Part shown: positions 1 to 64,000 of the stretch, one piece after another
Numbering within the stretch: position 1 is the stretch's first letter
Layout of the letters: the number at the start of each line of letters is the position of its first letter
Assembly (NCBI GenBank): GCA_943354575.1
Contig: CALRCL010000001.1
Span: 2,934 to 66,933, forward strand
Length of the DNA stretch: 64,000 nucleotides
Direction of reading: 5' to 3'
Origin: Patescibacteria group bacterium UBA4664
GTDB lineage: Bacteria; Patescibacteriota; Saccharimonadia; CAILAD01; BJGX01
Program-made: the position numbers and the translations under genes
Notes under the pieces: model-generated
Told to the model about the DNA's origin: nothing
The model's database searches: none
What the model saw: the letters and a program-made list of their open reading frames with translations, nothing else

Positions 1-760
1 CTAGCAGACCTACGAATTTCTGGGCAACCTCGGGTTTATATACTATCTCGACAGCCTTGGAGGTTTTGATGTTTCTTTTTATTACCAGCCCCGTCAACAC
101 CAGCTCAAAAATCTCCTCAAAGCTAATACTACGCTTGGCGCTATCGAGCTGGGCTTCCGACTCGGCGGTATGTAAGATACGAATTGATGCCGATTTTGGT
201 AGTAGCTCGTGGTCTTTTACTATCGCATCAGGAAGGCTGTCTTCCAATTGATCGCTGACATCCATACACTGAGCGATTAACTTTCTGATGATCGTCGAGG
301 TGAGCTGTTTGGTTTCGGGGTAGATTGGTATTATATCTTGCTTGAATGGCCGAGTGGTGAGTTTGTCAAAAGTCGGTGCCTGGAGGCTAATATAGCCGTT
401 TTTGTATTCATAGTTGCCTCTAAAACGATAAGTGTTATTTGCGACAAGCGTCTGGGCCAAATAAGGCTGGTTGAACCATATCGCCTTAATGGTTCCGGTA
501 CTATCGCTTAAGATTGCTTCGGTAATTGTTAGCCTACGGTTACGGTGACTCATGCGCATCGCCACTCGCTCAACCTTAGCCTCAAAACTAACCAGCCCAG
601 GCTGTATGTCGCGAATACTTTTGATGGCCAAATAGCTGTCCCACCTTCTGGGGTAATAATTAAGCAAATCGGCGATCGTAAAGATTCCAGCACCAGCTAG
701 GGCTTTTTCTAATATGGGGCCAACGCCCTTGAGTCTCGATACCGAACTTTTAGTGGTCAT
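1..760 (-). CDS. recG: ATP-dependent DNA helicase RecG, N-terminal part (gene continues past window start)
   Basis: My reverse-strand translation from ATG at 760-758 reads MTTKSSVSRLKGVGPILEKALAGAGIFTIADLLNYYPRRWDS..., typical RecG N-terminus (HhH plus wedge region). No stop before position 1, so it is absent from the ORF track. Confidence 0.65.
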   Translation of the reverse strand, partial: MTTKSSVSRLKGVGPILEKALAGAGIFTIADLLNYYPRRWDSYLAIKSIRDIQPGLVSFEAKVERVAMRMSHRNRRLTITEAILSDSTGTIKAIWFNQPYLAQTLVANNTYRFRGNYEYKNGYISLQAPTFDKLTTRPFKQDIIPIYPETKQLTSTIIRKLIAQCMDVSDQLEDSLPDAIVKDHELLPKSASIRILHTAESEAQLDSAKRSISFEEIFELVLTGLVIKRNIKTSKAVEIVYKPEVAQKFVGLL

Positions 761-794
761 AGCTATATTCTAACACGAACAAAAAACGATAATT

Positions 795-1970
795 TTAACT
801 GATCTCGATATTTTTGTAGCGTCTCTTACCGAGCTGCAATAAGCAGTCTGCAGATATTTTGTACTCTGCATCCTTTATTACCTCGTCGTTAATTTTGATT
901 CCGCCTTGAGTCAATAGTCGTCGGGCTTCGGATTTGCTGACATCAAAAGCGAGAGCCACAACATCAATAACCGAGCCTATTTTGGTTTTGAAGGTTTCGA
1001 TATCAGATGGCTTCTCGCCACCTATGAACTGTTTTTCCCAATCTTTTTCGGCCTTTAGAGCTATTTTGCTGTCGTAATAGCGAGCTACTACTGCGCGGGC
1101 CAGGCTGGCCTTGGTGTCACGCGGTTTATCGCCGAGCGACATGCCTTTCTCAATTTGGGCAATCACATCCATCGGTGTGTCAGTGGCCAGCTTAAAATAC
1201 GCTGGTATAAGCTCGTCACGAATGGTCATTACTTTGCCGTACATATCGAGTGGCTCATCATCAACGAATATACAATTGCCCCAGGATGTACTCATTTTGC
1301 GTCCGTCTGTACCCTCTAGGATATGGAAAGTCATAACATTTTGAGGGTCCTGGCCGTAGGCTTTTTGGACTGTTCGGCCTGCTAGCATATTAAATAGCTG
1401 GTCGGTACCTCCAACTTCAAGATCTGTTTTCATCTGGACACTATCGTAACCCTGCAGAAGGGCATAGAGTGTTTCGTGCAATCCGACTGGTTTATTAGCC
1501 TCAATGCGCTTGGCGAAGTTATCGCGCTCGGTCATCTGTTGGATAGTAAATAGACTAGTCAGCTTAAAAAACTCATCTAATTGCATTTTTTCGAACCAAT
1601 CGCCATTGTGAAACATCTCTACCCTATCCATATCCAAAATCTTAGAGAGCTGGCCATGGTAGGATTTGAAGTTCTCGGCGACTTCTTCACTAGAGAGCAT
1701 TTTTCGTTCCGAAAACTTGTCTGATGTATCGCCAATTTGGGCTGTAAAAGTACCTGCAACAAATGTTATCTGGTGTCCTAAATCCTGAAATTGCCTTAGC
1801 TTCCAGAGAGCTACGGCGCGGCCAATGTGTATTTTTGATCCGGTTGGGTCAATTCCGAGCTTGATCCTTAGTTTTTTACCGCTTTTTAGCTTTTTCTCGA
1901 GCTCACTGCGCACAATTAGGTCTTCTACATTGCGAGTCAATAGGTCGTTGAGTATATCTTTAGATTTCAT
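795..1970 (-). CDS. tyrS: tyrosyl-tRNA synthetase (class I, with C-terminal S4 domain)
   Basis: HIGH-like region KIHIGRAVAL, KMSTS motif KMSTSWGN, C-terminal S4-like RRLLTQGGIKINDEV. AAGGAA RBS upstream of ATG. Confidence 0.9.
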   Translation of the reverse strand: MKSKDILNDLLTRNVEDLIVRSELEKKLKSGKKLRIKLGIDPTGSKIHIGRAVALWKLRQFQDLGHQITFVAGTFTAQIGDTSDKFSERKMLSSEEVAENFKSYHGQLSKILDMDRVEMFHNGDWFEKMQLDEFFKLTSLFTIQQMTERDNFAKRIEANKPVGLHETLYALLQGYDSVQMKTDLEVGGTDQLFNMLAGRTVQKAYGQDPQNVMTFHILEGTDGRKMSTSWGNCIFVDDEPLDMYGKVMTIRDELIPAYFKLATDTPMDVIAQIEKGMSLGDKPRDTKASLARAVVARYYDSKIALKAEKDWEKQFIGGEKPSDIETFKTKIGSVIDVVALAFDVSKSEARRLLTQGGIKINDEVIKDAEYKISADCLLQLGKRRYKNIEIS

Positions 1971-2099
1971 ATTATTCCTTGATTTATTAATTAGTAAAAT
2001 GAATAGTCCCGAATATCAAATCTACATCTGTCACATTATACCAACAATAGCGTTATATTGTAATCATACTTATGAATAAATTTATTGGCTAAGTCGTGA

Positions 2100-2105
2100 T
2101 ATAAT
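2100..2105 (+). promoter_or_regulatory. putative -10 box (TATAAT) for the PBP gene
   Basis: TATAAT 16 nt upstream of ATG at 2122 in an AT-rich divergent intergenic region. No clear -35 at canonical spacing. Confidence 0.25.
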
Positions 2106-2121
2106 TTAATGTAATAACTCT

Positions 2122-4962
2122 ATGGCAAAAAAACCAGTAAATAAAGCTAATAAATCTACCCGTCGTGTGGTTAAGCATACGACCACCTCAAAGATTAGCA
2201 AAAAATCACCTTCAAGACCCCGAGTAAAGGGGTGGGAGAGATTTCGTTATAAAAATATTATCCGCGTCATTACGAGCAAAAAAGCTCTAAAAATATATGG
2301 CATAACTGCTGCTGTTACAGTACTGCTTTTGGCTGGCTTGTTCTTGTGGTTCGCCAAGGACCTACCAAGCCCTAATAAAATCAACTCTCGAGTCAGTGCC
2401 CAGACTACCAAAATATATGACCGAACCGGCGAAAACCTCCTAATTGAAGTCTATGGCGATAAAAACCGTAGCATAATCGAGTTCAATCAAATGCCGCAGT
2501 GTATCAAAGACGCCACGGTTGCCCTGGAAGACAAAAATTTTTATAAGCAAGGTGCTTTTAGCCCAGCAGGAATTGCCAGGGCTTTTACGGGAGTAATCTT
2601 TAAGGACCCCAGCAAGGGTGGTGGCTCGACTATTACCCAGCAGTATGTCAAAAACGCCCTTTTGACCAACGAGCGAACTTTTACCCGAAAAATCAAAGAG
2701 CTAATTTTGTCTATCCAGATGGAGCAACTCTACAAAAAAGACGATATCCTGAAGCTCTATCTAAATGAGATTCCTTATGGTTCAACTGCCTATGGTATTC
2801 AAGCCGCCTCAAAGCAGTATTTTGGTATTGATGCCAAAGACCTAAATCTAGCTCAGTGTGTCACTCTGGCTAGTCTTCCCCAGGCTCCAACCTACTACTC
2901 GCCCTACGGACAAAATAAGCAGGCCTTGCTCGATAAAAAAGATCGTGTGCTAGATATGCTTGTCGATCAGAACTATATCAAAAGAGAGCAAGCCGATGAA
3001 GCTAAAAAGGTAGATGTCATGTCGCTACTTAAGCCCTACAATCCTTATGCCAACATCCAGGCTCCTCACTTCGTGCAATATATTCGCGAGCAATTAGAAG
3101 AAAAATATGGCATCAAGCGAGTCAACGAGGGTGGCTTTAAGGTCATCTCCACAATCGACCTCACCAAGCAAAAGCTAGCCGAGGGGATAGTCTTAAAAAA
3201 CATCAATTCTGTTAGGGGTTACGGAGGCGACAACGCGGCGTTAGTTTCGGCTGACCCAAACAACGGACAGGTGCTTGTGATGGTCGGGAGCTACGATGCC
3301 ACTAACCCTGAATTTGGTATTTATAACGTAGCTGCCGCGCTTAGACAGCCAGGCTCGTCTATTAAGCCTGTGGTTTATGCTAGCTTGTTCAAGAAAAACT
3401 GGGGACCAGGTAGCACAATATATGATGTTCGAACTGACTTTGGTGGGATTCCACCATATATTCCCAAAAACTACACCGGCGGTTTTTATGGGGTACAGTC
3501 GGTCAGAACAGCATTGGCTAGCTCTCTGAATATACCTGCAGTAAAAGGCCTCTACATTGGTGGCATACCAGAGTTTATTGGTACTGCACGAGATATGGGT
3601 ATAACTACCTACGATAAGCCAGTCGATGAATACGGCCTAAGTATGGCGCTAGGGGCAGGAGAAGTGCGGATGGTCGATATGGTCAATGCCTATTCGGCCT
3701 TTCCTACCAACGGCCAGCACCACGACCCTGTCTATTGGCTCAAGATTACCGACGGCTCTGGCAAGGTCATCGAGGACAACACCAAGCCCGACAGCAACAA
3801 ATCCAAGCAAGTGCTAGACCCACAAATTGCCTACCTAATAAGCAACATCATGTCCGACAATAACGCCCGTTGTAGTAACGGCACCTTCCCTTGCAATAAT
3901 CCCCTCACGCTGCCCAATAAGACTGTCGCTGCCAAGACTGGTACATCGGAAGATTACCGAGACGCCTGGACTATTGGCTTCACCAAACGAGTCATCACCG
4001 CTACTTGGGCTGGTAATAACGACAACACACCGATGACCCAAGCGGCTAGTATTGTTGCAGCTCCAATCTGGAACCAGTACATGCGCGAGGTCACCAAAGA
4101 CGATCCGAATGAACAATTTGATAGACCACCCGGAATCAAGCAAGAAACCATCGACGCCAACACCGGAAAGTCGCCGATAGCGGGCTCAAAGCTTCGGACA
4201 GATATCTTTCCGAGTTGGTACCGTGTCGAAAAGGCTCAAGACTCGCAACGAGCCACTATCGATATTGTCTCCGGTAAATTAGCTACCGACTGCACGCCAG
4301 CTGGCGCGCGTAAAGAAATAACTGGCTCTCTAATAACGGCCGAAATAGCCCCAACCGACCCCTCGTATCCAAGGTGGAACCCACCAGTGCAGGTTTTGGC
4401 CGCTTCGCTTGGGTACGCCCAGGGCGGAAGTATTCCGTCAGAAAAAGACGACGCCCACCAGTGTGGCGATCCTCAGCCAGTAGTATCAATCACGGCCACC
4501 CCCACCACAGGTAGCACCTTTACTATCACCGCAGCCACTACTCAGGGCAAGTTCCCAATTAGCCAAGTCGCTTTTTATATGGATGGAAACATTCTTGCAA
4601 CAAAATCTGGTAGTGGGCCAACCTTTAGTACCACTGTCACTCCAACGGCTGGAGTCCACAAATTTAGTGCGGTAGTAACAGACTCGGGCTACTACACCGG
4701 CACCAGCAATAGCATAACGGCCACAGCGACAGGTGTCGGTGGTGCAAACTTGAGCTGCTCGGGAAGTAGCTGCCAATTCACCTACACACTAGGAGCTTTT
4801 AGCGTTCAGCTCTATGTAAATAATGCGCCATTCGGTCTGAGCAAAGATACCTCAACTGCTACTTGGGGCGGGACAGGCTGGAATAGTATCACCGGCTCAG
4901 GCTCAAATGTTAAAGCTAGCTTTTTGCCTGCCAGTGGCCCTGCGCAAACTATCTATCCCTAA
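2122..4962 (+). CDS. class A penicillin-binding protein (GT51 transglycosylase + transpeptidase) with C-terminal Ig-like/beta-rich extension
   Basis: Basic N-terminus plus TM anchor. GT51 motifs ALEDKNFYKQGAFSP, GGSTITQQYVKN, RKIKELILSIQMEQ. Transpeptidase SxxK-like region. C-terminal ~150 aa Thr/Ser/Gly-rich repeats (TATPTTGSTFTITAATT...). Confidence 0.85.
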   Translation: MAKKPVNKANKSTRRVVKHTTTSKISKKSPSRPRVKGWERFRYKNIIRVITSKKALKIYGITAAVTVLLLAGLFLWFAKDLPSPNKINSRVSAQTTKIYDRTGENLLIEVYGDKNRSIIEFNQMPQCIKDATVALEDKNFYKQGAFSPAGIARAFTGVIFKDPSKGGGSTITQQYVKNALLTNERTFTRKIKELILSIQMEQLYKKDDILKLYLNEIPYGSTAYGIQAASKQYFGIDAKDLNLAQCVTLASLPQAPTYYSPYGQNKQALLDKKDRVLDMLVDQNYIKREQADEAKKVDVMSLLKPYNPYANIQAPHFVQYIREQLEEKYGIKRVNEGGFKVISTIDLTKQKLAEGIVLKNINSVRGYGGDNAALVSADPNNGQVLVMVGSYDATNPEFGIYNVAAALRQPGSSIKPVVYASLFKKNWGPGSTIYDVRTDFGGIPPYIPKNYTGGFYGVQSVRTALASSLNIPAVKGLYIGGIPEFIGTARDMGITTYDKPVDEYGLSMALGAGEVRMVDMVNAYSAFPTNGQHHDPVYWLKITDGSGKVIEDNTKPDSNKSKQVLDPQIAYLISNIMSDNNARCSNGTFPCNNPLTLPNKTVAAKTGTSEDYRDAWTIGFTKRVITATWAGNNDNTPMTQAASIVAAPIWNQYMREVTKDDPNEQFDRPPGIKQETIDANTGKSPIAGSKLRTDIFPSWYRVEKAQDSQRATIDIVSGKLATDCTPAGARKEITGSLITAEIAPTDPSYPRWNPPVQVLAASLGYAQGGSIPSEKDDAHQCGDPQPVVSITATPTTGSTFTITAATTQGKFPISQVAFYMDGNILATKSGSGPTFSTTVTPTAGVHKFSAVVTDSGYYTGTSNSITATATGVGGANLSCSGSSCQFTYTLGAFSVQLYVNNAPFGLSKDTSTATWGGTGWNSITGSGSNVKASFLPASGPAQTIYP

Positions 4963-5098
4963 AACTAGGCTAATAAAAAATATCGTTATTTGTTAAGCAA
5001 GTAAACTATATTAAAGGCTGTATCTGCCAAACCAATCTCGGCTTTAGGTAAAATTAGCCCTAGCTTACTGTCACTAAATGAAGTGCTAATTGTTTTTA

Positions 5099-6100
5099 CT
5101 ATCGAGAGCTTTTAGTGCTTGGAGTAAACTTGGTGGGCTTTCTGGGTTGTCTGGGTGGACGAGTGCTAGAGTTGGCCTTAGCATTTTTAGGAGTAGCAAA
5201 TATCATCTTGCCAGCAACAGACTGAAATATCCTGGTAACTTCGCAGTCGACATCCTTGCCAATGAGCTTATCGCCTCCATCGACCACAATCATGGTTCCG
5301 TCGGGCAGGTATCCGACGCCTTGGTTTTTTTCTTTTCCGGCCTGAACAACATTGACCTTCATAATTTCGCCTGGCAATACGACAGCACGGATGGCGTTAG
5401 CCAACTCATTGATATTGAGAATTTTAACGCCTTCGATTGTTGCGACGCGGTTAAGATTGTAGTCGGTGGTTAGGATATTGGCGCGATGCTTTTTGGCCAA
5501 ATACACTAGCTTGTGATCTACCTCTTTTACATCCTTGGGGTCGTCCTCGATAATCTCTAGCTGCAAAGCATCGTTAAGGCGCATCTCGTTTAGTATTTCC
5601 AGGCCACGACGGCCTCTACCTCGACGCAATGCATCTTCGCTATCGGCAATATTTTGAAGCTCAGCCAGAACAAACCTAGGCACAATTAGAGCGCCAGGTA
5701 TAAAGCCGCTGGCTACAATGTCGCCGATTCGGCCATCAATTATGGCCGAGGTATCGACCAGTACTTTGGTTTCGTGCTTATTGACTTTAAGGGGCTTAAG
5801 TTTGTCTTGTATTTGTTTCTTGTCGCCTTTTTTAGGCATTAGGTTGTCTAAGAATTCATGTTGCGAATAAAACACCAATGCTAACGCAACAGCCAAAACA
5901 ACCGTTACGGCGATTGGCAGGTACTGCCTATACGGCTCGGCCAAGGCTGAGAGCGGGATAGCCAATAAGGATCCGATGATGCTACCAAGCAGCGCCCCTA
6001 TTACGACTAGTATTAATTTCTGGGCGCTTAATTTGGCCAAGCGATATGTTACGACAAATACAGCTAAGGCAATTACTAATATAACTTCTACTACTAACAT
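5099..6100 (-). CDS. yacL: membrane-anchored PIN + TRAM domain protein (YacL-like)
   Basis: N-terminal TM helices, PIN motif VLVDTSAIIDGRI, C-terminal TRAM-like domain. Conserved position next to radA. Confidence 0.7.
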   Translation of the reverse strand: MLVVEVILVIALAVFVVTYRLAKLSAQKLILVVIGALLGSIIGSLLAIPLSALAEPYRQYLPIAVTVVLAVALALVFYSQHEFLDNLMPKKGDKKQIQDKLKPLKVNKHETKVLVDTSAIIDGRIGDIVASGFIPGALIVPRFVLAELQNIADSEDALRRGRGRRGLEILNEMRLNDALQLEIIEDDPKDVKEVDHKLVYLAKKHRANILTTDYNLNRVATIEGVKILNINELANAIRAVVLPGEIMKVNVVQAGKEKNQGVGYLPDGTMIVVDGGDKLIGKDVDCEVTRIFQSVAGKMIFATPKNAKANSSTRPPRQPRKPTKFTPSTKSSR

Positions 6101-6115
6101 GAATTATGGTTTCCT

Positions 6116-7444
6116 CTATTTTAATGATTTGATAGCTTCAGCAATTGTCATCACACCAAGGTAGTTTTGACCTTTGGCACTGGATGGCACAATTGCATTT
6201 TTATAGCCAAGTTTGCTGGCTTCACGAAGTCTTAAATTGGACATATTGACTGACCGAACTTCACCGCTTAGACCCACTTCACCAAATACTACCGTGCTTG
6301 GCTTGATAATTTTACCGCTTGATGCGGATGCGATTGCTAAAATAATTGCGAGATCAATTGCTGGTTCGGCGAGCTTTATTCCACCTACAATATTAACATA
6401 GACATCGTGACTACTCAAGTTGATACCGCCACGTTTTTGCATAACTGCGCACAATAAGCCAAGCCGATTGAGATCGAAACCATCGGCTACTCGTTTAGGG
6501 TAGCCAAATACACTGGTACTAACTAGTGCCTGAACTTCTACCAAAATAGGCCGGCTGCCTTCCATACCAACAAACACTACGCTACCCGGCAGCTCTTGGC
6601 GTTCTTGCAGTAGAGCTTCAGAAGGATTCTTGACAGCTACAAGGCCAGCTTCGGTCATCTCTAGCATTCCGACTTCATTGGTGGCTCCAAAACGGTTCTT
6701 AACACTTCTTAAGAGTTTGAGGAGGCCATAACGCTCGCCCTCGAGATACAGCACAGTATCTACCAAGTGCTCCATCAGTCTTGGTCCGGCGACATTACCC
6801 TCCTTAGTGACATGCCCAATAATAATAAAAGAAGTGTTGGTGCTCTTTGCTAGTCGCACCAGGCTATTGGTGTTGTTGGTTATTTGGCTGGTTGTACCGG
6901 CTGATCCGCTAAGGTTTTGGCTGACCATTGTTTGAATCGAATCCACCACCACTAGCTGGTACCCGCCCGTCTGAGCATAGGCCAAGACTTCATCGACATC
7001 TGTGGTCGCTAAAAACTCAAATTCAGTATTCATACCTTTGAGCCTGGCTCCGCGAAGCTTAACTTGGGCTGCCGATTCTTCACCACTGACATATAGCACC
7101 TTGTTTTTCTTGGCTACTTCGGCTGCGACCTGTAAAACCAGAGTAGACTTGCCAATGCCGGGGTCGCCCGCCAATAGCACAAGGCTGCCAGGGACTATTC
7201 CGCCTCCCAAGACCGCATCAACTTCACTGTTGCCAGTGCTAATTCGACTTTTATCGGAAGATGAAATTTCATGGAACTTGTCGATTTTAGTGGTTGGGGT
7301 GGCGAGCTTTTTGTTGCCAATAGTGCCAAGTGCGACACTCTCGACAATAGTGTCCCATGCTCCACACTGCATACATTTGCCGCTCCACTTGCTGGAGTTT
7401 GCTCCGCAGCTTTGGCAACTAAACTGTACATTTGATTTAGACAT
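6116..7444 (-). CDS. radA: DNA repair protein RadA/Sms
   Basis: N-terminal zinc ribbon CQSCGANSSKWSGKCMQCGAW, Walker A GDPGIGKST, KNRFG motif, C-terminal Lon-protease-like domain. Confidence 0.9.
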   Translation of the reverse strand: MSKSNVQFSCQSCGANSSKWSGKCMQCGAWDTIVESVALGTIGNKKLATPTTKIDKFHEISSSDKSRISTGNSEVDAVLGGGIVPGSLVLLAGDPGIGKSTLVLQVAAEVAKKNKVLYVSGEESAAQVKLRGARLKGMNTEFEFLATTDVDEVLAYAQTGGYQLVVVDSIQTMVSQNLSGSAGTTSQITNNTNSLVRLAKSTNTSFIIIGHVTKEGNVAGPRLMEHLVDTVLYLEGERYGLLKLLRSVKNRFGATNEVGMLEMTEAGLVAVKNPSEALLQERQELPGSVVFVGMEGSRPILVEVQALVSTSVFGYPKRVADGFDLNRLGLLCAVMQKRGGINLSSHDVYVNIVGGIKLAEPAIDLAIILAIASASSGKIIKPSTVVFGEVGLSGEVRSVNMSNLRLREASKLGYKNAIVPSSAKGQNYLGVMTIAEAIKSLK

Positions 7445-7512
7445 ATGGTAAATTATACACGACTAATGCGATACGAACAAATAGCGAATAGACCTGAGTG
7501 GTGCCTGGGTAC

Positions 7513-9990
7513 CTAAACTGTGGCACCAACTTTGATGTTCAGATCGACATCATTATCTTTAGCACTAACTTCTACTATGTCACCTGGCTTGATCATTTCC
7601 GAGACTATCCCGCTGGCCAGTTTGTCTTCGATCAGCCTCTGGACTGCGCGCTTCATTGGTCGGGCGCCGTTTTCGATATCATAGCCTTTTTCCACTAACA
7701 GCGCGCGAACATTTGGTTTGAACTTTAGAATAATTTCCTTCTCTTCTAAGCGTCTGGCGAGGTCCTTGAGCTGGAGTTCGGCTATTTTTTCGATGTCGAG
7801 TTTAGAGAGCGCCTTGAATACCACAACATGGTCGATACGATTCAAAAATTCTGGGCGGAATTGTTTTTTTAATTCGCTTGTAACTTTTTCTGTCATCTGG
7901 ACATGGATTTCTTCCAGCTTTTGCTGCTCTTTTGGAGTATCGGTTGTAAAGCCTATTTCAGCTTCTTTAGCCAAAACTCTGGCTCCAACATTACTCGTCA
8001 TAATAATGATTGTATTGCTAAAATCTACTTTTTTGCCCTTGGCGTCAGTCAATACACCATCCTCTAGAATCTGCAATAGAATATTAAAAATATCAGGATG
8101 AGCCTTTTCTATTTCATCAAATAATATCAGGCTATACGGCTTGCGACGAACTTTTTCTGTGAGTTGGCCAGCATCTTCATACCCGACATAACCTGCTGGG
8201 GCACCAACCAAACGCGAAACATTGTGCTTTTCCATAAACTCACTCATGTCTACCTTAATGATTGAGTCTGCGTCGTTAAATAGCTCCCCTGACAGTACCC
8301 GGGCTAATTCGGTTTTACCAACACCAGTTGGACCCAAGAACATAAATGACCCGATGGGTTTTTTTTGGTCGGCAATTCCTGTACGGCTGCGGCGTATAGC
8401 CTTAGCTATGACATCTACGGCGCTGTCCTGGCCAATAATCTTGAGTTTTAGTGTTTGCTCTAGCTTTTTCAGACTATCGGTCTCAAACTTCGCCAGTTTT
8501 TCGACAGGAATACCAGTAGATTGTGCTACGACCTTAGTAATATCATCGATTGTAACCTTTACTTTATCACTATTTTTAGAATCTGCTTGAACTTCATTTA
8601 GTTTTTTTTCTATGACACTGGCTTCGGATTTTAATCTAGCAGCCTGCTCGAAATCTTGGTTATATACGGCATCGTCGATTTTAGTTAGCTTTTCTTCGAG
8701 CTGCTTGGATAGCCGCTTGCCTCGTCCGTCGGTACTAGAACGAGTTATCCTGGCTCTTGAAGATGCCTCATCAATTAGATCTATTGCCTTGTCTGGCAAA
8801 AACCTGTCGGCAATGTAACGCTTAGCTAGTTTGGCTGCCTCTTCGATTGCCTCGTCGGTAATTTTGACACTATGGAATTTTTCGTACCTTGGGCGCAAGC
8901 CTTTAAGCACCTCGATAGTTTCATCGACCGTAGCTTCTGGGACTATAATTGGCTGAAACCGACGCTCCAAAGCAGCATCTTTTTCGATATGCTTTCTGTA
9001 CTCTTCGAGTGTGGTGGCGCCAATAGTCTGGACTTCACCACGCGATAAGGCTGGTTTGAGGATATTAGCAGCATCAATCGCACCTTCGGCGCTTCCGGCT
9101 CCAACGACGTTATGAAGCTCGTCAATAAATAGTATTACATCTGGTGAAGCGATCACTTCGTCGATTATTTTTTTGAGGCGCTCCTCGAATTCGCCCCTAA
9201 ACTTAGTGCCTGCAATTACTGAAGCCATATCGAGCATCATCAGCCTTTTGCCAAGCAACATCTCAGGTACTCGCTCATCGACAATTCGTTTTGCGAGGCC
9301 CTCGACAATTGCTGTTTTGCCGACACCTGGCTCACCAATCAGGACTGGGTTGTTTTTGCTGCGACGGTTTAGTATTTGGATCATTCTATCAATTTGTGTT
9401 TCTCGACCAACCACTGGATCGAGTAAATCTTTCATAGCCTTGGCGGTCAGATCTATACCAAAATGGTCTAATGCTGGTGTCTTGGAGCGCTTGGAGTTTT
9501 TGCGACCAGGGCCACCTTGCGGTATTTCAACCTGTGATGGCTGTGAGTCTAGATACTTTTCGAGCTCGTTTCTAACCGAAACTGGATCAACCTGCATGTC
9601 TTTTAAGATAGATATCGCTCGAGAATTTTTTTGCCCGAGTATTGCAATTAATAAGTGCTCCGTACCAGCGTAGGGTTGGCCATTTTGCTGTGCAACCCTG
9701 AGCGCGGAGGTAATGGTTTGCTTGGCTGTTTCCGATAGCTCAATGCTACCAGATGGCGTAGAGGTCTGGATATTGTGGTTGCCATAAACTGGGACATTGT
9801 CGATTCTGACGCCCATATCGGCTAGCAGACGGGCTCCTATCGAACCTTGCACCTTAAGCATTCCTAGTAGTAGATGTTCGGTACCAATGTAGCTCGATCC
9901 CATGTTAATCGCAAGAAGACCAGCACTTTCCAGGCTTTTTTTGGCATTGAGCGTGAACCTATCAAAATGGTTTAAAAAATCGTCTTGCAT
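7513..9990 (-). CDS. clpC: ATP-dependent Clp protease ATP-binding subunit ClpC
   Basis: Clp_N repeats ([10 protein letters not shown] x2), two AAA+ modules ([16 protein letters not shown]), UVR-like linker, 825 aa. GGAGGA RBS. Confidence 0.85.
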
Positions 9991-10038
9991 AATTCTTATC
10001 CTCCATCAATTCTAGCAAACTTTAGTTTTTATGTCTGT

Positions 10039-11295
10039 TTATTTATCTTCTGAATCTTCTAGGGCTTCTTCTTTTTCTACGACCTTCTTGATATCATCTT
10101 TAGATTCTGGGGTAGCTTCGGTAACTTGAGTGGCTTTAGTGACGGCTTCATCCTCTTTGGGTTCGGTGCTAGCATTAGAAGCGGCAATTATGGCGTCCTC
10201 TAGATCGGCAGTACGGGCCGGCTTGGGCTCAGGCACTATCTCTTTTGCTGTCGATTCGACGCCAGCGTCGTCGGCCCCATCGATATCTATATTCCACTCG
10301 GTCAATTTGGCTGCCAATCTTACATTCTGGCCAGATTTTCCAATGGCCAGGCTCAACTGGTCTTCAGGGACCTTAACTACGGCTTTTTTATTTTCCTTAT
10401 CTAATTTAACGCTAATTACTTTGGTTGGTGACAGGGCATTTGTGATATATTCCTTGGGGTCTTCACTAAAAGCAATGATGTCGATTTTTTCTTCACCTAG
10501 CTCTCCCATTACGGCCTGAACCCTAGTGCCTCTGCCCCCGACAAATGTACCGACTGGGTCGACGCCAGGGACATTAGATTTGACAGCTATCTTGGTGCGA
10601 GCTCCGGCTTCACGAGCGATGCCTGCAATTTCAACCGATCCGTTAGCTATCTCGGGAACCTCTAGTTCGAATAATCTTCGTACCATATCTGGGTGGGTTC
10701 GGCTAACTACAATTTGTGGACCGCGGTTGGTTTGTTCGACACGCACTACGAAAACCTTAATTTTTTGCGCAGGATAGTACTTTTCGTTAGGTATTTGGTC
10801 GCTCGGGAACATCACGCCGGTTGCTTTTCCGAGATCTATAAAGACATTACCACTCTCGAACCTTTGGACCATGGCATTAATGATTAACCCCTCCTTGCCG
10901 CTAAATTCACTAAATACGACCTCTCGCTCTGCCTCGCGAATTCGCTGGACAATCACCTGCTTGGCAGTTTGGGCGGCGACTCGTCCGAATTCCTTGCTGT
11001 CTTCTTTGAATTCGATCATATCACCCAAGGCACTAGCTTTTTTGAGCTTCTTGGCATCAGCTATCGATATCTGGATTAGTCCGTCTTCGACACTCTCGAC
11101 AACTTCTTTGGTTACAAAGATTGTCGGATCGCCGCTGTCGGGGTTTAACTCGACTCTAACTTCTTGCTCTTTATCCCCAAAATCTTTTTTGTAGGCAGCG
11201 ATTATTGCGGCCTTAATTGCCTCAATCACCATATCTTTCGATATGCCTTTTTCTTCACATATTTGCTCTATTGCTGATAAAAATTGGTTTTGCAT
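10039..11295 (-). CDS. nusA: transcription termination/antitermination factor NusA
   Basis: NusA N-terminal domain, S1 and tandem KH domains, acidic C-terminal tail. AGGAGA RBS. Confidence 0.9.
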   Translation of the reverse strand: MQNQFLSAIEQICEEKGISKDMVIEAIKAAIIAAYKKDFGDKEQEVRVELNPDSGDPTIFVTKEVVESVEDGLIQISIADAKKLKKASALGDMIEFKEDSKEFGRVAAQTAKQVIVQRIREAEREVVFSEFSGKEGLIINAMVQRFESGNVFIDLGKATGVMFPSDQIPNEKYYPAQKIKVFVVRVEQTNRGPQIVVSRTHPDMVRRLFELEVPEIANGSVEIAGIAREAGARTKIAVKSNVPGVDPVGTFVGGRGTRVQAVMGELGEEKIDIIAFSEDPKEYITNALSPTKVISVKLDKENKKAVVKVPEDQLSLAIGKSGQNVRLAAKLTEWNIDIDGADDAGVESTAKEIVPEPKPARTADLEDAIIAASNASTEPKEDEAVTKATQVTEATPESKDDIKKVVEKEEALEDSEDK

Positions 11296-11488
11296 AATTC
11301 TCCTATTAAAATGTTATTAAATTGTAGTTAGCCTTCAACAAAGCTTGAATAAAAAAGCCGGTACACCAGTGCAACCGACAGTTTCGCTCATTTCAGACTA
11401 TGCTCATAATTGTACTTTTTTAGCAGTCTTATGTCAAGAGTGCTAGGGCTCATATTGATGGCTTATTGATTTGTGGGGTCATAGTTCG

Positions 11489-11854
11489 CTATTCGATGGC
11501 GCTTTCGATAAATTGTATCTTCTCGTTGCTGCCTACGGCAATGACATCGATCCGTGGCTGTAGCTTTGTATACGCTGGGTTTTCGTAAAGCCAGTACTCG
11601 AAGCCCCTAGCCAGGCGCTTTTTTTTGTCGGCCGATATGGCTCCAAGACCGCCGCCATAATCGTCGCTATTGCGGTATTTTACCTCAATACAGCAGATAT
11701 ACTCGGTATTTTTGGCTATAATATCCAGCTCACTAAAGCGGTTCTTAAAATTGCGTTGTAATATTTCGTATCCATGCCGCACCAAGTATTGGGCGGCCAA
11801 GTCCTCGGCCCGCATACCAACTGCAGTGGTGTTTTTCATAAATAACCTTTGCAA
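11489..11854 (-). CDS. yraN: YraN family (UPF0102) predicted endonuclease
   Basis: Motif pattern AEDLAAQYL..GYEIL.RN..ELDIIA......IEVKYR typical of the YraN/UPF0102 PD-(D/E)xK fold. 19-nt overlap with rnhB. Confidence 0.65.
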   Translation of the reverse strand: MQRLFMKNTTAVGMRAEDLAAQYLVRHGYEILQRNFKNRFSELDIIAKNTEYICCIEVKYRNSDDYGGGLGAISADKKKRLARGFEYWLYENPAYTKLQPRIDVIAVGSNEKIQFIESAIE

Positions 11855-12498
11855 AAACTTTTTCTGTGTAAATCTGTTAACCCTTTTGAAGCTAAACTCT
11901 CCAGGTGTTTCTTGGTGCCATAGCCGACATTAGTATTAAAGCCATAGCCTTCGTACTGCTCGGACTGGCTGATCATATAATGGTCGCGGGCGACTTTTGC
12001 AATAATGCTGGCGGCTGCTACGCAGCTCACTTTTTGATCGGCCTTAACAATGGTCTGACTTATCTCATATTCAGATAGATAGTCGTAATTTCCGTCTATA
12101 ATAATTGAGCTAAACTCACACTTCAAATCTTCTAAGGAACGAAGGTATGCCATCCTTACTGCTTCGGTTAGTCCCAATGCATCTATTTCGGTGTTATCGA
12201 CCCAGCCAATGCCATAACCGACTGAGCTGTCGATAATATATTCCGACAACACTTCTCGCCTAGCAAAAGATAATAATTTGGAATCTTTTAGCGCCTTACG
12301 CCAACCAGATGGCAAAACAACCGCCGCAGCCACAAGTGGCCCGGCCAAGCTGCCGCGACCGACTTCGTCGATACCACAAACAAAGAGTTGCCCGTTTCTC
12401 TTTAGGGAGTTTTCCATGCGCATACTAGCCTTCAAGCTTGAACCTCCTTTAATGTATGCGATTATACATCTATTTATCGATATAAATAAATTCACCAC
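11836..12498 (-). CDS. rnhB: ribonuclease HII
   Basis: LFVCGIDEVGRGSLAGPLVAAAVVL catalytic N-terminal motif of RNase HII. Confidence 0.9.
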   Translation of the reverse strand: MVNLFISINRCIIAYIKGGSSLKASMRMENSLKRNGQLFVCGIDEVGRGSLAGPLVAAAVVLPSGWRKALKDSKLLSFARREVLSEYIIDSSVGYGIGWVDNTEIDALGLTEAVRMAYLRSLEDLKCEFSSIIIDGNYDYLSEYEISQTIVKADQKVSCVAAASIIAKVARDHYMISQSEQYEGYGFNTNVGYGTKKHLESLASKGLTDLHRKSFCKGYL

Positions 12499-12528
12499 AG
12501 CCCCTTGGGGGCTGTGGTGAATGGGTAT

Positions 12529-13491
12529 TTAGCTACGACGGAGCTTCGAGATATTTGCCTTAGCCTCTTCAAAAAGGCTCGGCTTGTCGTAATAATGGTG
12601 CGGGATCAAGGTTTGGCGATAGCATTCGTGGGCAATGTCTCGCATTGTCTGGTGACAATCTTCGTAAGACTTAACAATCCTCCAGGGCAAAACCTTGCAA
12701 GCTGGTGGTTCAGAGCTATCGAGCGTCACAGCTACTGGTATAACCCAGCCCTGCATGATGTCCATAGTTCCGTTTTTTAGTGGTTGCATATGAACGCGGT
12801 CTCGCAAGAATATATCCTTGGAGGCGCTTGGAGCAACAGCCAACAAACGACCACCTGGCTTGAGGAACTTACCTAACTCGATTCGAGTCAGCTCGTTAGA
12901 TAATTTTATAAGCTCGGCAGGAAAGTTTTTGCTTCTAACGGATGCTGTAGTCGGAAAGCTAAAAAAAATATTAGCAAAAAGCTGAAGTGCTTCAACGGTG
13001 GGCATATTGATACCCAAATTGCTGAGATCAGCCTTGGTTGTAGCTATACCGCGGCTAATAATTAGCCCACTGCTCTGAGAGAACTCTTCACCACCAATTA
13101 GGGTGGCTAGTTCCAGACGCAAAGCACCGAGGACCAAGGCAATATCAACCACATTGCTATGGTTCGTTACCAAGGTAAAATTCATTCCGCTTCGGAGCAT
13201 TTCGCCTGCGATAAATTGCAACATATCCTGATGCTCTCGCCAGGCAGGAGGTATGACTGCAAAATTACGATGCACAGCTGGTCCTAGCGGCGCCAGCATT
13301 TCATTTGATATCGAGCTGACATTGCAGCGAACCGTAGTTAGCTGATGAAATGGCTTTGATGGGTCGTACGGCATCGGTACGAGTGGACCAACAGCATTTC
13401 TTGAGCCTAGCTCTTCGATGGACCTAAAGATACTGGCTTCATCGTAAGTTCGGAGCTTACTCTTGATCTGTTCTAATCTTGATATAGACAA
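12529..13491 (-). CDS. hypothetical protein, possible acyltransferase (HX4D motif)
   Basis: 320-aa ORF with TNHSNVVD (HxxxxD acyltransferase-like block). No other family signature recognised. Confidence 0.3.
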   Translation of the reverse strand: MSISRLEQIKSKLRTYDEASIFRSIEELGSRNAVGPLVPMPYDPSKPFHQLTTVRCNVSSISNEMLAPLGPAVHRNFAVIPPAWREHQDMLQFIAGEMLRSGMNFTLVTNHSNVVDIALVLGALRLELATLIGGEEFSQSSGLIISRGIATTKADLSNLGINMPTVEALQLFANIFFSFPTTASVRSKNFPAELIKLSNELTRIELGKFLKPGGRLLAVAPSASKDIFLRDRVHMQPLKNGTMDIMQGWVIPVAVTLDSSEPPACKVLPWRIVKSYEDCHQTMRDIAHECYRQTLIPHHYYDKPSLFEEAKANISKLRRS

Positions 13492-13565
13492 TTTGAGGAC
13501 TCCCTAGGTTGGCACTATTGAAAGGTACTTTGAAGTCGATATTATAACATATTTTTTAGTATAAT

Positions 13566-13597
13566 AAAATAGCCCCTAGGTATGGGGCTATAGTCTT
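13566..13597 (-). terminator. intrinsic terminator hairpin downstream of rplS
   Basis: ATAGCCCC-TAGGTAT-GGGGCTAT perfect 8-bp stem in an AT-rich flank between two convergently ending minus-strand genes. Confidence 0.45.
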
Positions 13598-13618
13598 TTA
13601 TAATATCTAACTAACCCG

Positions 13619-14266
13619 TTACTTCTGTACTTTATCGACTCCGGCCCTGAACTCTTCAGCAGGCAGCTGGGCTTCATCTTCGCCATCAGTGTTTATTTGT
13701 TCATCGACAGTTTTGTCTTTAGGGGCTTCGTCACCGGTGGCATCATCTTTGCTGGCAAGCTTGTTCTCTTCTTTAGCTAGAGTGTCGGTGCTTTCTTCGA
13801 CTTGGTTGAGCTCGTCAGTGCTTGCTTTGGCGCTATCTTCGGAAGCAATCTCAGCTTGCTCTGCTTCGGCGAGCTGGTCGGGAGTTCTCTCGTCAGACTC
13901 GTTAGCGGTATTTCTATCAAAATCTCGCTCGGCCATCCTGGCAGACTTGCCAGATCGGGATCGCATGTAGCTAAGAACGGCTCGACGAACCTTGCTTCGT
14001 TTAGTGATTTGGATTTTTACAACATTAGGGCTATTGACGAACCAAGTTTTTTCGACACCGACACCTGAAGCAACTTTTCGGACAGTAATAACTGCACCGA
14101 CGCCACCAGAGTTGCGATAGCTAATTACGAGGCCTTCGAATATCTGGACTCGCTCTTTTTTACCTTCCTTGATTCTTTGATGAACACGAACAGTATCGCC
14201 GACGCGGATGTCGGAGATTTTTTTCTTGATAGAACCTTGTTCGATTGCGTTTAGAGCTTCTTGCAT
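13619..14266 (-). CDS. rplS: 50S ribosomal protein L19 with ~100-aa acidic C-terminal extension
   Basis: L19 core VGDTVRVHQRIKEGKKERVQIFEGLVISYRN...VRKV. The C-terminal half is E/D/A/K-rich low complexity. Confidence 0.85.
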   Translation of the reverse strand: MQEALNAIEQGSIKKKISDIRVGDTVRVHQRIKEGKKERVQIFEGLVISYRNSGGVGAVITVRKVASGVGVEKTWFVNSPNVVKIQITKRSKVRRAVLSYMRSRSGKSARMAERDFDRNTANESDERTPDQLAEAEQAEIASEDSAKASTDELNQVEESTDTLAKEENKLASKDDATGDEAPKDKTVDEQINTDGEDEAQLPAEEFRAGVDKVQK

Positions 14267-14336
14267 AACTCAACAATTCTATCACAACTCGCTACATCTG
14301 GCAAGGCATATAAATACTAGCGTGGGCAGGGCTATT

Positions 14337-17300
14337 CTACTTCTGTATAGATGTAGCGACAAGAATATTATGGTCGCCTGCAATTAACTTTAGTTTTTTA
14401 ATTAACTCGTCTGAGATAGTGACACCCTTGGGGAGCTTCAATTTTTGAGCGGTCTTAGTAAAATCCAGAGTAACCATGCTGTCGCCAGAGTTGCTATCTA
14501 GTATGGCCTTAATTTGCATCAACTGCTCGGTGTCAGCGATAGATTCTAGCACAATCGATAAGCTCGATGTTTCTATTTTTGGAACCTCCTTGGGCGGGGC
14601 TAGCCACATGCGAGCTGTGTCGGCATTTAATAATTTAACCTTATCAGCTATTATTTTAAGCTCGTCAGTAGGGTTGCCGTCTCGGTCTTTGGCGTTTATT
14701 TTGCCCTCTATTTCAACAACGTTATCTGTAGCGATGTCTTGTTCGTATTTAACAAAAGTTTTTGGAAAAACAATAACTTCGATGTCGCCGCTAACTGTTT
14801 CGATAGCTACAAAAGCCATGGGGTCATTTTTGCGGGTGTATATTTTTCGCATTGAAGTGATGATGCCGCCTATCACAATCGACCTGCCATCATCAGATTT
14901 TTTATAATCAGCTATTGATTGGGTTTTGTTTTTGAAGTAGTTCCTGAAGTCGTCGAGCGGGTGGTTACTAACATACAATCCTAAAAGCTCTTTCTCCCAG
15001 ACTAAACTTTGGCGAGGGTCAATCTTGCCTGTCGGATTATCCATACTGATTGGGGGTATTTCTTGATCGGCGCTAAGAGATCCAAAAATATCAATCTGAC
15101 CCGACAGGGCGTTTTTCTGAACCCTGCTGGCATAGGAGGTAATCTTGTCAGCATTAAATAGTAGCTTGTGTCGATCGCCCAGGCTATCAAAAGCTCCGCA
15201 CTTTATAAGGCTCTCCATGACTTTTTTATTGACCACTGCCGCATCGACTCGCTTGGCAAAATCTTCAACAGATTTGAATGGATCCCCGGCCCTAGCCTCA
15301 ATAATCTTTTCGATTGGACCTTGACCAACATTTTTGACAGCCCCAAGGCCAAACCTAATATTGCCAGTTTCTGGCACAACCGCAAACTCTTTATAGGACT
15401 CGTTGATATCGGGTGGCAAAACCTCAATCCCCAGCTTGCGGCACTCGGCCACCTCGATTGCGATTCGATCTAGATTCTCATGGTCGCTTGTTAATAATGC
15501 TGCCATGTAGGCCGAGGGGTAGTGGCTTTTGAGGTAAGCGGTCTGGACGGCAATTAGGGCATAACAGGCGGCATGTGATTTATTAAAACTATAGGCCGCA
15601 AAATCTTCAAGACTGACCCATAGGTCCTCGATAAACTTCTTGTCTACTTTTGAGTTCTTGATAGCCCCACCAATAAACTCTTTCTTCATTTTAGCCAATA
15701 CCTCGGGAATCTTCTTGGCGATACCCTTCCTCAGGGTGTCGGCCTGACCGCCACTAAACCCACACAAATCTTTGGCTATTTGCATCACCTGCTCTTGATA
15801 GACAATAATACCGTAGGTTTCCTTGAGAGCAGATTCCATTTTAGTATGACCATAGACTACAAGGCTCGGATTATGTTTGCGATTTATAAACTCTTCGATC
15901 CACTGCATTGGTCCTGGACGATACAATGACACCATCGCAATAATGTCTTCAAACTTGTCGGGCTTGAGGTCTTTGAGGTAGCGCTTCATACCAGCCGACT
16001 CTAGCTGAAATACTCCGGTAGTATCGCCACGGCTGAGTAGCTCGAAAGTCTTTTTGTCGTCAATTGGGATTTGATTTATCTGGATATCTTTTTTGTAAAC
16101 TTTTTTAATTATTCTTAGGGCATTTTTTAATACTGTAAGATTCGATAAGCCCAAAAAATCAAATTTTAAAAGTCCTAGGTCTTCGATGGGGTTCATCGAG
16201 TATTGAGTTGCAATACCACCTTTGCTGGCTCTAGTGAGTGGAGTGTATTCGACCAATGGTTCTGGAGCTATCACCACACCAGCGGCATGAGTACCAGCAT
16301 TTCTGATTGTACCTTCGAGCTGGATTGCGATATCGATAATTTCTTTAGCCTTAGAGTTGCCAGTGTAGATCGATTTTAACTCTGGGCTTTCAATGATAGA
16401 AACTGTCAGTGGTATGTGCCGACCCTGAACTGGTGGAGGAATGTTCTTGGCTATCGCATCGACCTCGCCATAAGGCACACCTAAAACCCGGCCGGTATCT
16501 CGGACGGCGTTGCGGGCGGCCATTACTCCGAAAGTAATAATCTGGGCTACCCTGTCTTGTCCGTACTTTTCGGTGGCATAAGCTATTACTTCTTCACGGC
16601 GGTCATCGGCATAGTCCATATCGATATCTGGCATACTGATTCGATCTGGGTTCAGAAACCGCTCAAAGAGTAGCCCGAATCTGATGGGGTCAATTTCGGT
16701 AATGTTAGTACAGTAAGCAATAATACTACCCGCGGCGCTACCGCGGCCGGGGCCACAGACGATTCCCTGATTCTTGCTCCAATTGATGAGGTCGGCCACT
16801 ATTAGCATATAGCCCTCATACCCCATTTGGCCAATAATAGTTAGTTCGTATTCTATCCTATCGATTATTTTTTTATCGAGCTTAGGTTTGACCTTGGCTT
16901 CTGTAATTTTATCGAGGTCTTCTTTCGGAATATCCAAGTACCGATTTGCGGCTCCTATGTAAACCAGCTTTCGAAGATAGCTTTTTTCGGTGTCGCCCTT
17001 GGGAACACTTGGAAATCGTGGTATTAGTATCTTTCCGAGCTCAATCTCGAGGTTGCACATTTTCGCAATCTTGATGGTATTTGTGATGGCCTCTGGCGTG
17101 TCTTTGAACCTCTCCATAAAGACCTTGCCTGGCTGCATCGAAAGGTCCATATCTAGTTTCATCCTATTGGTATCATCGACATTGGAGCCTGTCTGGACAC
17201 ATAGCAAAATATCGTGAGGGTAGTGATCGGCTTCGGTCGAATAGTGGCAATCGCCGGTTACTACAAGCCCGATGTCGAGACGTTTCGATATCTTCTTTAG

Positions 17301-17933
17301 TGCGGAGTTGAGTTTTTTTTGGGGTGCCCACTGCGTGTGCGGTTGCATTTCCAGATAATAATTTTCCTTACCAAAAACACCCTTGTACCACTTAGCCAAA
17401 TCTAAAGCTTGTTCGAACTGGTCGTTACTAATGAGCGTGCCAAGCTCCCCTCCCAAACAGCCAGACAAAACGACCAGGCCATCGCTATACTGCTCGAGCA
17501 GATCGTGATCGACACGAGGCTTATAATAAAAGCCCTCCAGGCTGGCAATGGTGCTGAGCTTCATCAGGTTTTGGTAGCCCTGCTTGTTTTTAGCAAGCAG
17601 AGTGAGGTGAAATGGGCTACGGTCCTCGGACGAGCTTTTGTCGGTATGCTTGCGTGGCGCTACATAGGTTTCGATACCGACAATCGGCTTAATACCGCGT
17701 GCCGTGCAGGCTTTATAAAACTCAATGCTGCCACTTAGGGTACCGTGGTCTGTGATGGCAACTGAAGTCTGCCCCATTTCGATAACTCTGTCGAGCATCT
17801 GGGGAACCTTTTGCAAGCCATCGAGCAAACTGTAGTGCGTATGGTTGTGCAGGTGCACGAAATCGACAAAATCTGCCTCCTTTCGAGCCTGCATGGCTGT
17901 TTCGTTGTCTGATATTTTAGCCTCACCTGGCAT
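14337..17933 (-). CDS. dnaE: DNA polymerase III alpha subunit
   Basis: PHP domain HLHNHTHYSLLDGL, polymerase core, OB fold. 1198 aa. Confidence 0.95.
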   Translation of the reverse strand: MPGEAKISDNETAMQARKEADFVDFVHLHNHTHYSLLDGLQKVPQMLDRVIEMGQTSVAITDHGTLSGSIEFYKACTARGIKPIVGIETYVAPRKHTDKSSSEDRSPFHLTLLAKNKQGYQNLMKLSTIASLEGFYYKPRVDHDLLEQYSDGLVVLSGCLGGELGTLISNDQFEQALDLAKWYKGVFGKENYYLEMQPHTQWAPQKKLNSALKKISKRLDIGLVVTGDCHYSTEADHYPHDILLCVQTGSNVDDTNRMKLDMDLSMQPGKVFMERFKDTPEAITNTIKIAKMCNLEIELGKILIPRFPSVPKGDTEKSYLRKLVYIGAANRYLDIPKEDLDKITEAKVKPKLDKKIIDRIEYELTIIGQMGYEGYMLIVADLINWSKNQGIVCGPGRGSAAGSIIAYCTNITEIDPIRFGLLFERFLNPDRISMPDIDMDYADDRREEVIAYATEKYGQDRVAQIITFGVMAARNAVRDTGRVLGVPYGEVDAIAKNIPPPVQGRHIPLTVSIIESPELKSIYTGNSKAKEIIDIAIQLEGTIRNAGTHAAGVVIAPEPLVEYTPLTRASKGGIATQYSMNPIEDLGLLKFDFLGLSNLTVLKNALRIIKKVYKKDIQINQIPIDDKKTFELLSRGDTTGVFQLESAGMKRYLKDLKPDKFEDIIAMVSLYRPGPMQWIEEFINRKHNPSLVVYGHTKMESALKETYGIIVYQEQVMQIAKDLCGFSGGQADTLRKGIAKKIPEVLAKMKKEFIGGAIKNSKVDKKFIEDLWVSLEDFAAYSFNKSHAACYALIAVQTAYLKSHYPSAYMAALLTSDHENLDRIAIEVAECRKLGIEVLPPDINESYKEFAVVPETGNIRFGLGAVKNVGQGPIEKIIEARAGDPFKSVEDFAKRVDAAVVNKKVMESLIKCGAFDSLGDRHKLLFNADKITSYASRVQKNALSGQIDIFGSLSADQEIPPISMDNPTGKIDPRQSLVWEKELLGLYVSNHPLDDFRNYFKNKTQSIADYKKSDDGRSIVIGGIITSMRKIYTRKNDPMAFVAIETVSGDIEVIVFPKTFVKYEQDIATDNVVEIEGKINAKDRDGNPTDELKIIADKVKLLNADTARMWLAPPKEVPKIETSSLSIVLESIADTEQLMQIKAILDSNSGDSMVTLDFTKTAQKLKLPKGVTISDELIKKLKLIAGDHNILVATSIQK

Positions 17934-17974
17934 ACTGCCCCTCCTATGCCTCTATTATAGCAAGATTATTTGGC

Positions 17975-18223
17975 CTATTTAACGGCACTTCCGATCTGTT
18001 TTATAAAGTCACCTATTACTGGAACTCCGCCGAGCTTAGAAACCAAAAAGCCAATTAAGATAATTGCCAATGCTGCGCCGAGTATGCCCGCAAAACCCCT
18101 AACGAAACCAGCTTTGAAATTTAGCCAAAATAGTTTCTTGGGGTTGGCTAGTATTTCCATGATTCCATCGAGTGAAACGATTTTTTCGGCTTTGATTGAT
18201 TGGGTTTTGGATTTATCTGACAT
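17975..18223 (-). CDS. small membrane protein (hypothetical)
   Basis: 82 aa, one central TM helix. In a cluster with YtxH/DUF948-like genes. Confidence 0.45.
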   Translation of the reverse strand: MSDKSKTQSIKAEKIVSLDGIMEILANPKKLFWLNFKAGFVRGFAGILGAALAIILIGFLVSKLGGVPVIGDFIKQIGSAVK

Positions 18224-18226
18224 CGA

Positions 18227-18745
18227 CTACTTGTCTTTTTTTAATGATTTTAGGTCTTTTTTTATTTCAGTCGAAGCGACCTTGGCTACCTTGTCGCCAG
18301 ACTCGGCAGCTTTTTTGGCGAACTCCTTGGTGTCCTTTAGCGCTCCGGTCTTGTAGCTATTGAGCTCTACCACCAATACTTTGCCGTCTTGTATCATTTT
18401 GTCGGTTTCATGGGCAGCCACCCTAGTAACTTTTTTGCCAGACTTGCCGAATTCGGCACTTTTAGTGGTCAATGCCAGCTTCAAATCTTCGGCTTGGTTA
18501 ATTAGCTCAAGTCTTTTATCTTTATCATTGCCTGTCAGGATATCGATATCTATTTTGGCTTGCTTAATTTTGGCATCAAGATCGGTACTAACCTCATGAG
18601 CCTTGATGGCGATGTCTTCGCGCAGCTCTTTGCCAGCCTTAGGTGCAAACAACAAAGCCAGTCCTCCTGCTATGGCAGCACCTACAGCAGCTCCTGTAAT
18701 AAAACCTCTTCCTCTGGCCATCTTAGCGCTTGCCTTTTTTGCCAA
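18227..18745 (-). CDS. YtxH-like general stress protein
   Basis: N-terminal GFITGAAVGAAIAGGLALLFAPKAGKELRED motif characteristic of the YtxH domain, followed by a coiled-coil tail. Confidence 0.6.
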   Translation of the reverse strand: MAKKASAKMARGRGFITGAAVGAAIAGGLALLFAPKAGKELREDIAIKAHEVSTDLDAKIKQAKIDIDILTGNDKDKRLELINQAEDLKLALTTKSAEFGKSGKKVTRVAAHETDKMIQDGKVLVVELNSYKTGALKDTKEFAKKAAESGDKVAKVASTEIKKDLKSLKKDK

Positions 18746-18983
18746 AGTGGCGCTTCAGGTATTTTTCAAACATCATCGCGACTATGCCGGGGTTAATGAC
18801 AGCACTCCTGACCTCATCGACCAATTCGGCAGCTGAGTCGGCACTCTCCTGAACCTTTGTGGCAGCCAAGCGAATTTGTTTCATCGCTGTAATTAAGCCC
18901 ACCAAGAATACTACCGTGAAGGTTATTAGTATAATTAAGGCTATCGACACTAGAGTTATAAGAACTATAAGTAATGTTTCCAT
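18723..18983 (-). CDS. DUF948-like small membrane protein
   Basis: 86 aa, N-terminal TM helix then amphipathic helix. Overlaps the YtxH gene start by 23 nt (operon). Confidence 0.45.
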   Translation of the reverse strand: METLLIVLITLVSIALIILITFTVVFLVGLITAMKQIRLAATKVQESADSAAELVDEVRSAVINPGIVAMMFEKYLKRHFGKKGKR

Positions 18984-18990
18984 TATTGGG

Positions 18991-19623
18991 TCACCCTTTC
19001 TTCTTTATTGAGCTAACTTTGCTCTTTATTGCGCTAGCTTTATTAATTATAGCACTTTGGCCCTTAGGCATTTGTGAAAAGACATGCCGCTCTATAACTA
19101 CCCACTCGTTTTTTTCTATAACACTATTTGGCACCACATGAAGCTGGCCATCTTCGCCCTGGATGCGAGTTTTTTTGATGTCCATTTCTCTTATCACTCC
19201 AATTGTCTTATGGTCTCCAACCTTGACCTTATAGCCAACCCTGAAGTCTTTGTCGTTGGCAAGCTGCAATCCAGCCATTAGGTCGCTAACTGTCGATGAT
19301 ATGCCAGACGAAAAGCCCAATAGCAAAATAGCGAACGAGCCGGTAACTGCCAGAGCAACACTAGTTAGGCCGAGTATTTGCAACACGGCAATCAGTAGTA
19401 GTCCCCACATAGCAATCCGTAGTAGTGTAGCCATTATCTCCTGGAGTCCAATCGGCCAGCGCGTCAGCCGTAGGGTGACTTTTAAAAAGCGCGATATTAT
19501 TTTAATAATGACAAAGCCTATGAGCAGTGCTACTAGAGCAGCTGGTATTTTTGGTAGTATCTGGGTAGCAGATACTGTTGCGTTATTGAAGCCTGCCAGT
19601 ACGTCGGATTGTAAATTTTGCAT
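18991..19623 (-). CDS. small MscS-family mechanosensitive channel-like protein
   Basis: Three N-terminal TM helices followed by a beta-rich domain (KVGDHKTIGVIREMDIKKTRIQGEDGQLHVVPNSVI) resembling the MscS middle domain. Confidence 0.5.
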   Translation of the reverse strand: MQNLQSDVLAGFNNATVSATQILPKIPAALVALLIGFVIIKIISRFLKVTLRLTRWPIGLQEIMATLLRIAMWGLLLIAVLQILGLTSVALAVTGSFAILLLGFSSGISSTVSDLMAGLQLANDKDFRVGYKVKVGDHKTIGVIREMDIKKTRIQGEDGQLHVVPNSVIEKNEWVVIERHVFSQMPKGQSAIINKASAIKSKVSSIKKKG

Positions 19624-19628
19624 TTATA

Positions 19629-21050
19629 TTACTCCTTTAGTAATTTAATCATAAGCTGGTTGACTTTAGAAGGGTTGGCTTGGCCTTTGGTCTGTTTCAT
19701 GACTTCGCCTACAAAGAATCCAAGCACTCGAGCATTGCCAGAGCGATAGTCATCAACGGGTTTAGGGTTATCTAATATTATTTTTTTGATGATGTTCTCG
19801 AGCTCAGAATCGTCAGAAACTTGCTTTAGCCCTTTTTGCGCCACAATGTCGCTAGGCTTGGCGCCCGCTACAATATCAGCAAAAATAGACTTGGCTATTT
19901 TGGAGCTAATGACGCCGCTTTCGACGAGCTCTATTAGCTCCGCCAGCCGCTCACCGGTTAGATGTGGCTTTTTGTTGGTGGCAAGGATAGACTGATAATC
20001 GCCGACCAGCCAATTGACAGCTTTTTTGATTAGCTCGGGTTTTTTGAGAGCACTCTCGGCATCTTTAAATATCGCAATTGTTGCAGGCTGAGCCAACAAC
20101 ACATCTTGTTCGTCGGCATTGAGGTTGAGATTGACGAGATCCTTTCGAACATCGATTGGCAAAACCGTTATTTGACTCTGGACTTGGTCGATATAACTTT
20201 GGCTTAAGGTAATTGGAGGAAGGTCTGGCTCTGGGAAATAGCGGTAGTCGTTGGCCTGCTCCTTGCTACGCTGAGAAAAAGTCACGGCCTTGGTGTCGTT
20301 CCAGCCCCTAGTTTCTTGCTCTATCACTCCACCCGACTCGAGCACCGCTATCTGGCGAGCTATCTCATAGTTTAGGGCTCTTTCGGCATTGCGAAAGGAA
20401 TTGAGGTTTTTGAGTTCGGTTCTGGTGCCGAGTGTTGAGCTATCGCTAATGGAGACATTCAGATCGAACTTAAAGTTGCCGTGCTCCATATCGCCATTAC
20501 ATACACCGAGGCTAGTAACGATATTATAGACTTCCTGCAAGTACCGCTTGGCCTGCTCGGTACTTTTAATATCTGGCTCCGATACAATCTCAGTTAGTGG
20601 GGTTCCGGCTCTGTTAAAATCGACTAGGCTGTAATCAGCTCCATCGGGGTGAGTTAGTTTGCCAGCGTCTTCCTCGAGGTGAGCATGATGAATACCAATT
20701 TTTTTGAATTCCCCGCCTACAAGTATTTCGACATAGCCGTTTTTAATAATCGGCTGATCCATTTGGGTTATCTGGTAGCCCTTGGGCGAGTCCGGATAAA
20801 AGTAATTTTTTCGGTCGAAGCTAGTGGTGCGGGCTACTTCGGCATTAAAACCTTTGGCGAGTTTGATGGCCATATCGATGGCTCCTTTGTTGATTACCGG
20901 CAAGGTGCCAGGCAGAGCCAAACAGACCGGGCAGATGTTGGTGTTGGGCAATGCGTCGCGACTGTCATTATTACACCCACAAAACATTTTGCTATTTGTG
21001 GCGAGCTGGGCGTGTATTTCGATACCGATGGTTGGTTTGTATTGACTCAT
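19629..21050 (-). CDS. gatB: Asp/Glu-tRNA amidotransferase subunit B
   Basis: MSQYKPTIGIEIHAQL...MFCGC N-terminus and C-terminal GatB/YqeY domain. Confidence 0.9.
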   Translation of the reverse strand: MSQYKPTIGIEIHAQLATNSKMFCGCNNDSRDALPNTNICPVCLALPGTLPVINKGAIDMAIKLAKGFNAEVARTTSFDRKNYFYPDSPKGYQITQMDQPIIKNGYVEILVGGEFKKIGIHHAHLEEDAGKLTHPDGADYSLVDFNRAGTPLTEIVSEPDIKSTEQAKRYLQEVYNIVTSLGVCNGDMEHGNFKFDLNVSISDSSTLGTRTELKNLNSFRNAERALNYEIARQIAVLESGGVIEQETRGWNDTKAVTFSQRSKEQANDYRYFPEPDLPPITLSQSYIDQVQSQITVLPIDVRKDLVNLNLNADEQDVLLAQPATIAIFKDAESALKKPELIKKAVNWLVGDYQSILATNKKPHLTGERLAELIELVESGVISSKIAKSIFADIVAGAKPSDIVAQKGLKQVSDDSELENIIKKIILDNPKPVDDYRSGNARVLGFFVGEVMKQTKGQANPSKVNQLMIKLLKE

Positions 21051-21051
21051 A

Positions 21052-21513
21052 TCAGATAGTTACTCCTAATTCTCGGATTGCATTGCCTAGGCTGGTTATC
21101 GCCTGCTCGACCTGGGCGGGCACCAAATCGTGCTCGACATTATGGGCCAGCTCGTTGCGCAGCTTGTGGGCGTTCCAGACGGCATTGATATTGCTAAACT
21201 GCTGGCCACCACTCTTGAGCCGCTCGCCCATGGTTTCGCCCTTGAAGCTATTGCCGACCATGCAATAATCTAGCAGCTTATCGGCCTCGAAGAGGGCTGT
21301 TTTAAGACCCGATGGGCCTGAGTTTTTCATGGCGGTTATTTCTGCCCACTTGGACTGCACCAAGCCGACATTAAAAGCACTTGGCTGATCATCACTATTG
21401 GCACTAGTTTTATACTGCTTACGAATTGGTTTGGCTTTTTGTTTGAGCGTGAGCGATATTAGTATTGTCATAACTACTAGGGCAATAAGAAACGAAATGG
21501 TAGAGATGTTCAT
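21052..21513 (-). CDS. membrane-anchored hypothetical protein with HEPN-like Rx4H motif, inserted between gatA and gatB
   Basis: N-terminal TM helix. HKLRNELAHNVEH (R119-x4-H124) matches the HEPN Rx4-6H signature. Start overlaps gatA stop (ATGA), stop is 1 nt from gatB start. Confidence 0.4.
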   Translation of the reverse strand: MNISTISFLIALVVMTILISLTLKQKAKPIRKQYKTSANSDDQPSAFNVGLVQSKWAEITAMKNSGPSGLKTALFEADKLLDYCMVGNSFKGETMGERLKSGGQQFSNINAVWNAHKLRNELAHNVEHDLVPAQVEQAITSLGNAIRELGVTI

Positions 21514-22961
21514 AGCTTTAATTCCTTAAGTTTATTGTGCCAGTTACTATCAGATTGGATGTGTTTAGCGATAGCCAAAATTTTAATATCGTCGCCTTGC
21601 TTGCCGATAATTTGCAGCCCCATAGGTAAGCCAGTTGTAGGCTCAAAACCGATAGGAATACTAATGGCTGGTACACCAGCGAGGTTTGCAAATACTGTCA
21701 GTAGGTCGGTCTTGTACATTTCGACAGGGTCGGATTTTGACCCGAGCTTAAAGGCTGGCTCGAGAGTAGTTGGTACAAGTATTGCATCGTTAGATTCAAA
21801 TACTTTATTGAGGGCTTGTATAATTAGTGTCCGAACTTGCATTGCTTTTTTGTAATAGGCGTCGTAGTAGCCGGCCGAGAGCGCGTAGGTGCCAATGATG
21901 TTGCGGCGTACTACTTCGGGGCCCAAGAATTCGCTACGGGTTTTCATGTAGCTATCTAGCAGGTCCTTGCTATCCTTAGCCTTGCTGCCGTATCTTACGC
22001 CATCGTAACGCTCCAAGTTGGAGCTGATCTCAGAAGGCACCAAGACATAGTAAGCTGCCAGGGCCAGCTCTAGTGGAACCAGCTCGGCAATACTAGCTTC
22101 GGTTTGGATATTAAGTAGGCTGCTGTCTATCGCTGCAACGCCTTTCGATACTACATTAGAATCTTCGTCGTCATAAAAGACTGCTTTTAGCTTGCCGACG
22201 GGCTTTTTGTCGCGAGGAGTTTTGTCGCTCAAGGCTATGGTGGTGGAATCCTTGCTATCCTTGCCGGCAATAACTTCAAAGACTATCTGTGCATCTTTGG
22301 CAGACCGAGCCACAGGGCCAACGCAATCAAAGCTACTGGCCATCGCAATTACTCCATACCGACTAACAACTCCGTAGGTTGGCTTAAAGCCTGTTACCCC
22401 GCAATAGCTGGCTGGCTGGCGAATTGAACCACCGGTATCAGTACCTAGGCTAAATATACCAAAGTCTGCCGCCACCGATGCGGCCGAGCCGCCCGAACTT
22501 CCGCCCGGCACTCGGTCGAGGTCCCAGGGGTTATGTGTGACATGATAAGAACTATTTTCGGTGCTGCCACCGTGCGCGAATTCGTCCTGATTGACCTTGG
22601 CAATCAAGACTGCTCCAGCTTGGTCGAGTTTTTCGATAACAGTTGCTGAGTAAGGCGGAATATAATCTTCCAGTATCTTACTGGCAGCCGTGGTTCGGAT
22701 TCCTTTAGTCAAGAACATATCTTTGGCGGTATAAGGAATGCCTTCGAGCAGCCCAATCTCTGCCCCGCTGGCGATTTTGGTATCGACCTTTTTGGCTTGC
22801 TTTAGGGCTTGGCTTTCGCAGACTGTCAGAATGGCACGGATTTTTGGGTTTAGATTACGGATTTTACCAATGTAAAATTCAGTCAGCTCTTGGGCCGAAA
22901 TCTTTTTGGCTACTAGTAGCTCATGAGCTTCTGTAATAGATAAATAATTCAAGTCGGGCAT
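21510..22961 (-). CDS. gatA: Glu-tRNA(Gln) amidotransferase subunit A (amidase)
   Basis: Amidase signature GGSSGGSAASVAA. Start taken at internal Met (MPDLNYL...) whose ATG overlaps the gatC TAA by 1 nt (TAATG). The upstream 35 codons of the ORF would overlap gatC. Confidence 0.9.
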   Translation of the reverse strand: MPDLNYLSITEAHELLVAKKISAQELTEFYIGKIRNLNPKIRAILTVCESQALKQAKKVDTKIASGAEIGLLEGIPYTAKDMFLTKGIRTTAASKILEDYIPPYSATVIEKLDQAGAVLIAKVNQDEFAHGGSTENSSYHVTHNPWDLDRVPGGSSGGSAASVAADFGIFSLGTDTGGSIRQPASYCGVTGFKPTYGVVSRYGVIAMASSFDCVGPVARSAKDAQIVFEVIAGKDSKDSTTIALSDKTPRDKKPVGKLKAVFYDDEDSNVVSKGVAAIDSSLLNIQTEASIAELVPLELALAAYYVLVPSEISSNLERYDGVRYGSKAKDSKDLLDSYMKTRSEFLGPEVVRRNIIGTYALSAGYYDAYYKKAMQVRTLIIQALNKVFESNDAILVPTTLEPAFKLGSKSDPVEMYKTDLLTVFANLAGVPAISIPIGFEPTTGLPMGLQIIGKQGDDIKILAIAKHIQSDSNWHNKLKELKL

Positions 22962-23251
22962 TATAGTACCTTCTTGACCTTTACATAACCATCCTGCATG
23001 TCTGGTGTGCTGGCTAACAAAAGTTTTGGAGCGATTGCGCATTTCTCGACCAAGTCTTCGCGCCATACATCGGTAAGCCCGGTGACCTGAGAGGTTAGCT
23101 CGACGCCGGCCGTATCGGTGTTTTGTATGGTATCGACAAAATCCAAAATCGAGCTAATCTCGCTGCTGGCTACTACTAGCTCGTCGTCGGATAGCTCAAT
23201 TCTGGCTAGCAGTGCAACCTTTTGTATTTCGTCTAATGATAACTTTGCCAT
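22961..23251 (-). CDS. gatC: Glu-tRNA(Gln) amidotransferase subunit C
   Basis: MAKLSLDEIQKVALLARIEL..., 96 aa, typical GatC. Confidence 0.85.
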   Translation of the reverse strand: MAKLSLDEIQKVALLARIELSDDELVVASSEISSILDFVDTIQNTDTAGVELTSQVTGLTDVWREDLVEKCAIAPKLLLASTPDMQDGYVKVKKVL

Positions 23252-23296
23252 ATCTGTTATTTTAGCAGATACTGCCCAATATTAGTACCTGCGATG

Positions 23297-24031
23297 TTAT
23301 TTTGCCGAGGAGGCCTGGGGAGCAACTATAAAGGCCAAAATAATTGCATAAATAATTGCAAAACCACACATTACCGACGGTATTGCTAGCTCAGACGATG
23401 GGATTATCCAGTATACAATTCCGGTCGGGACTAGAAACGATAGGGTTCCGATACCGAGCCAGTGTAGTGAGTTGCGCCTAACTTTAGATTTTTGTTTTCT
23501 AGACATCACAAAAACAATTGCGAGGGTTATCAATAGTAGCCCAAAGTAATAGCTAGAGTATACAGCCGTGGCTGTTTCGGATAATGCAAATATTACATAA
23601 TTGCCGGTGCATATTGAGTTATTGATAGCACTTGGGGCAAAACCAAAAAATACCGCAAAGCCCGTTGCCGTAAGTAGCACCAAGGCGCTCGACCAATGGT
23701 TTTTGCGGCCAGATATTTCGTTGGCCAACGTAACTCCTAGGGCCGGCAAAAAAGTAATTGCCACAAAGCCTACGCGCGAGGATACATCAGTAATGAAGCT
23801 GCTATAGCTTCCACAAACAGAAAATTCGGCGAGCTGAAATACTGCTAGCAAAACTAATGAAGCCGAAATAATATTCTTAATCCTCGAGGGCTTGATGCGC
23901 AAAAAAGTATATATCGCCAGAGCAATCTCGACGACGAAGGTAATTATCATCACCAGAGGGCTGAAGCAATATAGGGTATTTTTGTTTCGAGTGGTTGATT
24001 TTTTTGTTTGTTTTTTATTAATTTGAATCAT
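23297..24031 (-). CDS. polytopic membrane protein (hypothetical)
   Basis: 244 aa, at least 6 predicted TM helices, no recognisable motif. Confidence 0.5.
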   Translation of the reverse strand: MIQINKKQTKKSTTRNKNTLYCFSPLVMIITFVVEIALAIYTFLRIKPSRIKNIISASLVLLAVFQLAEFSVCGSYSSFITDVSSRVGFVAITFLPALGVTLANEISGRKNHWSSALVLLTATGFAVFFGFAPSAINNSICTGNYVIFALSETATAVYSSYYFGLLLITLAIVFVMSRKQKSKVRRNSLHWLGIGTLSFLVPTGIVYWIIPSSELAIPSVMCGFAIIYAIILAFIVAPQASSAK

Positions 24032-24052
24032 AACTTGTTACGCTTAATTGTA

Positions 24053-26059
24053 TCACAAAGCGAGCTTTTTGATAAATCCCCTCTCATCTAAGGTGGTCAC
24101 GCCCAGGCTTTTGGCCTTATCGTACTTGCTACCCGGGTCTGCCCCATAAACAACATAGCTAGTCTGGCTGCTGACTGAGTTGGTTACCTGCCCTCCTCGC
24201 GCTCGTACTTTTGCGCTTGCTTCTTCCCGGCTTAGCGAGCTCAGAGTTCCTGTAAAAACCCAGGTTGTAGAGGTCAGTTCGCCTTTGGCTTTTGGCTTGG
24301 CGGTGGCAACTACGACTCCGTGGGCTAGCAGCTGCTCAACAAGGCTAATGTTTTTAGGCTGCCCAAGCCAACCGATGAGCGAATCTGACACGACACCACC
24401 AACTCCGTCAATACTAGCCAAATCGTCGGGCTGAGCAACCAAAAACTTGGCTAGGCTGTGGTAGTGCTGGGCTATATCGTTGGCGGTTTTGGACCCGACA
24501 TGGCGAATACCTAGGGCGTATATAAATCTCCCTAGCCCCACTTTGGAGTGCTCATTAATAGAGTCGATAAGGTTCTGAGCTGAGGTTTCGGCGAACCTCT
24601 CGAGGCCAAGCAGATCGTCTTTGGTTAGTTTAAAAATATCGACGGCGCTAGCAACTAGCCCTTCTTCCATTAATTGAGCTAGGATCTTCTCGCCCAGACC
24701 ATCAATATCGAAAGCCGATTTTGATACAAAATGTATAAGCTGTTGCCAGCGTATTTCGCCGGTTTGCAAATCTGCCAGTCGAGCCACTGCCTCACCGGCG
24801 GGGCGCACCACAGCAACTCCATCGATGCTGGTTGGCATTTTCCATATTTTTTCATTTCCGGTTCTGAGCTTGGTGATAGGCTCAATCACTTCGGGGATAA
24901 TATCGCCAGCCTTTTGAATTATTACGGTATCACCAATGCGCAGGTCCTTGCGCGCAACTTCGTCTTCATTATGGAGGGTGGCACGCCTAACGGTACTGCC
25001 AGCCACATTGACCGGCGTCAAAACTGCATAAGGTGTAACTGCCCCCGTCCGCCCAATGCTAACTCTAATGTCTTCAAGTATTGTAGTGGCGGTTTCGGCC
25101 GGGTACTTGTAGGCGACGGCGCCACGAGGTGCCTTGCCGGCCACGCCGAGTGACTCAAATTCGGCATTATCATTGATGGTAATGACGAGTCCGTCGGTCT
25201 GGTACGGCAATTTCTGGCGCTCGCCAGACCACTTGTCAATATAAGATCGAATCTCTGCCACACTCGATACAACTTGGTCGTTTGGCTCCACCATAAAGCC
25301 GAGCTCGCGGGCCATATTGTGCTCGTCTTCATGGCTGGTTAGGCCTGGCAGATCCATCTCTACTGCGTAGGCAACAAATTTTAGATTACGGCTGGCGGCT
25401 ACTGCTGGGTCAAGCTGTCGGACAGTACCCGCTCCGGCGTTACGCGGGTTAGCAAATAATGGCAGGCCATCTTTGGCTCGCTGAATGTTGATATTGTCAA
25501 AATCTTTTTTGGGTATTATGACCTCTCCGCGGATTTCAAAAAAATCATAAACCTCAGCCGAGACCTTATCACTTTGGCGCAACTTTAGTGGTACGGTCTG
25601 AATTGTCTTAACGGTATGGGTAACGTCTTCGCCGATCTTTCCGTCGCCGCGCGTTATAGCGCGCACAAACAGGCCTTTTTCGTACTGCAGTGCCATAGCC
25701 AGACCATCCATCTTGAGCTCTATATAATATTCGAGCTTAGTTTTTTGGGTGAGCTTATGAACGCGCTGCTCCCAAGCCTCTAGCTCGGCAATATCGAAAA
25801 CGTCATTTAAGCTGAGCATTGGGCGTTGGTGTGGGATACTTTTAAATTTTGCCGAGGCCTTACCGCCGACTCTCTGAGTTGGTGAATCGGGCATTATTAA
25901 TTCAGGATAGGCAGCTTCGATTTTGGCTAATTCGCGGGTTAGGCTTTGATAAACCTCATCTGTAACCGACGGATCTCCTAGCACATGGTAGCGGTAGCGG
26001 TAGTCATTAATTACGCCAGACAGCTCTTTGGCTCTGTCCTTGGCCTGGTCTTTATTCAT
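24053..26059 (-). CDS. ligA: NAD-dependent DNA ligase
   Basis: Adenylation motif KMDGLAM (KxDG), OB fold, Zn finger, HhH, C-terminal BRCT. Confidence 0.95.
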   Translation of the reverse strand: MNKDQAKDRAKELSGVINDYRYRYHVLGDPSVTDEVYQSLTRELAKIEAAYPELIMPDSPTQRVGGKASAKFKSIPHQRPMLSLNDVFDIAELEAWEQRVHKLTQKTKLEYYIELKMDGLAMALQYEKGLFVRAITRGDGKIGEDVTHTVKTIQTVPLKLRQSDKVSAEVYDFFEIRGEVIIPKKDFDNINIQRAKDGLPLFANPRNAGAGTVRQLDPAVAASRNLKFVAYAVEMDLPGLTSHEDEHNMARELGFMVEPNDQVVSSVAEIRSYIDKWSGERQKLPYQTDGLVITINDNAEFESLGVAGKAPRGAVAYKYPAETATTILEDIRVSIGRTGAVTPYAVLTPVNVAGSTVRRATLHNEDEVARKDLRIGDTVIIQKAGDIIPEVIEPITKLRTGNEKIWKMPTSIDGVAVVRPAGEAVARLADLQTGEIRWQQLIHFVSKSAFDIDGLGEKILAQLMEEGLVASAVDIFKLTKDDLLGLERFAETSAQNLIDSINEHSKVGLGRFIYALGIRHVGSKTANDIAQHYHSLAKFLVAQPDDLASIDGVGGVVSDSLIGWLGQPKNISLVEQLLAHGVVVATAKPKAKGELTSTTWVFTGTLSSLSREEASAKVRARGGQVTNSVSSQTSYVVYGADPGSKYDKAKSLGVTTLDERGFIKKLAL

Positions 26060-26801
26060 TCAGGTCTCCGTACATCTTGGATTGAAATATAAAAAATATC
26101 GGGACAAATACGGTAGCCTCTATGGAACTAACGAGCCCCGAGATGTATTGGTTTTGAGCCACCGATTGGTTTAGCGTCAGCAAAAATTGTACCGATGTCA
26201 GAACCAGCATAAACACCAGCAGCAACAAGAAAGTTCCCAGGTATATGCGCCATCTATTTTTACTAGTTAGTTGTGTGCTATTTTTGAGAGATTCAAAAGT
26301 TGATTTTGTAGTGGCGACCACAATTATTTGAGCTAGCCCAAACCTTGCTAGCAAGTATGAGCTTAGTAAAAAACTACCAACCGATAAAGGTAAAAATATT
26401 GCTGGAGGAAAACCAAAAATCGGCAGAGACACAAACATGCCTAGCAGGCTCAAAAATATTGGCAGTGCAAATAGTGCCAAGATAAGGCTAACTGCCGTAT
26501 ATTGCAAAAACCTAGAGCTGGCAAAAGAATATATCGTAGCCAGTTTTGAGTTTTGCAATTTAGATTTGTTGGCAGCGAACGATATGGTAGCAATAAATGC
26601 AAAAGCCCAAACTATAGCGGTTGTGATGCCGTAATCCCCCAGTGCGCCATCGTTTTGAAAGATGCCTATCAATGCGACCGGCAAAGCGACAATCAAGATT
26701 ATTTTAAAATAAACCTGGTAGTTATTTTTCCACTCCACTAATGTTTGCTTGTATAGCTTCCATACCTTGAGTTTTGGAATGTGACGGTTGTCTTTTTTCA
26801 T
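26052..26801 (-). CDS. polytopic membrane protein (hypothetical)
   Basis: 249 aa, multiple TM helices. Overlaps ligA start by 8 nt. Confidence 0.5.
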   Translation of the reverse strand: MKKDNRHIPKLKVWKLYKQTLVEWKNNYQVYFKIILIVALPVALIGIFQNDGALGDYGITTAIVWAFAFIATISFAANKSKLQNSKLATIYSFASSRFLQYTAVSLILALFALPIFLSLLGMFVSLPIFGFPPAIFLPLSVGSFLLSSYLLARFGLAQIIVVATTKSTFESLKNSTQLTSKNRWRIYLGTFLLLLVFMLVLTSVQFLLTLNQSVAQNQYISGLVSSIEATVFVPIFFIFQSKMYGDLNE

Positions 26802-26827
26802 GTTTTATCAGACTGCTTAAGTATACT

Positions 26828-27397
26828 TTAAAACTTAACTTCCGGAGCTTTACTGACGGCAGCTTTTTCGCCTTCGGCTACATCAAAAAAGTCTCTGGGT
26901 TTGAAGCCGAGCATATTGCCGATGATGTTAGTCGGAAAAACTTTCAATTTGGTGTTGAAATCTGTGACATTCGAATTGTAAAGTCTGCGACTGGCTTGAA
27001 TCTTATCTTCGGTGTCAGCCAGCTCGGTTTGGAGTTGAATAAAGTTTTGGTTGGCTTTGAGGTCTGGGTAGCTTTCGGCGACCGCGAACAAGCTCTTTAG
27101 GGTCGAGGTTAGCATATTGTCGGCTTCGGCTTTTTTAGACATATCCCCTTTGCCGGCGTCCATTGCGGCCGATCTGGCTTTGGTGACATTTTCTAATACG
27201 CTCTTTTCGTGTTTGGCGTAACCTTTGACGGTACTAATGAGGTTTGGAATTAGGTCAAGCCGGCGTTTCATCTGGACGGTGATGTCGCTCAGGGCTTCGT
27301 CGGCCTTAATACGCAACCGTACTAGGCTATTATAGGTGGCCCACAGTGCTACCGCCAGAGCCACAATTATTGCTAGTATTACCCAAAGAGCTGTCAT
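26828..27397 (-). CDS. lemA: LemA family protein
   Basis: N-terminal TM plus YNSLVRLRIKADEALSDITVQMKRRLDLIPNLISTVKGYAKHEK, typical LemA. GGAGG RBS. Confidence 0.8.
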   Translation of the reverse strand: MTALWVILAIIVALAVALWATYNSLVRLRIKADEALSDITVQMKRRLDLIPNLISTVKGYAKHEKSVLENVTKARSAAMDAGKGDMSKKAEADNMLTSTLKSLFAVAESYPDLKANQNFIQLQTELADTEDKIQASRRLYNSNVTDFNTKLKVFPTNIIGNMLGFKPRDFFDVAEGEKAAVSKAPEVKF

Positions 27398-27450
27398 GTT
27401 TCCTCCGATTATTTATATATCTATTATACTACTGTTAATAGATAATAAAA

Positions 27451-27475
27451 GCCCTGCAGAAGCAGGGCTTTTATT
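27451..27475. terminator. bidirectional hairpin (hairpin type T2): GCCCTGC-AGAA-GCAGGGC flanked by T/A runs
   Basis: Perfect 7-bp GC-rich stem with TTTTATT on the plus side and an A-run on the other. Lies between repeat A and the lemA promoter region. Confidence 0.5.
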
Positions 27476-27476
27476 A

Positions 27477-27494
27477 TGGTGGGCAAGGAGGGAC
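27477..27494 (-). repeat. 18-nt duplicate of the tRNA-Leu(TAA) 3' end (GTCCCTCCTTGCCCACCA)
   Basis: Exact copy of the T-stem 3' half, acceptor 3' strand and CCA of the tRNA-Leu located 147 bp away, same orientation. Confidence 0.6.
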
Positions 27495-27495
27495 G

Positions 27496-27609
27496 GCGTC
27501 CGCCGCGGCGGACTTTTCCCTGCGGTGCTCGGTAAATATTCAAGTGAACTTGATATTTACACTGCGCTCCTCGTACACCGAACCCTGGGTATCGAGCCCG
27601 CTCAAACAT
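27496..27609 (-). repeat. ~115-bp structured repeat element, copy A (inverted relative to copy B at 40541-40655)
   Basis: About 90% identical to the reverse complement of 40541-40655. Contains a conserved 12-bp AT hairpin (GTAAATATCAAG/CTTGAATATTTAC) and a GC hairpin (GTCCGCC/GGCGGAC) whose loops differ between copies. Confidence 0.6.
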
Positions 27610-27610
27610 A

Positions 27611-27630
27611 AAAAATAACCCCTGGCGGGG
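27611..27630 (-). terminator. hairpin type T1 (CCCCGCCAGGGG + T-run) immediately 3' of tRNA-Leu
   Basis: On the minus strand, CCCC-GCCA-GGGG followed by TTATTTTTT directly after the tRNA-Leu CCA. Confidence 0.45.
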
Positions 27631-27640
27631 CTACTTTTTA

Positions 27641-27726
27641 TGGTGGGCAAGGAGGGACTCGAACCCTCAATCCTTAAAGGAAACGGATTTTAAGTCCGTC
27701 GTGTATACCAATTCCACCACTCGCCC
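27641..27726 (-). tRNA. tRNA-Leu (anticodon TAA)
   Basis: Manual fold: acceptor GGGCGAG/CTTGCCC, D-arm, anticodon stem ACGGA/TCCGT with loop CTTAAAA, long variable arm, T-arm GAGGG-TTCGAGT-CCCTC, encoded CCA. Confidence 0.9.
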
Positions 27727-27746
27727 ATGGTAGTTGTGTATTCTTA

Positions 27747-27820
27747 TGGAGGCGCGTACCGGATTTGAACCGGTGTAGAAGGTTTTGCAGACCTTTGCCT
27801 AACCACTCGGCCAACGCGCC
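27747..27820 (-). tRNA. tRNA-Cys (anticodon GCA)
   Basis: Manual fold: acceptor GGCGCGT/ACGCGCC, anticodon stem AAGGT/ACCTT with loop CTGCAAA, T-arm ACCGG-TTCAAAT-CCGGT, discriminator U, CCA. Confidence 0.9.
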
Positions 27821-28004
27821 CCGTGCCATATATTATACCTTGCTTGCTTAATCTGTAAAAGGGTAGAAATTTAGCGGACTTTTTGGTATGATTAGTCGCG
27901 TACTTTGCTCTTTCAAATATCCTTAAATGGCACGCTTTTTATAATTCAATTCAAAATTACTAGCCAATTGAATATAAATGCCGTAGCATTATTGAAGTAA
28001 CAAT

Positions 28005-28080
28005 GGCGGGATAGCTCAGTTGGTAGAGCAGTGGCTTGAAGAGCCTCGTGTCCTCGGTTCGAATCCGAGTCTCGCCACCA
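28005..28080 (+). tRNA. tRNA-Phe (anticodon GAA)
   Basis: Manual fold: acceptor GGCGGGA/TCTCGCC, D-arm GCTC-AGTTGGTA-GAGC, anticodon loop TTGAAGA, T-arm CTCGG-TTCGAAT-CCGAG, CCA. One U-U mismatch in the anticodon stem. Confidence 0.85.
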
Positions 28081-28110
28081 AAGATTATTCTTTTAATTAA
28101 ATTACACCAT

Positions 28111-28187
28111 GCGGGTGTAGCTCAGTTGTTTAGAGCGCTTCCTTGCCAAGGAAGAGGTCGAGAGTTAGAGTCTCTTCACCCGCACCA
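28111..28187 (+). tRNA. tRNA-Gly (anticodon GCC), integration target of the downstream island
   Basis: Manual fold: acceptor GCGGGTG/CACCCGC, anticodon stem CTTCC/GGAAG with loop TTGCCAA, CCA. D-loop AGTTGTTTA and T-loop TTAGAGT show a U19:A56 covariation. The last 9 nt are shared with the serine recombinase CDS. Confidence 0.9.
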
Positions 28188-29696
28188 ATTTGCATTATTA
28201 GAGCCTGAAAGGGCTCTTTTATTTTCTTCAATGATTGTTTTATAGGGGTCACGCACATCAAAGTACAGCTTTTTGTCCCACATTTTAATGTTAGAAAGTA
28301 ACATTTTAATCAGCTTCTGTTTTTGAACCTCTGTCGAACATTCAAACAGTTCATTTGAGCGTTGTATCAAATCTAACAGATAGGACGCTGTAATTAGAAA
28401 GTCTTTGTTGCCACTCGTTAGTTTTATCTGTTTATCATTCAAAATCTGTTGCTCGTTGCTTAGGTCTGTAACCATTTCGTCATACAGCTCTTTAGTAATA
28501 CGCCCCTCTAAGTGAGTGTGAGTCAAAGTTTTAATCTTTGCTTTCAGCATGTCGTATTGTTTGCGAGTTTGTTCAAGCGTCTCTGTGTAGTAGAGCTGTT
28601 GTGTATCATGACGCTTACGAAGCTCATTAATGACTTGTTCCAACCCCTCAGCAGGTATAGGTAGTCCGCAGACTATCTCGGCTATTGTAGGCATCATATC
28701 TTTGCCTTGCTCTGAGCTATTCACATTGCCACAGTCGCCTTTAGCACCAGTACACTTCATGTATACATTGCCTCGAGCTGTGTAGGATGAGACTGTGCAA
28801 TTGCAAGCCTTACATCTCACAATTTCCTTAAAAGCAAAGTTCTTGCTTCTATAAGCTGTATGCTGGTCGTGTCTGTCTTTGCGTACCATTTGGCACTTAT
28901 TGAAAAGCTCACGAGTAATGAGAGGCTCATACTTGTGGGGGTATGTATGCCCCATATAAGTCATTAGTCCATGGTAGAAAGGATTTTTTAATATCTTTTC
29001 AGCGTGTGATTTGTTGAGTTTTCTACCAGATTTGCTAAGCAGACCATCTTTGTTTACTTGCTCAGCAATTGCTTCATAGGGCATGCCAGTAGAACGAAGC
29101 TCAAACATCGTAACAATGTGTTTGGCACGCTCTGTATCAACATGTATATCCTTTATTGGTTTTTCCTTAGTACCAAGATTTACATTTACATAGCCAATAG
29201 GTGCATAGCCTACCCAAGTTTTGTTAGCTAGCATTTCATCAAAGCGTCGCTTTACATTATCTCTAATGCTATCTGAATAGTACTTGGCCAATGCCATGCC
29301 AATCCCAAGTCTAAATAGGTCTGTTGCTGGCGATGTCTTGTCTATAAACAAATTGTCAGACGGAAAATGTATTTCAATTTTACCTTGTCGTACAAGAGCG
29401 TTTAGCTCTTTGACTTCTTCTTGGCTACTATCCCTCGTAAAGCGGTCAATTTTATCAAAGACTACTATGCATGGCTCTTTTTGTGACTTGATGTCTTCAA
29501 CTAATTTTGAGAACTCTTTTCTTACATCTACGCTGTGAGCACTCTCGTCAAACTCATGATATTCATACTTACAGTGTTTTTCCTTTGCATACTTTTCTAG
29601 CTTTAGTTTTTGGGCTGGTAGTGCCTTTCGTTGGTCTTTGTCTGATACTCTAGCGATTAAATAATATAACATAATTATCTCCTTATAAGTTAACAT
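28176..29696 (-). CDS. large serine recombinase (phage-type serine integrase)
   Basis: N-terminal resolvase catalytic domain YYLIARVSDKDQ (catalytic Ser), recombinase domain, zinc ribbon CKACNCTVSS...CTGAKGDCGN, coiled-coil C-terminus. C-terminal residues NWCG* are encoded by the tRNA-Gly 3' end. Confidence 0.85.
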   Translation of the reverse strand: MLTYKEIIMLYYLIARVSDKDQRKALPAQKLKLEKYAKEKHCKYEYHEFDESAHSVDVRKEFSKLVEDIKSQKEPCIVVFDKIDRFTRDSSQEEVKELNALVRQGKIEIHFPSDNLFIDKTSPATDLFRLGIGMALAKYYSDSIRDNVKRRFDEMLANKTWVGYAPIGYVNVNLGTKEKPIKDIHVDTERAKHIVTMFELRSTGMPYEAIAEQVNKDGLLSKSGRKLNKSHAEKILKNPFYHGLMTYMGHTYPHKYEPLITRELFNKCQMVRKDRHDQHTAYRSKNFAFKEIVRCKACNCTVSSYTARGNVYMKCTGAKGDCGNVNSSEQGKDMMPTIAEIVCGLPIPAEGLEQVINELRKRHDTQQLYYTETLEQTRKQYDMLKAKIKTLTHTHLEGRITKELYDEMVTDLSNEQQILNDKQIKLTSGNKDFLITASYLLDLIQRSNELFECSTEVQKQKLIKMLLSNIKMWDKKLYFDVRDPYKTIIEENKRALSGSNNANWCG

Positions 29697-29708
29697 TAAT
29701 TACTAGTA

Positions 29709-30812
29709 TTAAGCAATGCTTTTCGAGAGCATTTCTATACGGGTTGGTTGAAATTCGTTTAGTGAACTAGTGACTTTTGAAATGTCGCTGTAACGACGAC
29801 CCTTAATTGTTTTCAAGTTTGGTTTTAGCTTTGGCCAGTAGTGTCTACCAAACCGCTTATCAAGTGTGTTTCGCAGAGCAGTTGTGCTTTCTTGATTTGC
29901 GATGAACAGCCCTGCAACTGCGGCAAGCGAGGCTTGTGGAGTTGCGTTCTTGTTTTCGGCTAGGTAGTTCTGAAGCAATTCTAGGGGCATATTTACATCC
30001 ATTGATAGGTAATCTATCTGCGAAGAAAATACTTCCCAATGCTTCAGCAATAGCTGGCGAGATAGTTTAGCTTCGAACAGCCTGCTAAACACCAATTCAT
30101 CTTTAGGGATGTCCTTGAAGTTATGTTGCATTGCTCTCATGCTATTTATGCGGACTTCGTAACGAAGCACACTAAAATCATTAACCACGCCTATGTCGTC
30201 CAGCACAGAAACCTGTAATTGGTTATCTACCTCTCTAGATTTCTTGTCGCTGGTCTTTGCTCTATGCAAATCAGCGAGCTTGTCATAGAAAGCAATGTCT
30301 TTCGAATTGCACTGAAAATGCAAAACTTCACCGTCCTGAAAGTTAGTCTTTTGTATGCTGTACACACGAGTGTAATCAGCCTTTCGCAAGGTGTTGATGA
30401 CTACCTGACAGCCTAAAGGGTTATCAAGCAGAATGTTCTTGCTTGGGTGCCAACATACGACCCTAGCACTAGCTAGATTGTCTTTGGAGACAATAACACC
30501 TAAATGTCTAAGTGAAGCTTCCAACTTATCGATGACTACTCCAAAGTCTTTGTCAGTAAGCTCATCAAAGTTATTGCCAAATAACAGCTTGGGAGCTGAG
30601 AACTCCACACTTAGTGACTCTTTTACACCCGCATTTGTTGGGCGTCTTATTAGAGTTAGGCTAGGCAGGTACAGACCAGCTCTCAGCTCATTCCTCGATG
30701 GATTTCGTACCATTCTTGAAACACCACCTTTTACCGTAAAGTTTCTAAGTTCGCTGTGTTCAAGTAGGGTAAACTCGTCAGCACCTAGATATAGTTTTAC
30801 GGTGTCAACCAT
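29709..30812 (-). CDS. hypothetical protein, possibly replication-initiation/relaxase (Rep_trans-like) of the island
   Basis: 367 aa, immediately upstream of the serine recombinase in the same orientation. Assignment by context and size only, no firm motif. Confidence 0.25.
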   Translation of the reverse strand: MVDTVKLYLGADEFTLLEHSELRNFTVKGGVSRMVRNPSRNELRAGLYLPSLTLIRRPTNAGVKESLSVEFSAPKLLFGNNFDELTDKDFGVVIDKLEASLRHLGVIVSKDNLASARVVCWHPSKNILLDNPLGCQVVINTLRKADYTRVYSIQKTNFQDGEVLHFQCNSKDIAFYDKLADLHRAKTSDKKSREVDNQLQVSVLDDIGVVNDFSVLRYEVRINSMRAMQHNFKDIPKDELVFSRLFEAKLSRQLLLKHWEVFSSQIDYLSMDVNMPLELLQNYLAENKNATPQASLAAVAGLFIANQESTTALRNTLDKRFGRHYWPKLKPNLKTIKGRRYSDISKVTSSLNEFQPTRIEMLSKSIA

Positions 30813-30817
30813 GACAA

Positions 30818-30982
30818 TTACTCTTCTAGCCCGTTTGGAAATTCAAATGGGTTTTCAAGCTGGTTTTTCATGTATCTAAGACTTTCAAAATCTTTACGCC
30901 TTACAAGTTCTGAAAACGCTAGTAACAAAACATCAGTATCAAGATACTTCACGAATTTTTCAGGGATTATTTTGATTTCCAT
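30818..30982 (-). CDS. small hypothetical protein (54 aa from internal Met)
   Basis: MEIKIIPEKFVKYLDTDVLLLAFSELVRRKDFESLRYMKNQLENPFEFPNGLEE. The start abuts the stop of the RHH gene. The longer ORF-track version would overlap the RHH gene. Confidence 0.25.
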   Translation of the reverse strand: MEIKIIPEKFVKYLDTDVLLLAFSELVRRKDFESLRYMKNQLENPFEFPNGLEE

Positions 30983-30983
30983 A

Positions 30984-31166
30984 TTATTTATCTCCTTTAT
31001 TGTTGGGTTTATTGAGTTCAAGTTGCGTGTTAGTAAATGTCTTTCGGTGCAAGTCGGTAATTCTGTACCGTAGGAAGCCTGCCATTGAGCGTTCTTCATT
31101 TCTCGCTAGGTCTCTCAGCTTTTGCCAGACATCAACTGGAAGCTGTACTGTTTTGATTTGTGCCAT
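30984..31166 (-). CDS. ribbon-helix-helix (CopG/Arc/ParD-like) DNA-binding protein
   Basis: MAQIKTVQLPVDVWQKLRDLARNEERSMAGFLRYRI: beta strand plus two helices, the pattern of RHH repressors/antitoxins. Start taken at the internal Met. Confidence 0.5.
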   Translation of the reverse strand: MAQIKTVQLPVDVWQKLRDLARNEERSMAGFLRYRITDLHRKTFTNTQLELNKPNNKGDK

Positions 31167-31362
31167 TCTCTTCTCCTTGTTTAGATTGCTTTGTTTTAAG
31201 GTCAATCTCGATGAAAACATCTAGGTAGTCCGCAATCGCAATCACTATTTCTTGCGATAACTCAGAAGACACGCCTTTGTTTGTGGCTTGCTTTTGTGGT
31301 TCTTCTGGTTGAGATTTGCTATTCGTTTTCATAGTTGCCTTGTTGCAACCAATCACGAACAT
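31132..31362 (-). CDS. small hypothetical protein (76 aa)
   Basis: ORF only. Overlaps the chosen RHH start by 35 nt. No motif. Confidence 0.2.
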   Translation of the reverse strand: MFVIGCNKATMKTNSKSQPEEPQKQATNKGVSSELSQEIVIAIADYLDVFIEIDLKTKQSKQGEENGTNQNSTASS

Positions 31363-31423
31363 TAAAAAAGCCCGTTGTTGATTACGGGCGTATCGTCACA
31401 CAAGGGTTAGTCTGAAAATATTT

Positions 31424-32206
31424 TCAGCAAACTTTACAGATGAGTTTGTTCACAATTACCTTGCGTCCTTGAATTATTATCAGATTGTCAGGACCACCGA
31501 TATCTGTTATCTTTCCATTGATTTCCTGTATTGTGTTCCTGATATTTTTTACATGATTTCTAGTAATAATTGAGTCGTTAACTCCTAAGATTTTACTGAA
31601 ACTAATACCTTGCTTTAGTGTATTGACATTTTTGAACAGCATTTCCAAAAGCTGTGGTTGTTTATATTTGTTACCATTTTTTCGTCTGACACTTCCAGCG
31701 TTTGAATAGTCAATTTTTACAAAGGGTGTTAATGTCAGGATACCACTGTTCTTGTTATAGCTATCAGTATCAAGGTGCTCGATAGCAAATGACTCATGCT
31801 CAATGGTACTAGCAGGCTTTACTTTGGGAATTGTTAGCTTATCAATTTTGTGAAGAGTGGTGCTAAATCTATTAAGTGCTAGGATTGTATATGTTTTTTC
31901 AGCAAGTAAATCTTCAATCATGTCGGCAAAGTCAGTTTTGCCCTGTAAGCCCATCTCTTCTATATCATAAAGCTCCAACAATATTTCTTCTGGTACATCT
32001 TCAATACTTTTGTAGACTGGCTCATCCTTGTACTTGATATACCTATAATCGTTTGCTAGAACTTCAAGCAATTCCTTTTGTTCAGACAAGCTAATACCCC
32101 TTGAGTACAGCTCTTTGGAGTCAATGGTCATTGGCTTACCTTGGCTAAAGCCATTGGCAATATCAATATAACTTAGTAGGTCTAGTATTTTTTCATTGTT
32201 TATCAT
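31424..32206 (-). CDS. hypothetical protein (260 aa), island cargo
   Basis: AT-rich codon usage, no recognisable motif. C-terminal CKVC. Confidence 0.45.
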   Translation of the reverse strand: MINNEKILDLLSYIDIANGFSQGKPMTIDSKELYSRGISLSEQKELLEVLANDYRYIKYKDEPVYKSIEDVPEEILLELYDIEEMGLQGKTDFADMIEDLLAEKTYTILALNRFSTTLHKIDKLTIPKVKPASTIEHESFAIEHLDTDSYNKNSGILTLTPFVKIDYSNAGSVRRKNGNKYKQPQLLEMLFKNVNTLKQGISFSKILGVNDSIITRNHVKNIRNTIQEINGKITDIGGPDNLIIIQGRKVIVNKLICKVC

Positions 32207-32237
32207 GGGCTGTTCTTTACCACAGAGCTAGTAACTC

Positions 32238-32444
32238 GTGTATAGTTATAGTATGACACAATCTGAGGCTAAACGACCAAGACTACTCACGCTCAAACAG
32301 GCGTGCGACATGCTTGGTTGTCATCCAAACACCTTGCGTGCTTGGGACAAAAAAGGCTATTTAGTGGCTGTTCGTATTGGTACAAGGGGTGATAGACGAT
32401 ATTACAAAGACGATGTATTGAAGATAATGGAGAAAAACAAATGA
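32238..32444 (+). CDS. MerR/Xis-like helix-turn-helix protein (excisionase/AlpA-type); candidate RDF or RM controller
   Basis: LLTLKQACDMLGCHPNTLRAWDKKGYLVAVRIGTRGDRRYYKDDV matches the HTH_17/excisionase fold pattern. Stop overlaps the mod start (ATGA). Confidence 0.55.
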   Translation: MYSYSMTQSEAKRPRLLTLKQACDMLGCHPNTLRAWDKKGYLVAVRIGTRGDRRYYKDDVLKIMEKNK

Positions 32445-34621
32445 CACTGAGCGATAACGAAAAACGAGACATAATCAAATTTCTAGAGGCTGGAAAACCC
32501 TTACCAGAGAAATATCGTTTTTTGTTGTTTGATGACGCTCGTGAAGTTGAATTGCTATGGAATGGTAAAAACAATGAGGTAACAAATACAGTATTGCCTT
32601 TTCAGGTTATTGAGCAAATTGATGAACCTCGTAGCGACAACAAGATTGGCCTACAATCTAGTTTGTTTGACGATGGTGGTAGACAGATAACAGGTTGGAC
32701 CAATAAACTAATTTGGGGTGATAACAGGCTAATTCTTTCATCTCTTAAGAATGGACCAATGCGTGATGAAATCGAGTCACAGGGTGGTCTCAAATTAGTT
32801 TACATCGACCCACCGTTTGATGTTGGTGCAGATTTCTCGATGGATATAACTATTGGGGATGGCAAAGACGGAGAAAGTTTTGTAAAGAAGCCGTCAGTTA
32901 TTGAAGAGATCGCATATCGCGACACTTGGGGTAAGGGTGCTGACAGTTTCATATCAATGATTTATGAACGAATAATCCTCATCCATGACTTACTAGCAGA
33001 AGATGGAAGTATATTCGTGCATTGTGATTGGAGACTAAGCTCTCACATGCGGTTAGTTCTAGATGAGATATTCGGAAAGCAAAATTTTGTTAATGAAATA
33101 ATTTGGGCATACTACGGTCCAGGAACTGATAAATCAAAAGAGTTCACAAAGAAGCATGACACGATATATTATTATGCGAAAAATAAAGGCTCACATATAT
33201 TCAATGATGGTGCTATACGAGTTGAACATAGTGCAAAAACTAAAGATAACTACAAAAAGGGTCTAGCAGGCTCTGGTTTCGCTGCTGAGAGTATAAATAG
33301 CCGAGAAAAGGAAGCCTACGCTGATGACACAAATCTCAACAAGTTAGGTAAAATACCTGAAGATTGGTGGGAAATGGCAATCGCCGCTAGGTATCCCGTT
33401 GATGGTGTGAAAAGAACTGGCTACCCTACGGAAAAGCCACTGCCATTGCTTGAACGAATAATAAAGGTTGCATCTAACGAGGGCGACCTAGTTGCAGATT
33501 TCTTCGTAGGTTCTGGAACTACTCTTGCTGTTTCTGAAATGTTAGGTAGGAAATGGATTGGAACGGATTTAGGTAGATTTGGTATCCACACATCACGAAA
33601 GAGAATGATTGATGTGCAACGCAAACTTAAAAAAGACGGTAAAGATTTTCGTGCATTTGAAATATTGAATGTTGGTAGGTACGAAAGAGAGAATTATCTT
33701 AATGTTAATGATGACCTGCGTGCAGAAGAAAAGGCTCAGCAAGCTGTAAGAAAAGAAAAAGAGTTTGTGAAGCTAATTATTACAGCGTACAAAGCAGAGC
33801 CTGTTGAGTCGTTTGTGAATATCGTTGGAAAGAAAAGAGATAGGCTAGTTGCAGTCGGTCCAATTAGTACGCCTGTTTCGTCCAAACAAGTAGATGACAT
33901 AGTTGCTGAGTGTAAAGACAAAGGTATTACAAAAGTTGACATACTTGGGTTTGACTACGAAATGGGATTGGATTTTCATGCATACGCCAGCCAGGGTATA
34001 GATGTTGCATTTAGGGTAATACCGAGAGAAGTGTTTGATAAAAAAGCTGTTGAGCGTGGACATGTTAAGTTCTACGATGTTGCATTTATTGACGCTAAGC
34101 CAACCGTAAAAGGTCCGATGAATAAGAAAGAGATTTCGATTGAATTAACCGACTTCTCTGTCTTCTATAATCAAGACGACTCCGGAGAAGTTGCAGAAGC
34201 ACTACGCCCCGGTGGAGCAAAAGTAATTGTAGAAAACGGACAAGTAGTAAAAGTTTCAAAAGATAAAGATAGCGACATTATCTCAAAAGAAATACTCACC
34301 AAGAAGTGGAGTGACTGGATTGATTACTGGGCTGTAGATTTTGACTTTTCAAGCCGTAAAGAAATGATTAGAGTGCCCAAAACTCATGGAGATAATCTGT
34401 TTGGCAAAGGTAATGTCCAAGATTTACTAGAGTATGAAGAAGTTTGGACTGGTGATTATATCTTCGATAACGAATGGCAGAGCTTTAGGACAAAAAAGAA
34501 TAGGGAGCTTGAACTGACCTCAGCGGCAAAAGAAGTTGGCAAAGGTAAATACAAAGTCGCAATCAAGGTTGTAGACATATTTGGTAACGATACTACTAGG
34601 GTCTTTGAGGTAGAGGTTTAA
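32441..34621 (+). CDS. mod: Type III restriction-modification methyltransferase (Mod), beta-class N6A/N4C MTase
   Basis: Motif IV LVYIDPPFDVG precedes motif I FFVGSGTTLAVSEMLGRKWIGTDL (beta-class order typical of Type III Mod). 726 aa. Immediately followed by the Res gene. Confidence 0.8.
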   Translation: MTLSDNEKRDIIKFLEAGKPLPEKYRFLLFDDAREVELLWNGKNNEVTNTVLPFQVIEQIDEPRSDNKIGLQSSLFDDGGRQITGWTNKLIWGDNRLILSSLKNGPMRDEIESQGGLKLVYIDPPFDVGADFSMDITIGDGKDGESFVKKPSVIEEIAYRDTWGKGADSFISMIYERIILIHDLLAEDGSIFVHCDWRLSSHMRLVLDEIFGKQNFVNEIIWAYYGPGTDKSKEFTKKHDTIYYYAKNKGSHIFNDGAIRVEHSAKTKDNYKKGLAGSGFAAESINSREKEAYADDTNLNKLGKIPEDWWEMAIAARYPVDGVKRTGYPTEKPLPLLERIIKVASNEGDLVADFFVGSGTTLAVSEMLGRKWIGTDLGRFGIHTSRKRMIDVQRKLKKDGKDFRAFEILNVGRYERENYLNVNDDLRAEEKAQQAVRKEKEFVKLIITAYKAEPVESFVNIVGKKRDRLVAVGPISTPVSSKQVDDIVAECKDKGITKVDILGFDYEMGLDFHAYASQGIDVAFRVIPREVFDKKAVERGHVKFYDVAFIDAKPTVKGPMNKKEISIELTDFSVFYNQDDSGEVAEALRPGGAKVIVENGQVVKVSKDKDSDIISKEILTKKWSDWIDYWAVDFDFSSRKEMIRVPKTHGDNLFGKGNVQDLLEYEEVWTGDYIFDNEWQSFRTKKNRELELTSAAKEVGKGKYKVAIKVVDIFGNDTTRVFEVEV

Positions 34622-34622
34622 C

Positions 34623-37313
34623 ATGGCTCTACATAAAGACTTTCCTACCGACCCATATGCCATATTAGACCCAAGTATCCGCTGGTTTCCTGCTGATGAA
34701 GACTTACGAGACAAAGGTCACGAGAAGCTACTCCCACCATTGGTCGCCGACTTGCGTAAAAAAGTTAAGGAATGGCGACTGCTCAATTATGAGGGAGCAA
34801 GTGATACATCTATTGCATTGCTCAATTGGTGGTTCAAAGAAGACCATATTCAATACAATCAAGACGGCTCTTCGTACAATTTTAGATACTACTTTGCACA
34901 GCGTGAAGCACTAGAAACAGTTGTCTGGCTTTATGAGGTCGCCAAGGTAAAAGATAAGTACGACCTCATACGCTATAACTCAACTGGCGTATTGAGTGCG
35001 GGAATGTTTACGGAAGAGTGGCTACGCTTTGTTATTAAAATGGCTACTGGTGCTGGTAAGACAAAAGTAATGAGCTTGGTACTTGCATGGGCTTATTTCC
35101 ATAAAAAATATGAGGAAGACTCACAACTCTCTAAGAACTTCCTTTTAATCGCTCCCAATGTGATTGTGTTTGAGCGTATTAAGAATGACTTTGAGGGATT
35201 AAAGATATTCCATGAAGACCCTGTACTTCCTGACAATGGTTATCGTGGGCAGAATTGGCAAGATGACTTCCAGCTCACTTTACACCTGCAAGACAACCTA
35301 CGGAACATCTCTGACACAGGTAATATCTTTCTCACTAACATACATCGTGTATTTGAGTCGGATGTCAAAAACGCCAGTGCTGATGACGAAGACTCATCTA
35401 CCTATTTCTTGGGTAATAAACCTGTAACTAAAACAAACGACTCAACTGTTGACCTAGGAATGATAGTTAGAGATATAGACGAGTTGATTGTCATCAATGA
35501 CGAAGCTCATCATATATGGGATGAAAAACTTGCTTGGGCAAAATCAATTCAAGATATAGATAACCAATTAAAACAAAAAGGTTCAGGGCTATCACTGCAA
35601 CTTGATGTTACGGCTACGCCTAAGAAGCGAGACGGCTCAATCTTCGTACAGACAATTAGCGACTACCCTCTTGTTGAGGCAATACACCAACAGATTGTTA
35701 AAAACCCTGTCGTACCTGACGCCGCAAGTCGTGGCAAGTTGCATGAAAACCAAAGCTCACTGTTTAGCGAGAAGTACAGAGACTTCATTAATCTAGGTAT
35801 TGAAGAGTGGCGTAAAACTTACGAAGAGCTAAAACCTATGGGCAAGAAATCTATCTTGTTCATAATGACTGACGACACCAAAAACTGTGACGAGGTAGCG
35901 GAATATATCAGAACTAGCTTTGCTGATTTGCGAGACAGCGTACTAACTATTCATACCAACAAAAGTGGCGATATATCAGAAAGTGTTTCAGGTAAGAATA
36001 AAGACGAGCTAGATATACTTCGCAAACAAGCTAACGAAATTGATAGTTGGGAAAGCCCATTCAAAGTAATCATATCTGTAATGATGTTGAAAGAGGGTTG
36101 GGATGTTAAAAATGTAACTACTATTGTTGGGCTAAGGCCGTATGCCGCTGACTCAAAAATCTTGCCCGAACAGACACTTGGTCGTGGTCTGCGTAGAATG
36201 TTTTTTGGTCGTGATGATGTAAAAGAATATGTCAGTGTTGTTGGCACGCCTGCCTTTATGGAGTTTGTTGAGTCAATCAAGGGCGAGGGCGTTATCTTAG
36301 AAAAGAAAGCTATGGGTACAGGATCTAAGCCAATAGCACCTATGGTTGTTGAAGTTGACAATGAAAATCCACAAAAAGATATTGAAAAGCTAGATATTGA
36401 AATACCAATTATGACACCAAGAATACAGAGAGAGTACAAGAACCTTTCTGACTTAGATGTATCAAAGTTTGGTAATAAAAAAGTTTCAATCAAAACATTC
36501 ACAGAGCAGGAAAAGCGAGAGATTGTTTTCAAAGATGTTGTTGGCGAAAATGAACATCACACGACTGTACTTAGTGGAGATATAAATCCTGACTATCAGA
36601 GCGTGATAGGCTTCTTCGCACAAGCTATCATGCGTGAACTTCGTCTGTTTGGTTGCTACGACATTCTATTTGGAAAAGTAAGAGAGTTCGTGCACCAGTA
36701 TATGTTTGAGAACGAGGTTGAGCTGTCCGATTTGAACATGCTCCGAAACTTGTCAGAAGTTGAATACATACACCTGATAAAAGACTCGTTCAAAAAAGCA
36801 ATCAACGAGTTAACAGTTCAAGACAGTGGCGATACCGAGATAAAGAACTACATCAAGATAAGTGAGTCACGCCCATTCGTGGTGAATGACAAGGGCTTTG
36901 TTGTACCTAAAAAGTCAGTCTTCAATAAGATTGTTGGTGATAGTGACTTTGAATTAGTATTCGCTGGGTTTATCGAGGGCTGTGAAGATGTTATTTCGTT
37001 TACCAAGAACTTCCAAAACAAAGAAGCTAGTGCCTTGCGTATTGAATATAAAAACTCTGAGGGCTTTATAGCCAACTACTACCCTGACTTCTTTGTAAAA
37101 ACTGATAGCAAAACTGTTTACATAATTGAAACTAAAGGTCGTGAAGAAGAAGACGACAAACTAAAGTTTGAGCGTCTAAAAAAGTGGTGCGATGATGTTA
37201 ATGACCGTCAAAGTAAAATGGTCTACAAAGCTCTATACATAAAGCAAGAAGAGTGGAATAGAGACAGACTAAAGAGCTTTGATGAGGTTGTCCGAGTATT
37301 TGGAGATAAATAA
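34623..37313 (+). CDS. res: Type III restriction enzyme Res subunit (SF2 helicase + C-terminal PD-(D/E)xK endonuclease)
   Basis: Walker A MATGAGKTKVMS, DEAH box VINDEAHHIW, C-terminal nuclease motif YYPDFFVKTDSKTVYIIETKG. Starts 1 nt after the mod stop. Confidence 0.85.
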   Translation: MALHKDFPTDPYAILDPSIRWFPADEDLRDKGHEKLLPPLVADLRKKVKEWRLLNYEGASDTSIALLNWWFKEDHIQYNQDGSSYNFRYYFAQREALETVVWLYEVAKVKDKYDLIRYNSTGVLSAGMFTEEWLRFVIKMATGAGKTKVMSLVLAWAYFHKKYEEDSQLSKNFLLIAPNVIVFERIKNDFEGLKIFHEDPVLPDNGYRGQNWQDDFQLTLHLQDNLRNISDTGNIFLTNIHRVFESDVKNASADDEDSSTYFLGNKPVTKTNDSTVDLGMIVRDIDELIVINDEAHHIWDEKLAWAKSIQDIDNQLKQKGSGLSLQLDVTATPKKRDGSIFVQTISDYPLVEAIHQQIVKNPVVPDAASRGKLHENQSSLFSEKYRDFINLGIEEWRKTYEELKPMGKKSILFIMTDDTKNCDEVAEYIRTSFADLRDSVLTIHTNKSGDISESVSGKNKDELDILRKQANEIDSWESPFKVIISVMMLKEGWDVKNVTTIVGLRPYAADSKILPEQTLGRGLRRMFFGRDDVKEYVSVVGTPAFMEFVESIKGEGVILEKKAMGTGSKPIAPMVVEVDNENPQKDIEKLDIEIPIMTPRIQREYKNLSDLDVSKFGNKKVSIKTFTEQEKREIVFKDVVGENEHHTTVLSGDINPDYQSVIGFFAQAIMRELRLFGCYDILFGKVREFVHQYMFENEVELSDLNMLRNLSEVEYIHLIKDSFKKAINELTVQDSGDTEIKNYIKISESRPFVVNDKGFVVPKKSVFNKIVGDSDFELVFAGFIEGCEDVISFTKNFQNKEASALRIEYKNSEGFIANYYPDFFVKTDSKTVYIIETKGREEEDDKLKFERLKKWCDDVNDRQSKMVYKALYIKQEEWNRDRLKSFDEVVRVFGDK

Positions 37314-38797
37314 TGAGTCAGTCTGTTTACTTATCTAAAACAGACTTTCTAAAGTACCAAGTATGCCCAAGTTATCTTTGGCTATGGAAGTATAAGCCTG
37401 AAGTCGTGCCTGCTGACGAAGAAGAATATATCAAGCGTCGCAAAGAGCAAGGTAACGAAGTTGAAAAGTATGCACGACAGCTATTTCCTAATGCCAAACT
37501 AGTAGAAACAAAAGGCAGTGAGGCAAGGCGTGATACTGAAAAATTAGTAGCCGACGGCAACACGACTATATTTCAAGCAACCGTTTTTACTGATAGTGGA
37601 TTATTTGCTATGGCTGATGTTATTACCTATGACAGTGAAAAAAAATCATGGACACTATTTGAAGTTAAAGGTACTAACTCTGTAAAAAAAGAACATATCT
37701 ACGACCTTGCGTTTCAGAAGTCTGCGTTTGAAGAAGCTGGGTATGTGATTGGTAAGACGGGCGTTATATTCCTCAACAAAGAGTACAAGCGTAAACCAAG
37801 CATCGTGGCTTCTGAGTTTTTGACACAAGAAGATACTTCCAACAAAGTCGATGAAATCTTGCCAACAATAAAAGACCAAATAAAGGACGCACTTGCTTCT
37901 ATCACTGATACGCCCGAACCAACATCATGCAGTTGCCGTCTAAGGACAAGGTCTAATCATTGCCCTACATTCAAACTTCTTAACCCCGATATTCCTGAGT
38001 ACTCTGTCTTCAACATCACAAATATGCGAGATAAAAAACTTGCTTCCTTGATTGATAACGAGATATTCAATGTGGCGGATGTGCCTGATGACATAAAGCT
38101 AAGCATTCCACAAAAGAACCAAGTAGAGGCTACGAAGACTGGTAATGTCAAAATAGATAATGCAAGCATTGAGCGTATCTTGAACGAGTTAGTATTTCCG
38201 CTATATTTCCTAGACTATGAAACTGTTTCAACAGCAGTACCACTATATGAGGGGTGCAAGCCGTATCAACAAATCCCTTTCCAGTATTCGCTTGATGTAT
38301 TACGAGAGCGTGGCGGTGAGTTAGAACATTATGAATATCTATCAAGAGACGCTAAGAAATTGCCTGCAAAAGAGCTACTGGCTGGTCTTAGAGAGCTAAT
38401 GGACGATGACGGTAGCGTAATAGTTTGGCACAAGACATTTGAAATGGGACGCAATCGTGAAATGGGCGAAACTTACCCCGAATATGCCAATTTCATGGCA
38501 AGCGTGAATGATAGGATTTTTGACCTGAAAGATATATTCAGTAAGCAGCACTTCATACATCCTGATTTTAGAGGCAGTAACTCCATTAAAGATGTGTTGC
38601 CAGTACTAGTACCTGAACTGTCGTACAAAGAGCTTGGTATTCAAAATGGCATGATTGCCCCAATTCGCTGGTATGACGCTGTTACCGGTGCTGTGAGTGC
38701 CGAAGAAGCACAAGTTATCTTCGATGACCTCATAAAGTACTGCGGACTAGACACATTAGCTATGGTCAAAATATATGAGTATCTAGTAAGGCTATGA
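37313..38797 (+). CDS. two-domain nuclease-like protein: N-terminal Cas4/RecB-like PD-(D/E)xK with 4-Cys cluster plus C-terminal DEDD-like 3'-5' exonuclease fold (DUF2779-like?)
   Basis: N-terminal KYQVCPSYLWL (Cas4-like motif), D102...E117-V-K119, Cys18/Cys206/Cys208/Cys217 arranged like a Cas4 Fe-S cluster. C-terminal FLDYET (Exo I-like), VWHKTFE (Exo II-like), YCGLDTLAMVKIY (Exo III YxxxD). The start ATG overlaps the res stop (TAATG-type coupling). Confidence 0.45.
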   Translation: MSQSVYLSKTDFLKYQVCPSYLWLWKYKPEVVPADEEEYIKRRKEQGNEVEKYARQLFPNAKLVETKGSEARRDTEKLVADGNTTIFQATVFTDSGLFAMADVITYDSEKKSWTLFEVKGTNSVKKEHIYDLAFQKSAFEEAGYVIGKTGVIFLNKEYKRKPSIVASEFLTQEDTSNKVDEILPTIKDQIKDALASITDTPEPTSCSCRLRTRSNHCPTFKLLNPDIPEYSVFNITNMRDKKLASLIDNEIFNVADVPDDIKLSIPQKNQVEATKTGNVKIDNASIERILNELVFPLYFLDYETVSTAVPLYEGCKPYQQIPFQYSLDVLRERGGELEHYEYLSRDAKKLPAKELLAGLRELMDDDGSVIVWHKTFEMGRNREMGETYPEYANFMASVNDRIFDLKDIFSKQHFIHPDFRGSNSIKDVLPVLVPELSYKELGIQNGMIAPIRWYDAVTGAVSAEEAQVIFDDLIKYCGLDTLAMVKIYEYLVRL

Positions 38798-38985
38798 ATA
38801 TAACCGACAAAGATATTACTGAGTTCCAGACTTTATACAAAGCACGATTTGGCAAAGATATTGATAGGACCGAGGCGAGAGATAAATTATCAAAGCTGGT
38901 CCGACAAATGGAAATCGTGTATCAACCGATAACTAAAAAACAAGTTAAAGATTTGAAAGAGAAAGACGCAAAAAAACAGTCCTAA
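38794..38985 (+). CDS. small hypothetical protein (63 aa) translationally coupled to the upstream nuclease gene
   Basis: ATGA overlap with the preceding gene. Lys/Asp-rich, no motif. Followed by a terminator hairpin. Confidence 0.4.
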   Translation: MNITDKDITEFQTLYKARFGKDIDRTEARDKLSKLVRQMEIVYQPITKKQVKDLKEKDAKKQS

Positions 38986-39066
38986 AACGATTAAGCTTAT
39001 CGCTTATGCTACAATATGGGTAATGCGTTTATCGCAGGGGGACGACTCGTAAGAGCGTCGCAGAAG

Positions 39067-39091
39067 GACCCGCAAGGGTCTCTTTTGTTTT
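39067..39091 (+). terminator. intrinsic terminator of the RM operon
   Basis: GACCC-GCAA-GGGTC followed by TCTTTTGTTTT. Confidence 0.5.
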
Positions 39092-39863
39092 ATAGGAACT
39101 TTTTACCGTTGCCCTTTGGTCCAGTTGCACCAGTGTAATATTTCGGTTGAATAGCCTCTATAACTGTCTTTGTAAAGTTATTATCTAGAGTTTCTATTCT
39201 CTCATTTGAGTGCAGAATATCAATCTTTGAATTAAGTGCGATTAAGTCTGCGAACTCAAGTCCATGAATGAGATGATATTTTGTTTTCATCTTAATTTCT
39301 TTTGAGGTTAATCGTGCCTGTACATCCGTTGCGTTAGCGAAGTTCGTACCATTTGCATAAAAGTCCGAATACACTTCCTCTATTTTTCTATCTTCCTTTT
39401 TTCCACGAGCCTCTGCCATGACATCGCCTTTTGCATTGGCATACTTAAGAAACTTGCAATATCTTTCCAGCATACAAGTCAGGCTGTAATGATAGGGATG
39501 TTCGGGCGTTACATATTTATCTTGATGACCGTTCTTATCAATAACAACAGTAATTATTTGATAGTCTACATCTTTAAGTAGCGACAATAACTGCCCATCA
39601 AATTGTTTTCTTATATCTGCTTCTTGTAGCTTTGCAAACCCATTCTTAGAAGCCATTATATCTGTAAGATGAAGAGGTGGCCTAAGGTCATGGTCAGTGT
39701 AAAAATGTGAACGGAGTTGCTCAACTCTCTTTATCACTTCATTATCGTAAACATCTTTATTTATGATAATGCCAGTCAAGCCAAGATATCGTTCGGTTAT
39801 GGCTTCATTCCTTTGGTAGCGGTGATGTCCCGACTCATCAATATATAATCTGTAAACTGACAT
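39090..39863 (-). CDS. DUF3800 family protein
   Basis: N-terminus YRLYIDESGHH (the YIDESG signature I recall for DUF3800). Start taken at the internal Met 4 nt downstream of the stop of the upstream HTH gene. Confidence 0.55.
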   Translation of the reverse strand: MSVYRLYIDESGHHRYQRNEAITERYLGLTGIIINKDVYDNEVIKRVEQLRSHFYTDHDLRPPLHLTDIMASKNGFAKLQEADIRKQFDGQLLSLLKDVDYQIITVVIDKNGHQDKYVTPEHPYHYSLTCMLERYCKFLKYANAKGDVMAEARGKKEDRKIEEVYSDFYANGTNFANATDVQARLTSKEIKMKTKYHLIHGLEFADLIALNSKIDILHSNERIETLDNNFTKTVIEAIQPKYYTGATGPKGNGKKFL

Positions 39864-39867
39864 ACAT

Positions 39868-40251
39868 CTATAATAACTGAAGTGCGTGTAGTTCTTTGTC
39901 AGAATAGTTCTCAAACTGGTCATCTGCACTAACGGTTGTCAGTGTCTTTACGCTAAACTCGTCCTTACGCTTACGCTCTAAGTACCACATACTAGTCTTC
40001 ACATCGCCTCTACGAATAGCATTGCAGACAGTGTGCCTTGCTTGAATAATCATGAATAGCTTTGCACGCTCCATTTTGTCCATAAAATGAACATCATCTT
40101 CAAGTCTCTTATAATATGCAGAGCGAGAAACACCAGATATAGAACACGCTTCTTCTACCGTACAACCAATAGCAAATGCCTGTTCTAATTTACGGACAGT
40201 GTCATGGTCAAAGACTGTAGGTCTTCCTCTTGTTTTTGTAGCAACTTTCAT
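39868..40251 (-). CDS. HTH DNA-binding protein (terminase-small-subunit/resolvase-HTH-like)
   Basis: TRGRPTVFDHDTVRKLEQAFAIGCTVEEACSISGVSRSAYYKRL: classic HTH with a GRP lead-in. Forms an operon with the DUF3800 gene. Confidence 0.45.
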   Translation of the reverse strand: MKVATKTRGRPTVFDHDTVRKLEQAFAIGCTVEEACSISGVSRSAYYKRLEDDVHFMDKMERAKLFMIIQARHTVCNAIRRGDVKTSMWYLERKRKDEFSVKTLTTVSADDQFENYSDKELHALQLL

Positions 40252-40430
40252 ATTCCTATTATAGCCCTTTTGTATCTGTTGATGTATAATAATTAGTAAT
40301 AGAGTTCAAGCTGTAACCAAGTCAGGTGATAGACTAAACTCTTGTACCAATTCACGCAACGCATAATCGTCAACTAACTCAATAGATTTAGTTAGAAGTA
40401 TGTCAACTGCGTAGCACCAAAAAAATATAA

Positions 40431-40507
<77 letters not shown>

Positions 40508-40514
40508 TAATAAC

Positions 40515-40541
40515 AGTCCTGCTTGTGCAGGGCTTTTATTA
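40515..40541 (+). terminator. hairpin type T2' (CCTGC-TTGT-GCAGG + T-run) directly after tRNA-Val
   Basis: Near-identical to hairpin T2 at 27451-27468 except for loop nucleotides. Followed by CTTTTATTAT. Confidence 0.5.
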
Positions 40542-40655
40542 TGTTTGAGTGGGCTCGAACACAGGGTTCGGTGTACGAGGAGCGCAGATGTAAATATCAA
40601 GCTTACTTGAATATTTACCGAGCACCGCAGGAAGAAGTCCGCCAGTGGCGGACGC
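40541..40655 (+). repeat. ~115-bp structured repeat element, copy B
   Basis: About 90% identical to the reverse complement of 27496-27609. Same two hairpins, with differing loops (CTTA vs TCA; AGT vs GC). Confidence 0.6.
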
Positions 40656-40659
40656 TATA

Positions 40660-40674
40660 CCTCATCACCCACCA
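40660..40674 (+). repeat. 15-nt duplicate of the tRNA-Val 3' end (CCTCATCACCCACCA)
   Basis: Exact copy of the last 15 nt of the tRNA-Val found 153 bp upstream, directly after repeat copy B. Confidence 0.6.
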
Positions 40675-40683
40675 ATAAAAATA

Positions 40684-40703
40684 CCCCCGCCAGGGGGGTT
40701 TTT
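40684..40703 (+). terminator. hairpin type T1' (CCCCC-GCCA-GGGGG + TTTTT)
   Basis: GC-rich stem followed by a T-run. Homologous to the T1 hairpin beside tRNA-Leu. Confidence 0.5.
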
Positions 40704-40825
40704 ATTGGCAGATGTGTCTCGAACCCAGGATTCGGTCAAAATATTTTACTCGCTTATGCTTATTGATGTATAATTATAGAATGTATTATTATTAATTATA
40801 TGTCGTTAAATAGAAAGATGGTCGA

Positions 40826-42658
40826 ATGCCAAAATCTAAAAGCTCAAAACCTAAAATGAAAAAAACCTACAAAAAAAGTCGAAAAAATCTTAGCCTAAAG
40901 AGCCCTATTGTATTGGTATTCTTGACGGTCGTAGTTGCACTAGGCATTTTAATTGTATATACCAGCCTCGCTGCGGCTATCGTGGGGCGAGTCGAAGGCG
41001 AATCACTAACGGGTTCTGGCGTAGTCACGGGAGATGTCTTGGCCAGTGGCGGTAATACCCTAAAACTAACCTCTAACACTTCGGCTACAGGCACCATAAC
41101 TACTACCGCAAATGCAACTACAGTTGTCATTAGAGCAAAAGGAACTCAATGCAAGGGCGCGCCACAGGCCAATGTGACTATCGACGGCAAAACGGCTTTA
41201 CTCGCTAGCGTTTCTGGTACAACGCTCGGAAATTATACCGCCAACTATGCTGTCGCCAAAGGTAGCCACAGCATTAAGGTTACCCTAACTAATCCCTATA
41301 GCTACAACAGGCGGGGCTCAAAATACGACTGTACTCGAGCGCTTTATATCGATAATATACAGCTACAGGACACCACGCCTATTGCAACTACTGCCGACAC
41401 CACTGCACCAAGTATTGCGATATCATCACCGTCGAGTACTAGCACTGCTTCAGGTATAGTGGCTGTCAAGGCCAATGCTACAGACAATACTGCAGTATCT
41501 AAGGTCGATTTTTATCTTGATGGCGCCATGCAGTCCAGCGTAACCGCATCCCCGTACAACTGGGCTTGGAATACAAATACCACGAGCAGCACCTCCCACA
41601 CCTTGACTGCTAAGGCCTACGACCTAGCGGGTAATTCCCAGACTAGTTCTGGTGTTGTAGTTGGTGTTAATAATAGCACCGCTTCTGGAAGCACTTGGGG
41701 CGATCATATGGGAGTAAATATTTGGCCAACGAAATCAAACATCGACAGGGTTAAGGCTACTGGCATGAAGTGGGTCAGGATATCTTGGGAGCTCGGCTGG
41801 GGCCCAACAGCAAGCGGAGAGGATGTTGCTGCCAATGTCGCATATGCGCACTCGAAAGGCATAAAAGTACTTCAGTCTTGCCAAAAAACGCCGCATAGCT
41901 ATAGCTCGGCAGATGTTACGTCTTTTGCTAACTACTGCGCTAGCTGGGTAGATAAAGGTGCCGATGCCATAGAAATCGGAAATGAGTGGAACCACGCTCC
42001 TTTCTGGGGCTCGTGGCCAAATGGCAACTACGCTCTGCAAGCACAGATTTCTGATGCCACCAGTACGGCTATTAGGGCAAAATCTGCAACAATGCCAATC
42101 ATGAACTCTGGCTGGTCGCCCGAGAACCAAGACCTTCACCCCTACGATATACCCCAGCAAGCCATGGCAAGGTTGCTCGATGCATCTGGCACATTTAAGA
42201 CCGATGGCAATATCATAGCGACGCACCCATACGCTTATAACTGTAATAGCCCTCTTTCTTGCTCCTACCCTACCCGTAAAGATTATAATGCCTTTTTGGC
42301 GACGGCCGACGTTTATCAGGCCGCCAAAACCAGAGGCTACGACCGATCCGTATGGATGACAGAAATAGGTGGGCCCTCGGGCGGCATAAACCCAGCAACT
42401 GGTGTGTGCTTCAAAAATCTATACACTGGAGCATGTTTTACGACAGACACCCAAAGGCAGCTGTTTGCGGACTACATCGCAGGGGCTAAAACTCTTAGAA
42501 TCGGCGGAACGCCAGTCGAGCTTCTTTTTTGGTCGTCTCTAGTAGATGGTGCTAGCGCCACAAATGCACTTGAGAAAACAGCTGGACTTTACTATAGCAA
42601 CTGGACTATTAAGCCTGCTGGACAGGTCGTTGTTGATCAGGCTACTCAACCCTGGTAA
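40826..42658 (+). CDS. secreted/anchored protein with Ig-like (Big) domains and a clan GH-A (GH5-like) glycoside hydrolase-type TIM-barrel domain
   Basis: Basic N-terminus plus TM/signal, Thr-rich Big-like repeats (VKANATDNTAVSKVDFYLDG), then GMKWVRISW, KGIKVLQS, IEIGNEWN, which resemble the GH5 GxNxVRIP / ILDxH / ExxNEP blocks. Confidence 0.4.
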   Translation: MPKSKSSKPKMKKTYKKSRKNLSLKSPIVLVFLTVVVALGILIVYTSLAAAIVGRVEGESLTGSGVVTGDVLASGGNTLKLTSNTSATGTITTTANATTVVIRAKGTQCKGAPQANVTIDGKTALLASVSGTTLGNYTANYAVAKGSHSIKVTLTNPYSYNRRGSKYDCTRALYIDNIQLQDTTPIATTADTTAPSIAISSPSSTSTASGIVAVKANATDNTAVSKVDFYLDGAMQSSVTASPYNWAWNTNTTSSTSHTLTAKAYDLAGNSQTSSGVVVGVNNSTASGSTWGDHMGVNIWPTKSNIDRVKATGMKWVRISWELGWGPTASGEDVAANVAYAHSKGIKVLQSCQKTPHSYSSADVTSFANYCASWVDKGADAIEIGNEWNHAPFWGSWPNGNYALQAQISDATSTAIRAKSATMPIMNSGWSPENQDLHPYDIPQQAMARLLDASGTFKTDGNIIATHPYAYNCNSPLSCSYPTRKDYNAFLATADVYQAAKTRGYDRSVWMTEIGGPSGGINPATGVCFKNLYTGACFTTDTQRQLFADYIAGAKTLRIGGTPVELLFWSSLVDGASATNALEKTAGLYYSNWTIKPAGQVVVDQATQPW

Positions 42659-42710
42659 ATAAAAACCGACTTGATACAAAAGTACCAGGTCGGTTAAATA
42701 AATTTTGAGC

Positions 42711-43247
42711 CTAAGCTCCCTTAATGCTGATTAGCGTTTGCTTGATGCAGTTAGCTAGCTCCACTACGCTGCGCTCGATGGTACCTAGTGAGGACCTTTT
42801 TTCTAGCTCATGAGCAACTACTAAATTGGGTTTGACGTCCTCGGCTTTTAATTGCTTACGGACCCGGGCCAGTGTGTCTTTGAGACTACTGGCAGCACCC
42901 ATCAAAACCCTATTTTCGTTCTGCGCTTGAGATAGTTCTTTTTTTAGATCAGCTACGACCTGATTACTCGATACCTTTAGGTCATCTATCTCGGTCTGGA
43001 TTGATGCTAGGGTTTCATTAAAAGCACTGAGGAGCGGGCTATCGCCATCTGTAATGAGTTTGTATGCTACTTCGCAAATCATATACTCGGCTATGATATC
43101 GAATTTTTCCTGGCCTAGAATCTCTAGCATCTGGGCTAGTATATCTTGGGCGGCTTCTTTCTGAGCTTCAATAGCAATATCAATTAAGATCATATCTTTT
43201 AGCGGCCACAAGCCATTTGTGTTCTGAGCGGTACTCTTTATCAACAT
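42711..43247 (-). CDS. hypothetical coiled-coil protein (start uncertain)
   Basis: ORF track gives 42711..43397, but that would run through the folD promoter/start. The internal Met (MLIKS...) at 43247 is preceded by a GGGGG stretch. No family motif. Confidence 0.3.
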   Translation of the reverse strand: MLIKSTAQNTNGLWPLKDMILIDIAIEAQKEAAQDILAQMLEILGQEKFDIIAEYMICEVAYKLITDGDSPLLSAFNETLASIQTEIDDLKVSSNQVVADLKKELSQAQNENRVLMGAASSLKDTLARVRKQLKAEDVKPNLVVAHELEKRSSLGTIERSVVELANCIKQTLISIKGA

Positions 43248-43341
43248 TCCCCCCGGGATTATTATGTGGATGTAGTGTATCAATTTATACCATAGCGAGT
43301 ATATACTGTCAATCGTGCTAAATTTTGTTACAATACTATTC

Positions 43342-44181
43342 ATGGCAAAAATAATTGATGGCAACAAAATAGCCCAAACCATTCTGGACGAAATCAAGCT
43401 AGAAGTAGATGGCTTGAAACTTACCGGAAAAGTCCCTAAGCTCGTAATTGTTAGCTACAACCCTAGCCTAGCTTCAAAGACCTACATAGGCCTGAAACTT
43501 GCTAGGGCCAAGGAGCTCGGTATAGCATGCGAAGCTCTAGATTTGACTGGCCAAAGCTTAGATGTCTGCATGTCGGCTATGGCTGCCCTGTCAGGCAAGC
43601 AGGATGTTGATGGTATTATCGTTCAGCTCCCCACTCGTGGCCTAGAGGGTTATCAAGAGCTACTCAATGCCATACCCGCTAGCAAGGATGTCGATGGGCT
43701 CAGTGATGAGTCGCTAGAGTTGCTTCGTGCAAACTCAGCCAAACTCATCCCTGCTACGCCACGGGCCATTTTAGAACTCATGGCGCGCTCCCAGAAAGAT
43801 TTGCAAGGCAAAAGTATTGTTATTATTGGCCGGGGCAAATTGGTCGGCCTACCGCTATCGATAATTATGAAAAATAAAAATCTTGATGTTGTCGGAATCG
43901 ATATAAATACAACCAACGCCAGTCAGGTAATAAAATCTGCCGATGTTGTGATTGTTGCAGCCGGACAGGCAGACTTAGTAACCGGCACAATGATAAAAGC
44001 TGGGTCAATAGTGCTAGATGCCGGAACTTCTGAACAAAATGGGCAATTAAGTGGTGATGTAGAGTATGCTAGCGTTGAACCCGTCGCTTCGATGGTATCT
44101 AAGGTACCCGGCGGTATTGGCCCTGTTACGGTGGCCTGCTTACTTCAAAATGTGGTTGAGGCATCAAAAAACTCACAATAA
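43342..44181 (+). CDS. folD: bifunctional methylenetetrahydrofolate dehydrogenase/cyclohydrolase
   Basis: MAKIIDGNKIAQTILDEIK... and GRGKLVGLPLS Rossmann region. ORF-track start is a GTG, the ATG at 43342 is preferred. Confidence 0.9.
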   Translation: MAKIIDGNKIAQTILDEIKLEVDGLKLTGKVPKLVIVSYNPSLASKTYIGLKLARAKELGIACEALDLTGQSLDVCMSAMAALSGKQDVDGIIVQLPTRGLEGYQELLNAIPASKDVDGLSDESLELLRANSAKLIPATPRAILELMARSQKDLQGKSIVIIGRGKLVGLPLSIIMKNKNLDVVGIDINTTNASQVIKSADVVIVAAGQADLVTGTMIKAGSIVLDAGTSEQNGQLSGDVEYASVEPVASMVSKVPGGIGPVTVACLLQNVVEASKNSQ

Positions 44182-44202
44182 ATAATTACTGTGAGTTTTT
44201 TA
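44171..44202 (+). terminator. folD terminator
   Basis: ACTCACA-(12-nt loop)-TGTGAGT followed by TTTTTT. Confidence 0.45.
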
Positions 44203-44210
44203 TTCTTATT

Positions 44211-44301
44211 TGGTGCCGCGAAGAAGACTCGAACTTCCACGCCTGATATATTAGGCACTAGCCCCTCAAGCTAGCGTGTCTACCAATTCCACCACCGCGG
44301 C
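44211..44301 (-). tRNA. tRNA-Leu (anticodon GAG)
   Basis: Manual fold: acceptor GCCGCGG/TCGCGGC, D-arm GTGG-AATTGGTAG-ACAC, anticodon stem CTAGC/GCTAG with loop TTGAGGG, long variable arm, T-arm GGAAG-TTCGAGT-CTTCT, CCA. Confidence 0.85.
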
Positions 44302-44397
44302 ATAAACAAATTAAGTTCTCATTAGCTCCCCACTTTAGATGGAGGGGCTAGCAACAACCTGAGTATTATATAATAAATACCTAGTCTTGATAAGCCT

Positions 44398-46047
44398 CTA
44401 ATGAAAAGACGATAGCCCCGGAAGATGTTCTAGGAGGTTCTTCATCGAGTACTCTTTGCGCAAGTGCACCATGCCATACTCCTTGGTTGAGCCTAGTTTG
44501 CTTCTGGGATTAAGCAGGTTGTTTGGGTCGAACAGCTTTTTGACTTGTTTGAAGAGCCCATATGTTTCTGGGCCATACATTTGGCGCAAGTAAGATCCTC
44601 TCATAATGCCGTCGTTGTGCTCGCCAGATATACTCCCGCCTAAGCTCAAGACCATCTTATAAAATTCATCACTAAGGGCGTAGACCTTATGCCGATCCCG
44701 GATATTGCCGAGGTCCATAAATGGCTGAATATGCAAATGCCCGTTGCCTGCGTGCCCCCAAATTGCATCCTTAACCTTATACTTGTCTAAAATAACGTAG
44801 GCTTTCTCTACGAAATCTTCGAACCTATCTAGTGGCACAACTCCGTCTTCGATAATCGGTAGGGCTTTTTTGGGGCCTTGTTGGGTCCATATCAGAGCTG
44901 CCGCTTGGCGGCGAATCTTCCACAGCTGATCTTGCTCGAGCTTATTTGAACTAATTTTTTGCTGGTAGGCGTATTTTTGTAAAATTGTGTTAGCTCGTTC
45001 GGCACTTTTGGCCTGCACTTTTGGCTTGATATCATCAAACTCAACTAGCAAAACAAACTTTGGCATTTGCTCGGGTAAGAGGTTTTTGATCATCTCGGGG
45101 TGCTTTTCTAAAACAAACTTCAGCACATTGTCATCGACTAGCTCCTGAGCACTCGGTGCCAACGGGGATATTTCAAAAACTGCCTGCTGCAGCTTTTTGA
45201 TGCTATCAAAATATCCTACCAAAAGAGTGGTTTTAGAATTGTAGGCCACATGAATAAGCTTTGCCTCGGTAATAATCCCCAGGGTGCTTTGAGACCCGAC
45301 AAAGAGCTGCGAGAGGTCAAAGCTACCATCTTTACGCTTGATATCCCACAAATCATAGCCGGCTGAGTTTTTAGATGTCTTGGGTCTGCTCGCTTCAATA
45401 AGCTGCTTGTTGTTTTCAAGCAAATCATCGAGCTCGCGATAAATTTGCCCTTCTAGGTCTTGGAGCTTTTTTTTCTGTTTAAGCTCTTTTTTGTTGATAC
45501 GACCAGTCTCGATGACATCGCCGTTATACAAAACTACCCTTAGCGAATCGACGTATTTGCGAGTTGCTCCATACTTGAGGGTTTTTTCGCCAGACGAATT
45601 ATTAGCGATGGCCCCGCCGATACTACAAAAATCCATACTGGCAGGGTAGGGCGGCAAAAAACGGCCGTGACTATTGAGTACATCTTCGAGGTTAGAGTAG
45701 ATCATACCGGGCTGCACCGTAACGGTTTGGGTGTCGATTGCAAGCAGCTTCCGCATATGAGCCGGAAAGACAATGCTGATTCCCTCTGATAGCGAGCCAC
45801 CTCCTTGGTCGGTTCCCTTGCCCCGGGCCGTAACTGTCAGGGCTCGATTGCTATCGAGCAAATTATAATTAAACCTTAAGGTCTCAATTACGTCTTTTTC
45901 ATTGCGCGGATAAACCACCACCCTCGGTGTAACCTTAAAAATACCGCCATCTGTCGAGAAGTAGTCTCTGGTTTGGGTATCGATTGCGACCTCGCCATCG
46001 AGTTTTTCTTTTAAATCTTTAAGTATATTGCCCATACCTAATAGCAT
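44398..46047 (-). CDS. FAD-linked oxidase (GlcD/D-lactate dehydrogenase family)
   Basis: FAD-binding PCMH-type domain (GGAIANNSSGEKTLKYGATRKYV) and C-terminal FAD-oxidase domain. Confidence 0.7.
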   Translation of the reverse strand: MLLGMGNILKDLKEKLDGEVAIDTQTRDYFSTDGGIFKVTPRVVVYPRNEKDVIETLRFNYNLLDSNRALTVTARGKGTDQGGGSLSEGISIVFPAHMRKLLAIDTQTVTVQPGMIYSNLEDVLNSHGRFLPPYPASMDFCSIGGAIANNSSGEKTLKYGATRKYVDSLRVVLYNGDVIETGRINKKELKQKKKLQDLEGQIYRELDDLLENNKQLIEASRPKTSKNSAGYDLWDIKRKDGSFDLSQLFVGSQSTLGIITEAKLIHVAYNSKTTLLVGYFDSIKKLQQAVFEISPLAPSAQELVDDNVLKFVLEKHPEMIKNLLPEQMPKFVLLVEFDDIKPKVQAKSAERANTILQKYAYQQKISSNKLEQDQLWKIRRQAAALIWTQQGPKKALPIIEDGVVPLDRFEDFVEKAYVILDKYKVKDAIWGHAGNGHLHIQPFMDLGNIRDRHKVYALSDEFYKMVLSLGGSISGEHNDGIMRGSYLRQMYGPETYGLFKQVKKLFDPNNLLNPRSKLGSTKEYGMVHLRKEYSMKNLLEHLPGLSSFH

Positions 46048-46118
46048 AGCAACTTTGGGCGATATTAAAAACCCATTTGACTTATTTTATTAGTCAATTA
46101 GAATAATACATAAGTGTA

Positions 46119-46979
46119 ATGAAGCGACCAATAAAAAAATCAGCCAATAGTAGTGCGTCATTCGGGGCCAGTATGAAAAAAAAGCCTGTCATTATTTCTT
46201 TTTTGAGTTTTTTTATTATAGCTGGTCTGTACTTAGTTTATAGCTCATTTGCCGCCAGCGGGATACCGGTTTTCGGAACCGATCCAGACTTTTGGCGCGA
46301 CAAAATAGGCTACTGTGAGTCTGGTGGACGATATGATAGGATTGGCCCTAGCGGACATACTGGCAAGTACCAGTACGATTCTGGCACTTGGCGTGGCGCA
46401 GTCGGGGCCGAGCTAGCTGCCCAGTACCCTCAGGCCTATCTAGCACCAGGCGACATTCAGGAAATGGCATTTAATAATACCTTTGCGAGGCGTGGAACCC
46501 AACCCTGGAATGCTAGCTATTATTGTTGGATCAAAGGTACCACCTTTGCCCAGGCTAATACTGAACAAGCTGTTGCAGGTATCCCGTCGGCACCGATACT
46601 TCCGGCCAACCCTTTCGGATTGCCATCAGAATCTTACAACGTAATAATCAGCGGAAAAGTTACGCTTAATGACCTTCCGCTTGCAAATGTTAAGATCGAT
46701 ACTTGTATTAGTGGCAAGACAGCCACCACCAACGCCGAGGGTCGGTACAATATTACAATTCCGCTAGATGCAACATTTTGCTTAAGGCCTATAGAAGGTG
46801 TGCCTGCAGGTGCCATACTAACCCGAACCAACAATAATATCGAAACCAACGACAAGCTCACCTACGAAAGCCAAAGGGCTGGTGTTAATGCCTATCACAG
46901 CATCTGGTACCTCTTTAGGGCTGAGTTTAACTGGGATAGACAAAACGATACTGGTTACAACTTTTACTACACCAAGTAG
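46119..46979 (+). CDS. secreted protein with Rpf/transglycosylase-like domain and C-terminal beta-rich domain
   Basis: TM/signal. W..IGYCESGGRY...GKYQYDSGTW...AELAAQ...WN...C matches the resuscitation-promoting-factor lysozyme-like motif series. Start could be the downstream Met at 46173. Confidence 0.45.
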   Translation: MKRPIKKSANSSASFGASMKKKPVIISFLSFFIIAGLYLVYSSFAASGIPVFGTDPDFWRDKIGYCESGGRYDRIGPSGHTGKYQYDSGTWRGAVGAELAAQYPQAYLAPGDIQEMAFNNTFARRGTQPWNASYYCWIKGTTFAQANTEQAVAGIPSAPILPANPFGLPSESYNVIISGKVTLNDLPLANVKIDTCISGKTATTNAEGRYNITIPLDATFCLRPIEGVPAGAILTRTNNNIETNDKLTYESQRAGVNAYHSIWYLFRAEFNWDRQNDTGYNFYYTK

Positions 46980-46985
46980 AGTTTG

Positions 46986-48692
46986 TTATCTAGGTTTTAT
47001 GTACCAATCATAGATATTATAAAAACGGTTGCTAGGCTCGGCAATCTTATTGGCGTCAAAGCCAGCTATGAGCTCGCTCTGGGGGTAATTATAGTACGGG
47101 CTATAAAGCACCACTGCGGGTAAGTCCTTGGCCCACTGCTCTACAAAGGCCGAGTAGCGACTAGCTTTATAGACAGGGTCTTTTGCTAGTCGTCCAGCCT
47201 CCAGGAATTTATCGACATCAGAATTTTTATAAAGCGAGACGTTCAGGCCTGGGTCGCTAATTTGGCTGGAATGCCAAAAGCTGTATACATCCGAATCGAC
47301 ACCCAAGTTTTGCCCGTAAAGCAAAACGTCGTAGTTTCGGCTACGAATATAATTTTGCTGGAGCTCTACTGATCCAGCAGCAATCACCTCAACATTAAGC
47401 CCCAGCTTGCGCCAGCTTTCTGCAAGATAATTAGCGACATTTTTGTAAACCTGATTGTCGAGGGTGACGATCCGTATGCTTTGCTTTGTCGTTACTGGTG
47501 CAGAGAATAGCTCTTTTGCCTTAGCATAATCAAAATCATACTTTGCAGCCAGCGGGTTGAAGCCAGCAAAGCCTGCTGGAATTGGGTAATACGACTGGAC
47601 ACCCTCACCCTTAAGTATGTCTTTGACGATGGCATCTCTGTCGACCGAATAAGCCAAGGCCTGCCTGAGGGCGAGATTGCTAAGCACTGGGGAGCTGAGG
47701 TTAAAGAAAGCCCCAACATATGCGGGGAGGCCGATACGGTGGTTTATAATACCTTCGATCTTTTCTACTGTAGATACGTCGCTAGGCGAAACTTGGGATA
47801 TAGCATCAACCTGCCGGCGTATCAAAGCGTCAACCATTTGGTTTTGCTCCTGAAACAGCTCAATTCTTATTTTTGGTATATATGGCTCATGAATATAATA
47901 TTTTTCATTTGCTACAAGGTCAATAACGGTACTGTCTACTTCTAGCAAGTTGAGCTTATACGGGCCGCTGCCAACCGGTTTTTGATTAAACTCAGAGGAC
48001 CTCATGTTTGACGGGGTAACTATTTCAAGCTTGTGCTTCGGTACTATGCCAAGCGTCGTATTAGACAAAAAATTGCCATATGAAGAAGGCAAATTAAACC
48101 TAATGGTTCTGTCGTCGACTATAGTATATTCAACACCGCTCCAGTTCGGTGCAAAAGTGCTTCTGGTATCGGGGTTCTTTACTCGGTCGATGGTAAAGGC
48201 TATATCTTGAGTTGTCAGTTTTACCCCATCTTGCCAGACTAAGTTCGGTCGAAGAAAAAATGTATAAACCTTTCGGTCGCTACTAATATCCCAACGTTCA
48301 GCTAGATCTGGCATAATTTCGCGCCGGCCATTGATCTTGGTTAATCCACTAAAAACTAAACTTGAAACGTCGGCGCTAGCTGAGCTTTCGGGAAATAGCG
48401 GATTAATGCTTTTAGCCTGGCCCAGTATTGCCTCTCGGTACAACCCTCCCCTAACTGGCTTCTCTATCTGGCTAGAAAGCCCCGAGCCTTGTAGTTGCCA
48501 TATTGTTCCCCATAAAGAAACCATCACAATAAAGATCCATGCCAAAAAAGTCCAGCGAACTTTGCCAAGCTTCTGCCAGGACCCAAAGATATGCCTATTC
48601 AGATAGTTAATAGTCCAGGCCCGCCAGAGTTTTGACTTTCTACTTAGACCTCTAAATTTTCTATGAAAAGTAAATCCAGTATAAGAACTCAT
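46986..48692 (-). CDS. ABC transporter substrate-binding protein, family 5 (peptide/nickel type)
   Basis: N-terminal TM anchor, ~540-aa SBP_bac_5-like architecture (KINGRREIMPDLAERWDIS...). Confidence 0.7.
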   Translation of the reverse strand: MSSYTGFTFHRKFRGLSRKSKLWRAWTINYLNRHIFGSWQKLGKVRWTFLAWIFIVMVSLWGTIWQLQGSGLSSQIEKPVRGGLYREAILGQAKSINPLFPESSASADVSSLVFSGLTKINGRREIMPDLAERWDISSDRKVYTFFLRPNLVWQDGVKLTTQDIAFTIDRVKNPDTRSTFAPNWSGVEYTIVDDRTIRFNLPSSYGNFLSNTTLGIVPKHKLEIVTPSNMRSSEFNQKPVGSGPYKLNLLEVDSTVIDLVANEKYYIHEPYIPKIRIELFQEQNQMVDALIRRQVDAISQVSPSDVSTVEKIEGIINHRIGLPAYVGAFFNLSSPVLSNLALRQALAYSVDRDAIVKDILKGEGVQSYYPIPAGFAGFNPLAAKYDFDYAKAKELFSAPVTTKQSIRIVTLDNQVYKNVANYLAESWRKLGLNVEVIAAGSVELQQNYIRSRNYDVLLYGQNLGVDSDVYSFWHSSQISDPGLNVSLYKNSDVDKFLEAGRLAKDPVYKASRYSAFVEQWAKDLPAVVLYSPYYNYPQSELIAGFDANKIAEPSNRFYNIYDWYIKPR

Positions 48693-48698
48693 TTTATT

Positions 48699-48917
48699 TT
48701 ATTTGATTATTAGAAGCCCTAGTATACAAGCTACAAATGCTACGCCAAGAGCGATAGTGCCATAGAACATAAACTTTTCTGCTCCTCTTTTTGTGCGGTA
48801 AAAATTGGTTTCACCACCAAAAGCAGTTCCTAGCCCTGACCCCTGATTTTGCATCAGTACAGATATAGTGATAAGTACCGAGATTACTATTAGAGCTATT
48901 TGTAAAAATGTTTTCAT
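48699..48917 (-). CDS. secG: preprotein translocase subunit SecG
   Basis: 72 aa, two TM helices, LMQNQGSGLG motif. Confidence 0.75.
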   Translation of the reverse strand: MKTFLQIALIVISVLITISVLMQNQGSGLGTAFGGETNFYRTKRGAEKFMFYGTIALGVAFVACILGLLIIK

Positions 48918-49267
48918 ATTTTGTCTCTATCAATTATAAAGCTCAGTGCGTAGTTAGCAAGCCAAACCACAATAACCGCCACTACCGCCGACACAGCCGA
49001 TGTAACATGAAATGGCTTGTATATAGCACTTGTAATATAGAGCAGCAGGGCGTTAATCACCAAGCTGAAAAAACCAAAAGTTATTACTATAAACGGTAGG
49101 CTCAATATCACCAGTATCGGCCTTAGGACGGCGTTAACAATACCAAATATCAGGCTGGCGATCACCACCACCCACATGCTATCGGCATTGACGCCGCTAA
49201 GCAGTGTTGAAGCCATCAGCAAGCCAATAAAGTTTGCGAGCCATGTAAATAAAAATCTTTTAATCAC
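48914..49267 (-). CDS. 4-TM membrane protein (phage holin family IV / YvlD-like)
   Basis: 117 aa, four TM helices, pattern similar to DUF360/holin-4 proteins. 4-nt overlap with secG. Confidence 0.4.
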   Translation of the reverse strand: MIKRFLFTWLANFIGLLMASTLLSGVNADSMWVVVIASLIFGIVNAVLRPILVILSLPFIVITFGFFSLVINALLLYITSAIYKPFHVTSAVSAVVAVIVVWLANYALSFIIDRDKI

Positions 49268-49304
49268 GGCCTATATTTTAGCATATTAACAGATAAGATG
49301 GTAG

Positions 49305-50744
49305 TCATCTAGCCAGCTGCGAAATTATTGATTGGGCCCTAGAATCGCCTACGACTTTGGCGATATCAGCTCGGGATGCCTGTTTTATGCCAGCAACACT
49401 GCCGAAGGCCCTTATGAGTTTTTTTCGGGTGGCTGGTCCGACTCCGTCTATATCATCCAATATTGAGCGCTTGGTGCGAGTATTTCTGACGTGGGTGTGG
49501 TAACTAATCGCAAAACGGTGTGCTTCGTCACGAACGCGCTGAAGTAAATGCAGCAGAGCCGAATTAGCTTCAAAATTATACATGTAGTAGCCCCCTTCTT
49601 TACGTAGACTAGTACTGGAGCTAATATCATTGCTGTCAATTACCAACGTCTCGAAGCGTTTTGCCAGCCCTACGGTCAAAACTTTTACATCCATGCTATC
49701 GAGGGTTTTTTTGGAGCTAGAGAGCTGCCCCTTTCCCCCATCTACGATAATCAAGTCGGGCTTAGGCCAAGCTTTATTGCGCTCTGAAAAACGTCGAGTC
49801 AGGGTTTCTTGCATCATTGCAAAATCGTTTGGACCGCGCGTTCGCATCTTGAAATGCCTGTACGCTTTAGTATCTGGCAAGCCATCGGAAAATACTACCA
49901 TCGAACTGACACTATCGCCACCAGCAAAATTACTAATATCGTAGCATTCAATTCGACGAGGAGCTTTTTTTAGCCCTAGCAACTCTGCAAGCTCAAAAAG
50001 AGCCGAGTCCACACCTAGGGCTATTTTTTCATCTCCACCAAAAACGACTCTACTATTTAATGCTTTCAGGGCCAAAAATTGATTCCTGAGCTCTGCGGCT
50101 TCTTCATAGCTACGTTTTTTAGATAATTTGCCGATGTCTTTTTGTAGCTGATCGATAAGCTGGGTACTTTTGCCCTCTAGAACCAGCACCAGCTTTCTTA
50201 TTTGTTTGCGGTAGTCGGACTTCGATATATCTGGCCTCGGGAGCACGCCAATTTGATATTCTAGCTTGGAGCTGTATTTGTGTTTGTCTTTAACAAAATA
50301 TGGAAAAACCTTACGCAAATGCCTTAAAGCTTGGCGCACTCCGTAGCTTTGCACGAAAGGCCCGAAGTAGCGCGACTTGTCGTCGGCTGGGCGTCGGACC
50401 AAGCTTACTGTAGGAAAGTCTTCTTGCATTGTGATGCGAATAAAAATAAAATTCTTATCATCTTTTTCTCTGACGTTATATAGTGGCTTGTGTCGTTTTA
50501 TAAACTCTGACTCCAAGAATAAAGCGTCTACTTCAGAGACGGTCTCTATCCAGGTAATGTCGGCGATATTCTCGACTAGAATTGGGGTTTTTTGGTCTTT
50601 GTGGTTTTTAGCAAAATACGAGCTGACTCGCCTTTTCAATATCGATGCTTTTCCAATATAAATAATTTGTCCTTTTTTATCCTTAAAAAAGTAGACACCG
50701 GGAGTAGTTGGTAGGCTTTGGAGCTGCTGTTTGATTGATTTCAT
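49305..50744 (-). CDS. uvrC: excinuclease ABC subunit C (short form)
   Basis: GIY-YIG PGVYFFKDKKGQIIYIGKA, central UvrC domain, C-terminal HhH GVGPATRKKLIRAFGS. 479 aa. Confidence 0.8.
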   Translation of the reverse strand: MKSIKQQLQSLPTTPGVYFFKDKKGQIIYIGKASILKRRVSSYFAKNHKDQKTPILVENIADITWIETVSEVDALFLESEFIKRHKPLYNVREKDDKNFIFIRITMQEDFPTVSLVRRPADDKSRYFGPFVQSYGVRQALRHLRKVFPYFVKDKHKYSSKLEYQIGVLPRPDISKSDYRKQIRKLVLVLEGKSTQLIDQLQKDIGKLSKKRSYEEAAELRNQFLALKALNSRVVFGGDEKIALGVDSALFELAELLGLKKAPRRIECYDISNFAGGDSVSSMVVFSDGLPDTKAYRHFKMRTRGPNDFAMMQETLTRRFSERNKAWPKPDLIIVDGGKGQLSSSKKTLDSMDVKVLTVGLAKRFETLVIDSNDISSSTSLRKEGGYYMYNFEANSALLHLLQRVRDEAHRFAISYHTHVRNTRTKRSILDDIDGVGPATRKKLIRAFGSVAGIKQASRADIAKVVGDSRAQSIISQLAR

Positions 50745-50852
50745 TATTTATCATTATACCTTATGTTTGGTTATGCCCACTCCTAGCTATTGCTTTTTAT
50801 GTAAAAAGTTGTATATTAAGGCTATCCGTACCTCAAAAAACATAGGAGCAAA

Positions 50853-51125
50853 ATGGAATTCATGGATCTGCTAGGCGAACTCACCAGCTACCAAGCTATC
50901 AATCTCGCAGAAATCCTACAAGAATTTATTGCAATCGAAAAGCTACTAGACCAACACAGCGATAAGCCAGACCGAGAAAAGTTTCTTAGGCAAGCCCGCA
51001 TATGCTCGGCTAGCCTCAAGAGTCCCCCATGGAATATAAGCATCACAACTCTCAGTGAGATTTGTGACAACACCACGCAGTGGGCTCAAGATATTGATAA
51101 GTGGAGCGAGCGCAGCAAGTTATAA
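50853..51125 (+). CDS. hypothetical protein (90 aa)
   Basis: AGGAG RBS 6 nt upstream. Followed by the hairpin GGCTCCGGG-ATT-CCCGGAGCC at 51148-51168. Confidence 0.4.
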   Translation: MEFMDLLGELTSYQAINLAEILQEFIAIEKLLDQHSDKPDREKFLRQARICSASLKSPPWNISITTLSEICDNTTQWAQDIDKWSERSKL

Positions 51126-51234
51126 TTTTTTAACCTTTATTTTTAAGGGCTCCGGGATTCCCGGAGCCTAAACTAACCTAGCCAGTAAAGCCAGCTATTT
51201 GCTCTTATGTTTATTTGAAAGTACCATTGGTAGT

Positions 51235-52101
51235 ATGTGGATCGTATATTCTCTATTGTGCGCACTTAGCGATAGTATCGCAAGTCTTATGAATAAGAAG
51301 CTTATTTCTAAAAAGCAAGATCCGATGTCGGTATCGTTGTTCATACATGCTTTTGGTGCTTTGGCTTTTTTTATACTCGCATTACTCACTGCCCAGAAAC
51401 TATTTCCAATCAGCAGTGAGCTGCTGTTGCTGTTGATAATTACAGCGGCGGCTACGGCGGCGGCAGGAGTAATACTGCTGATGGCGTTTCGCAAAGGAGA
51501 CCTCTCGCTGATTGCCCCAATCCAGACCATTACTCCTCTGCTGATACTAATAATTGCTATATTTTTCCTCAAAGAGACTCCTAGCCCTCTTGGCCTTATT
51601 GGTATTGTACTCATAGTGCTGGGTGGTATTTTGCTAGACAAGAACCCAAACGAAACACTCGGCTCAATAGCAAAGAGAATCGTCAGCTACAAACCTGCAC
51701 TACTGGGAGTTCTGGCTGCGGCGCTGTATGCCCTAGTTTCAGTTTTCGATAAAGGCGGCTTGAAGATTACTGCATTGGGAGTCTGGATATTTTACGTTTA
51801 TTTTTTTATATTTATTTTTTTACTACCGATAGTGCTTATTAAAAGACGCCGAGAGTTGATGAAATTAAAAGACAACAAGCTGCTGCTACTGGCTTCGGCC
51901 TTTTTTAGTGTATCGGCCATTTACCTTCAACTCCTAGCCCTTCAAACCGCGCTGGTGACCTATGTATTATCAATCAAAAGACTAAGCTCGGTGCTTGCGG
52001 TAATTCTGGCCTATTTTGTACTAAAAGAAAATCGAGCGCTCTTTAGGCTCAAGGGTGCTGCCATAATGGTGCTCGGAGCTATCTTGATTGGTCTGAGCTA
52101 G
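51235..52101 (+). CDS. EamA/DMT-family transporter
   Basis: Ten predicted TM helices in two EamA-like halves. The ORF track begins at a TTG (51199), the first ATG is at 51235. The antisense ORF 51195..51641 is rejected. Confidence 0.6.
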   Translation: MWIVYSLLCALSDSIASLMNKKLISKKQDPMSVSLFIHAFGALAFFILALLTAQKLFPISSELLLLLIITAAATAAAGVILLMAFRKGDLSLIAPIQTITPLLILIIAIFFLKETPSPLGLIGIVLIVLGGILLDKNPNETLGSIAKRIVSYKPALLGVLAAALYALVSVFDKGGLKITALGVWIFYVYFFIFIFLLPIVLIKRRRELMKLKDNKLLLLASAFFSVSAIYLQLLALQTALVTYVLSIKRLSSVLAVILAYFVLKENRALFRLKGAAIMVLGAILIGLS

Positions 52102-53491
52102 CACTAGTCCACTTCGCCTCATAAGCCTTGATATCAAACTTATTCTTTAAGCCGTTATAATTCATGTAGCGAATTTTTCCAAACACTGGCCTACTAAACC
52201 ATGCTCTGTCGTGTAAGCCGGCAACCGACCATAGCACACCCACATAGCCGTTGGGGTCGCCGCCGTCGATTGAGTAGTGGTCGTTGAGATAATTGGCATG
52301 CTCTACTGCTTGATGAGGGCTTTCACTCCACTCGAGTATTTTTTTTGCCCAGTACATACGCATGTAGCCGTGCATTTTGCCGGTTTTGGAGAGTTGCGAT
52401 TGGGCGGCATTCCAGGCTCCATCGTGAGTATTCAAATTTTCAAGCTCTTTTAGGCTATACAGGTATTCGCGTTCGTCGTGTTCGTGCTCAGCTAGGGTTT
52501 TCTTGGCCCAGTCTTTAGCACCTGCGAGTTTTTTATAGTTCGAATTGTAATAGCAATAATTGTCGGCCAGTTCTTTGCGAACTATTAGCTCTTCAAGTAG
52601 AGCATCAATACTATCGCCAATGGTTGGCTGGCCTTCATATTTAGCTAACCGCGGCTCTTTAATTAGTAGCGGGGTGTGGTGACGGGTAAGCTCAAGCGCT
52701 ACTCGCAGGGATGATATTTGACCATAGTGTAGGTAAGGGCTAAGCCCGCTTAAGCCATCGATGTTAGGATTATTACGATCTCCGGCATAGCCGGCTAAAC
52801 GGGTTTTAATAAATTCTTTAAGATGAGCCAAAGCCGCTTCCGACCCAGCTTCAAAATTGACAGTCGTGCCGTTGGTATCTATTTTTTGCACAATCTCATC
52901 GGCGCGGTCCCAATCAGGTTTCAGGCTCGGCTTCATTGCGATACTGTGCTTAAGAAGTTTTGGTGGCTCCTCAAGCCAATTTATAAGCTGTAAATGCACT
53001 TTCCTACGGAAGGTGTGGGCAGCAAATTCTTCATGCTCAGAGGCTGTCCAGATTGGGATAATATTATGAGTGTCAACCTCCTCTACACTACAATCAGCAT
53101 TATCTGCGATATAATTCTTGGTGTTTATAGGACCTTTTAGCGGACTAAAGTCAAAAACTATGGCGGCTGGTTGCAATTTATTCAACTGCTCCAGAAGTCC
53201 TGCGGCATGATCTTCAAAAAATAAAGTAAACTCAATATCATGCGCTCTGAGATCTGGCTCAACTAGCCTAAGGCCGGCTATCATAAATTGATAATGTTCT
53301 CTGGCTCTGTCGCCTGATTTTGATAAAAGGTTAAAAGCAACAACCAGAGGGAGTTTGTTCTCAAGCGCAATCTGCTGAGCGCGTAGTAAAGCATGGTTAT
53401 CGTGAACTCTTTGATCGCGGCTCATTACATAAATCACACACTTGCCGGCTTTTAAAGGCAAGCTATTGAGGTTTTTAGTGCGTTTGTCCAT
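52079..53491 (-). CDS. phr: deoxyribodipyrimidine photolyase (class II CPD photolyase-like)
   Basis: N-terminal photolyase alpha/beta domain, FAD-binding C-terminal region WSVAGLHDRAWFSRPVFGKIRYMNYNGL. Confidence 0.8.
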   Translation of the reverse strand: MDKRTKNLNSLPLKAGKCVIYVMSRDQRVHDNHALLRAQQIALENKLPLVVAFNLLSKSGDRAREHYQFMIAGLRLVEPDLRAHDIEFTLFFEDHAAGLLEQLNKLQPAAIVFDFSPLKGPINTKNYIADNADCSVEEVDTHNIIPIWTASEHEEFAAHTFRRKVHLQLINWLEEPPKLLKHSIAMKPSLKPDWDRADEIVQKIDTNGTTVNFEAGSEAALAHLKEFIKTRLAGYAGDRNNPNIDGLSGLSPYLHYGQISSLRVALELTRHHTPLLIKEPRLAKYEGQPTIGDSIDALLEELIVRKELADNYCYYNSNYKKLAGAKDWAKKTLAEHEHDEREYLYSLKELENLNTHDGAWNAAQSQLSKTGKMHGYMRMYWAKKILEWSESPHQAVEHANYLNDHYSIDGGDPNGYVGVLWSVAGLHDRAWFSRPVFGKIRYMNYNGLKNKFDIKAYEAKWTSASSDQSR

Positions 53492-53527
53492 AATATTTAT
53501 TATACAGCTATTAAGCCATAAGGTGGT

Positions 53528-56344
53528 TTATTTTTTGAGTGTCTTTTTGAGATAGCTGCCCGTATAGGAGCCAGCAATTTTTGCCACTTGCTCGGGAGTC
53601 CCTTGTGCAATTACGTTACCACCCTTGCTACCACCCTCTGGGCCCAAATCTATCACCCAGTCGGCACACTTGATGACATCTAAATTGTGTTCAATAACTA
53701 AGACAGAATTACCCATAGTTACTAAGGCATTTAGGACTTCGAGAAGTTTTTTTACGTCTTCAAAGTGCAGGCCGGTGGTTGGTTCGTCCAATATGTAGAG
53801 CGTACGGCCAGTTGCCCGTCGGCTTAGCTCCGTCGATAGCTTAATACGCTGAGCCTCTCCGCCTGATAGAGTTGTGGCTGGCTGTCCGAGCTTAATATAG
53901 CCCAGCCCCACACTTTTGAGCGTTTCTAGTTTGCGGTTGATGGCTGGAATATTGGCAAAAAAGTCGCAAGCTTCTTCGATCGTCATAGCCAAAACATCGG
54001 CGATGTTTTTACCTTTATAGACTATTTCAAGTGCTTCGCGGTTATAGCGCTTTCCATTACAGACATCACAGGTAACATAAACATCTGGCAAAAAGTGCAT
54101 TTCGATTTTGATTATTCCATCACCCTTACAATTTTCGCATCGCCCACCTTTGACATTAAAGCTAAAACGTCCAGCGCTGTAGCCTCTAATTTTGGCTTCA
54201 GAGACCATCGAAAATAGTTCCCTGATATCGTTAAATGCCCCGGTATAGGTCGCTGGGTTGCTGCGCGGGGTACGCCCAATTGGGCTCTGGTCGATATCTA
54301 TTACTTTATCAAGATTATCAGTGCCTTCGATAGATTTGCATTTGCCGGCCGGCTCTTGACTACGATGATACTCTTGGCTTAATCGGCGCGCCAAAATATC
54401 ATTAATAAGTGAGCTCTTGCCCGATCCAGATACGCCCGTAACGACAGTCATAATACCTAGCGGGATCTCAACCGATATATCATTCAGGTTGTGCTCAGTG
54501 GCTCCGACTATTTTGAGCGCCTTACCGTTTGGTTTACGGCGAAGTTTGGGTACTTCGATCGACTTTTTGCCAGATAGGTACTGCCCTGTCAATGACTCCT
54601 CGACCATAGCTACCTCGTCTGGTGTGCCAGCCGCCACAACTTGGCCGCCATGCTCACCAGCTGCAGGTCCGATGTCGATGACATAATCGGCCATTCTAAT
54701 GGTATCTTCGTCGTGCTCCACAACTATCACTGTGTTTCCGAGATTTTTGAGTTTCAAAAGAGTGGCGATTAGTCGGTCGTTGTCTCGTTGGTGCAGACCA
54801 ATCGATGGTTCGTCAAGTATATAAAGAACTCCCATCAGGCTTGAGCCGATTTGGGTCGCCAAACGAATACGCTGAGCCTCACCGCCGGCCAAAGTATTGG
54901 CACTTCTGTCTAGACTCAAATAGCTCAAACCGACATCATTTAAGAAGTTCAGGCGTGCCAAGATTTCTTGAATAATCTGATTAGAAATTATTTTTTGCTG
55001 TCCGACGAGTACGATTTTTTTATAATATGCCAGCGCATCTTCTACGGTCATTTCAGAAATATCGGCAATCGATTTGTCATTAATGGTGACTGCCAGTACC
55101 TCTGGCTTGAGTCTTTTACCATCACAGACCACACAAAGCTGACTGGTCATGTATTTTTCGATTTCTTTTTTAACAAAATCGCTATCAGACTCGTGATAAC
55201 GACGTTCGAGATTCGGAATAATACCCTCGAACTTAGTGCGGTAGGTTCTGCCGCTTGGTCCCGGTACGCCGATTTCTTCGTCGCCAGTACCATACAGAAC
55301 TATCTTCAGCTGGGCTTCAGAAAGCCTCTTAACGGGCATCTCGAGACTAAATTTGTGGGCTTTAGCCACAGCTTGAAGTAACTTGGTATACCAGTTTAGT
55401 CGCTGAGTAGTACGGCTCCAGGGTCGTATTGCGCCCTCTAATATACTAAGGCTCTGGTTGGGTATAATTAGCTCTTGGTCAATTACTAGTAGCGTTCCTA
55501 GCCCCATGCACTTAGGGCAAGCACCATGCGGAGAGTTAAAACTAAAAAGCCTAGGTTCGATTTCTGGCAATGCAAAATCGGAGTCGGCTGTAGTGTAGTG
55601 TTCGGAATAGAGCTTTTCTTCATTAGTATCATAATTAAGCACGCTAATGACACCATCACCAAGATGCAAGGCGGCCTCTACGGACTCAACTAGGCGCTGT
55701 GGGTTCTGCTTATCGATTGTCAAACGATCCGTAACAACCTCGATGGTGTGCTTTTTTTGTTTATTGAGGCTGGGTACTTCATCGATTGGGATGATATTGC
55801 CGTTTAGCCGCACCCTGGTGTAGCCAGCTTTTTGAATTTCATCGAGCAAATGAAGGTGCTCGCCTTTTTTATCTTTGACGATTGGTGCCAGCAAAACAAC
55901 TTTAGTATCTTTAATATTTTCAAAAATCAAATCAACTATTTGCTGGGGAGTCTGTTTAGTCAGAACTTCGCCCGTCTTAGGGTTGTGCGGTACGCCGACT
56001 CGGGCAAATAGTAGTCGCAAGTAATCGTATATCTCAGTTACGGTCGCAACCGTACTTCGGGGGTTTCGGCTAGATGACTTTTGGTCGATAGATATGGCCG
56101 GGCTCAAGCCATCGATTTGATCGACATCGGGCTTTTCCATGAGGCCTAAAAATTGCCTGGCGTAAGCGCTGAGGCTTTCGACATACCTGCGTTGACCTTC
56201 GGCATAGATAGTGTCAAACGCCAACGAGCTCTTACCGCTTCCGGAGAGTCCAGTAATTACCACGAGTTTATCGCGTGGTATTTCGACATCGATATTTTTG
56301 AGGTTGTGCTCGCGGGCACCCTTAACAATAATTTTATCGTGCAT
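53528..56344 (-). CDS. uvrA: excinuclease ABC subunit A
   Basis: Two ABC ATPase modules ([20 protein letters not shown]), Zn fingers [12 protein letters not shown]. 938 aa. Confidence 0.95.
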
Positions 56345-56435
56345 TGACTAACTCCTTTGGCTTAGTGATAATTAAGTCGCAAAATCAGCTATCAATTGTA
56401 CTCTTGATGTCAATATAATTCAAGGGTTAGCTGGG

Positions 56436-57056
56436 CTAGCTTATAACTCTGTTTTCACCGTTATTGAGGTTTTGGCGTCGTTTTTCACTGTTTTCACTTT
56501 TGTCTTGCATACTCGCGACTCTGGATATTTCATTTTGACCCAATTCGCCCTCGAGCCAACCGCCACGGCTCACTACATCGGCCCTGATTGATGCCTTGCC
56601 AGCTAAGATATCAGCAGCTAGCCTGTGCCTACCACCTCCAATAGTCCAGTAAAACTTATCGTCTTGGTCTCGACTTAGTGTAAGGTATACGCGGTCTTTC
56701 CTCTCGGCCTCCTCGCGGTTGGCTTCGCTTGAGAGCCAGTCGATTCTGTCTTTACTTGAGGCGCCATCTTTAGATTGGCTACTCATCTGGGCTAGCAGAT
56801 CTACAATTTGCTTGCTTTGCAATAACTCGGCAATTGGAACATCACAGCTACCAAATATTACAGCTCTTTTCTGCTCTGGGTCGTTATAATCCAATGCTTT
56901 CTCATGCTGCGCCGGCAGCTTGGCTGCGAGCTCCTTCATATCTTGGCTAAATTCTTCGACGGGCAGGGCCTGCTCGCCTTTAGCTATCGCCTTTAGTTCG
57001 TTGTAGAGGGTGCTGGGGTGCTGGTCACTCGATTGTGGTGTAGGCTCGCCGTTCAT
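56436..57056 (-). CDS. hypothetical protein with ParB/Srx-like GGRHRLAA motif, inserted between uvrB and uvrA
   Basis: 206 aa. [16 protein letters not shown] resembles the ParB/sulfiredoxin DGxHR core. Start overlaps the uvrB stop (ATGA). Confidence 0.3.
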
Positions 57057-59038
57057 TTGATTCTCTGGCTCTTAACAACATCAGCGATTTCTTCGATCTG
57101 GTCACGCAGCTCGGCGGCCTTCTCGAATTGCAGGTTAGCAGCTGCCAGCTCCATCTGCTCGGTCATTTGTTTTTCAAGAAAAGCGAGTTCGTCTTTTGGC
57201 ACTTTATAAAAGTCGATGCTTTCGAGGTCGGCTTTTTCAGCTTCAGCTTCGGCTCGCATGCTCTCAGATATAGCCTTCTGAATCGTGGTCGGGGTAATAT
57301 TGTGCTTTTCGTTGTAGCGTTGCTGTAATTCGCGGCGATTATTGGTGGTTTCGATTGCTCGCTGCATACTGCCAGTCATATTGTCGGCATATAGTATTAC
57401 TTTGCCATCTTGATGTCGAGCTGCTCTACCGATAGTTTGTATTAGAGCCGTCTCGGATCGCAAAAAGCCTTCTTTATCGGCATCAATAATTGCCACCAAA
57501 CTTACCTCTGGCAAATCTAGACCCTCGCGCAAGAGGTTAATACCGACCAGTACATCATAAACGCCAGCCCTGAGGTCTCTTAATATATCTACTCGCTCCA
57601 TAGTATCGACATCCGAATGAAGGTACTGGACCTTTATCTTTAACTCGCTGAGGTAGTCGGTAAGATCTTCCGACATTCGCTTGGTCAGTGTCGTTACTAG
57701 TACACGTTGGTGTTTTGCTACACGGTCGCGGATTTCTGCAATTAAGTCATCGACCTGGTGCTCGCTAGGGCGGACCTCGAGTATCGGATCGAGCAACCCG
57801 GTCGGGCGAATAATCTGCTTTACTATCTGCTGCGATCTGCTGAGTTCGTATGTACTTGGTGTAGCCGAAACATAGACAACCTTATCGACGTGGCGCTCGA
57901 ACTCGCTGAAGTTGAGTGGTCTATTATCCAGGGCGCTAGGAAGCCTAAATCCGTGCTCGATGAGGTTTTCTTTGCGTGCCCGGTCGCCGGCATACATTCC
58001 GCCGACTTGAGGTATCGACATATGGCTTTCGTCGATGAGCATCAAGAAGTCATCGGGAAAATAGTCCATTAGTGTGGCCGGCTGCTCGCCTGGCTCGCGG
58101 TTGGTGAGGTAGCGTGAGTAATTTTCGATACCCTTGACGTAGCCGGTCTGCTCCATAATCTCTATATCATACTTAATGCGGCTCTCGAGGCGTTGGGCTT
58201 CGATGAATTTGGCATTTTTCTTAAACCAAGCTACTCGCTCTTCAGCCTCGGCTCTGATTTCACTGATAGCTCTTTGTAGTTGATCTCTTGGGGTAACATA
58301 GTGCTTAGCTGGAAAAATACTAACATCGCTTAGTTTAGCGATAACTTCGCCGGTCAAATAATCGATTTGCTTGATGGAGGCAATTTCATCTCCAAAAAAC
58401 TCAATTCTGTAAGCGCACTCCTCGCCAACGGGAAAGATGTCGAGGTTTTCACCGCGCACCCTGAAGCTGCCACGCTCAAAACTAATATCATTGCGCTGAT
58501 ATTGGATATCGTTTAGTTGCCTCAAAAGCTTGTCGCGCTTGCGAACCTCTCCGACACTGAGCTTGATTGTCATACCAGCATAATCTTCGATGCTACCAAT
58601 GCCATATATGCAGCTAACCGATGCGACAATAATAACATCCTTGCGGCTAAGTAAGCTGGCGGTGGCGGCGTGGCGGAGGCGGTCGATCTCCTCATTGATT
58701 GCGCTATCTTTTTCGATATAAGTATCGCTACGAGCAATGTAGGCTTCAGGTTGGTAGTAGTCAAAATAGCTCACGAAGTAATGAACGGCATTATCTGGGA
58801 AGAATTCCTTAAATTCGCCATACAGCTGTGCTGCTAGAGTTTTGTTGTGGCTCAAAATCAAAGTTGGCTTACCATAATTTGCAATGACATTAGCCATTGT
58901 AAAAGTTTTTCCTGAGCCGGTTATACCCAGTAGAGTTTGGTCTTTTATATTTTTACTCAAACCCAGGCTGAGTTTTTTAATAGCCTCGGGCTGGTCTCCA
59001 GCCGGTGGAAACTTTGAATGTATCTTAAAAATGGTCAC
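57053..59038 (-). CDS. uvrB: excinuclease ABC subunit B
   Basis: GITGSGKT Walker A, helicase motifs, C-terminal UVR domain. Confidence 0.95.
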
Positions 59039-59270
59039 GCTACTATTGTAGCAACTTTAGCGACCAATAAGTACAGATTTGAGCACAGTAACAAAATTAG
59101 GTTTTTGGATAGCCAAAACCTTGATTTCTGCTTCTGAACTGTAATATTCGATTCGTATTTTTTTGGTTTGTGTTGTAAGCATTTCTTTTTGTTTTTAATT
59201 ATTCTTAAATCTAATTGTGGATTATCATAAGCACTATGTCAATAGGCAATTTAGATGATTATTGTAAAAA

Positions 59271-59429
59271 CTATTTAATACCAACTGTAGCGGCGAAACT
59301 CTTATAGACCAGGAATACGCCGACCAACACAAAAAGTGCGCAGACCATTATTACTGTCAGCTGGTTGGCTCTTGTGATTGGGCGGGCCTTGGATGATGAA
59401 ACTCGGCTGGGCGTTTTTGTTCTAGACAT
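59271..59429 (-). CDS. small membrane protein (52 aa), not in the ORF track
   Basis: ATG preceded by AGAGGAAG RBS. MSRTKTPSRVSSSKARPITRANQLTVIMVCALFVLVGVFLVYKSFAATVGIK: basic N-terminus plus one TM helix. Confidence 0.3.
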   Translation of the reverse strand: MSRTKTPSRVSSSKARPITRANQLTVIMVCALFVLVGVFLVYKSFAATVGIK

Positions 59430-59518
59430 TTTGCTTCCTCTAATTTGTTATGCTTTTATATAGTGTAGATTATACGCTGCACTGAGTTCTCGTCAAGCTG
59501 TATTGTCTTGGGTCAACT

Positions 59519-59764
59519 TCAGGCAAATATAGAATCTAGCTTGGCCTTATCAAAACCAACTACTATCTCGCCACCAGCATCAATCACTGGCACGCCCATT
59601 TGGCCTGACTTGTCTACCATTTCCTGCACTCTGTCGCGGTCTTCGGCAAGGTCTACTAGCTCATAGGCTATATCGTTATCAGCAAAATACTCTTTGACAT
59701 TTTTACAAAAAACACATGTGGGGGTGGTATAAAGTATTACTTTTTTATCACTTTTAGAGCTCAT
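59519..59764 (-). CDS. glutaredoxin-like/NrdH-like thioredoxin-fold protein
   Basis: 81 aa, CVFC active site (ILYTTPTCVFCKNVKEYF), GVPVI motif. Confidence 0.7.
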   Translation of the reverse strand: MSSKSDKKVILYTTPTCVFCKNVKEYFADNDIAYELVDLAEDRDRVQEMVDKSGQMGVPVIDAGGEIVVGFDKAKLDSIFA

Positions 59765-59801
59765 AATTTTTCTCCTTTTACTTTAATAAGTTTAGCATCA
59801 T

Positions 59802-60731
59802 TTATATTTTTGCCAAGTACTGTGAGGCCTGAATTGCGGCTTTGGCACCTTCACCAGCTGCTGTTATGATCTGCTTTTCGATAACAGTGGTAATGTCACC
59901 TGCTGCAAAGATGCCAGCTACTGAAGTCATATTGTATTCGTCTATGATTATTTCAGAGTGCTTGTTGAGCTTAACGAGTCCCTTCAAATAGTCTGTTGCT
60001 GGCAACGATCCGACTTCTATAAACACTCCCGATACAGGCAGGTCTTTCTGGAGTCCTCCGTCTCGGGATTTTATCCTTATCGAAGAAACAGTCTTTTCGC
60101 CCTCAATAGCTACGGCCTCGGTGTTGTTCATAACACGGACATGTGGCAGGTCCATAACCTTATCAATCATAACCTTATCGCCGTTGAGCTCCTTGGTAAT
60201 ATTAATGATATATATCTGCTTGACTAATTTGCAGAGATTAAGGACCGAGTCTAGGGCCGAGTTACCGCCGCCGATAATTGCCACGTCTTTGCCCTTAAAG
60301 AGTGGGCCGTCGCAATAAGCACAGTAAGCTACGCCGCGATTGAGAAACTCTTTTTCACCAGTTATTCCGAGCATGCGAGGTACCTTACCACCGGCAATAA
60401 TAATTGCCTTGGCAGTTTCGGATTTGCCGTCACCCGTCGCTATCACAAAATTCTTGCCCTTCTTTTTAATATCCTTAATGCCAGATATGCTGATTCTGAG
60501 CTCAAGGTCTTCCTTGAACTCATCTAAATGATCTTCAAATTTTTTAACTAAATCAGGGCCAGTGATCATACTGAAGCCTAGGTAGTTCTCGATATCACTA
60601 CTCCAGCTGGCCTGACCCCCAATGTCCTTACTGATAATTAGTGTCTTAAGTTTTTTACGAGCGGCATAAACTCCAGCTGTCATTCCGGCTGGGCCTGCTC
60701 CTACAATTATAATGTCGTAGAGGGTGCTCAT
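59802..60731 (-). CDS. trxB: thioredoxin-disulfide reductase
   Basis: FAD site IIVGAGPAGMTAGVYAA, redox CAYCDG, NADPH site IIGGGNSA. Confidence 0.9.
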   Translation of the reverse strand: MSTLYDIIIVGAGPAGMTAGVYAARKKLKTLIISKDIGGQASWSSDIENYLGFSMITGPDLVKKFEDHLDEFKEDLELRISISGIKDIKKKGKNFVIATGDGKSETAKAIIIAGGKVPRMLGITGEKEFLNRGVAYCAYCDGPLFKGKDVAIIGGGNSALDSVLNLCKLVKQIYIINITKELNGDKVMIDKVMDLPHVRVMNNTEAVAIEGEKTVSSIRIKSRDGGLQKDLPVSGVFIEVGSLPATDYLKGLVKLNKHSEIIIDEYNMTSVAGIFAAGDITTVIEKQIITAAGEGAKAAIQASQYLAKI

Positions 60732-61765
60732 ACCAAAGCCATTTCCTTGGGCTGGTAGTCGTGTGGGGCTCTAGCTAGAAGGTTGAGTAGTTTCTGCTTT
60801 GGAAGTAGGCCGGCCTGTGCACCGAGTTGCTGGACGACACTCATGGGGTTTATGGGTGCCCAGCGAAGAGCAGTCTGGATATTTTCGCCACTGGCGATGG
60901 CTGCAACAAAAGTAGATGTATAGGCGTCGCCACAGCCGGTTCGGTCGAAGGGCTTTTTGGGGTCTGGGTAATTGCGCATACTATAGATTTTAGTACCATC
61001 GCTAGCGTAGCTACCCTTAGGACCATCAGTAACAACAACTACCTTGGGGCCAAGGCCATGAAGCAGCCTAATCAGCTTTGCAACATCGGTGCTATCACTG
61101 CCAGTGACAGTTTGGGCTTCTTCTAGATTTACAGCAAATATTTCGGTTTTTTGATATATTCTACGAAGTTTATTGACTCCCTCGCGAATTTGAAAAGTGC
61201 CGGGCTGAAAGGCTAGTTTTACGTCTGGGTTTTGCTCTAGGTAGCTAGCGATATGTTCATGGATGTGTTTGGCTTTCTCTCCAATCGAGCTTAGATATAT
61301 CCAACTCGGTTTTTTGCTTGAGCTAATTTGAGGCCAGCGATATGGGTATGCCTCGTGTTTAATCAAAATCGTACGATCGGCGCCATAGGACAAGACATAA
61401 TGATAGTTGCTACTCATGCCCCTATTGATAAAAACAAATTCGGTCGACACCTTGCGTGCCTGCAGACTCAAAAGTATTTCCTCGCCAACCTTATCATCGC
61501 CGATGTTGGCGTACAGACTAGAGTTAAGACCTAGAGTCGCAAAGCAAACAGCTGCATTAGGGCTATTGCCAACTCCATTTATTATAGTTGCTTTTTCGAA
61601 GGGCACCTTTGTACCAAATGTCATGCAGAGTAGTGGATGGTGCGAGCCAGGGTGCTCTACACTTGCTTCATGTGGTAATAGTTTTATAAATGCGTCCGTA
61701 ACAACATCTCCGATGCTTAATATATCTACTTTATGATCCACCTTATAAACCTCCTGTTTGAACAT
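60728..61765 (-). CDS. PfkB-family carbohydrate/nucleoside kinase
   Basis: C-terminal GCGDAYTSTFVAAIASG (PfkB signature 2) and an N-terminal GG-type lid region. Confidence 0.7.
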   Translation of the reverse strand: MFKQEVYKVDHKVDILSIGDVVTDAFIKLLPHEASVEHPGSHHPLLCMTFGTKVPFEKATIINGVGNSPNAAVCFATLGLNSSLYANIGDDKVGEEILLSLQARKVSTEFVFINRGMSSNYHYVLSYGADRTILIKHEAYPYRWPQISSSKKPSWIYLSSIGEKAKHIHEHIASYLEQNPDVKLAFQPGTFQIREGVNKLRRIYQKTEIFAVNLEEAQTVTGSDSTDVAKLIRLLHGLGPKVVVVTDGPKGSYASDGTKIYSMRNYPDPKKPFDRTGCGDAYTSTFVAAIASGENIQTALRWAPINPMSVVQQLGAQAGLLPKQKLLNLLARAPHDYQPKEMALV

Positions 61766-62705
61766 TCATAGTTCTTAATGCTGGTTTTTTTAATATTCCT
61801 GCTCTTGCGCCAAATACTTCTAGTACTGAGCAAGTGTTGGCACTTGCAAATGTAAGGGCTTCAGGGACTGATTTTTGCTGAAAGACAGAAGCCGTATAGC
61901 TTGCCGAAAATACATCCTCAGAGCCCGTAAAATCTAGTGTATTGATATTCTTATACTGACCGCAGCTATAGAGGGTGCTATCTTCATAAGCATAAGCTTC
62001 TTTATTTATATCATACAACAAAACCGATTTTGCTCCAAGAGCGACCAGCTGTCTAATAAGCTCCGACGGTTCAGTTACCCCTCCGAATAATTCTGTTGCA
62101 AAAGCAATGGGCATCATTATCCGGTCGACACTGGACAGCACAAAGTTTAGCTGTCGGCGCTTATAACCCTTTGAGCTATTGAGGTTAAGGGCCAATTGAG
62201 CACCCTTAAGTTTTGCCCAGTTTTCAAAAAATTTATACAAGCGCAGGTCGGTCGGTAATTCTGCCATATATATCAGTCTGGCACTAAGGTCGGGAAATCT
62301 AATGTCGCTTGCCTTAAGGGCGTTAGTGGAGTTTTGGTAACCTAACTTAATTTCGTGGGATCTCTCTGTGACCAAATGTATATTCATATCGGTGTGGTGT
62401 TCAGGATTACTAACCAACAGTTCGCTCTCAAGCTCTTCGTGTTTAGCTATAATTTTAATTTGGTTAGCCAGATGGTCTTTGCCTGTCCTGGCAATGCATC
62501 CGGCCTTGATTCCCTGGCGGGCAAAAGTTATGGCTGCATTAAGTCCCGGACCACCAGCCTCATAGACAGAATGTTCGATATTGTAGCTATTGTTGTCTTG
62601 AAGCTCTAGGGCTCCGTCACTGGTAAATTGACTGGGCCTGATATCCTTGCCACTGATAAAAATGTCGAAGCCAGCCGAGCCTACCGAAATGATATCGAGG
62701 TTCAT
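61743..62705 (-). CDS. PfkB-like kinase (divergent)
   Basis: Ribokinase-like fold pattern with a degenerate signature FTGSEDVFSASYTASV. Confidence 0.5.
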   Translation of the reverse strand: MNLDIISVGSAGFDIFISGKDIRPSQFTSDGALELQDNNSYNIEHSVYEAGGPGLNAAITFARQGIKAGCIARTGKDHLANQIKIIAKHEELESELLVSNPEHHTDMNIHLVTERSHEIKLGYQNSTNALKASDIRFPDLSARLIYMAELPTDLRLYKFFENWAKLKGAQLALNLNSSKGYKRRQLNFVLSSVDRIMMPIAFATELFGGVTEPSELIRQLVALGAKSVLLYDINKEAYAYEDSTLYSCGQYKNINTLDFTGSEDVFSASYTASVFQQKSVPEALTFASANTCSVLEVFGARAGILKKPALRTMNVQTGGL

Positions 62706-63685
62706 TTTTTAACACTCCGCATCATAGCTTTGGCTGCCTTAACAATCGCCGCAGAGTCGAGCTCGTATTCTTTCCATAATTCTGTAATGGTACCAGATTG
62801 CCCAAATCTATCTTGAGTACCAAGCCGCTCGACATGAGTTGGTAGCTTGCTACTTAGTAATTCGGTCACTGCCCCGCCCAAGCCTCCGGTCACCTGAGCC
62901 TCTTCAAGGGTTATGACGCGCTTGGTCTTGGCGGCGCTAGATAGGATTGTTTCAGAATCTATCGGCTTAATGGTGTGGCAGTTAATTACTTCTACGCTTA
63001 TCGAATGTTTATCAAGATCTGCTGCTGCGAGCAAGGCCTCATAGACTAGTGGTCCGCAGGCCACTATTGTAATATCGCTGCCCTCTCTTAAAACACTAGC
63101 CTTACCAATTTCAAAGTGAGACTCGTCGGTAGTGATGACGGCAGTTTTCTCACGGGCTACTCTTAGGTAAGCTGGCTTGTCTAGTTTAGCCAAAGCAACG
63201 GTGGCGCGACGCGCTTCCTTGCTATCACAGGGCACCACCACGACCATATTTGGGAGTGCTCTCATTAATGCGATGTCTTCTAGCATCTGGTGTGTTGCGC
63301 CGTCAGGCCCAACCGAAACGCCAGAGTGGCACCCCACAATCACTACATTTCTGTCATTAAGACAAATTGTTGTACGGATTTGCTCCCAATTGCGGCCCGG
63401 GCTAAAACTAGCGTAGCTAGCTACGAACGGTTTTTTTCCCACCGCCGAGAGACCGCTAGCTAAGGTCACCAAGTTTTGTTCTGCGACACCGACCTCGATG
63501 TACCTTTCTGGAAAAGCCTTAGCAAACAGCTCCATTTGTGTCGACTCTACTAAGTCTGCGCACAATGCTACCACCAATTCGTCGTTCATACCGGCCTCGA
63601 CTAGGCCTTCGCCGAAGCCCTTTCTGTTGGGCTCATATTCTAGCTTTGCAGTATATAAATCTGGGTTGAGCTCGTAGCTATTCAT
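62702..63685 (-). CDS. transketolase, C-terminal subunit
   Basis: Pyrimidine-binding plus C-terminal transketolase domains (GFGEGLVEAG, VGVAEQNLV). Start taken at the Met preceded by AGGAG, giving an 8-nt overlap with the upstream subunit. Confidence 0.85.
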   Translation of the reverse strand: MNSYELNPDLYTAKLEYEPNRKGFGEGLVEAGMNDELVVALCADLVESTQMELFAKAFPERYIEVGVAEQNLVTLASGLSAVGKKPFVASYASFSPGRNWEQIRTTICLNDRNVVIVGCHSGVSVGPDGATHQMLEDIALMRALPNMVVVVPCDSKEARRATVALAKLDKPAYLRVAREKTAVITTDESHFEIGKASVLREGSDITIVACGPLVYEALLAAADLDKHSISVEVINCHTIKPIDSETILSSAAKTKRVITLEEAQVTGGLGGAVTELLSSKLPTHVERLGTQDRFGQSGTITELWKEYELDSAAIVKAAKAMMRSVKK

Positions 63686-64000
63686 GTTCGCTCCTGATTT
63701 TTCCATTTAGAGTACGGAGCTTTTCGAGGGCAGCTTTAGCTTGGAGAGCCTTAGGAGGGTCGCCTTCGATGTCTTTAATACCCGGGGGTATGCCATGCCA
63801 ACGGTAGTCGTACTCCATAAAATCGACTCCCTTGCCTGCTATGGTATGGGCGATAATGCAAGTGGGTTTTTCCAATATAGCTCTGCTTTGATTCAATGCA
63901 GCAATTATCTCTTCAAAATTATGGCCGTCGATTTCAATGACATGCCAATTAAAGGCTTGATACTTCATTGCGAAAGGCTCTAGGGGCATGACGTCTTCGG
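63678..64000 (-). CDS. transketolase, N-terminal (TPP-binding) subunit, 3' portion (gene continues past window end)
   Basis: C-terminal part of the TPP-binding subunit (IAHTIAGKGVDFMEYDYRWHG). The reading frame stays open to position 64000. Confidence 0.75.
   Translation of the reverse strand, partial: EDVMPLEPFAMKYQAFNWHVIEIDGHNFEEIIAALNQSRAILEKPTCIIAHTIAGKGVDFMEYDYRWHGIPPGIKDIEGDPPKALQAKAALEKLRTLNGKIRSEHE

Follow-up and report, generated by a model that had tools for sequence, protein, structure and literature searches.

On the reverse strand of the window, the whole 64,000-nucleotide stretch from Patescibacteria group bacterium UBA4664 analysed here, the genes of the tRNA-dependent amidotransferase GatCAB are arranged in the order gatC, gatA, gatB, with an open reading frame for a protein of 153 amino acids, here called X, located between gatA and gatB (Table 1). 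The original prediction had described this frame and its close spacing to both neighbours, and reading of the sequence bears this out: the X start codon (ATG, 21513-21511) overlaps the gatA stop codon (TGA, 21512-21510) by 4 nt, as ATGA, and 1 nt separates the X stop codon (TGA, 21054-21052) from the gatB start codon (ATG, 21050-21048). The tight coupling of X to gatA and gatB that had been proposed is likewise upheld by this overlap and gap and by the recurrence of the arrangement in relatives (see below). The gatC stop codon and the likely gatA start share 1 nt, and therefore the four genes gatC-gatA-X-gatB are packed without intergenic space. If gatA used its longest possible frame, which extends to 23066 and adds 35 codons before the likely start, 106 nt of it would lie within gatC. 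Promoter- or terminator-like sites are not in excess within the gat operon, and the gat block shows no GC anomaly.

The surroundings of the operon include several further genes. Between ligA and gatC lies a gene for a multi-pass hydrophobic protein without a Pfam match; in the related locus L001, a gene of similar size (255 amino acids), also without a Pfam match, is found directly upstream of ligA and overlaps the ligA start. A run of small membrane proteins follows gatB and precedes dnaE. Two of its members are seen elsewhere: YtxH recurs beside the gat operon of Southlakia epibionticum, and DUF5665 recurs in L001. The window has four clustered tRNA genes, and no tRNA-Gln or tRNA-Asn gene near the gat operon.

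Table 1 Genes and features at and around the gat operon of the window.
Feature	Coordinates	Strand	Basis or remark
tRNA genes Leu-TAA, Cys-GCA, Phe-GAA, Gly-GCC	27641-28187	both	
ligA	24053..26059	-	ORF list; conserved neighbour upstream of the gatC-gatA-X block
Multi-pass hydrophobic protein, 244 aa	23297-24031	-	no Pfam match
gatC, 96 aa	22961..23251	-	Pfam GatC, E 4e-14
gatA, 483 aa from ATG at 22961	21510..22961	-	Pfam Amidase, E 1.2e-133; N-terminus MPDLNYL shared with L003
AAGGA, Shine-Dalgarno-like, tentative	21523..21527	-	within gatA 3' end, 9 nt 5' of X ATG; read from the sequence
X, 153 aa, predicted bitopic membrane protein with cytoplasmic HEPN-fold domain	21052..21513	-	ORF list
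X: predicted N-terminal TM helix, residues 3-26, followed by basic stretch KQKAKPIRKQYK	21436..21507	-	AlphaFold2; predicted N-out / C-in
X: predicted HEPN-fold domain, residues 49-148	21070..21369	-	AlphaFold2; helices 1 (49-63), 2 (67-87), 3 (109-124) and 4 (132-148)
X: R119-N-E-L-A-H124, canonical R[N/D/H]x3H, C-terminal end of helix 3	21142..21159	-	sequence; R, N and H invariant in alignments A1-A4
gatB, 473 aa	19629..21050	-	Pfam GatB_N, E 6e-114; GatB_Yqey, E 4e-40
Run of small membrane proteins	17975-19623	-	downstream of gatB
MscS-like	18991-19623	-	within the run
TM protein, 86 aa	18723-18983	-	within the run
YtxH	18227-18745	-	within the run
DUF5665	17975-18223	-	within the run

Predicted membrane anchor and HEPN fold of X

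The AlphaFold2 model of X, built on an alignment of 37 sequences, has an overall pLDDT of 84, which exceeds 90 across most of the globular region. The model consists of the TM helix, a disordered basic linker and helices 49-63, 67-87, 95-105, 109-124 and 132-148. A second, independent model, that of a Paceibacteria member 30% identical to X, reached a pLDDT of 88.7, and an HEPN-like fold is predicted in both. Foldseek returned as top matches the HEPN toxin 7ae6 and 2hsb, with an agreement that is weak because the TM helix draws membrane proteins, and the nearest solved structures in the structure search include the HepT-type toxins 5yep, 8xdj and 7ae2.

HEPN domains are defined by an Rx4-6H motif located where helix 3 ends or where the loop to helix 4 begins, and its R is usually followed by a polar residue (N, D or H); an acidic residue is conserved in helix 2, often as Ex3[KR], and helices 2 and 3 can be separated by inserts (PMC3710099). 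X displays R119-N120-x3-H124 at the end of helix 3, with the polar N120 directly after the arginine. D78 lies in helix 67-87 and is invariant, although the local sequence EADKLLD is not an exact Ex3[KR] match. The region between helices 2 and 3 (residues 88-108, including helix 95-105) is an insert that carries GETMGERLK, and the form GxTMGxRLK is conserved in the family. Across 51 representatives of 25-56% identity, and in the distant sets A3 and A4, the residues D78, G92, W113, H116, R119, N120 and H124 are all invariant. W113 and H116 are positioned on helix 3 upstream of R119-H124, at distances of one and two turns, and the spacing i, i+3, i+6/7 suggests that W113, H116 and R119/N120 share one face of this helix. 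X is thus predicted to carry an HEPN fold with an intact catalytic-type motif, and the original reading of HKLRNELAHN as an HEPN signature agrees with the models, the structural matches and the invariance of R119, N120 and H124.

Curated sequence models recognise neither X nor the consensus of its family. X had no match in Pfam at E<=10, nothing usable in NCBIfam, PADLOC (0 matches) or the PDB sequences, searched with phmmer and the family profile, and nothing below E 0.09 in PHROGs. Three consensus sequences of the family gave nothing significant against Pfam (best E 0.04). Among 51 diverse members, HEPN_Swt1 was matched by 3 (weakly, best E 1.6e-4), HEPN_RiboL-PSP by 3 and Hypoth_Ymh by 2, and DUF4145 (PF13643) is absent among the 25 listed of the 69 Pfam families that these members matched. 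The Pfam search for HEPN and DUF4145 families that the original prediction had proposed as a check thus places X itself in no curated family, and a few of its relatives match HEPN_Swt1 weakly.

The N-terminal TM helix, which was also part of the original prediction, is supported by the model and by hydrophobicity. Helix 3-26 of X has a mean Kyte-Doolittle value of 2.57, and a 19-residue window with a mean of at least 1.6 is present in 85 of 89 non-identical family members. Positive charge follows the helix: K and R residues together average 0.4 over the 12 positions that precede the TM helix in these 89 members and 3.9 over the 12 that come next, and the charge is greater after the helix than before in 82 of them. 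By the positive-inside rule, this predicts that the HEPN domain faces the cytoplasm, on the same side as RNA and GatCAB.

Conservation of X and its linkage to gatA across Patescibacteria

The Rx4H pattern is present in 7.4% of shuffles of the X protein and in 15 of the 43 long ORFs of the window, and because of this frequency its occurrence in X is not significant by itself. The stricter pattern R[NDH]x3H is found in 0.8% of shuffles. What makes X convincing is conservation, seen in its homologues, dN/dS and predicted fold, and not the motif alone. A word-indexed search returned 1209 homologues, all of which are unnamed or labelled "hypothetical" and whose named sources are mostly Saccharibacteria. 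An exhaustive profile search returned 2654 cluster representatives (50% identity) at E<=1e-3 and 1546 at E<=1e-10; of the 150 listed among the 2654, nearly all have lengths of 100-230 amino acids. Between the window and the closest genome (L003, 92% amino acid identity), dN/dS is 0.17 for X, compared with 0.10 for gatA and 0.09 for gatB. X is under purifying selection.

One family representative in alignment A2, P0126, has a ferredoxin-like CIGSGTCHAIA in place of the TM helix and the first HEPN helix, and one member of A2, presumably the same protein, has 4Fe-4S Pfam matches. P0126 may come from a chimeric assembly or gene call, or else represent a rare fusion.

We analysed the gene neighbourhoods of the best 80 of 494 and the best 80 of 535 confirmed matches, a selection which means that weaker members of the family might sit elsewhere. 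The first set comprises 80 genome loci (30-92% identity) and two further loci; Saccharibacteria supply most of them, and Berkelbacteria, Kazan, Uhrbacteria, a Parcubacteria MAG and oral Nanosyncoccus are also represented. In 80 of these 82 loci gatA is directly upstream of X on the same strand; the other two loci extend less than 450 nt upstream of X. In most related loci, ligA is found upstream of gatC. Downstream, gatB directly follows X in most loci of the first set, while in about 15 of them X and gatB are separated by 0.5-2.3 kb of unrelated housekeeping genes; such genes, among L029-L078, encode histidine phosphatase, NUDIX, PNPOx-like and HAD proteins. In L052, L058 and L062 a gene is found between gatA and X, encoding a NUDIX protein or a TM-anchored cyclophilin-type PPIase. 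We looked among the genes inserted around X for a conserved partner or antitoxin and rejected them as candidates: only variable His-phosphatase, NUDIX, PNPOx-like, HAD and cyclophilin genes are present.

A distant, Paceibacteria-type branch (Staskawiczbacteria, Sungbacteria, "Paceibacterota") has members of 160-230 amino acids with a longer N-terminus. In 80 metagenome loci of this type, gatA is directly upstream of X in all 56 that have at least 1.5 kb of upstream sequence; a partial gatA is upstream in 24 of 30 shorter loci, the other six having at most 525 nt there. Gene calls on long Paceibacteria contigs gave the order ligA-...-gatC-gatA-X followed by unrelated genes on 6/6 contigs. None of the 52 Paceibacteria-type loci (L083-L168) with at least 2 kb of downstream sequence has gatB within 4-5 kb downstream of X. 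It appears, therefore, that gatB parted from gatCA in this branch while X stayed, and that the conserved partner of X is gatC-gatA and not gatB.

The junction with gatA is also conserved. Of 154 loci, 59 have a start codon in the X frame that overlaps the gatA stop codon by 4 nt, 13 have a 1-nt overlap and 25 another overlap, and in 42 the start lies 0-15 nt downstream of the stop, so that 139 of the 154 overlap or start within 15 nt; the nearest candidate start was taken for X, which favours small distances, and the 4-nt class is still far above chance. By its gene order, X sits immediately behind gatA, usually translationally coupled to it, and is vertically inherited with (ligA-)gatC-gatA-X(-gatB). 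The original prediction took X for an unusual gene wedged into the operon. This has to be revised, since X follows gatA in about 160 Patescibacteria loci, wherever upstream sequence exists; its conservation in related genomes, which had been proposed as a check, is confirmed for the loci sampled. Horizontal insertion of X was considered and rejected on its normal composition and the universal synteny.

As far as sampled, the X family is confined to Patescibacteria (CPR). Contigs L036, L045, L057, L068, L069 and L082, which carry Patescibacteria-type operons, and protein P0014 have odd public labels (Nanoarchaeia, Gemmatimonadaceae, Magnetospirillaceae, Gammaproteobacteria and Chryseobacterium MAGs). 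L036, labelled Nanoarchaeia, also has a bacterial dnaE that is 59% identical to the dnaE of the window. These contigs are probably mis-binned and would then not place X outside the CPR.

Transposon data from Southlakia epibionticum

A published Tn-seq study of Southlakia epibionticum includes a gene that we infer, from its position, size and domain annotation, to be the orthologue of X. SEML1_0535 is a "hypothetical protein" gene of 420 bp between gatA (0536) and gatB (0534), which it overlaps by 4 nt and 1 nt; it was labelled DUF4145 by ProtNLM (PMC10633639) and flagged as a core and Patescibacteria-enriched family (PMC10633639 Table S1). It appears only in uncommented rows of the supplementary tables, and the main text of PMC10633639 does not mention it. 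Its Tn-seq calls are GD/GD/ES (PMC10633639 Table S1). Insertions in the gene number 8 in input DNA and 5, 3 and 1 at T0, T1 and T2, with normalised reads of 126.6, 5.9 and 2.8 at these time points, while similar-sized non-essential neighbours retain 200-600 reads (PMC10633639). The caller uses HMM smoothing over neighbouring genes and the call for SEML1_0535 rests on few insertions; the depletion may also be a polar effect on the essential gatB.

Neither a GlnRS nor an AsnRS is annotated for Southlakia in the tables of the same study, and GatCAB would therefore be indispensable there, as the only route to Gln-tRNA and Asn-tRNA. The tables do list RNases Y (NE/NE/GD), J and III (PMC10633639), and a role of X as a stand-in for a missing general membrane RNase was rejected on these grounds. 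Another candidate role, compensation for a truncated GatB, was also rejected, since GatB has both its catalytic and its YqeY tail domains by Pfam.

Possible functions of X and comparison with known systems

We favour, with modest confidence, the reading that X is a housekeeping, membrane-tethered HEPN RNase or RNA-binding module whose function is tied to GatCA(B). The single N-terminal TM helix would hold the HEPN-fold domain of about 100 residues at the cytoplasmic face of the membrane. There, X may act as a metal-independent endoribonuclease, or at least as a putative RNA-binding module, and it is probably dimeric, as are other HEPN enzymes. Its function would be coupled, physically or functionally, to the amidotransferase. 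The most plausible substrates would be tRNA-Gln, tRNA-Asn, their mischarged forms, or RNAs handled beside the membrane. HepT toxins include tRNA-cleaving enzymes. Our guess that the tRNAs of the transamidation pathway are the substrates is made because HepT proteins are among the nearest structures and because tRNAs are described as recurrent HEPN substrates in a preprint (bioRxiv 10.64898/2025.12.03.690598). The option of a tRNA-processing accessory, which the original prediction had raised, is possible and lies close to our preferred reading.

The link of X to GatCAB is derived wholly from gene order. The ligA-gatCAB order is itself an old, inert synteny, in which translational coupling could freeze a passenger gene. 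An always-expressed HEPN RNase without an inhibitor would, moreover, need narrow specificity or regulation. In another reading, X is an active membrane-tethered HEPN RNase with a different task, for instance the processing of rRNA or mRNA at the membrane, and its place reflects operon inertia or coupling. The order ligA-gatC-gatA is itself frozen without obvious functional logic, unrelated NUDIX, His-phosphatase, HAD and cyclophilin genes have entered the gat operon in some lineages, and gatB has left it in Paceibacteria. However, X has stayed after gatA in every testable locus, down to 25-30% identity, which goes beyond the usual inertia, and with RNases Y, J and III already in Saccharibacteria no general RNase slot is obviously vacant; we consider such a passenger quite unlikely. 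It is unlikely, too, though less so, that the HEPN fold is non-catalytic and serves as an adaptor, binding protein, tRNA or nucleotide and tethering or regulating GatCA(B) or the transamidosome as an extra subunit. At least one HEPN toxin has its catalytic site elsewhere than at RX4H (PMC11586414), and the conservation of this motif in X is thus suggestive of catalysis and no proof of it. Non-catalytic HEPN domains, on the other hand, typically lose Rx4-6H (PMC3710099), whereas the arginine, the asparagine that follows it, the histidine and the acidic residue in helix 2 are invariant across the X family.

HEPN domains are most often RNases of conflict systems (PMC3710099), and this, together with the HepT-type toxins among the nearest structures, would be the argument that X is a toxin from a toxin-antitoxin or abortive-infection system which came to lie among the gat genes, as the "toxin-like" option of the original prediction had it. 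HepT-type toxins pair with an adjacent MNT, but neither an MNT nor another antitoxin gene accompanies X in about 160 loci, where the varying neighbours are housekeeping genes. AMPylation of such toxins takes place at the Tyr of RX4HXY, and X lacks this residue: it has N-V after H124, and the family consensus is H-E-V/I. There are no PADLOC matches, no relatives in 2.9 million viral contigs and no GC anomaly, and X has a fixed place in an essential operon in every Patescibacteria lineage sampled, under purifying selection (dN/dS as above). Insertions at the position of X in Southlakia are depleted and not tolerated. A toxin or defence role is, in our view, very improbable, and this part of the original prediction is not supported.

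A more far-reaching version of the favoured reading, that of a housekeeping module tied to GatCA(B), would make X a fourth component of the Patescibacteria amidotransferase system. Anchored in the membrane, it would be an HEPN nuclease or a tRNA-binding subunit, tether GatCA(B) to the membrane and survey or process tRNA-Gln and tRNA-Asn, with the removal of mischarged or damaged species as one example. We regard this as rather doubtful. If true, X would be one of few bacterial HEPN RNases with an essential housekeeping role, and it would amount to a lineage-defining change to a universal translation pathway. Bacterial HEPN proteins are known almost exclusively from toxin-antitoxin systems, Abi systems and CRISPR accessories, and X would represent a housekeeping use of the fold as a previously undescribed and probably fitness-critical companion of GatCAB. 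With thousands of members, X is a new HEPN family without a Pfam model, in an unprecedented housekeeping context. It bears on what many "Patescibacteria-enriched essential unknowns" do, and Southlakia is genetically tractable. Searches of the full-text literature returned nothing relevant linking HEPN to GatCAB or to Patescibacteria/CPR, or gatA/gatB to Saccharibacteria.

Compared with known families, X shares the four-helix core and the insert between helices 2 and 3 with the Swt1/Abi2/DUF4145-like HEPN clade (PMC3710099). It differs from that clade in having no Pfam HEPN match, in its invariant W113 and H116 and GxTMGxRLK insert motif, and in its housekeeping rather than conflict-system context. 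The N-terminal membrane anchor and the fixed chromosomal position in an essential operon also set X apart from HepT-type toxins. Three architectures combining TM helices and HEPN domains have been described (PMC3710099, section 15): DUF4145 with WP-TM, Abi2/Swt1 with TM, and HEPN-2TM-Zn-ribbon. Membrane-associated HEPN proteins were proposed to process RNA at the membrane (PMC3710099), and the HEPN domain of X is, like theirs, predicted to lie in the cytoplasm, joined to an inner-membrane anchor. X matches none of these architectures, since it lacks a WP signature, a globular helical domain ahead of the HEPN domain and a Zn-ribbon, and none of the three is tied to gatCAB or Patescibacteria.

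The top 60 structural matches listed for X do not include Csx28. Csx28 is a small Cas13b accessory protein with one N-terminal TM helix and a divergent HEPN domain, which forms a CRISPR-associated membrane pore; the neighbours of X, in contrast, are gat genes. RNase Y, and Ire1/KEN in eukaryotes, are analogous to X in joining an N-terminal TM helix to a cytoplasmic RNase domain. This is an analogy only: the HD/KH catalytic domain of RNase Y is unrelated to X, and Saccharibacteria have an RNase Y of their own.

What the first reader, a model, noticed from the sequence alone, without database searches (positions are those of the whole stretch)
28111..40352. Island integrated in the tRNA-Gly 3' end by a large serine recombinase whose C-terminus is tRNA-encoded
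The serine recombinase CDS ends ...NWCG* using the last 9 nt of tRNA-Gly(GCC) (CCCGCACCA) as its final codons, so the attL junction lies inside the tRNA 3' end. The heptamer ACCAATT occurs at the tRNA/island junction (28186-28192) and again at 40346-40352, just before tRNA-Val. This is a candidate crossover core, and it implies an ancestral tRNA-Gly 3' flank ...CACCCGCACCAATTCACGCAACG. The enclosed ~12 kb is visibly more AT-rich and carries defence cargo (Type III RM, DUF3800) plus a putative Rep/relaxase and RHH/Xis regulators, consistent with an integrative mobilisable element.
Basis: partly seen in the sequence, partly recalled or inferred. Interest (0 to 1): 0.6.

Follow-up and report, generated by a model that had tools for sequence, protein, structure and literature searches.

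The report
Serine-integrase island splitting its own gene
A 12.2-kb mobile island in a Saccharibacteria genome is inserted at the CCA end of tRNA-Gly by a serine integrase whose attachment site lies inside its own gene, so insertion swaps the enzyme's last 35 amino acids for tRNA-encoded ones, and hundreds of related elements do the same.

Summary
The core observation holds. A large serine recombinase (LSR) gene (28176-29696, minus strand) ends W-C-G-stop on the antisense of the last 12 nt of tRNA-Gly(GCC). The region is compositionally foreign and carries a Type III R-M system.

A conspecific metagenome contig holds the empty site, tRNA-Gly-AAAAAAATATAA-tRNA-Val. The island is therefore 12,232 bp, bounded by GCACCA(A) at 28182-28188 and 40414-40420.

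Joining the two island ends (attP) extends the LSR by a 35-aa helical tail, encoded at 40306-40413. This tail is homologous to the tails of natural long-form homologues. Silent tail remnants sit at the far end of at least 19 other islands and show purifying selection.

In 51 of 61 related loci, almost all Saccharibacteria, the LSR overlaps a tRNA CCA end (Gly, Trp, Asn or Asp); its invariant Trp codon TGG is the complement of CCA. The LSR 3' end also encodes, on the tRNA strand, a terminator hairpin in 40 of 46 distinct loci. A Rep_trans-like gene and an HTH_17 gene complete the core.

This is a new variant of a known kind. The nearest precedent, Mx8, uses a tyrosine integrase. What the tail swap does is inferred, not shown.

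The parts
28111..28187 (+). tRNA-Gly(GCC), intact after integration. Its last 6 nt (GCACCA) are the att core; this is the B arm of attB.
   Evidence: ARAGORN and Rfam. The sequence is identical in the empty-site contig L003.
28182..28188 (+). attL core GCACCA(A), the left copy of the only repeat that bounds the island.
   Evidence: Across 19 related islands the shared core is always TGGTGC, the complement of GCACCA.
28200..28227 (+). Hairpin AGAGCCTGAAAGGGCTCT plus a T-run. It is terminator-like on the tRNA strand and lies inside the LSR coding sequence (codons R-A-L-S-G-S).
   Evidence: An equivalent hairpin plus T-run occurs in 40 of 46 distinct related loci against 0.4 in shuffles. All 5 predicted stem pairs show compensatory changes.
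28176..29696 (-). Large serine recombinase in its integrated (truncated) form, 506 aa. The likely real start is M9 at 29672, giving 498 aa. It ends ...NANWCG*.
   Evidence: Pfam PF00239 at 1.9e-17 and PF07508 at 3.1e-15. Foldseek matches full-length serine integrase structures 9dxh, 9iu2 and 9tep at E 1e-13 to 1e-16. R8, S10 and 4 Cys are invariant.
29709..30812 (-). orf367, a Rep_trans-like putative rolling-circle initiator or relaxase with a conserved FYDK tyrosine (Y176).
31132..31362 (-). orf76, a small conserved core ORF of unknown function.
   Evidence: tblastn hits in 23 loci at the same relative position.
31424..32206 (-). orf260, unknown function, only partly conserved.
   Evidence: Hits in 9 loci over the C-terminal ~110 aa. 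No family hit.
32238..32444 (+). HTH_17/MerR-type 68-aa protein, excisionase-family-like. It heads the cargo operon and is a candidate regulator or directionality factor.
   Evidence: Pfam PF12728 at 3.7e-11. phrog_66 'excisionase and transcriptional regulator' at 6e-10. TIGR01764 scores 27.3 bits against a cut-off of 28.8. Conserved in 50 of 67 loci.
32441..34621 (+). Type III R-M methyltransferase (Mod), cargo.
   Evidence: PF01555 at 2.2e-45. PADLOC MTase_III at 7.6e-118.
34623..37313 (+). Type III restriction subunit (Res: helicase plus C-terminal endonuclease), cargo.
   Evidence: PF04851 at 1.2e-17. PADLOC REase_III at 1.2e-19. NF046055 at 3.7e-82, below its cut-off.
37313..38797 (+). 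DUF2779 protein with a RecB/Cas4-like nuclease N-terminus, cargo.
   Evidence: PF11074 at 9.1e-40. Weak Cas4 and TM0106 hits. Found in 6 related loci.
39090..39929 (-). DUF3800 protein, cargo.
   Evidence: PF12686 at 1.4e-8. No PADLOC hit.
39868..40251 (-). orf127, an HTH protein resembling a terminase small subunit. It is not part of the conserved core.
   Evidence: phrog_4102 at 6.8e-19. Homologues in only 2 other loci.
40306..40413 (-). Silent remnant of the LSR C-terminal tail (YAVDILLTKSIELVDDYALRELVQEFSLSPDLVTA*). It is the P arm of attP and is fused to the LSR ORF only in the excised or tandem form.
   Evidence: Reconstruction. It aligns gap-free with the tails of 11 natural long forms. 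Tail HMM E 3e-19. No in-frame start when integrated.
40414..40420 (+). attR core GCACCA(A), the right copy.
40431..40507 (+). tRNA-Val(TAC). It lies 10 nt after tRNA-Gly in the empty site (B' side of attB) and is now separated from tRNA-Phe/Gly by the island.

Best explanation
Positions 28189-40420 are a 12,232-bp integrative element of a Saccharibacteria (Patescibacteria) genome.

Core genes and cargo:
- The conserved core is a large serine recombinase (LSR), a Rep_trans-like nickase/initiator (orf367), small ORFs and an HTH_17 protein.
- The variable cargo here is Type III Mod and Res, DUF2779, DUF3800 and a TerS-like HTH protein.

Integration (inferred mechanism):
- The LSR recombined attP with an attB made of the 3' end of tRNA-Gly(GCC) plus the spacer and start of tRNA-Val.
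- The exchange fell inside the 6 bp GCACCA (end of the acceptor stem, discriminator base, CCA).
- The tRNA is left intact.

The gene is remodelled (shown by sequence):
- attP lies inside the LSR's own ORF, at the codons Trp-Cys (TGG TGC, the complement of GCACCA).
- The circular form therefore encodes a 532/540-aa enzyme with a 35-aa two-helix tail.
- Integration replaces that tail with Gly-stop read from the antisense tRNA.
- The tail coding sequence is left silent at the far end of the island.

Most likely meaning (inferred):
- The full-length, tail-bearing enzyme can be made only before integration, after excision, or in tandem arrays.
- The integration state of the element is thus written into the enzyme's structure.
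- This probably tunes activity or direction, as in phage Mx8.

Terminator (shown as a conserved motif, function inferred): the last ~15 codons of the LSR also encode, on the opposite strand, a hairpin plus T-run. This would replace the tRNA's displaced terminator and block antisense read-through.

Replication (inferred): after excision, orf367 would nick and replicate or mobilise the circle.
For: Boundaries:
- The empty site in conspecific contig L003 gives exact boundaries and the core.

Enzyme:
- LSR identity comes from Pfam and from fold.

Tail:
- The reconstructed attP ORF reads on for 35 aa, and these align without gaps to 11 natural long-form homologues.
- Tail remnants lie at the far end of islands, on the LSR strand, in about 25 loci (E 1e-13 to 1e-24).
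- 19 islands of 6.5-12.2 kb all share exactly the TGGTGC core.
- Tail codons 10-35 vary most at third positions, with pN/pS 0.41. Codons 1-9 are fixed at all three positions, as expected for an att half-site. All 23 unique remnants keep the ORF open.
- The remnant is untranslatable when integrated.
- AF2 predicts two helices in the tail with pLDDT of about 80.

Family-wide targeting:
- 51 of 61 complete genomic copies overlap the CCA end of tRNA-Gly, Trp, Asn or Asp.
- The family has 1158 clusters at 50% identity with E below 1e-30. Of 123 full-length representatives, 74 end at W, or at W followed by antisense T-arm peptide.

Other features:
- A terminator-like hairpin is present in 40 of 46 distinct loci against 0.4 in shuffles, with compensatory stem changes.
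- orf367 has a Rep_trans-like fold and sits next to the LSR in 61 of 67 loci.
Against: - No excised circle or attP junction of this element was found. IMG/VR and JGI metagenomes gave 0 hits, and all 15 listed members (of 23) of the LSR's 90% cluster are 496-506 aa.
- The long forms I could place lie in tandem or decayed arrays (L012, L076, L085), or on an undecided 8.4-kb contig (L087). Translation of the tail in a free circle is therefore inferred from selection, not observed.
- The function of the tail is untested.
- The truncated enzyme keeps all canonical LSR domains, so the swap could be functionally neutral.
- The exact crossover dinucleotide is not resolved; the symmetry analysis is weak.
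- orf367 is assigned by fold only, at 11% identity and with no Pfam hit.
- No sigma-70-like promoter for the now-isolated tRNA-Val was found.
Confidence: 0.8

Rival explanations
1. The architecture is real but the tail swap has no function. attP happens to overlap the gene's dispensable 3' end. The tail is conserved because its DNA is the attP P arm, or another cis element.
For: The first 9 tail codons are conserved at all three codon positions, which is a DNA-level constraint. Integrated forms tolerate any C-terminal extension, from G* up to about 45 aa of antisense-tRNA peptide. All canonical LSR domains lie upstream of the core.
Against: Codons 10-35 lie 30-105 bp from the core, beyond a usual LSR half-site. 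They show excess third-position variation, pN/pS 0.41, an intact ORF in 23 of 23 remnants, and a confidently predicted two-helix fold. Tails are conserved across subfamilies, sharing the motif W-x5-6-hydrophobic-R/Q-T.
Confidence: 0.25
2. One reading: crossover at the heptamer ACCAATT, an island spanning 28186-40352, and an ancestral flank ...CACCCGCACCAATTCACGCAACG.
For: ACCAATT does occur near both ends, at 28184-28190 and 40346-40352.
Against: The empty site reads CACCCGCACCAAAAAAATATAAGGGTG. The heptamer occurs 18 times in the window against 10.4 expected. In this model 40353-40420 would be host DNA, yet that stretch encodes the conserved LSR tail.
Confidence: 0.01
3. The island is a phage satellite (PICI-like) or a defective prophage, packaged by a helper phage, rather than a plasmid-like or mobilisable element.
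For: orf127 resembles a terminase small subunit (phrog_4102 at 6.8e-19). The size of 6.5-12 kb, the integrase at one end and the variable defence cargo resemble satellites.
Against: orf127 is found in only 2 of 67 related loci. No capsid, portal, primase or repressor signatures appear in PHROGs. The conserved partner of the LSR is a Rep_trans-like protein, which is typical of rolling-circle plasmids and of MOB_T-type mobilisable elements (my own knowledge).
Confidence: 0.1
4. The element is fixed and immobile. The truncated LSR is inactive (a 'suicidal' integration as in SSV1), and the presence/absence polymorphism reflects insertion only.
For: No attP junction was detected. Decayed arrays occur at the same site in other genomes (L016, L020, L030, L085).
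Against: Integrated LSR ORFs are intact in nearly all loci, and the silent tail remnants remain under purifying selection. That requires regular passage through the joined (attP or tandem) state. Only 34 residues are removed, with no loss of a catalytic or DNA-binding domain.
Confidence: 0.12

Closest known systems
Large serine integrases of phages and ICEs (PhiC31, Bxb1, A118/LI, TP901-1, SPbeta SprA, SCCmec CcrAB)
   Same: The domain plan is the same: resolvase catalytic domain, recombinase domain, and zinc ribbon with a long coiled coil. The att core is short, with no long attP/attB identity. The integrase gene sits at the element's edge.
   Different: - Fold-aligned identity to the solved LSRs is only ~12-17%, and a family profile finds no solved LSR by sequence at E below 1.
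- The target is the CCA end of tRNA genes. In 2020, use of t(m)RNA genes by serine integrases was described as not previously reported (PMC7192596).
- attP lies inside the integrase ORF.
- In the characterised systems I know, attP is intergenic (my own knowledge).
Myxophage Mx8 IntP/IntX
   Same: attP lies within the integrase coding sequence. Integration creates a recombinant gene with a new 3' end, and the integrase stays active but altered (PMC6070905). From my own knowledge, its target is also a tRNA gene.
   Different: Mx8 Int is a tyrosine recombinase and a single phage case. Here the enzyme is a serine recombinase and the design is conserved across more than 1000 protein clusters. The replaced tail is a defined 35-aa helical module, and the replacement peptide comes from antisense tRNA.
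SSV1-type 'suicidal' integrases of archaeal viruses and plasmids
   Same: The recombination site lies inside the integrase's own gene, so integration changes the gene (PMC8371274).
   Different: Those are tyrosine recombinases and are reported only from archaea. In them the gene is split into two large fragments and presumably inactivated. Here only the last 34-35 residues are exchanged, and all catalytic and DNA-binding domains stay in one ORF.
Integration-dependent immunity of mycobacteriophage BPs and relatives (Broussard et al. 2013; my own knowledge, not re-read here)
   Same: attP lies inside a coding sequence, so integration changes a protein's C-terminus, and the phage uses this as a switch.
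   Different: There the remodelled gene is the repressor and the integrase is a tyrosine recombinase. Here the remodelled gene is the serine recombinase itself, and no switch function has been shown.
Rep_trans proteins: pT181-family RepC/RepD/RepSTK1 and the MOB_T relaxases of ICEs (NicK, Tn916 Orf20; the latter from my own knowledge)
   Different: There is no significant sequence match to Pfam Rep_trans; only a faint Phage_CRI hit in 2 of 51 members. An extra C-terminal helical domain of about 120 aa is present. No origin or nick site has been identified.

Membership tests
Large serine recombinase (serine integrase) | N-terminal resolvase-type catalytic domain with a Ser nucleophile | tested here: met
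   PF00239 at E 1.9e-17, residues 13-153. R8, S10 and D11 are invariant in 12 and in 74 homologues.
Large serine recombinase (serine integrase) | Recombinase domain (DBD1) following the catalytic domain | tested here: met
   PF07508 at E 3.1e-15, residues 189-275.
Large serine recombinase (serine integrase) | Zinc-ribbon domain with an embedded coiled coil | tested here: met
   Four invariant Cys (C286, C289, C306, C315 in P0035) and two antiparallel helices of about 50 residues (340-392 and 398-449) in the AF2 model. PF13408 is precomputed for several homologues. Full-length Foldseek matches to 9dxh, 9iu2 and 9tep.
Large serine recombinase (serine integrase) | Short att sites with exchange at a central dinucleotide and no long attP/attB identity | tested here: inconclusive
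   The shared core is only 6-7 bp in 19 islands, which is compatible. The dinucleotide itself is not resolved. The chemistry is not testable here.
Large serine recombinase (serine integrase) | Excision requires a separate recombination directionality factor | not testable with these tools
   The candidates are only suggestions: the HTH_17 protein (50 of 67 loci) and orf76 (23 loci).
attP-within-integrase-gene elements (Mx8 type) | attP core located inside the integrase coding sequence | tested here: met
   The core GCACCA corresponds to codons W-C of the LSR. The joined ends give one ORF, and the tail is homologous to natural long forms.
attP-within-integrase-gene elements (Mx8 type) | Integration yields an integrase with a new C-terminus that is still a complete enzyme | tested here: met
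   The integrated form is 498/506 aa and ends WCG*, with all domains retained.
attP-within-integrase-gene elements (Mx8 type) | Tyrosine recombinase catalytic family | tested here: not met
   The enzyme is a serine recombinase. No Phage_integrase hit exists in any island ORF.
attP-within-integrase-gene elements (Mx8 type) | The prophage-form enzyme has altered activity or specificity | not testable with these tools
   This needs biochemistry or genetics.
SSV-type suicidal integrase | The integrase gene is fragmented into non-functional parts on integration | tested here: not met
   Only the last 34-35 residues are detached. The catalytic, recombinase and zinc-ribbon domains remain in one ORF.
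tRNA-targeting genomic island | Insertion at a tRNA gene that is left functional, bounded by a repeat of the tRNA 3' end | tested here: met
   tRNA-Gly is identical in filled and empty sites. The GCACCA(A) repeat bounds the island.
Rep_trans rolling-circle initiator / MOB_T relaxase (for orf367) | Rep_trans fold with a catalytic tyrosine | tested here: inconclusive
Type III restriction-modification system (cargo) | Adjacent Mod methyltransferase and Res helicase-nuclease genes | tested here: met
   PADLOC MTase_III at 7.6e-118 and REase_III at 1.2e-19, with overlapping genes at 32441-37313.
Phage satellite (PICI-like) | Packaging-hijack, capsid-remodelling or primase genes conserved in the element family | tested here: not met
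   Only a TerS-like HTH protein, present in 3 of 68 elements.

The most novel reading that the evidence does not exclude
A large clade of serine integrases (more than 1000 protein clusters, mostly in Saccharibacteria/Patescibacteria) has evolved to use the universal CCA end of tRNA genes as attB and to place attP inside its own ORF. Every integration reversibly swaps a conserved helical C-terminal module for tRNA-antisense-encoded residues. In this reading, that swap is a built-in switch of recombinase activity or direction: a directionality control written into the gene rather than supplied only by a separate factor. The same few codons also double as a replacement transcription terminator for the tRNA.
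Probability: 0.4. Interest if true: 0.8.

Novelty: new variant of a known kind. Interest (0 to 1): 0.7.

Why it matters
- **Target choice.** Serine integrases were thought to avoid tRNA genes. A 2020 survey called such use previously unreported and in need of proof (PMC7192596). Here a whole clade uses the tRNA CCA end, with an empty site and dozens of independent islands as evidence.
- **A gene that records its own state.** An integrase whose own reading frame is reversibly remodelled by integration was known for one tyrosine-integrase phage (Mx8) and for archaeal 'suicidal' integrases, but I found no report of it for serine integrases. If the tail changes activity or direction, this is a new route to directionality control in enzymes widely used for genome engineering.
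- **Testable predictions.** The attP and attB sequences are precisely predicted for a divergent set of LSRs, which makes direct tests easy.
- **Gene flow in Saccharibacteria.** It identifies a main vehicle of defence-gene exchange (R-M systems and others) in Saccharibacteria, whose mobile elements are poorly known.
- **Dense overlapping code.** One stretch of DNA serves as protein linker, att half-site and antisense terminator.

Tried and rejected
- **attP junction searches.** The exact attP junction of this element gave 0 hits in IMG/VR and in JGI metagenomes.
- **Family-consensus attP pattern in JGI.** This gave 3 hits. The one long contig (L085) is a decayed LSR fragment near tRNA-Gly, not a circle.
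- **90% cluster of the LSR.** No long-form member appears among the 15 members listed, of 23.
- **Long-form contigs.** L076 and L077 look like tandem arrays. L087 (8.4 kb, no tRNA, no terminal repeat) is undecided between a circle and a tandem array.
- **Second look for an empty site.** A look-up through the right-flank gene gave only island-bearing contigs or contigs broken at the boundary.
- **orf367 by sequence.** There is no Pfam, PHROG, NCBIfam, PADLOC or PDB sequence hit. It was identified by fold only.
- **LSR profile against PDB sequences.** Only coiled-coil noise came back. The fold search was needed.
- **Crossover dinucleotide.** Half-site symmetry gives only a weak preference for G[CA]CCA, so I do not rely on it.
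- **Promoter for tRNA-Val.** The scan found none upstream of tRNA-Val at the island's right end.
- **Rfam.** Only the tRNAs were found, and no family for the 164-bp repeat.
- **ACCAATT as core.** Rejected.
- **PICI-like satellite reading.** Considered and given low weight.

Full report
**1. What is at the coordinates**

ARAGORN finds tRNA-Gly(GCC) at 28111-28187 (+) and tRNA-Val(TAC) at 40431-40507 (+). tRNA-Phe, tRNA-Cys and tRNA-Leu lie just upstream. A 506-aa ORF on the minus strand (28176-29696) carries the Pfam Resolvase (E 1.9e-17) and Recombinase (E 3.1e-15) domains. Its final codons TGG TGC GGG TGA are the reverse complement of 28176-28187.

The enclosed DNA is compositionally foreign:
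- GC is 0.394 against 0.454 for the rest of the window. Flank windows of the same size range from 0.443 to 0.464.
- Tetranucleotide distance to the rest is 0.318, against at most 0.096 for flank windows.

**2. True boundaries**

I looked up the exact LemA protein of the left flank in public assemblies. This returned a contig from a related metagenome (L003, ENA ERZ28612983). It matches the window through tRNA-Leu, Cys, Phe and Gly, then reads ...CACCCGCACCAA-AAAAATATAA-GGGTGATTAGCTCAG. In that contig, tRNA-Val starts 10 nt after tRNA-Gly.

The right end of the island in the window reads ...CTGCGTAGCACCAA-AAAAATATAAGGGTG. So the only repeat that bounds the island is GCACCAA, at 28182-28188 and 40414-40420, and the island is 12,232 bp.

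- It lies at 28184-28190, not 28186-28192, and at 40346-40352.
- It occurs 18 times in the window against 10.4 expected.

A 7-bp repeat cannot cause a k-mer assembly chimera, so I take the empty site as real. Island-bearing contigs come from the same sample series (L004), which means the population is polymorphic.

**3. attP lies inside the recombinase gene**

Joining the right end of the island to the left end, as in an excised circle, lets the recombinase frame run through the core. It continues for 35 more codons...NANWC-YAVDILLTKSIELVDDYALRELVQEFSLSPDLVTA*, with the stop at 40306-40308 on the minus strand.

A search with this reconstructed protein found 836 homologues at E below 1e-10. The sources name them as Patescibacteria, Saccharimonadales or Saccharibacteria. 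All share an invariant W followed by C near the C-terminus, and then fall into three classes:
- **Long forms** of 530-550 aa. Their tails (consensus xIVDAxQTSAxxxxxDYKLKHLVExFxLSxxLI) align gap-free with the reconstructed tail.
- **Short forms** ending WCG*, WCE* or WCSRS*.
- **Read-through forms** that continue into peptides such as GYRDSNPGPLPWQG. These are translations of antisense tRNA T-arms.

In the integrated window the tail frame has a stop 11 codons upstream of the W and no start codon, so the remnant is silent.

**4. The design is family-wide**

A scan of one genome per species returned 67 loci, almost all Saccharibacteria MAGs. In 51 of the 61 complete copies, the LSR 3' end overlaps the CCA end of an antiparallel tRNA:

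| tRNA target | Loci | LSR codons at the core |
|---|---|---|
| Gly-GCC | 35 | W-C |
| Asn-GTT | 9 | W-L |
| Trp-CCA | 5 | W-Q |
| Asp-GTC | 2 | W-R |

The invariant Trp codon TGG is the complement of CCA.

An HMM built from the tails finds silent tail remnants upstream of the LSR, on the same strand, in about 25 loci (E 1e-13 to 1e-24). This defines 19 islands of 6.5-12.2 kb. Their attL and attR share exactly TGGTGC, the complement of GCACCA, plus 0-3 chance bases. Trp-targeting elements share TGGCAGG. The Asn-targeting subfamily has a shorter tail with the same arrangement.

An exhaustive HMMER search of 1.84 billion cluster representatives gives 1158 clusters at E below 1e-30. Of the 123 full-length proteins among the best 150:
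- 53 show W followed by an antisense T-arm motif.
- 21 stop within 4 residues of a W.
- By my reading of the listed C-termini, about 14 show the same motif with L, M or K in place of W. I read these as tRNA genes that do not encode CCA.
- About 20 carry long tails that share the motif W-x5-6-hydrophobic-R/Q-T.

**5. The tail is a translated, selected module**

I compared 23 unique tail remnants:
- Codons 1-9 are conserved at all three codon positions. This is a DNA-level constraint, as expected for the attP P-arm half-site.
- Codons 10-35 vary most at third positions. Mean entropy over the 35 tail codons is 0.81, 0.60 and 1.18 for positions 1, 2 and 3.
- pN/pS is 0.41-0.46, with pS near saturation.
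- All 23 keep the frame open to codon 35-38.

The remnant cannot be translated when integrated. The selection must therefore act in the joined state, either as a circle or in a tandem array.

AlphaFold2 on a natural long form (P0035, 74-sequence alignment, mean pLDDT 82) predicts the standard LSR domains. A low-confidence linker containing W-C follows, then two helices (500-514 and 518-527) with pLDDT of about 80. Foldseek places the model with full-length serine integrase structures (9dxh, 9y66, Bxb1 9iu2, PhiC31 9tep; E 1e-13 to 1e-16; about 15-17% identity). A sequence profile of the family finds no solved LSR at E below 1.

**6. A terminator written in the antisense of the gene's 3' end**

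On the tRNA strand, 12 nt after CCA, lies AGAGCCTGAAAGGGCTCT followed by TTTATTTT (28200-28227). Such a hairpin plus T-run is present within about 45 nt of CCA in 40 of 46 distinct related loci. Shuffles give 0.4 on average and at most 3. The stems differ by compensatory changes (GAGCC/GGCTC, GACCC/GGGTC, GGCTC/GAGCC, GGCACG/CGTGC and others), and all 5 predicted pairs show double changes.

In many hosts the displaced flank carries the tRNA's own terminator. I infer that the element supplies a replacement terminator and so shields its convergent LSR gene from read-through.

In this host, integration also cuts tRNA-Val off from tRNA-Phe and tRNA-Gly. No sigma-70-like promoter was found for tRNA-Val in the island's right end. 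This remains unexplained.

**7. The rest of the element**

*Conserved core:*
- **HTH_17 protein** of 68 aa, in 50 loci. It is excisionase-family-like.
- **orf76**, in 23 loci.

*Variable cargo:*
- Type III Mod and Res (PADLOC 7.6e-118 and 1.2e-19).
- DUF2779 with a RecB/Cas4-like end.
- DUF3800.
- A terminase-small-subunit-like HTH protein (phrog_4102, E 6.8e-19), found in only two other loci.

**8. Mechanism**

*Shown by sequence comparison:*
- The boundaries, the core and the intact tRNA.
- The gene remodelling.
- The family-wide targeting of CCA ends.
- The selected tail and the conserved hairpin.

*Inferred from LSR biology:*
- Exchange at a 2-bp stagger inside GCACCA. Half-site symmetry weakly favours G[CA]CCA.
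- The flank side of attB shows no conservation, so recognition seems to rest on the tRNA half. This would also explain the frequent tandem and decayed arrays at the same tRNA (L012, L016, L020, L030, L076, L085).

*Inferred and untested:* the tail changes activity, direction or stability, so that the integration-state of the element is coupled to the enzyme's form.

**9. Comparison with what is known**

- **Mx8.** attP inside the integrase gene, giving a new 3' end on integration, is described for myxophage Mx8, a tyrosine integrase (PMC6070905).
- **SSV-type integrases.** Gene-splitting 'suicidal' tyrosine integrases are described as exclusive to archaea (PMC8371274).
- **Serine integrases and tRNA genes.** Mageeney et al. 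2020 state that use of a t(m)RNA gene by a serine integrase 'has not been reported previously' and would need proof. They found 14 of 297 candidate cases (PMC7192596).
- **Literature searches.** Full-text searches combining Saccharibacteria or Patescibacteria, serine recombinase and tRNA or integrative found nothing relevant.

I therefore class this as a new variant of a known kind. It is a member of the LSR family by every testable feature. It resembles Mx8 in gene architecture but is not a member of that (tyrosine) family.

**10. Caveats**

- No circular form of this element was detected.
- The long forms I could place are in arrays, or on an undecided 8.4-kb contig.
- All hosts are MAGs.
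- The tail's function, the terminator's function, the role of orf367 and the crossover dinucleotide are inferences.

Noticed in passing
window 27471-27640 and 40508-40674: A miniature repeat of about 164 bp sits at the 3' end of tRNA-Leu(TAA) and, inverted, at the 3' end of tRNA-Val(TAC). The two copies are about 90-97% identical in blocks (I1, I2, I5, I6). Each starts with a terminator-like hairpin right after CCA and ends with a 15-18-nt duplicate of that tRNA's own 3' end (D5: 27471-27494 / 27635-27658). The left copy is diverged in the empty-site strain L003. There is no Rfam match. It may be a small non-autonomous element that also targets tRNA 3' ends.
   Followed up: partly
L012:115-11617; L076:2148-13800; L016:2796-3590; L020 attR flank; L030:2719-3060; L085:2505-2915: Tandem and decayed arrays of these elements occur at the same tRNA. 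In a tandem array, the outer element's LSR reads into the inner element's tail and so becomes a 'long form' within the chromosome. This suggests new copies insert next to the tRNA even when the far half of attB is replaced by element DNA.
   Followed up: partly
window 40421-40507 (tRNA-Val) and 28005-28187: In the empty site, tRNA-Phe, Gly and Val lie 30 and 10 nt apart, probably as one transcription unit. The island puts a terminator after tRNA-Gly and 12.2 kb in front of tRNA-Val. No sigma-70-like promoter is seen upstream of tRNA-Val on the + strand, so how tRNA-Val is expressed in island carriers is unexplained.
   Followed up: partly
window 39868-40251 (-): A 127-aa HTH protein resembling a phage terminase small subunit (phrog_4102, E 6.8e-19) sits next to the silent tail at the island's right end. 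Homologues occur in only two other loci (L037, L052).
   Followed up: partly
L048, L049, L051 around 11440-11640: Here the LSR ends W-L and then runs into sequence that looks like an antisense tRNA acceptor and T-arm, followed by a long insertion. ARAGORN calls no tRNA there. It may be an intron-containing or otherwise unusual tRNA gene used as target.
   Followed up: no
L060:11455-11503 and protein P0008: Two homologues end NWC-AHWIVGGTIF(C/Y)QVYI*. This is neither the conserved tail nor antisense tRNA. It may be a different target site or a third tail type.
   Followed up: no
window 37313-38797 and loci L010, L015, L022, L034, L043: The DUF2779 protein (RecB/Cas4-like N-terminus) recurs as cargo in six islands at 62-93% identity, not always together with the Type III Res gene. 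It may be an independent defence or repair module.
   Followed up: no
L087:1-8398 (Logan SRR13704943): This 8.4-kb contig holds exactly one copy of each core gene (HTH_17, Rep-like 374 aa, long-form 532-aa LSR with tail) plus cargo, and no tRNA. It is the best candidate seen for an excised or free form, but it has no terminal overlap.
   Followed up: partly

Follow-up and report, generated by a model that had tools for sequence, protein, structure and literature searches.

The 64,000 nucleotides of DNA analysed here (the window) carry, at positions 32238–39091, one tightly coupled unit composed of genes for an HTH protein, a Type III Mod, a Type III Res, a 494-aa protein and a 63-aa protein, with a terminator at its end. 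The HTH stop codon and the Mod ATG overlap as ATGA (32441–32444), the mod stop and the res ATG are separated by a one-base gap, the TAA stop of Res and the ATG of the 494-aa gene have one base in common (TAATG, 37311–37315), and the stop of the 494-aa gene overlaps the ATG of the 63-aa gene, again as ATGA (38794–38797). The reading frames and translational couplings that an earlier note on this DNA had described are present as it gave them.

The operon sits on a serine-recombinase mobile island of a small-genome, Saccharibacteria-type/Patescibacteria bacterium. Delineated by its GC content, tRNAs and recombinase domains, the island spans ~12 kb of low-GC DNA (38–41% GC vs ~45% in the flanks) from a tRNA-Gly to a tRNA-Val (28176–40421). 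It further carries a large serine recombinase with Resolvase and Recombinase domains (28176–29696), a DUF3800 gene (39090–39929) and a TerS-like gene (39868–40251), all three on the minus strand. The same island is found in further Patescibacteria contigs with differing right flanks. A search for att-type direct repeats at the island ends returned only generic tRNA similarity. There is no CRISPR-like tandem array in the 64-kb window, and the island ORFs contain no cas1, cas2 or cas domains. In other respects, the locus is an ordinary restriction-modification (RM) island.

The first gene of the operon (32253–32444, plus strand) encodes a small HTH_17/MerR/excisionase-like protein that is recognised by Pfam (HTH_17, 3.7e-11; MerR_1, 3.4e-9) and PADLOC (mad1, 1.3e-12), in agreement with the earlier description of an Xis/MerR-like HTH coupled to mod. 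Of its two candidate starts, the ATG at 32253 is more likely than the GTG at 32238, because a homologue is called as a 63-aa protein and because a promoter-like site covers the GTG. This site (TTACCA-18-TATAGT, 32217–32246, plus strand), which lies just 5' of the HTH ATG, comes from a consensus scan only and is weak evidence, since such sites do not exceed the shuffled expectation regionally. The HTH gene is kept upstream of Mod in related loci (L001, L003–L005, L105 and L106), and its product is probably the controller of the operon. The operon ends with an intrinsic-terminator-like hairpin followed by a T-run (GGACCCGCAAGGGTCT + CTTTTGTTTT; 39066–39091, plus strand).

Mod (32441–34621, plus strand) is a 726-aa beta-class methyltransferase with matches to N6_N4_Mtase in Pfam (2.2e-45) and MTase_III in PADLOC (7.6e-118), and its closest solved relative is the Mod subunit of EcoP15I (PDB id: 4zcf_A, 1.3e-16). 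Its translation contains DPPF (motif IV) ahead of FxGSG/FVGSG (motif I). The central segment of Mod (33090–33420), presumably the target-recognition domain, is variable and cannot be aligned to any close relative: blastn alignments to L001, L003, L005 and L085 break at ~33012–33106 and resume at ~33416–33473. Res (34623–37313, plus strand) is an 896-aa protein made up of an SF2 helicase-like ATPase and a C-terminal PD-(D/E)XK nuclease, with GAGKT, DEAH and a C-terminal PD...ETK in its translation. It matches ResIII in Pfam (1.2e-17) and REase_III in PADLOC (1.2e-19), its residues 763–857 give weak TnsA-like/RE_endonuc matches, and it matches the NCBIfam BPTD_3080 family at 3.7e-82, which is under the cut-off of that family. 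A sequence search of Res against solved structures gave nothing useful.

Type III enzymes recognise two unmethylated asymmetric sites in inverse orientation and cleave, in an ATP-dependent manner, 25–27 bp away from one of them; their Mod hemimethylates. Similar to EcoP15I and EcoP1I, the pair in the window consists of a beta-class Mod followed by a Res with an SF2 ATPase and a C-terminal PD-(D/E)XK domain, and there is no S subunit (Methylase_S has no match in the island). Mod and Res are a self-sufficient, ordinary Type III RM pair, the textbook arrangement that the earlier note had recognised. Unlike the operons of EcoP15I and EcoP1I, that of the window begins with an HTH gene and continues beyond res with two further genes, and its Mod-Res family often hosts cargo between mod and res.

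The first of the two genes behind Res (37313–38797) encodes the 494-aa protein, a member of Pfam family DUF2779 (PF11074; E 9.1e-40; 136.3 bits, cut-off 23.3; profile positions 1–126 of 126). This known family counts 7,367 representatives at the 50% identity level, of which 2,081 have E<=1e-30, and to our knowledge no member has been characterised. The protein consists of an N-terminal Cas4-like PD-(D/E)XK nuclease domain with four cysteines (37313–37987, plus strand) and a C-terminal DEDDy 3'-5' exonuclease-like domain, which corresponds to PF11074 (38198–38797, plus strand). Structure prediction confirms both folds. The C-terminal half has an RNase H-like fold that carries the motifs Exo I (DxE), Exo II (an acidic residue) and Exo III (Yx3D). 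Residues D102, E117, K119, D301, E303, E377, D404, Y476 and D480 do not vary in any of the 86 homologues (36–100% identity). The reading of this protein as a Cas4-like nuclease joined to a DEDDy exonuclease, offered earlier from sequence motifs, thus holds.

The four cysteines (C18, C206, C208 and C217) show no variation in 24 close homologues and are present in 58–78 of the 86 broader ones. They had been likened to those of a Cas4 Fe-S cluster; their spacing, CxC-x8-C, does not follow the canonical Cx2Cx5C of Cas4, and pLDDT is low in the model around residues 200–225. The Cas4-like domain probably holds an Fe-S cluster. The likeness to Cas4 is one of fold and motif: the protein scores 18.9 bits against Pfam Cas_Cas4, under the cut-off of 22.7, and matches PADLOC Cas4 models at only 1.5e-6 and 3.6e-5. 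Neither PHROGs nor PADLOC-DB 2.0 contains a model of the DUF2779 family or system, the PADLOC matches of the protein being confined to these weak ones, and a sequence search of the DUF2779 profile against solved structures gave nothing useful. Unlike CRISPR Cas4 and Cas2-DEDDh, the window protein fuses both folds in one chain and is accompanied by no cas1, cas2 or array.

The dual-nuclease architecture is that of Pfam DUF2779, which Majorek et al. 2014 (PMC3985635) described, and the window protein shows the hallmark of their family F.17, a DUF83/Cas4-like PD-(D/E)XK domain fused to an RNase H-like exonuclease. The TM0106/COG2251 proteins treated in the same work similarly combine a RecB-like PD-(D/E)XK domain with a PolB-like exonuclease (PF13482, RNase_H_2), but they form a separate Pfam family, and the window protein falls under the family cut-off. 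It scores 28 bits against TIGR03491 (cut-off 97, E 9e-7) and 89 bits against NCBIfam UU173 (cut-off 225). The earlier note knew of no description of a Type III system with such a nuclease. The architecture has in fact been published (PMC3985635, PMC13621843), and there is precedent for a Cas4-family nuclease with Type III RM in the UvrD-Cas4-like fusions encoded with Mod and Res (Hudaiberdiev 2017, PMC5704561). A search of the literature on DUF2779, PF11074 and Cas4 with RM in Saccharibacteria found no paper tying DUF2779 to RM. In the UvrD-Cas4 fusions, as in the window, the Cas4-family nuclease is optional and ancillary to Type III RM, and it is often encoded near HTH or Schlafen-like genes (PMC5704561); Schlafen/AlbA2 cargo is common to their neighbourhoods and to the RM family of the window. 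The fusions differ in that their partner is an SF1 helicase, whereas the window protein pairs its nuclease with a motor-less DEDDy exonuclease, and in the family to which they belong (pfam12705, against PF11074 for the window protein).

The last gene of the operon (38794–38985, plus strand) encodes a 63-aa protein that is coupled to DUF2779 by the ATGA overlap, as the earlier note had seen. It has 35 homologous clusters in Patescibacteria (46–88 aa, motif LVRQMEIVYQPIT), a dN/dS of 0.05–0.10 and an AF2 model of three helices with a pLDDT of 91. Foldseek found no significant match and no PDB match for this model, and PADLOC-DB 2.0 has no match for the protein. The gene occupies the same position in L085 and L090. 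That the ORF is a truncated remnant of the 277-aa HEPN_AbiU2 gene found in L001 was rejected in view of the 35 stand-alone clusters and purifying selection. A role as dedicated partner of DUF2779 was rejected as well, because the gene has been found in the absence of DUF2779 immediately behind res, in front of mod, ahead of a TIR-caspase module and within an integrase element. It encodes a real, conserved small protein that is not specific to DUF2779.

The relation of DUF2779 to the Type III pair becomes apparent from the relatives of the operon. The order Mod-Res-(X)-DUF2779 is kept in five loci (L001, L003, L005, L085 and L090) in which synonymous sites are saturated, so that this linkage has been conserved through deep divergence. 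HEPN or HARE-HTH genes part res from DUF2779 in L001 and L085. The 494-aa gene is therefore not a product of a frameshift or an artefactual C-terminal extension of Res, an outcome that the earlier note had named as one that would refute its proposal; it is a separate gene in all relatives. Across relatives, the amino acid identity of Res (93–99%) exceeds that of DUF2779 (67–92%). Recombination was rejected as the cause, since DNA identity is similar operon-wide and both genes have reached saturation at synonymous sites. Both proteins are under purifying selection, and Res is the more conserved because its constraint is far stronger (dN/dS 0.012 vs 0.06).

Translational coupling to res, the retention of the arrangement in the five loci and the occurrence of Type III RM with DUF2779 in a second Res family (L062, L064, L066 and L079) would all suit DUF2779 as an additional, integral subunit by which a new and extended type of Type III RM could be defined. 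Among closely related Mod-Res loci with enough downstream DNA (Res 66–94% identical, two at 94%), however, DUF2779 is present in 0 of 53, which largely refutes such a role, and the same Mod-Res backbone carries many unrelated defence cargo genes (among them NYN+KTSC, Schlafen/AlbA2, OLD, Fic and UvrD). Variable genes, such as HEPN, HARE-HTH and SMODS, often stand between the RM enzyme and DUF2779, so direct coupling of DUF2779 to Res is not required. Moreover, members of this one DUF2779 clade also stand behind RM of Types I, IIG and IV and behind non-RM systems. The integral subunit can be given hardly any credence: DUF2779 is no integral part of this Type III family and is an optional add-on. 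The new configuration that the earlier note had proposed, an extended Type III system, does not survive these comparisons, given also that DUF2779 follows many other systems. Its alternative, that the operon has recruited an accessory or standalone defence gene, is the better supported of the two.

DUF2779 recurs at the 3' end of Type I, IIG (MmeI-like), III and IV RM, Qat and ATPase-nuclease operons. In a survey of 80 species-representative DUF2779 loci, RM or defence genes were present in the co-directional run upstream of DUF2779 in at least 26, and the gap between DUF2779 and the upstream gene was mostly <=16 nt. The genes in this survey were taken from a crude longest-ORF caller; the RM label counts are lower bounds, because the labels come from seed HMMs. 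The linkage is polar. Within 6 kb there are 44 seed-labelled RM genes upstream and 5 downstream; counted by locus, 28 cases have RM genes on the upstream side alone and one has them on the downstream side alone (p=1e-7). RM families make up 31 of the 126 upstream genes vs 4 of 150 distant genes (p=2.5e-8). In a Saccharimonadia-type clade, DUF2779 is linked to RM or defence genes in 18 of the 19 leaves, and the type of partner switches. One contig (CAYHUN010000002.1) carries two DUF2779 paralogues, one after a Type III Mod-Res and one after a Type I HsdMSR with AAA_21. DUF2779 is also found on 30 plasmids; plasmid copies follow QatABCD or genes for ATPases, helicases and PLD proteins. Homologues of the 494-aa protein thus do co-occur with RM and defence genes, on which the earlier note had made its proposal depend.

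The window thus contains a single operon on a mobile island, with a probable HTH controller, a Type III RM pair and 3' cargo (DUF2779 and the 63-aa gene). In the reading that we prefer, and to which we give an even chance, DUF2779 is a portable accessory for processing DNA ends, or a portable defence nuclease. It would typically come last in operons of DNA-cutting or DNA-translocating defence enzymes and would not be a subunit specific to one RM family. Its polar recurrence behind defence operons, the linkage kept through deep divergence, the lack of matches in phage records and the UvrD-Cas4 precedent speak for this. Against it, the association of DUF2779 with RM is optional both ways, as it is missing from the 53 close Res homologues and many DUF2779 genes lie in housekeeping contexts (Pyrinomonadaceae, Saprospiraceae and Pirellulales). 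The intervening HEPN, HARE-HTH and SMODS genes also count against it, and plain clustering in defence islands could explain the co-location.

The many-to-many relation of DUF2779 to upstream systems, its absence from 53 of 53 close Mod-Res relatives and the variety of other cargo on the same backbone could also be accommodated if DUF2779, perhaps with the 63-aa protein, were an autonomous single-gene defence nuclease that by itself recognises and destroys foreign DNA ends or replication intermediates; its adjacency to RM would then reflect island clustering and shared transcription. The absence of DUF2779 from phages (0 matches in 50,697 phage records) is in line with this. The strongly polar position is not: DUF2779 is nearly always the final gene, in the same orientation as the others, and it either overlaps the gene before it or follows at a very short distance. 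Nor does it possess a sensor or regulatory domain, so that an unregulated dual exonuclease would need its ends or its specificity supplied in some other way, and PADLOC 2.0 has no DUF2779 model. Autonomous defence is possible, if rather doubtful.

Recombinases suggest yet another role, in which DUF2779 would serve the mobile element by processing ends in excision, replication or transfer and RM would be neighbouring cargo. Serine or tyrosine recombinases lie near 14 of the 26 RM-linked loci, and also in the window, L095 and L096, and the 30 plasmids could be read in the same way. The other 12 RM-linked loci have no recombinase in the flank, however, and the type of recombinase varies. The orientation and spacing of DUF2779 fit a defence operon and not a recombinase module, and the gene is also present in non-mobile housekeeping contexts. 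Such service to the mobile element is very unlikely.

Mycoplasma homologues bear on a further possibility. The DUF2779 protein MMSYN1_0389 of JCVI-syn3.0 was analysed in 2026 (mSphere, PMC13621843). MMSYN1_0389/UU173 proteins combine, like the window protein, a Cas4-like PD-(D/E)XK domain with a DEDD(y) exonuclease and conserve the same catalytic residues. They differ from it in their length (~650 aa), in keeping two of the four cysteines and in being chromosomal and quasi-essential, with no RM linkage reported (PMC13621843), which fits general repair as well as defence and is thus a further point against the reading that we prefer. DUF2779 might accordingly be a host-protective repair enzyme that resects double-strand breaks, including those of accidental self-restriction by the linked RM system, for RecA-mediated repair, a minimal substitute for AddAB/RecBCD carried together with its hazard. 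A transposon mutant of M. bovis selected in a cell-culture fitness screen (PMC7373297), the quasi-essential homologue of JCVI-syn3.0, the housekeeping contexts in several phyla and a chemistry that, like that of Cas4/AddB-like and DEDD nucleases, suits end resection all agree with this. In the clade of the window, by contrast, DUF2779 is carried on mobile islands and plasmids, up to two RM-linked copies occur per genome, and gains and losses of the gene separate RM operons that are otherwise nearly identical; for these reasons, it does not resemble a core repair gene. It also lacks a helicase or a RecA-loading feature. We consider the repair role unlikely.

Returning to the end-processing accessory, we infer its substrate, the polarity of each head, its cooperation with Res and its effect on defence to be most likely as follows. 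The upstream enzyme, here Res, would make a double-strand break in unmodified DNA. Both heads of DUF2779 would then act on the free ends in opposite directions, 5'-3' in the case of the Cas4-like nuclease and 3'-5' in that of the DEDDy exonuclease. Degradation of the restricted DNA would prevent its repair or recombination. In other bacteria, RecBCD and AddAB degrade DNA after restriction, and the destruction of linear DNA made by restriction is the job proposed here for DUF2779. The nuclease domains of AddB and RecB are members of the same PD-(D/E)XK/Cas4 superfamily; AddB additionally contains an Fe-S 'staple'. DUF2779 differs from RecBCD and AddAB in being a single polypeptide of 494 aa with no helicase motor and no Chi recognition.

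The polar linkage of DUF2779 to defence genes provides a concrete, testable hypothesis of function for a large family. More tentatively, DUF2779 may be a portable, motor-less 'finisher' of two polarities that works behind Type I, IIG, III and IV RM, Qat and ATPase-nuclease systems, destroys or recycles cut DNA and stands in for RecBCD/AddAB in Patescibacteria and Mollicutes with reduced genomes. If this is true, it would explain what an unassigned but quasi-essential gene of JCVI-syn3.0 does and would define a new class of generic defence accessory. The very conserved Mod-Res backbone, for its part, acts in these bacteria as a docking platform for varied defence cargo and is useful for the discovery of new defence genes. 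Patescibacteria, in which CRISPR is rare, depend strongly on RM. The effectiveness of restriction in these bacteria may be influenced by optional nuclease accessories, and possibly the salvage of restricted DNA as well.

The operon consists of five co-directional genes on the plus strand, which form a single block according to the ORF map and the junction sequences, as the earlier note had described it. The HTH gene begins at GTG 32238 or, more likely, at ATG 32253 and runs to 32444. It is followed by mod (32441–34621), which overlaps the HTH stop in an ATGA, res (34623–37313), which starts one base past the mod stop, a 494-residue protein gene (37313–38797), which shares a TAATG overlap with res, and a 63-residue protein gene (38794–38985), which overlaps the preceding ORF in another ATGA. 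A promoter-like site (32217–32246) and a terminator-like hairpin with a T-run (39066–39091), both on the plus strand, are consensus matches only. Purifying selection acts on all the genes (dN/dS of 0.06 for the 494-residue protein and 0.05–0.10 for the 63-residue protein). The tightest constraint is on Res, whose amino acid identity to its relatives is 93–99% despite near-saturated synonymous sites (dN/dS ~0.012), far above that on Mod or the 494-residue protein of the same operon.

Mod matches the N6_N4_Mtase family (2e-45) and the PADLOC Type III methyltransferase model (7.6e-118), and its closest solved structure is that of EcoP15I Mod. Res matches ResIII and the PADLOC Type III restriction model and carries GAGKT, DEAH and C-terminal PD...ETK motifs; a sequence-level comparison with the PDB found no relative. 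With these family matches and every sequence-testable defining trait present, the pair is, as far as its sequence tells, the Type III system that had been proposed. The central segment of mod (~33090–33420) cannot be aligned to any of four close relatives, whereas other parts of the operon align, and the surrounding parts of mod and res are 75–90% identical to the relatives. This looks like target-recognition-domain swapping, for which such a pattern would be expected.

The 494-residue protein is a clear member of the DUF2779 family by sequence (Pfam PF11074, 136 bits vs a cut-off of 23), which is large (7,367 representatives at 50% identity, E ≤ 1e-3). It combines two nuclease folds whose expected polarities are opposite and has no motor or sensor domain. 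The protein is Cas4-like by predicted fold and does not belong to the Cas4 family by sequence threshold or by context. Cys18, Cys206, Cys208 and Cys217 are invariant in 24 homologues (58–75% identity), and D102, E117, K119, Q135, D301, E303, E377, D404, Y476 and D480 are invariant across 86 homologues with identities as low as 36%, of which 58–78 retain the four cysteines. The earlier reading of Cas4-like and DEDDy motifs is therefore right. The dual-nuclease architecture is already published: Majorek et al. 2014 grouped DUF2779 with the 3'-5' exonucleases and observed that it co-occurs with DUF83 (PMC3985635), and the JCVI-syn3.0 homologue MMSYN1_0389 was analysed in a 2026 paper as a protein with Cas4-like and DEDD(y) parts (PMC13621843).

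The operon lies within a ~12-kb stretch with a GC content of 38–41% vs ~45% in the flanks, bordered by tRNA-Gly (28111–28187) on the left and tRNA-Val (40431–40507) on the right. Flanking genes are housekeeping, LigA, GatA, LemA and FolD among them. The nearest homologues bear names that put the window within Saccharibacteria/Patescibacteria. The left end of this island (28176–40421) is a large serine recombinase gene, the 3' end of which overlaps the 3' end of tRNA-Gly by 12 nt, and a cluster of four tRNA genes (Leu, Cys, Phe, Gly; 27641–28187) is directly to its left. A search for att-type direct repeats of the island found none. Nearly the same island (~90% DNA identity) recurs on further Patescibacteria contigs, where its right-hand neighbours differ, and it is therefore mobile. 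A 367-residue ORF beside the recombinase (29709–30812, minus strand) has no match in Pfam, NCBIfam, PADLOC or PHROGs; since it is kept next to the recombinase in four loci (L001, L003, L005, L019), it probably belongs to the backbone of the island family. The right end carries a DUF3800 gene (39090–39929, minus strand) and, convergent with it, a TerS-like ORF of 127 residues (39868–40251, minus strand), which matches a PHROG 'terminase small subunit' family (6.8e-19). The combination of integrase, TerS-like gene and defence cargo resembles a PICI-like (phage-satellite) island, which, if so, would be unusual for Patescibacteria.

Seen from DUF2779, the linkage to Type III RM is conserved. The HTH–Mod–Res–DUF2779 order is retained in the closest relatives (L003/L004, L085, L090, L001, L005), where DUF2779 is 67–92% identical and synonymous sites are saturated; a gene intervenes between res and DUF2779 in L001 (HEPN) and L085 (HARE-HTH). 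Around DUF2779 homologues in 80 species-representative genome loci (genes called by a simple longest-ORF procedure, neighbours clustered), the co-directional upstream genes mostly belong to RM and defence families (among them Eco57I/MmeI-type IIG, ResIII, N6_N4 methylases, GmrSD, Shedu, Mrr, HNH, ABC-type ATPases), and beyond 6 kb the genes are chiefly housekeeping. The gap to the preceding gene is usually ≤16 nt, and in at least 26 of the 80 loci the co-directional run includes an RM or defence gene. With seven seed HMMs, 44 RM genes are found within 6 kb upstream vs five downstream. Per locus, RM is upstream-only in 28 cases and downstream-only in one (binomial p=1e-7). RM families account for 31/126 upstream genes vs 4/150 distant genes (Fisher p=2.5e-8).

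Type III systems with two unrelated Res clusters precede DUF2779 (L005, L009; L062, L064, L066, L079). A single contig, CAYHUN010000002.1 (GCA_964360195.1), carries two paralogues that are 59% identical, one 3' of a Type III Mod–Res–HARE-HTH set (L085) and the other 3' of a Type I DUF4357–HsdM–HsdS–HsdR–AAA_21 set (L092). Plasmid homologues (30 records) are located behind QatABCD or behind ATPase, helicase and PLD genes, and none of 50,697 phage records contains DUF2779. The neighbours are housekeeping genes in Pyrinomonadaceae, Saprospiraceae and Pirellulales.

In other loci, HEPN, SMODS or DUF6119 genes fill the position between DUF2779 and the RM enzyme. A HARE-HTH protein of ~250 residues with a weak PD-(D/E)XK match is directly upstream of DUF2779 in L095, L006 and L085, an arrangement that recurs behind both MmeI-like and Type III enzymes. 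Outside MmeI-type contexts, DUF2779 is very often directly preceded by the gene of a large P-loop ATPase (AAA, ABC/SMC-like, AAA_13 or AAA_21; plasmid loci L103, L104, L186, L187, genome loci L027, L056, L092), which hints at a recurrent pair.

The reverse test used 80 metagenome loci encoding close Res relatives (66–94% identity), with downstream scoring limited to the 53 loci that have at least 1.6 kb of DNA 3' of res. None of the 53, including two with a 94%-identical Res, has DUF2779 downstream of res, which largely refutes the reading of DUF2779 as an integral fourth subunit. In 43 of 70 loci, mod and res are separated by inserted genes, and a co-directional gene starts within 100 bp past res in 39 of 70. 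This cargo includes NYN+KTSC, Schlafen/AlbA2, OLD-family ATPase-TOPRIM, Fic, UvrD and S49 peptidase types, with NYN+KTSC, Schlafen/AlbA2, OLD-like and Fic genes among those between mod and res (L105–L184). The Type III Mod–Res backbone is a docking platform for variable, co-directional defence cargo, and DUF2779 is thus an optional passenger like many others rather than a subunit that defines an extended Type III system.

The 63-residue ORF, whose ATGA coupling had been claimed and is confirmed, is a genuine small gene belonging to these islands. Its homologues form 35 clusters (46–88 residues), all of Patescibacteria-type origin, and share a nearly invariant LVRQMEIVYQPIT motif. Its model is predicted to contain three helices (pLDDT of 91), and a search for structural matches to it returned none. 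In L085 and L090 the gene likewise comes after DUF2779 and overlaps it in an ATGA, and its homologue is fused to a HEPN_AbiU2 domain in L001. It is not specific to DUF2779: homologues are found directly 3' of res (L130), divergent and upstream of mod (L105, L130, L143), ahead of a ThsB_TIR-caspase module (L100) and within an integrase element (L101).

The DUF2779 protein is intact, constrained, co-transcribed and habitually encoded at the end of operons for products that cut DNA or translocate on it. We infer that it targets DNA ends made by the upstream enzyme. Type III cleavage makes a single double-strand break. Resection by the Cas4-like head would run 5'-3' and that by the DEDDy head 3'-5', and the restricted DNA would be destroyed. 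In other bacteria, restricted DNA is destroyed by RecBCD/AddAB, which the proposed function of DUF2779 resembles. There is a modest chance that DUF2779 is instead a self-sufficient defence nuclease that simply shares its neighbourhood with RM. The quasi-essential Mycoplasma homologue speaks for a repair enzyme that mitigates self-restriction, an unlikely identity for DUF2779, and a role in element maintenance is highly improbable.

The closest described analogue of DUF2779 behind Mod–Res is a UvrD-Cas4 fusion in Type III Mod/Res neighbourhoods, read as ancillary to several defence systems by Hudaiberdiev et al. 2017, who also reported solo-Cas4 adjoining RM in small-genome archaea (PMC5704561). 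A literature search found no paper that connects DUF2779 with RM or defence. The locus is ordinary as RM islands go; the polar association, at family level, between an uncharacterised dual nuclease and DNA-cutting defence operons of diverse kinds offers a useful lead that can be tested.
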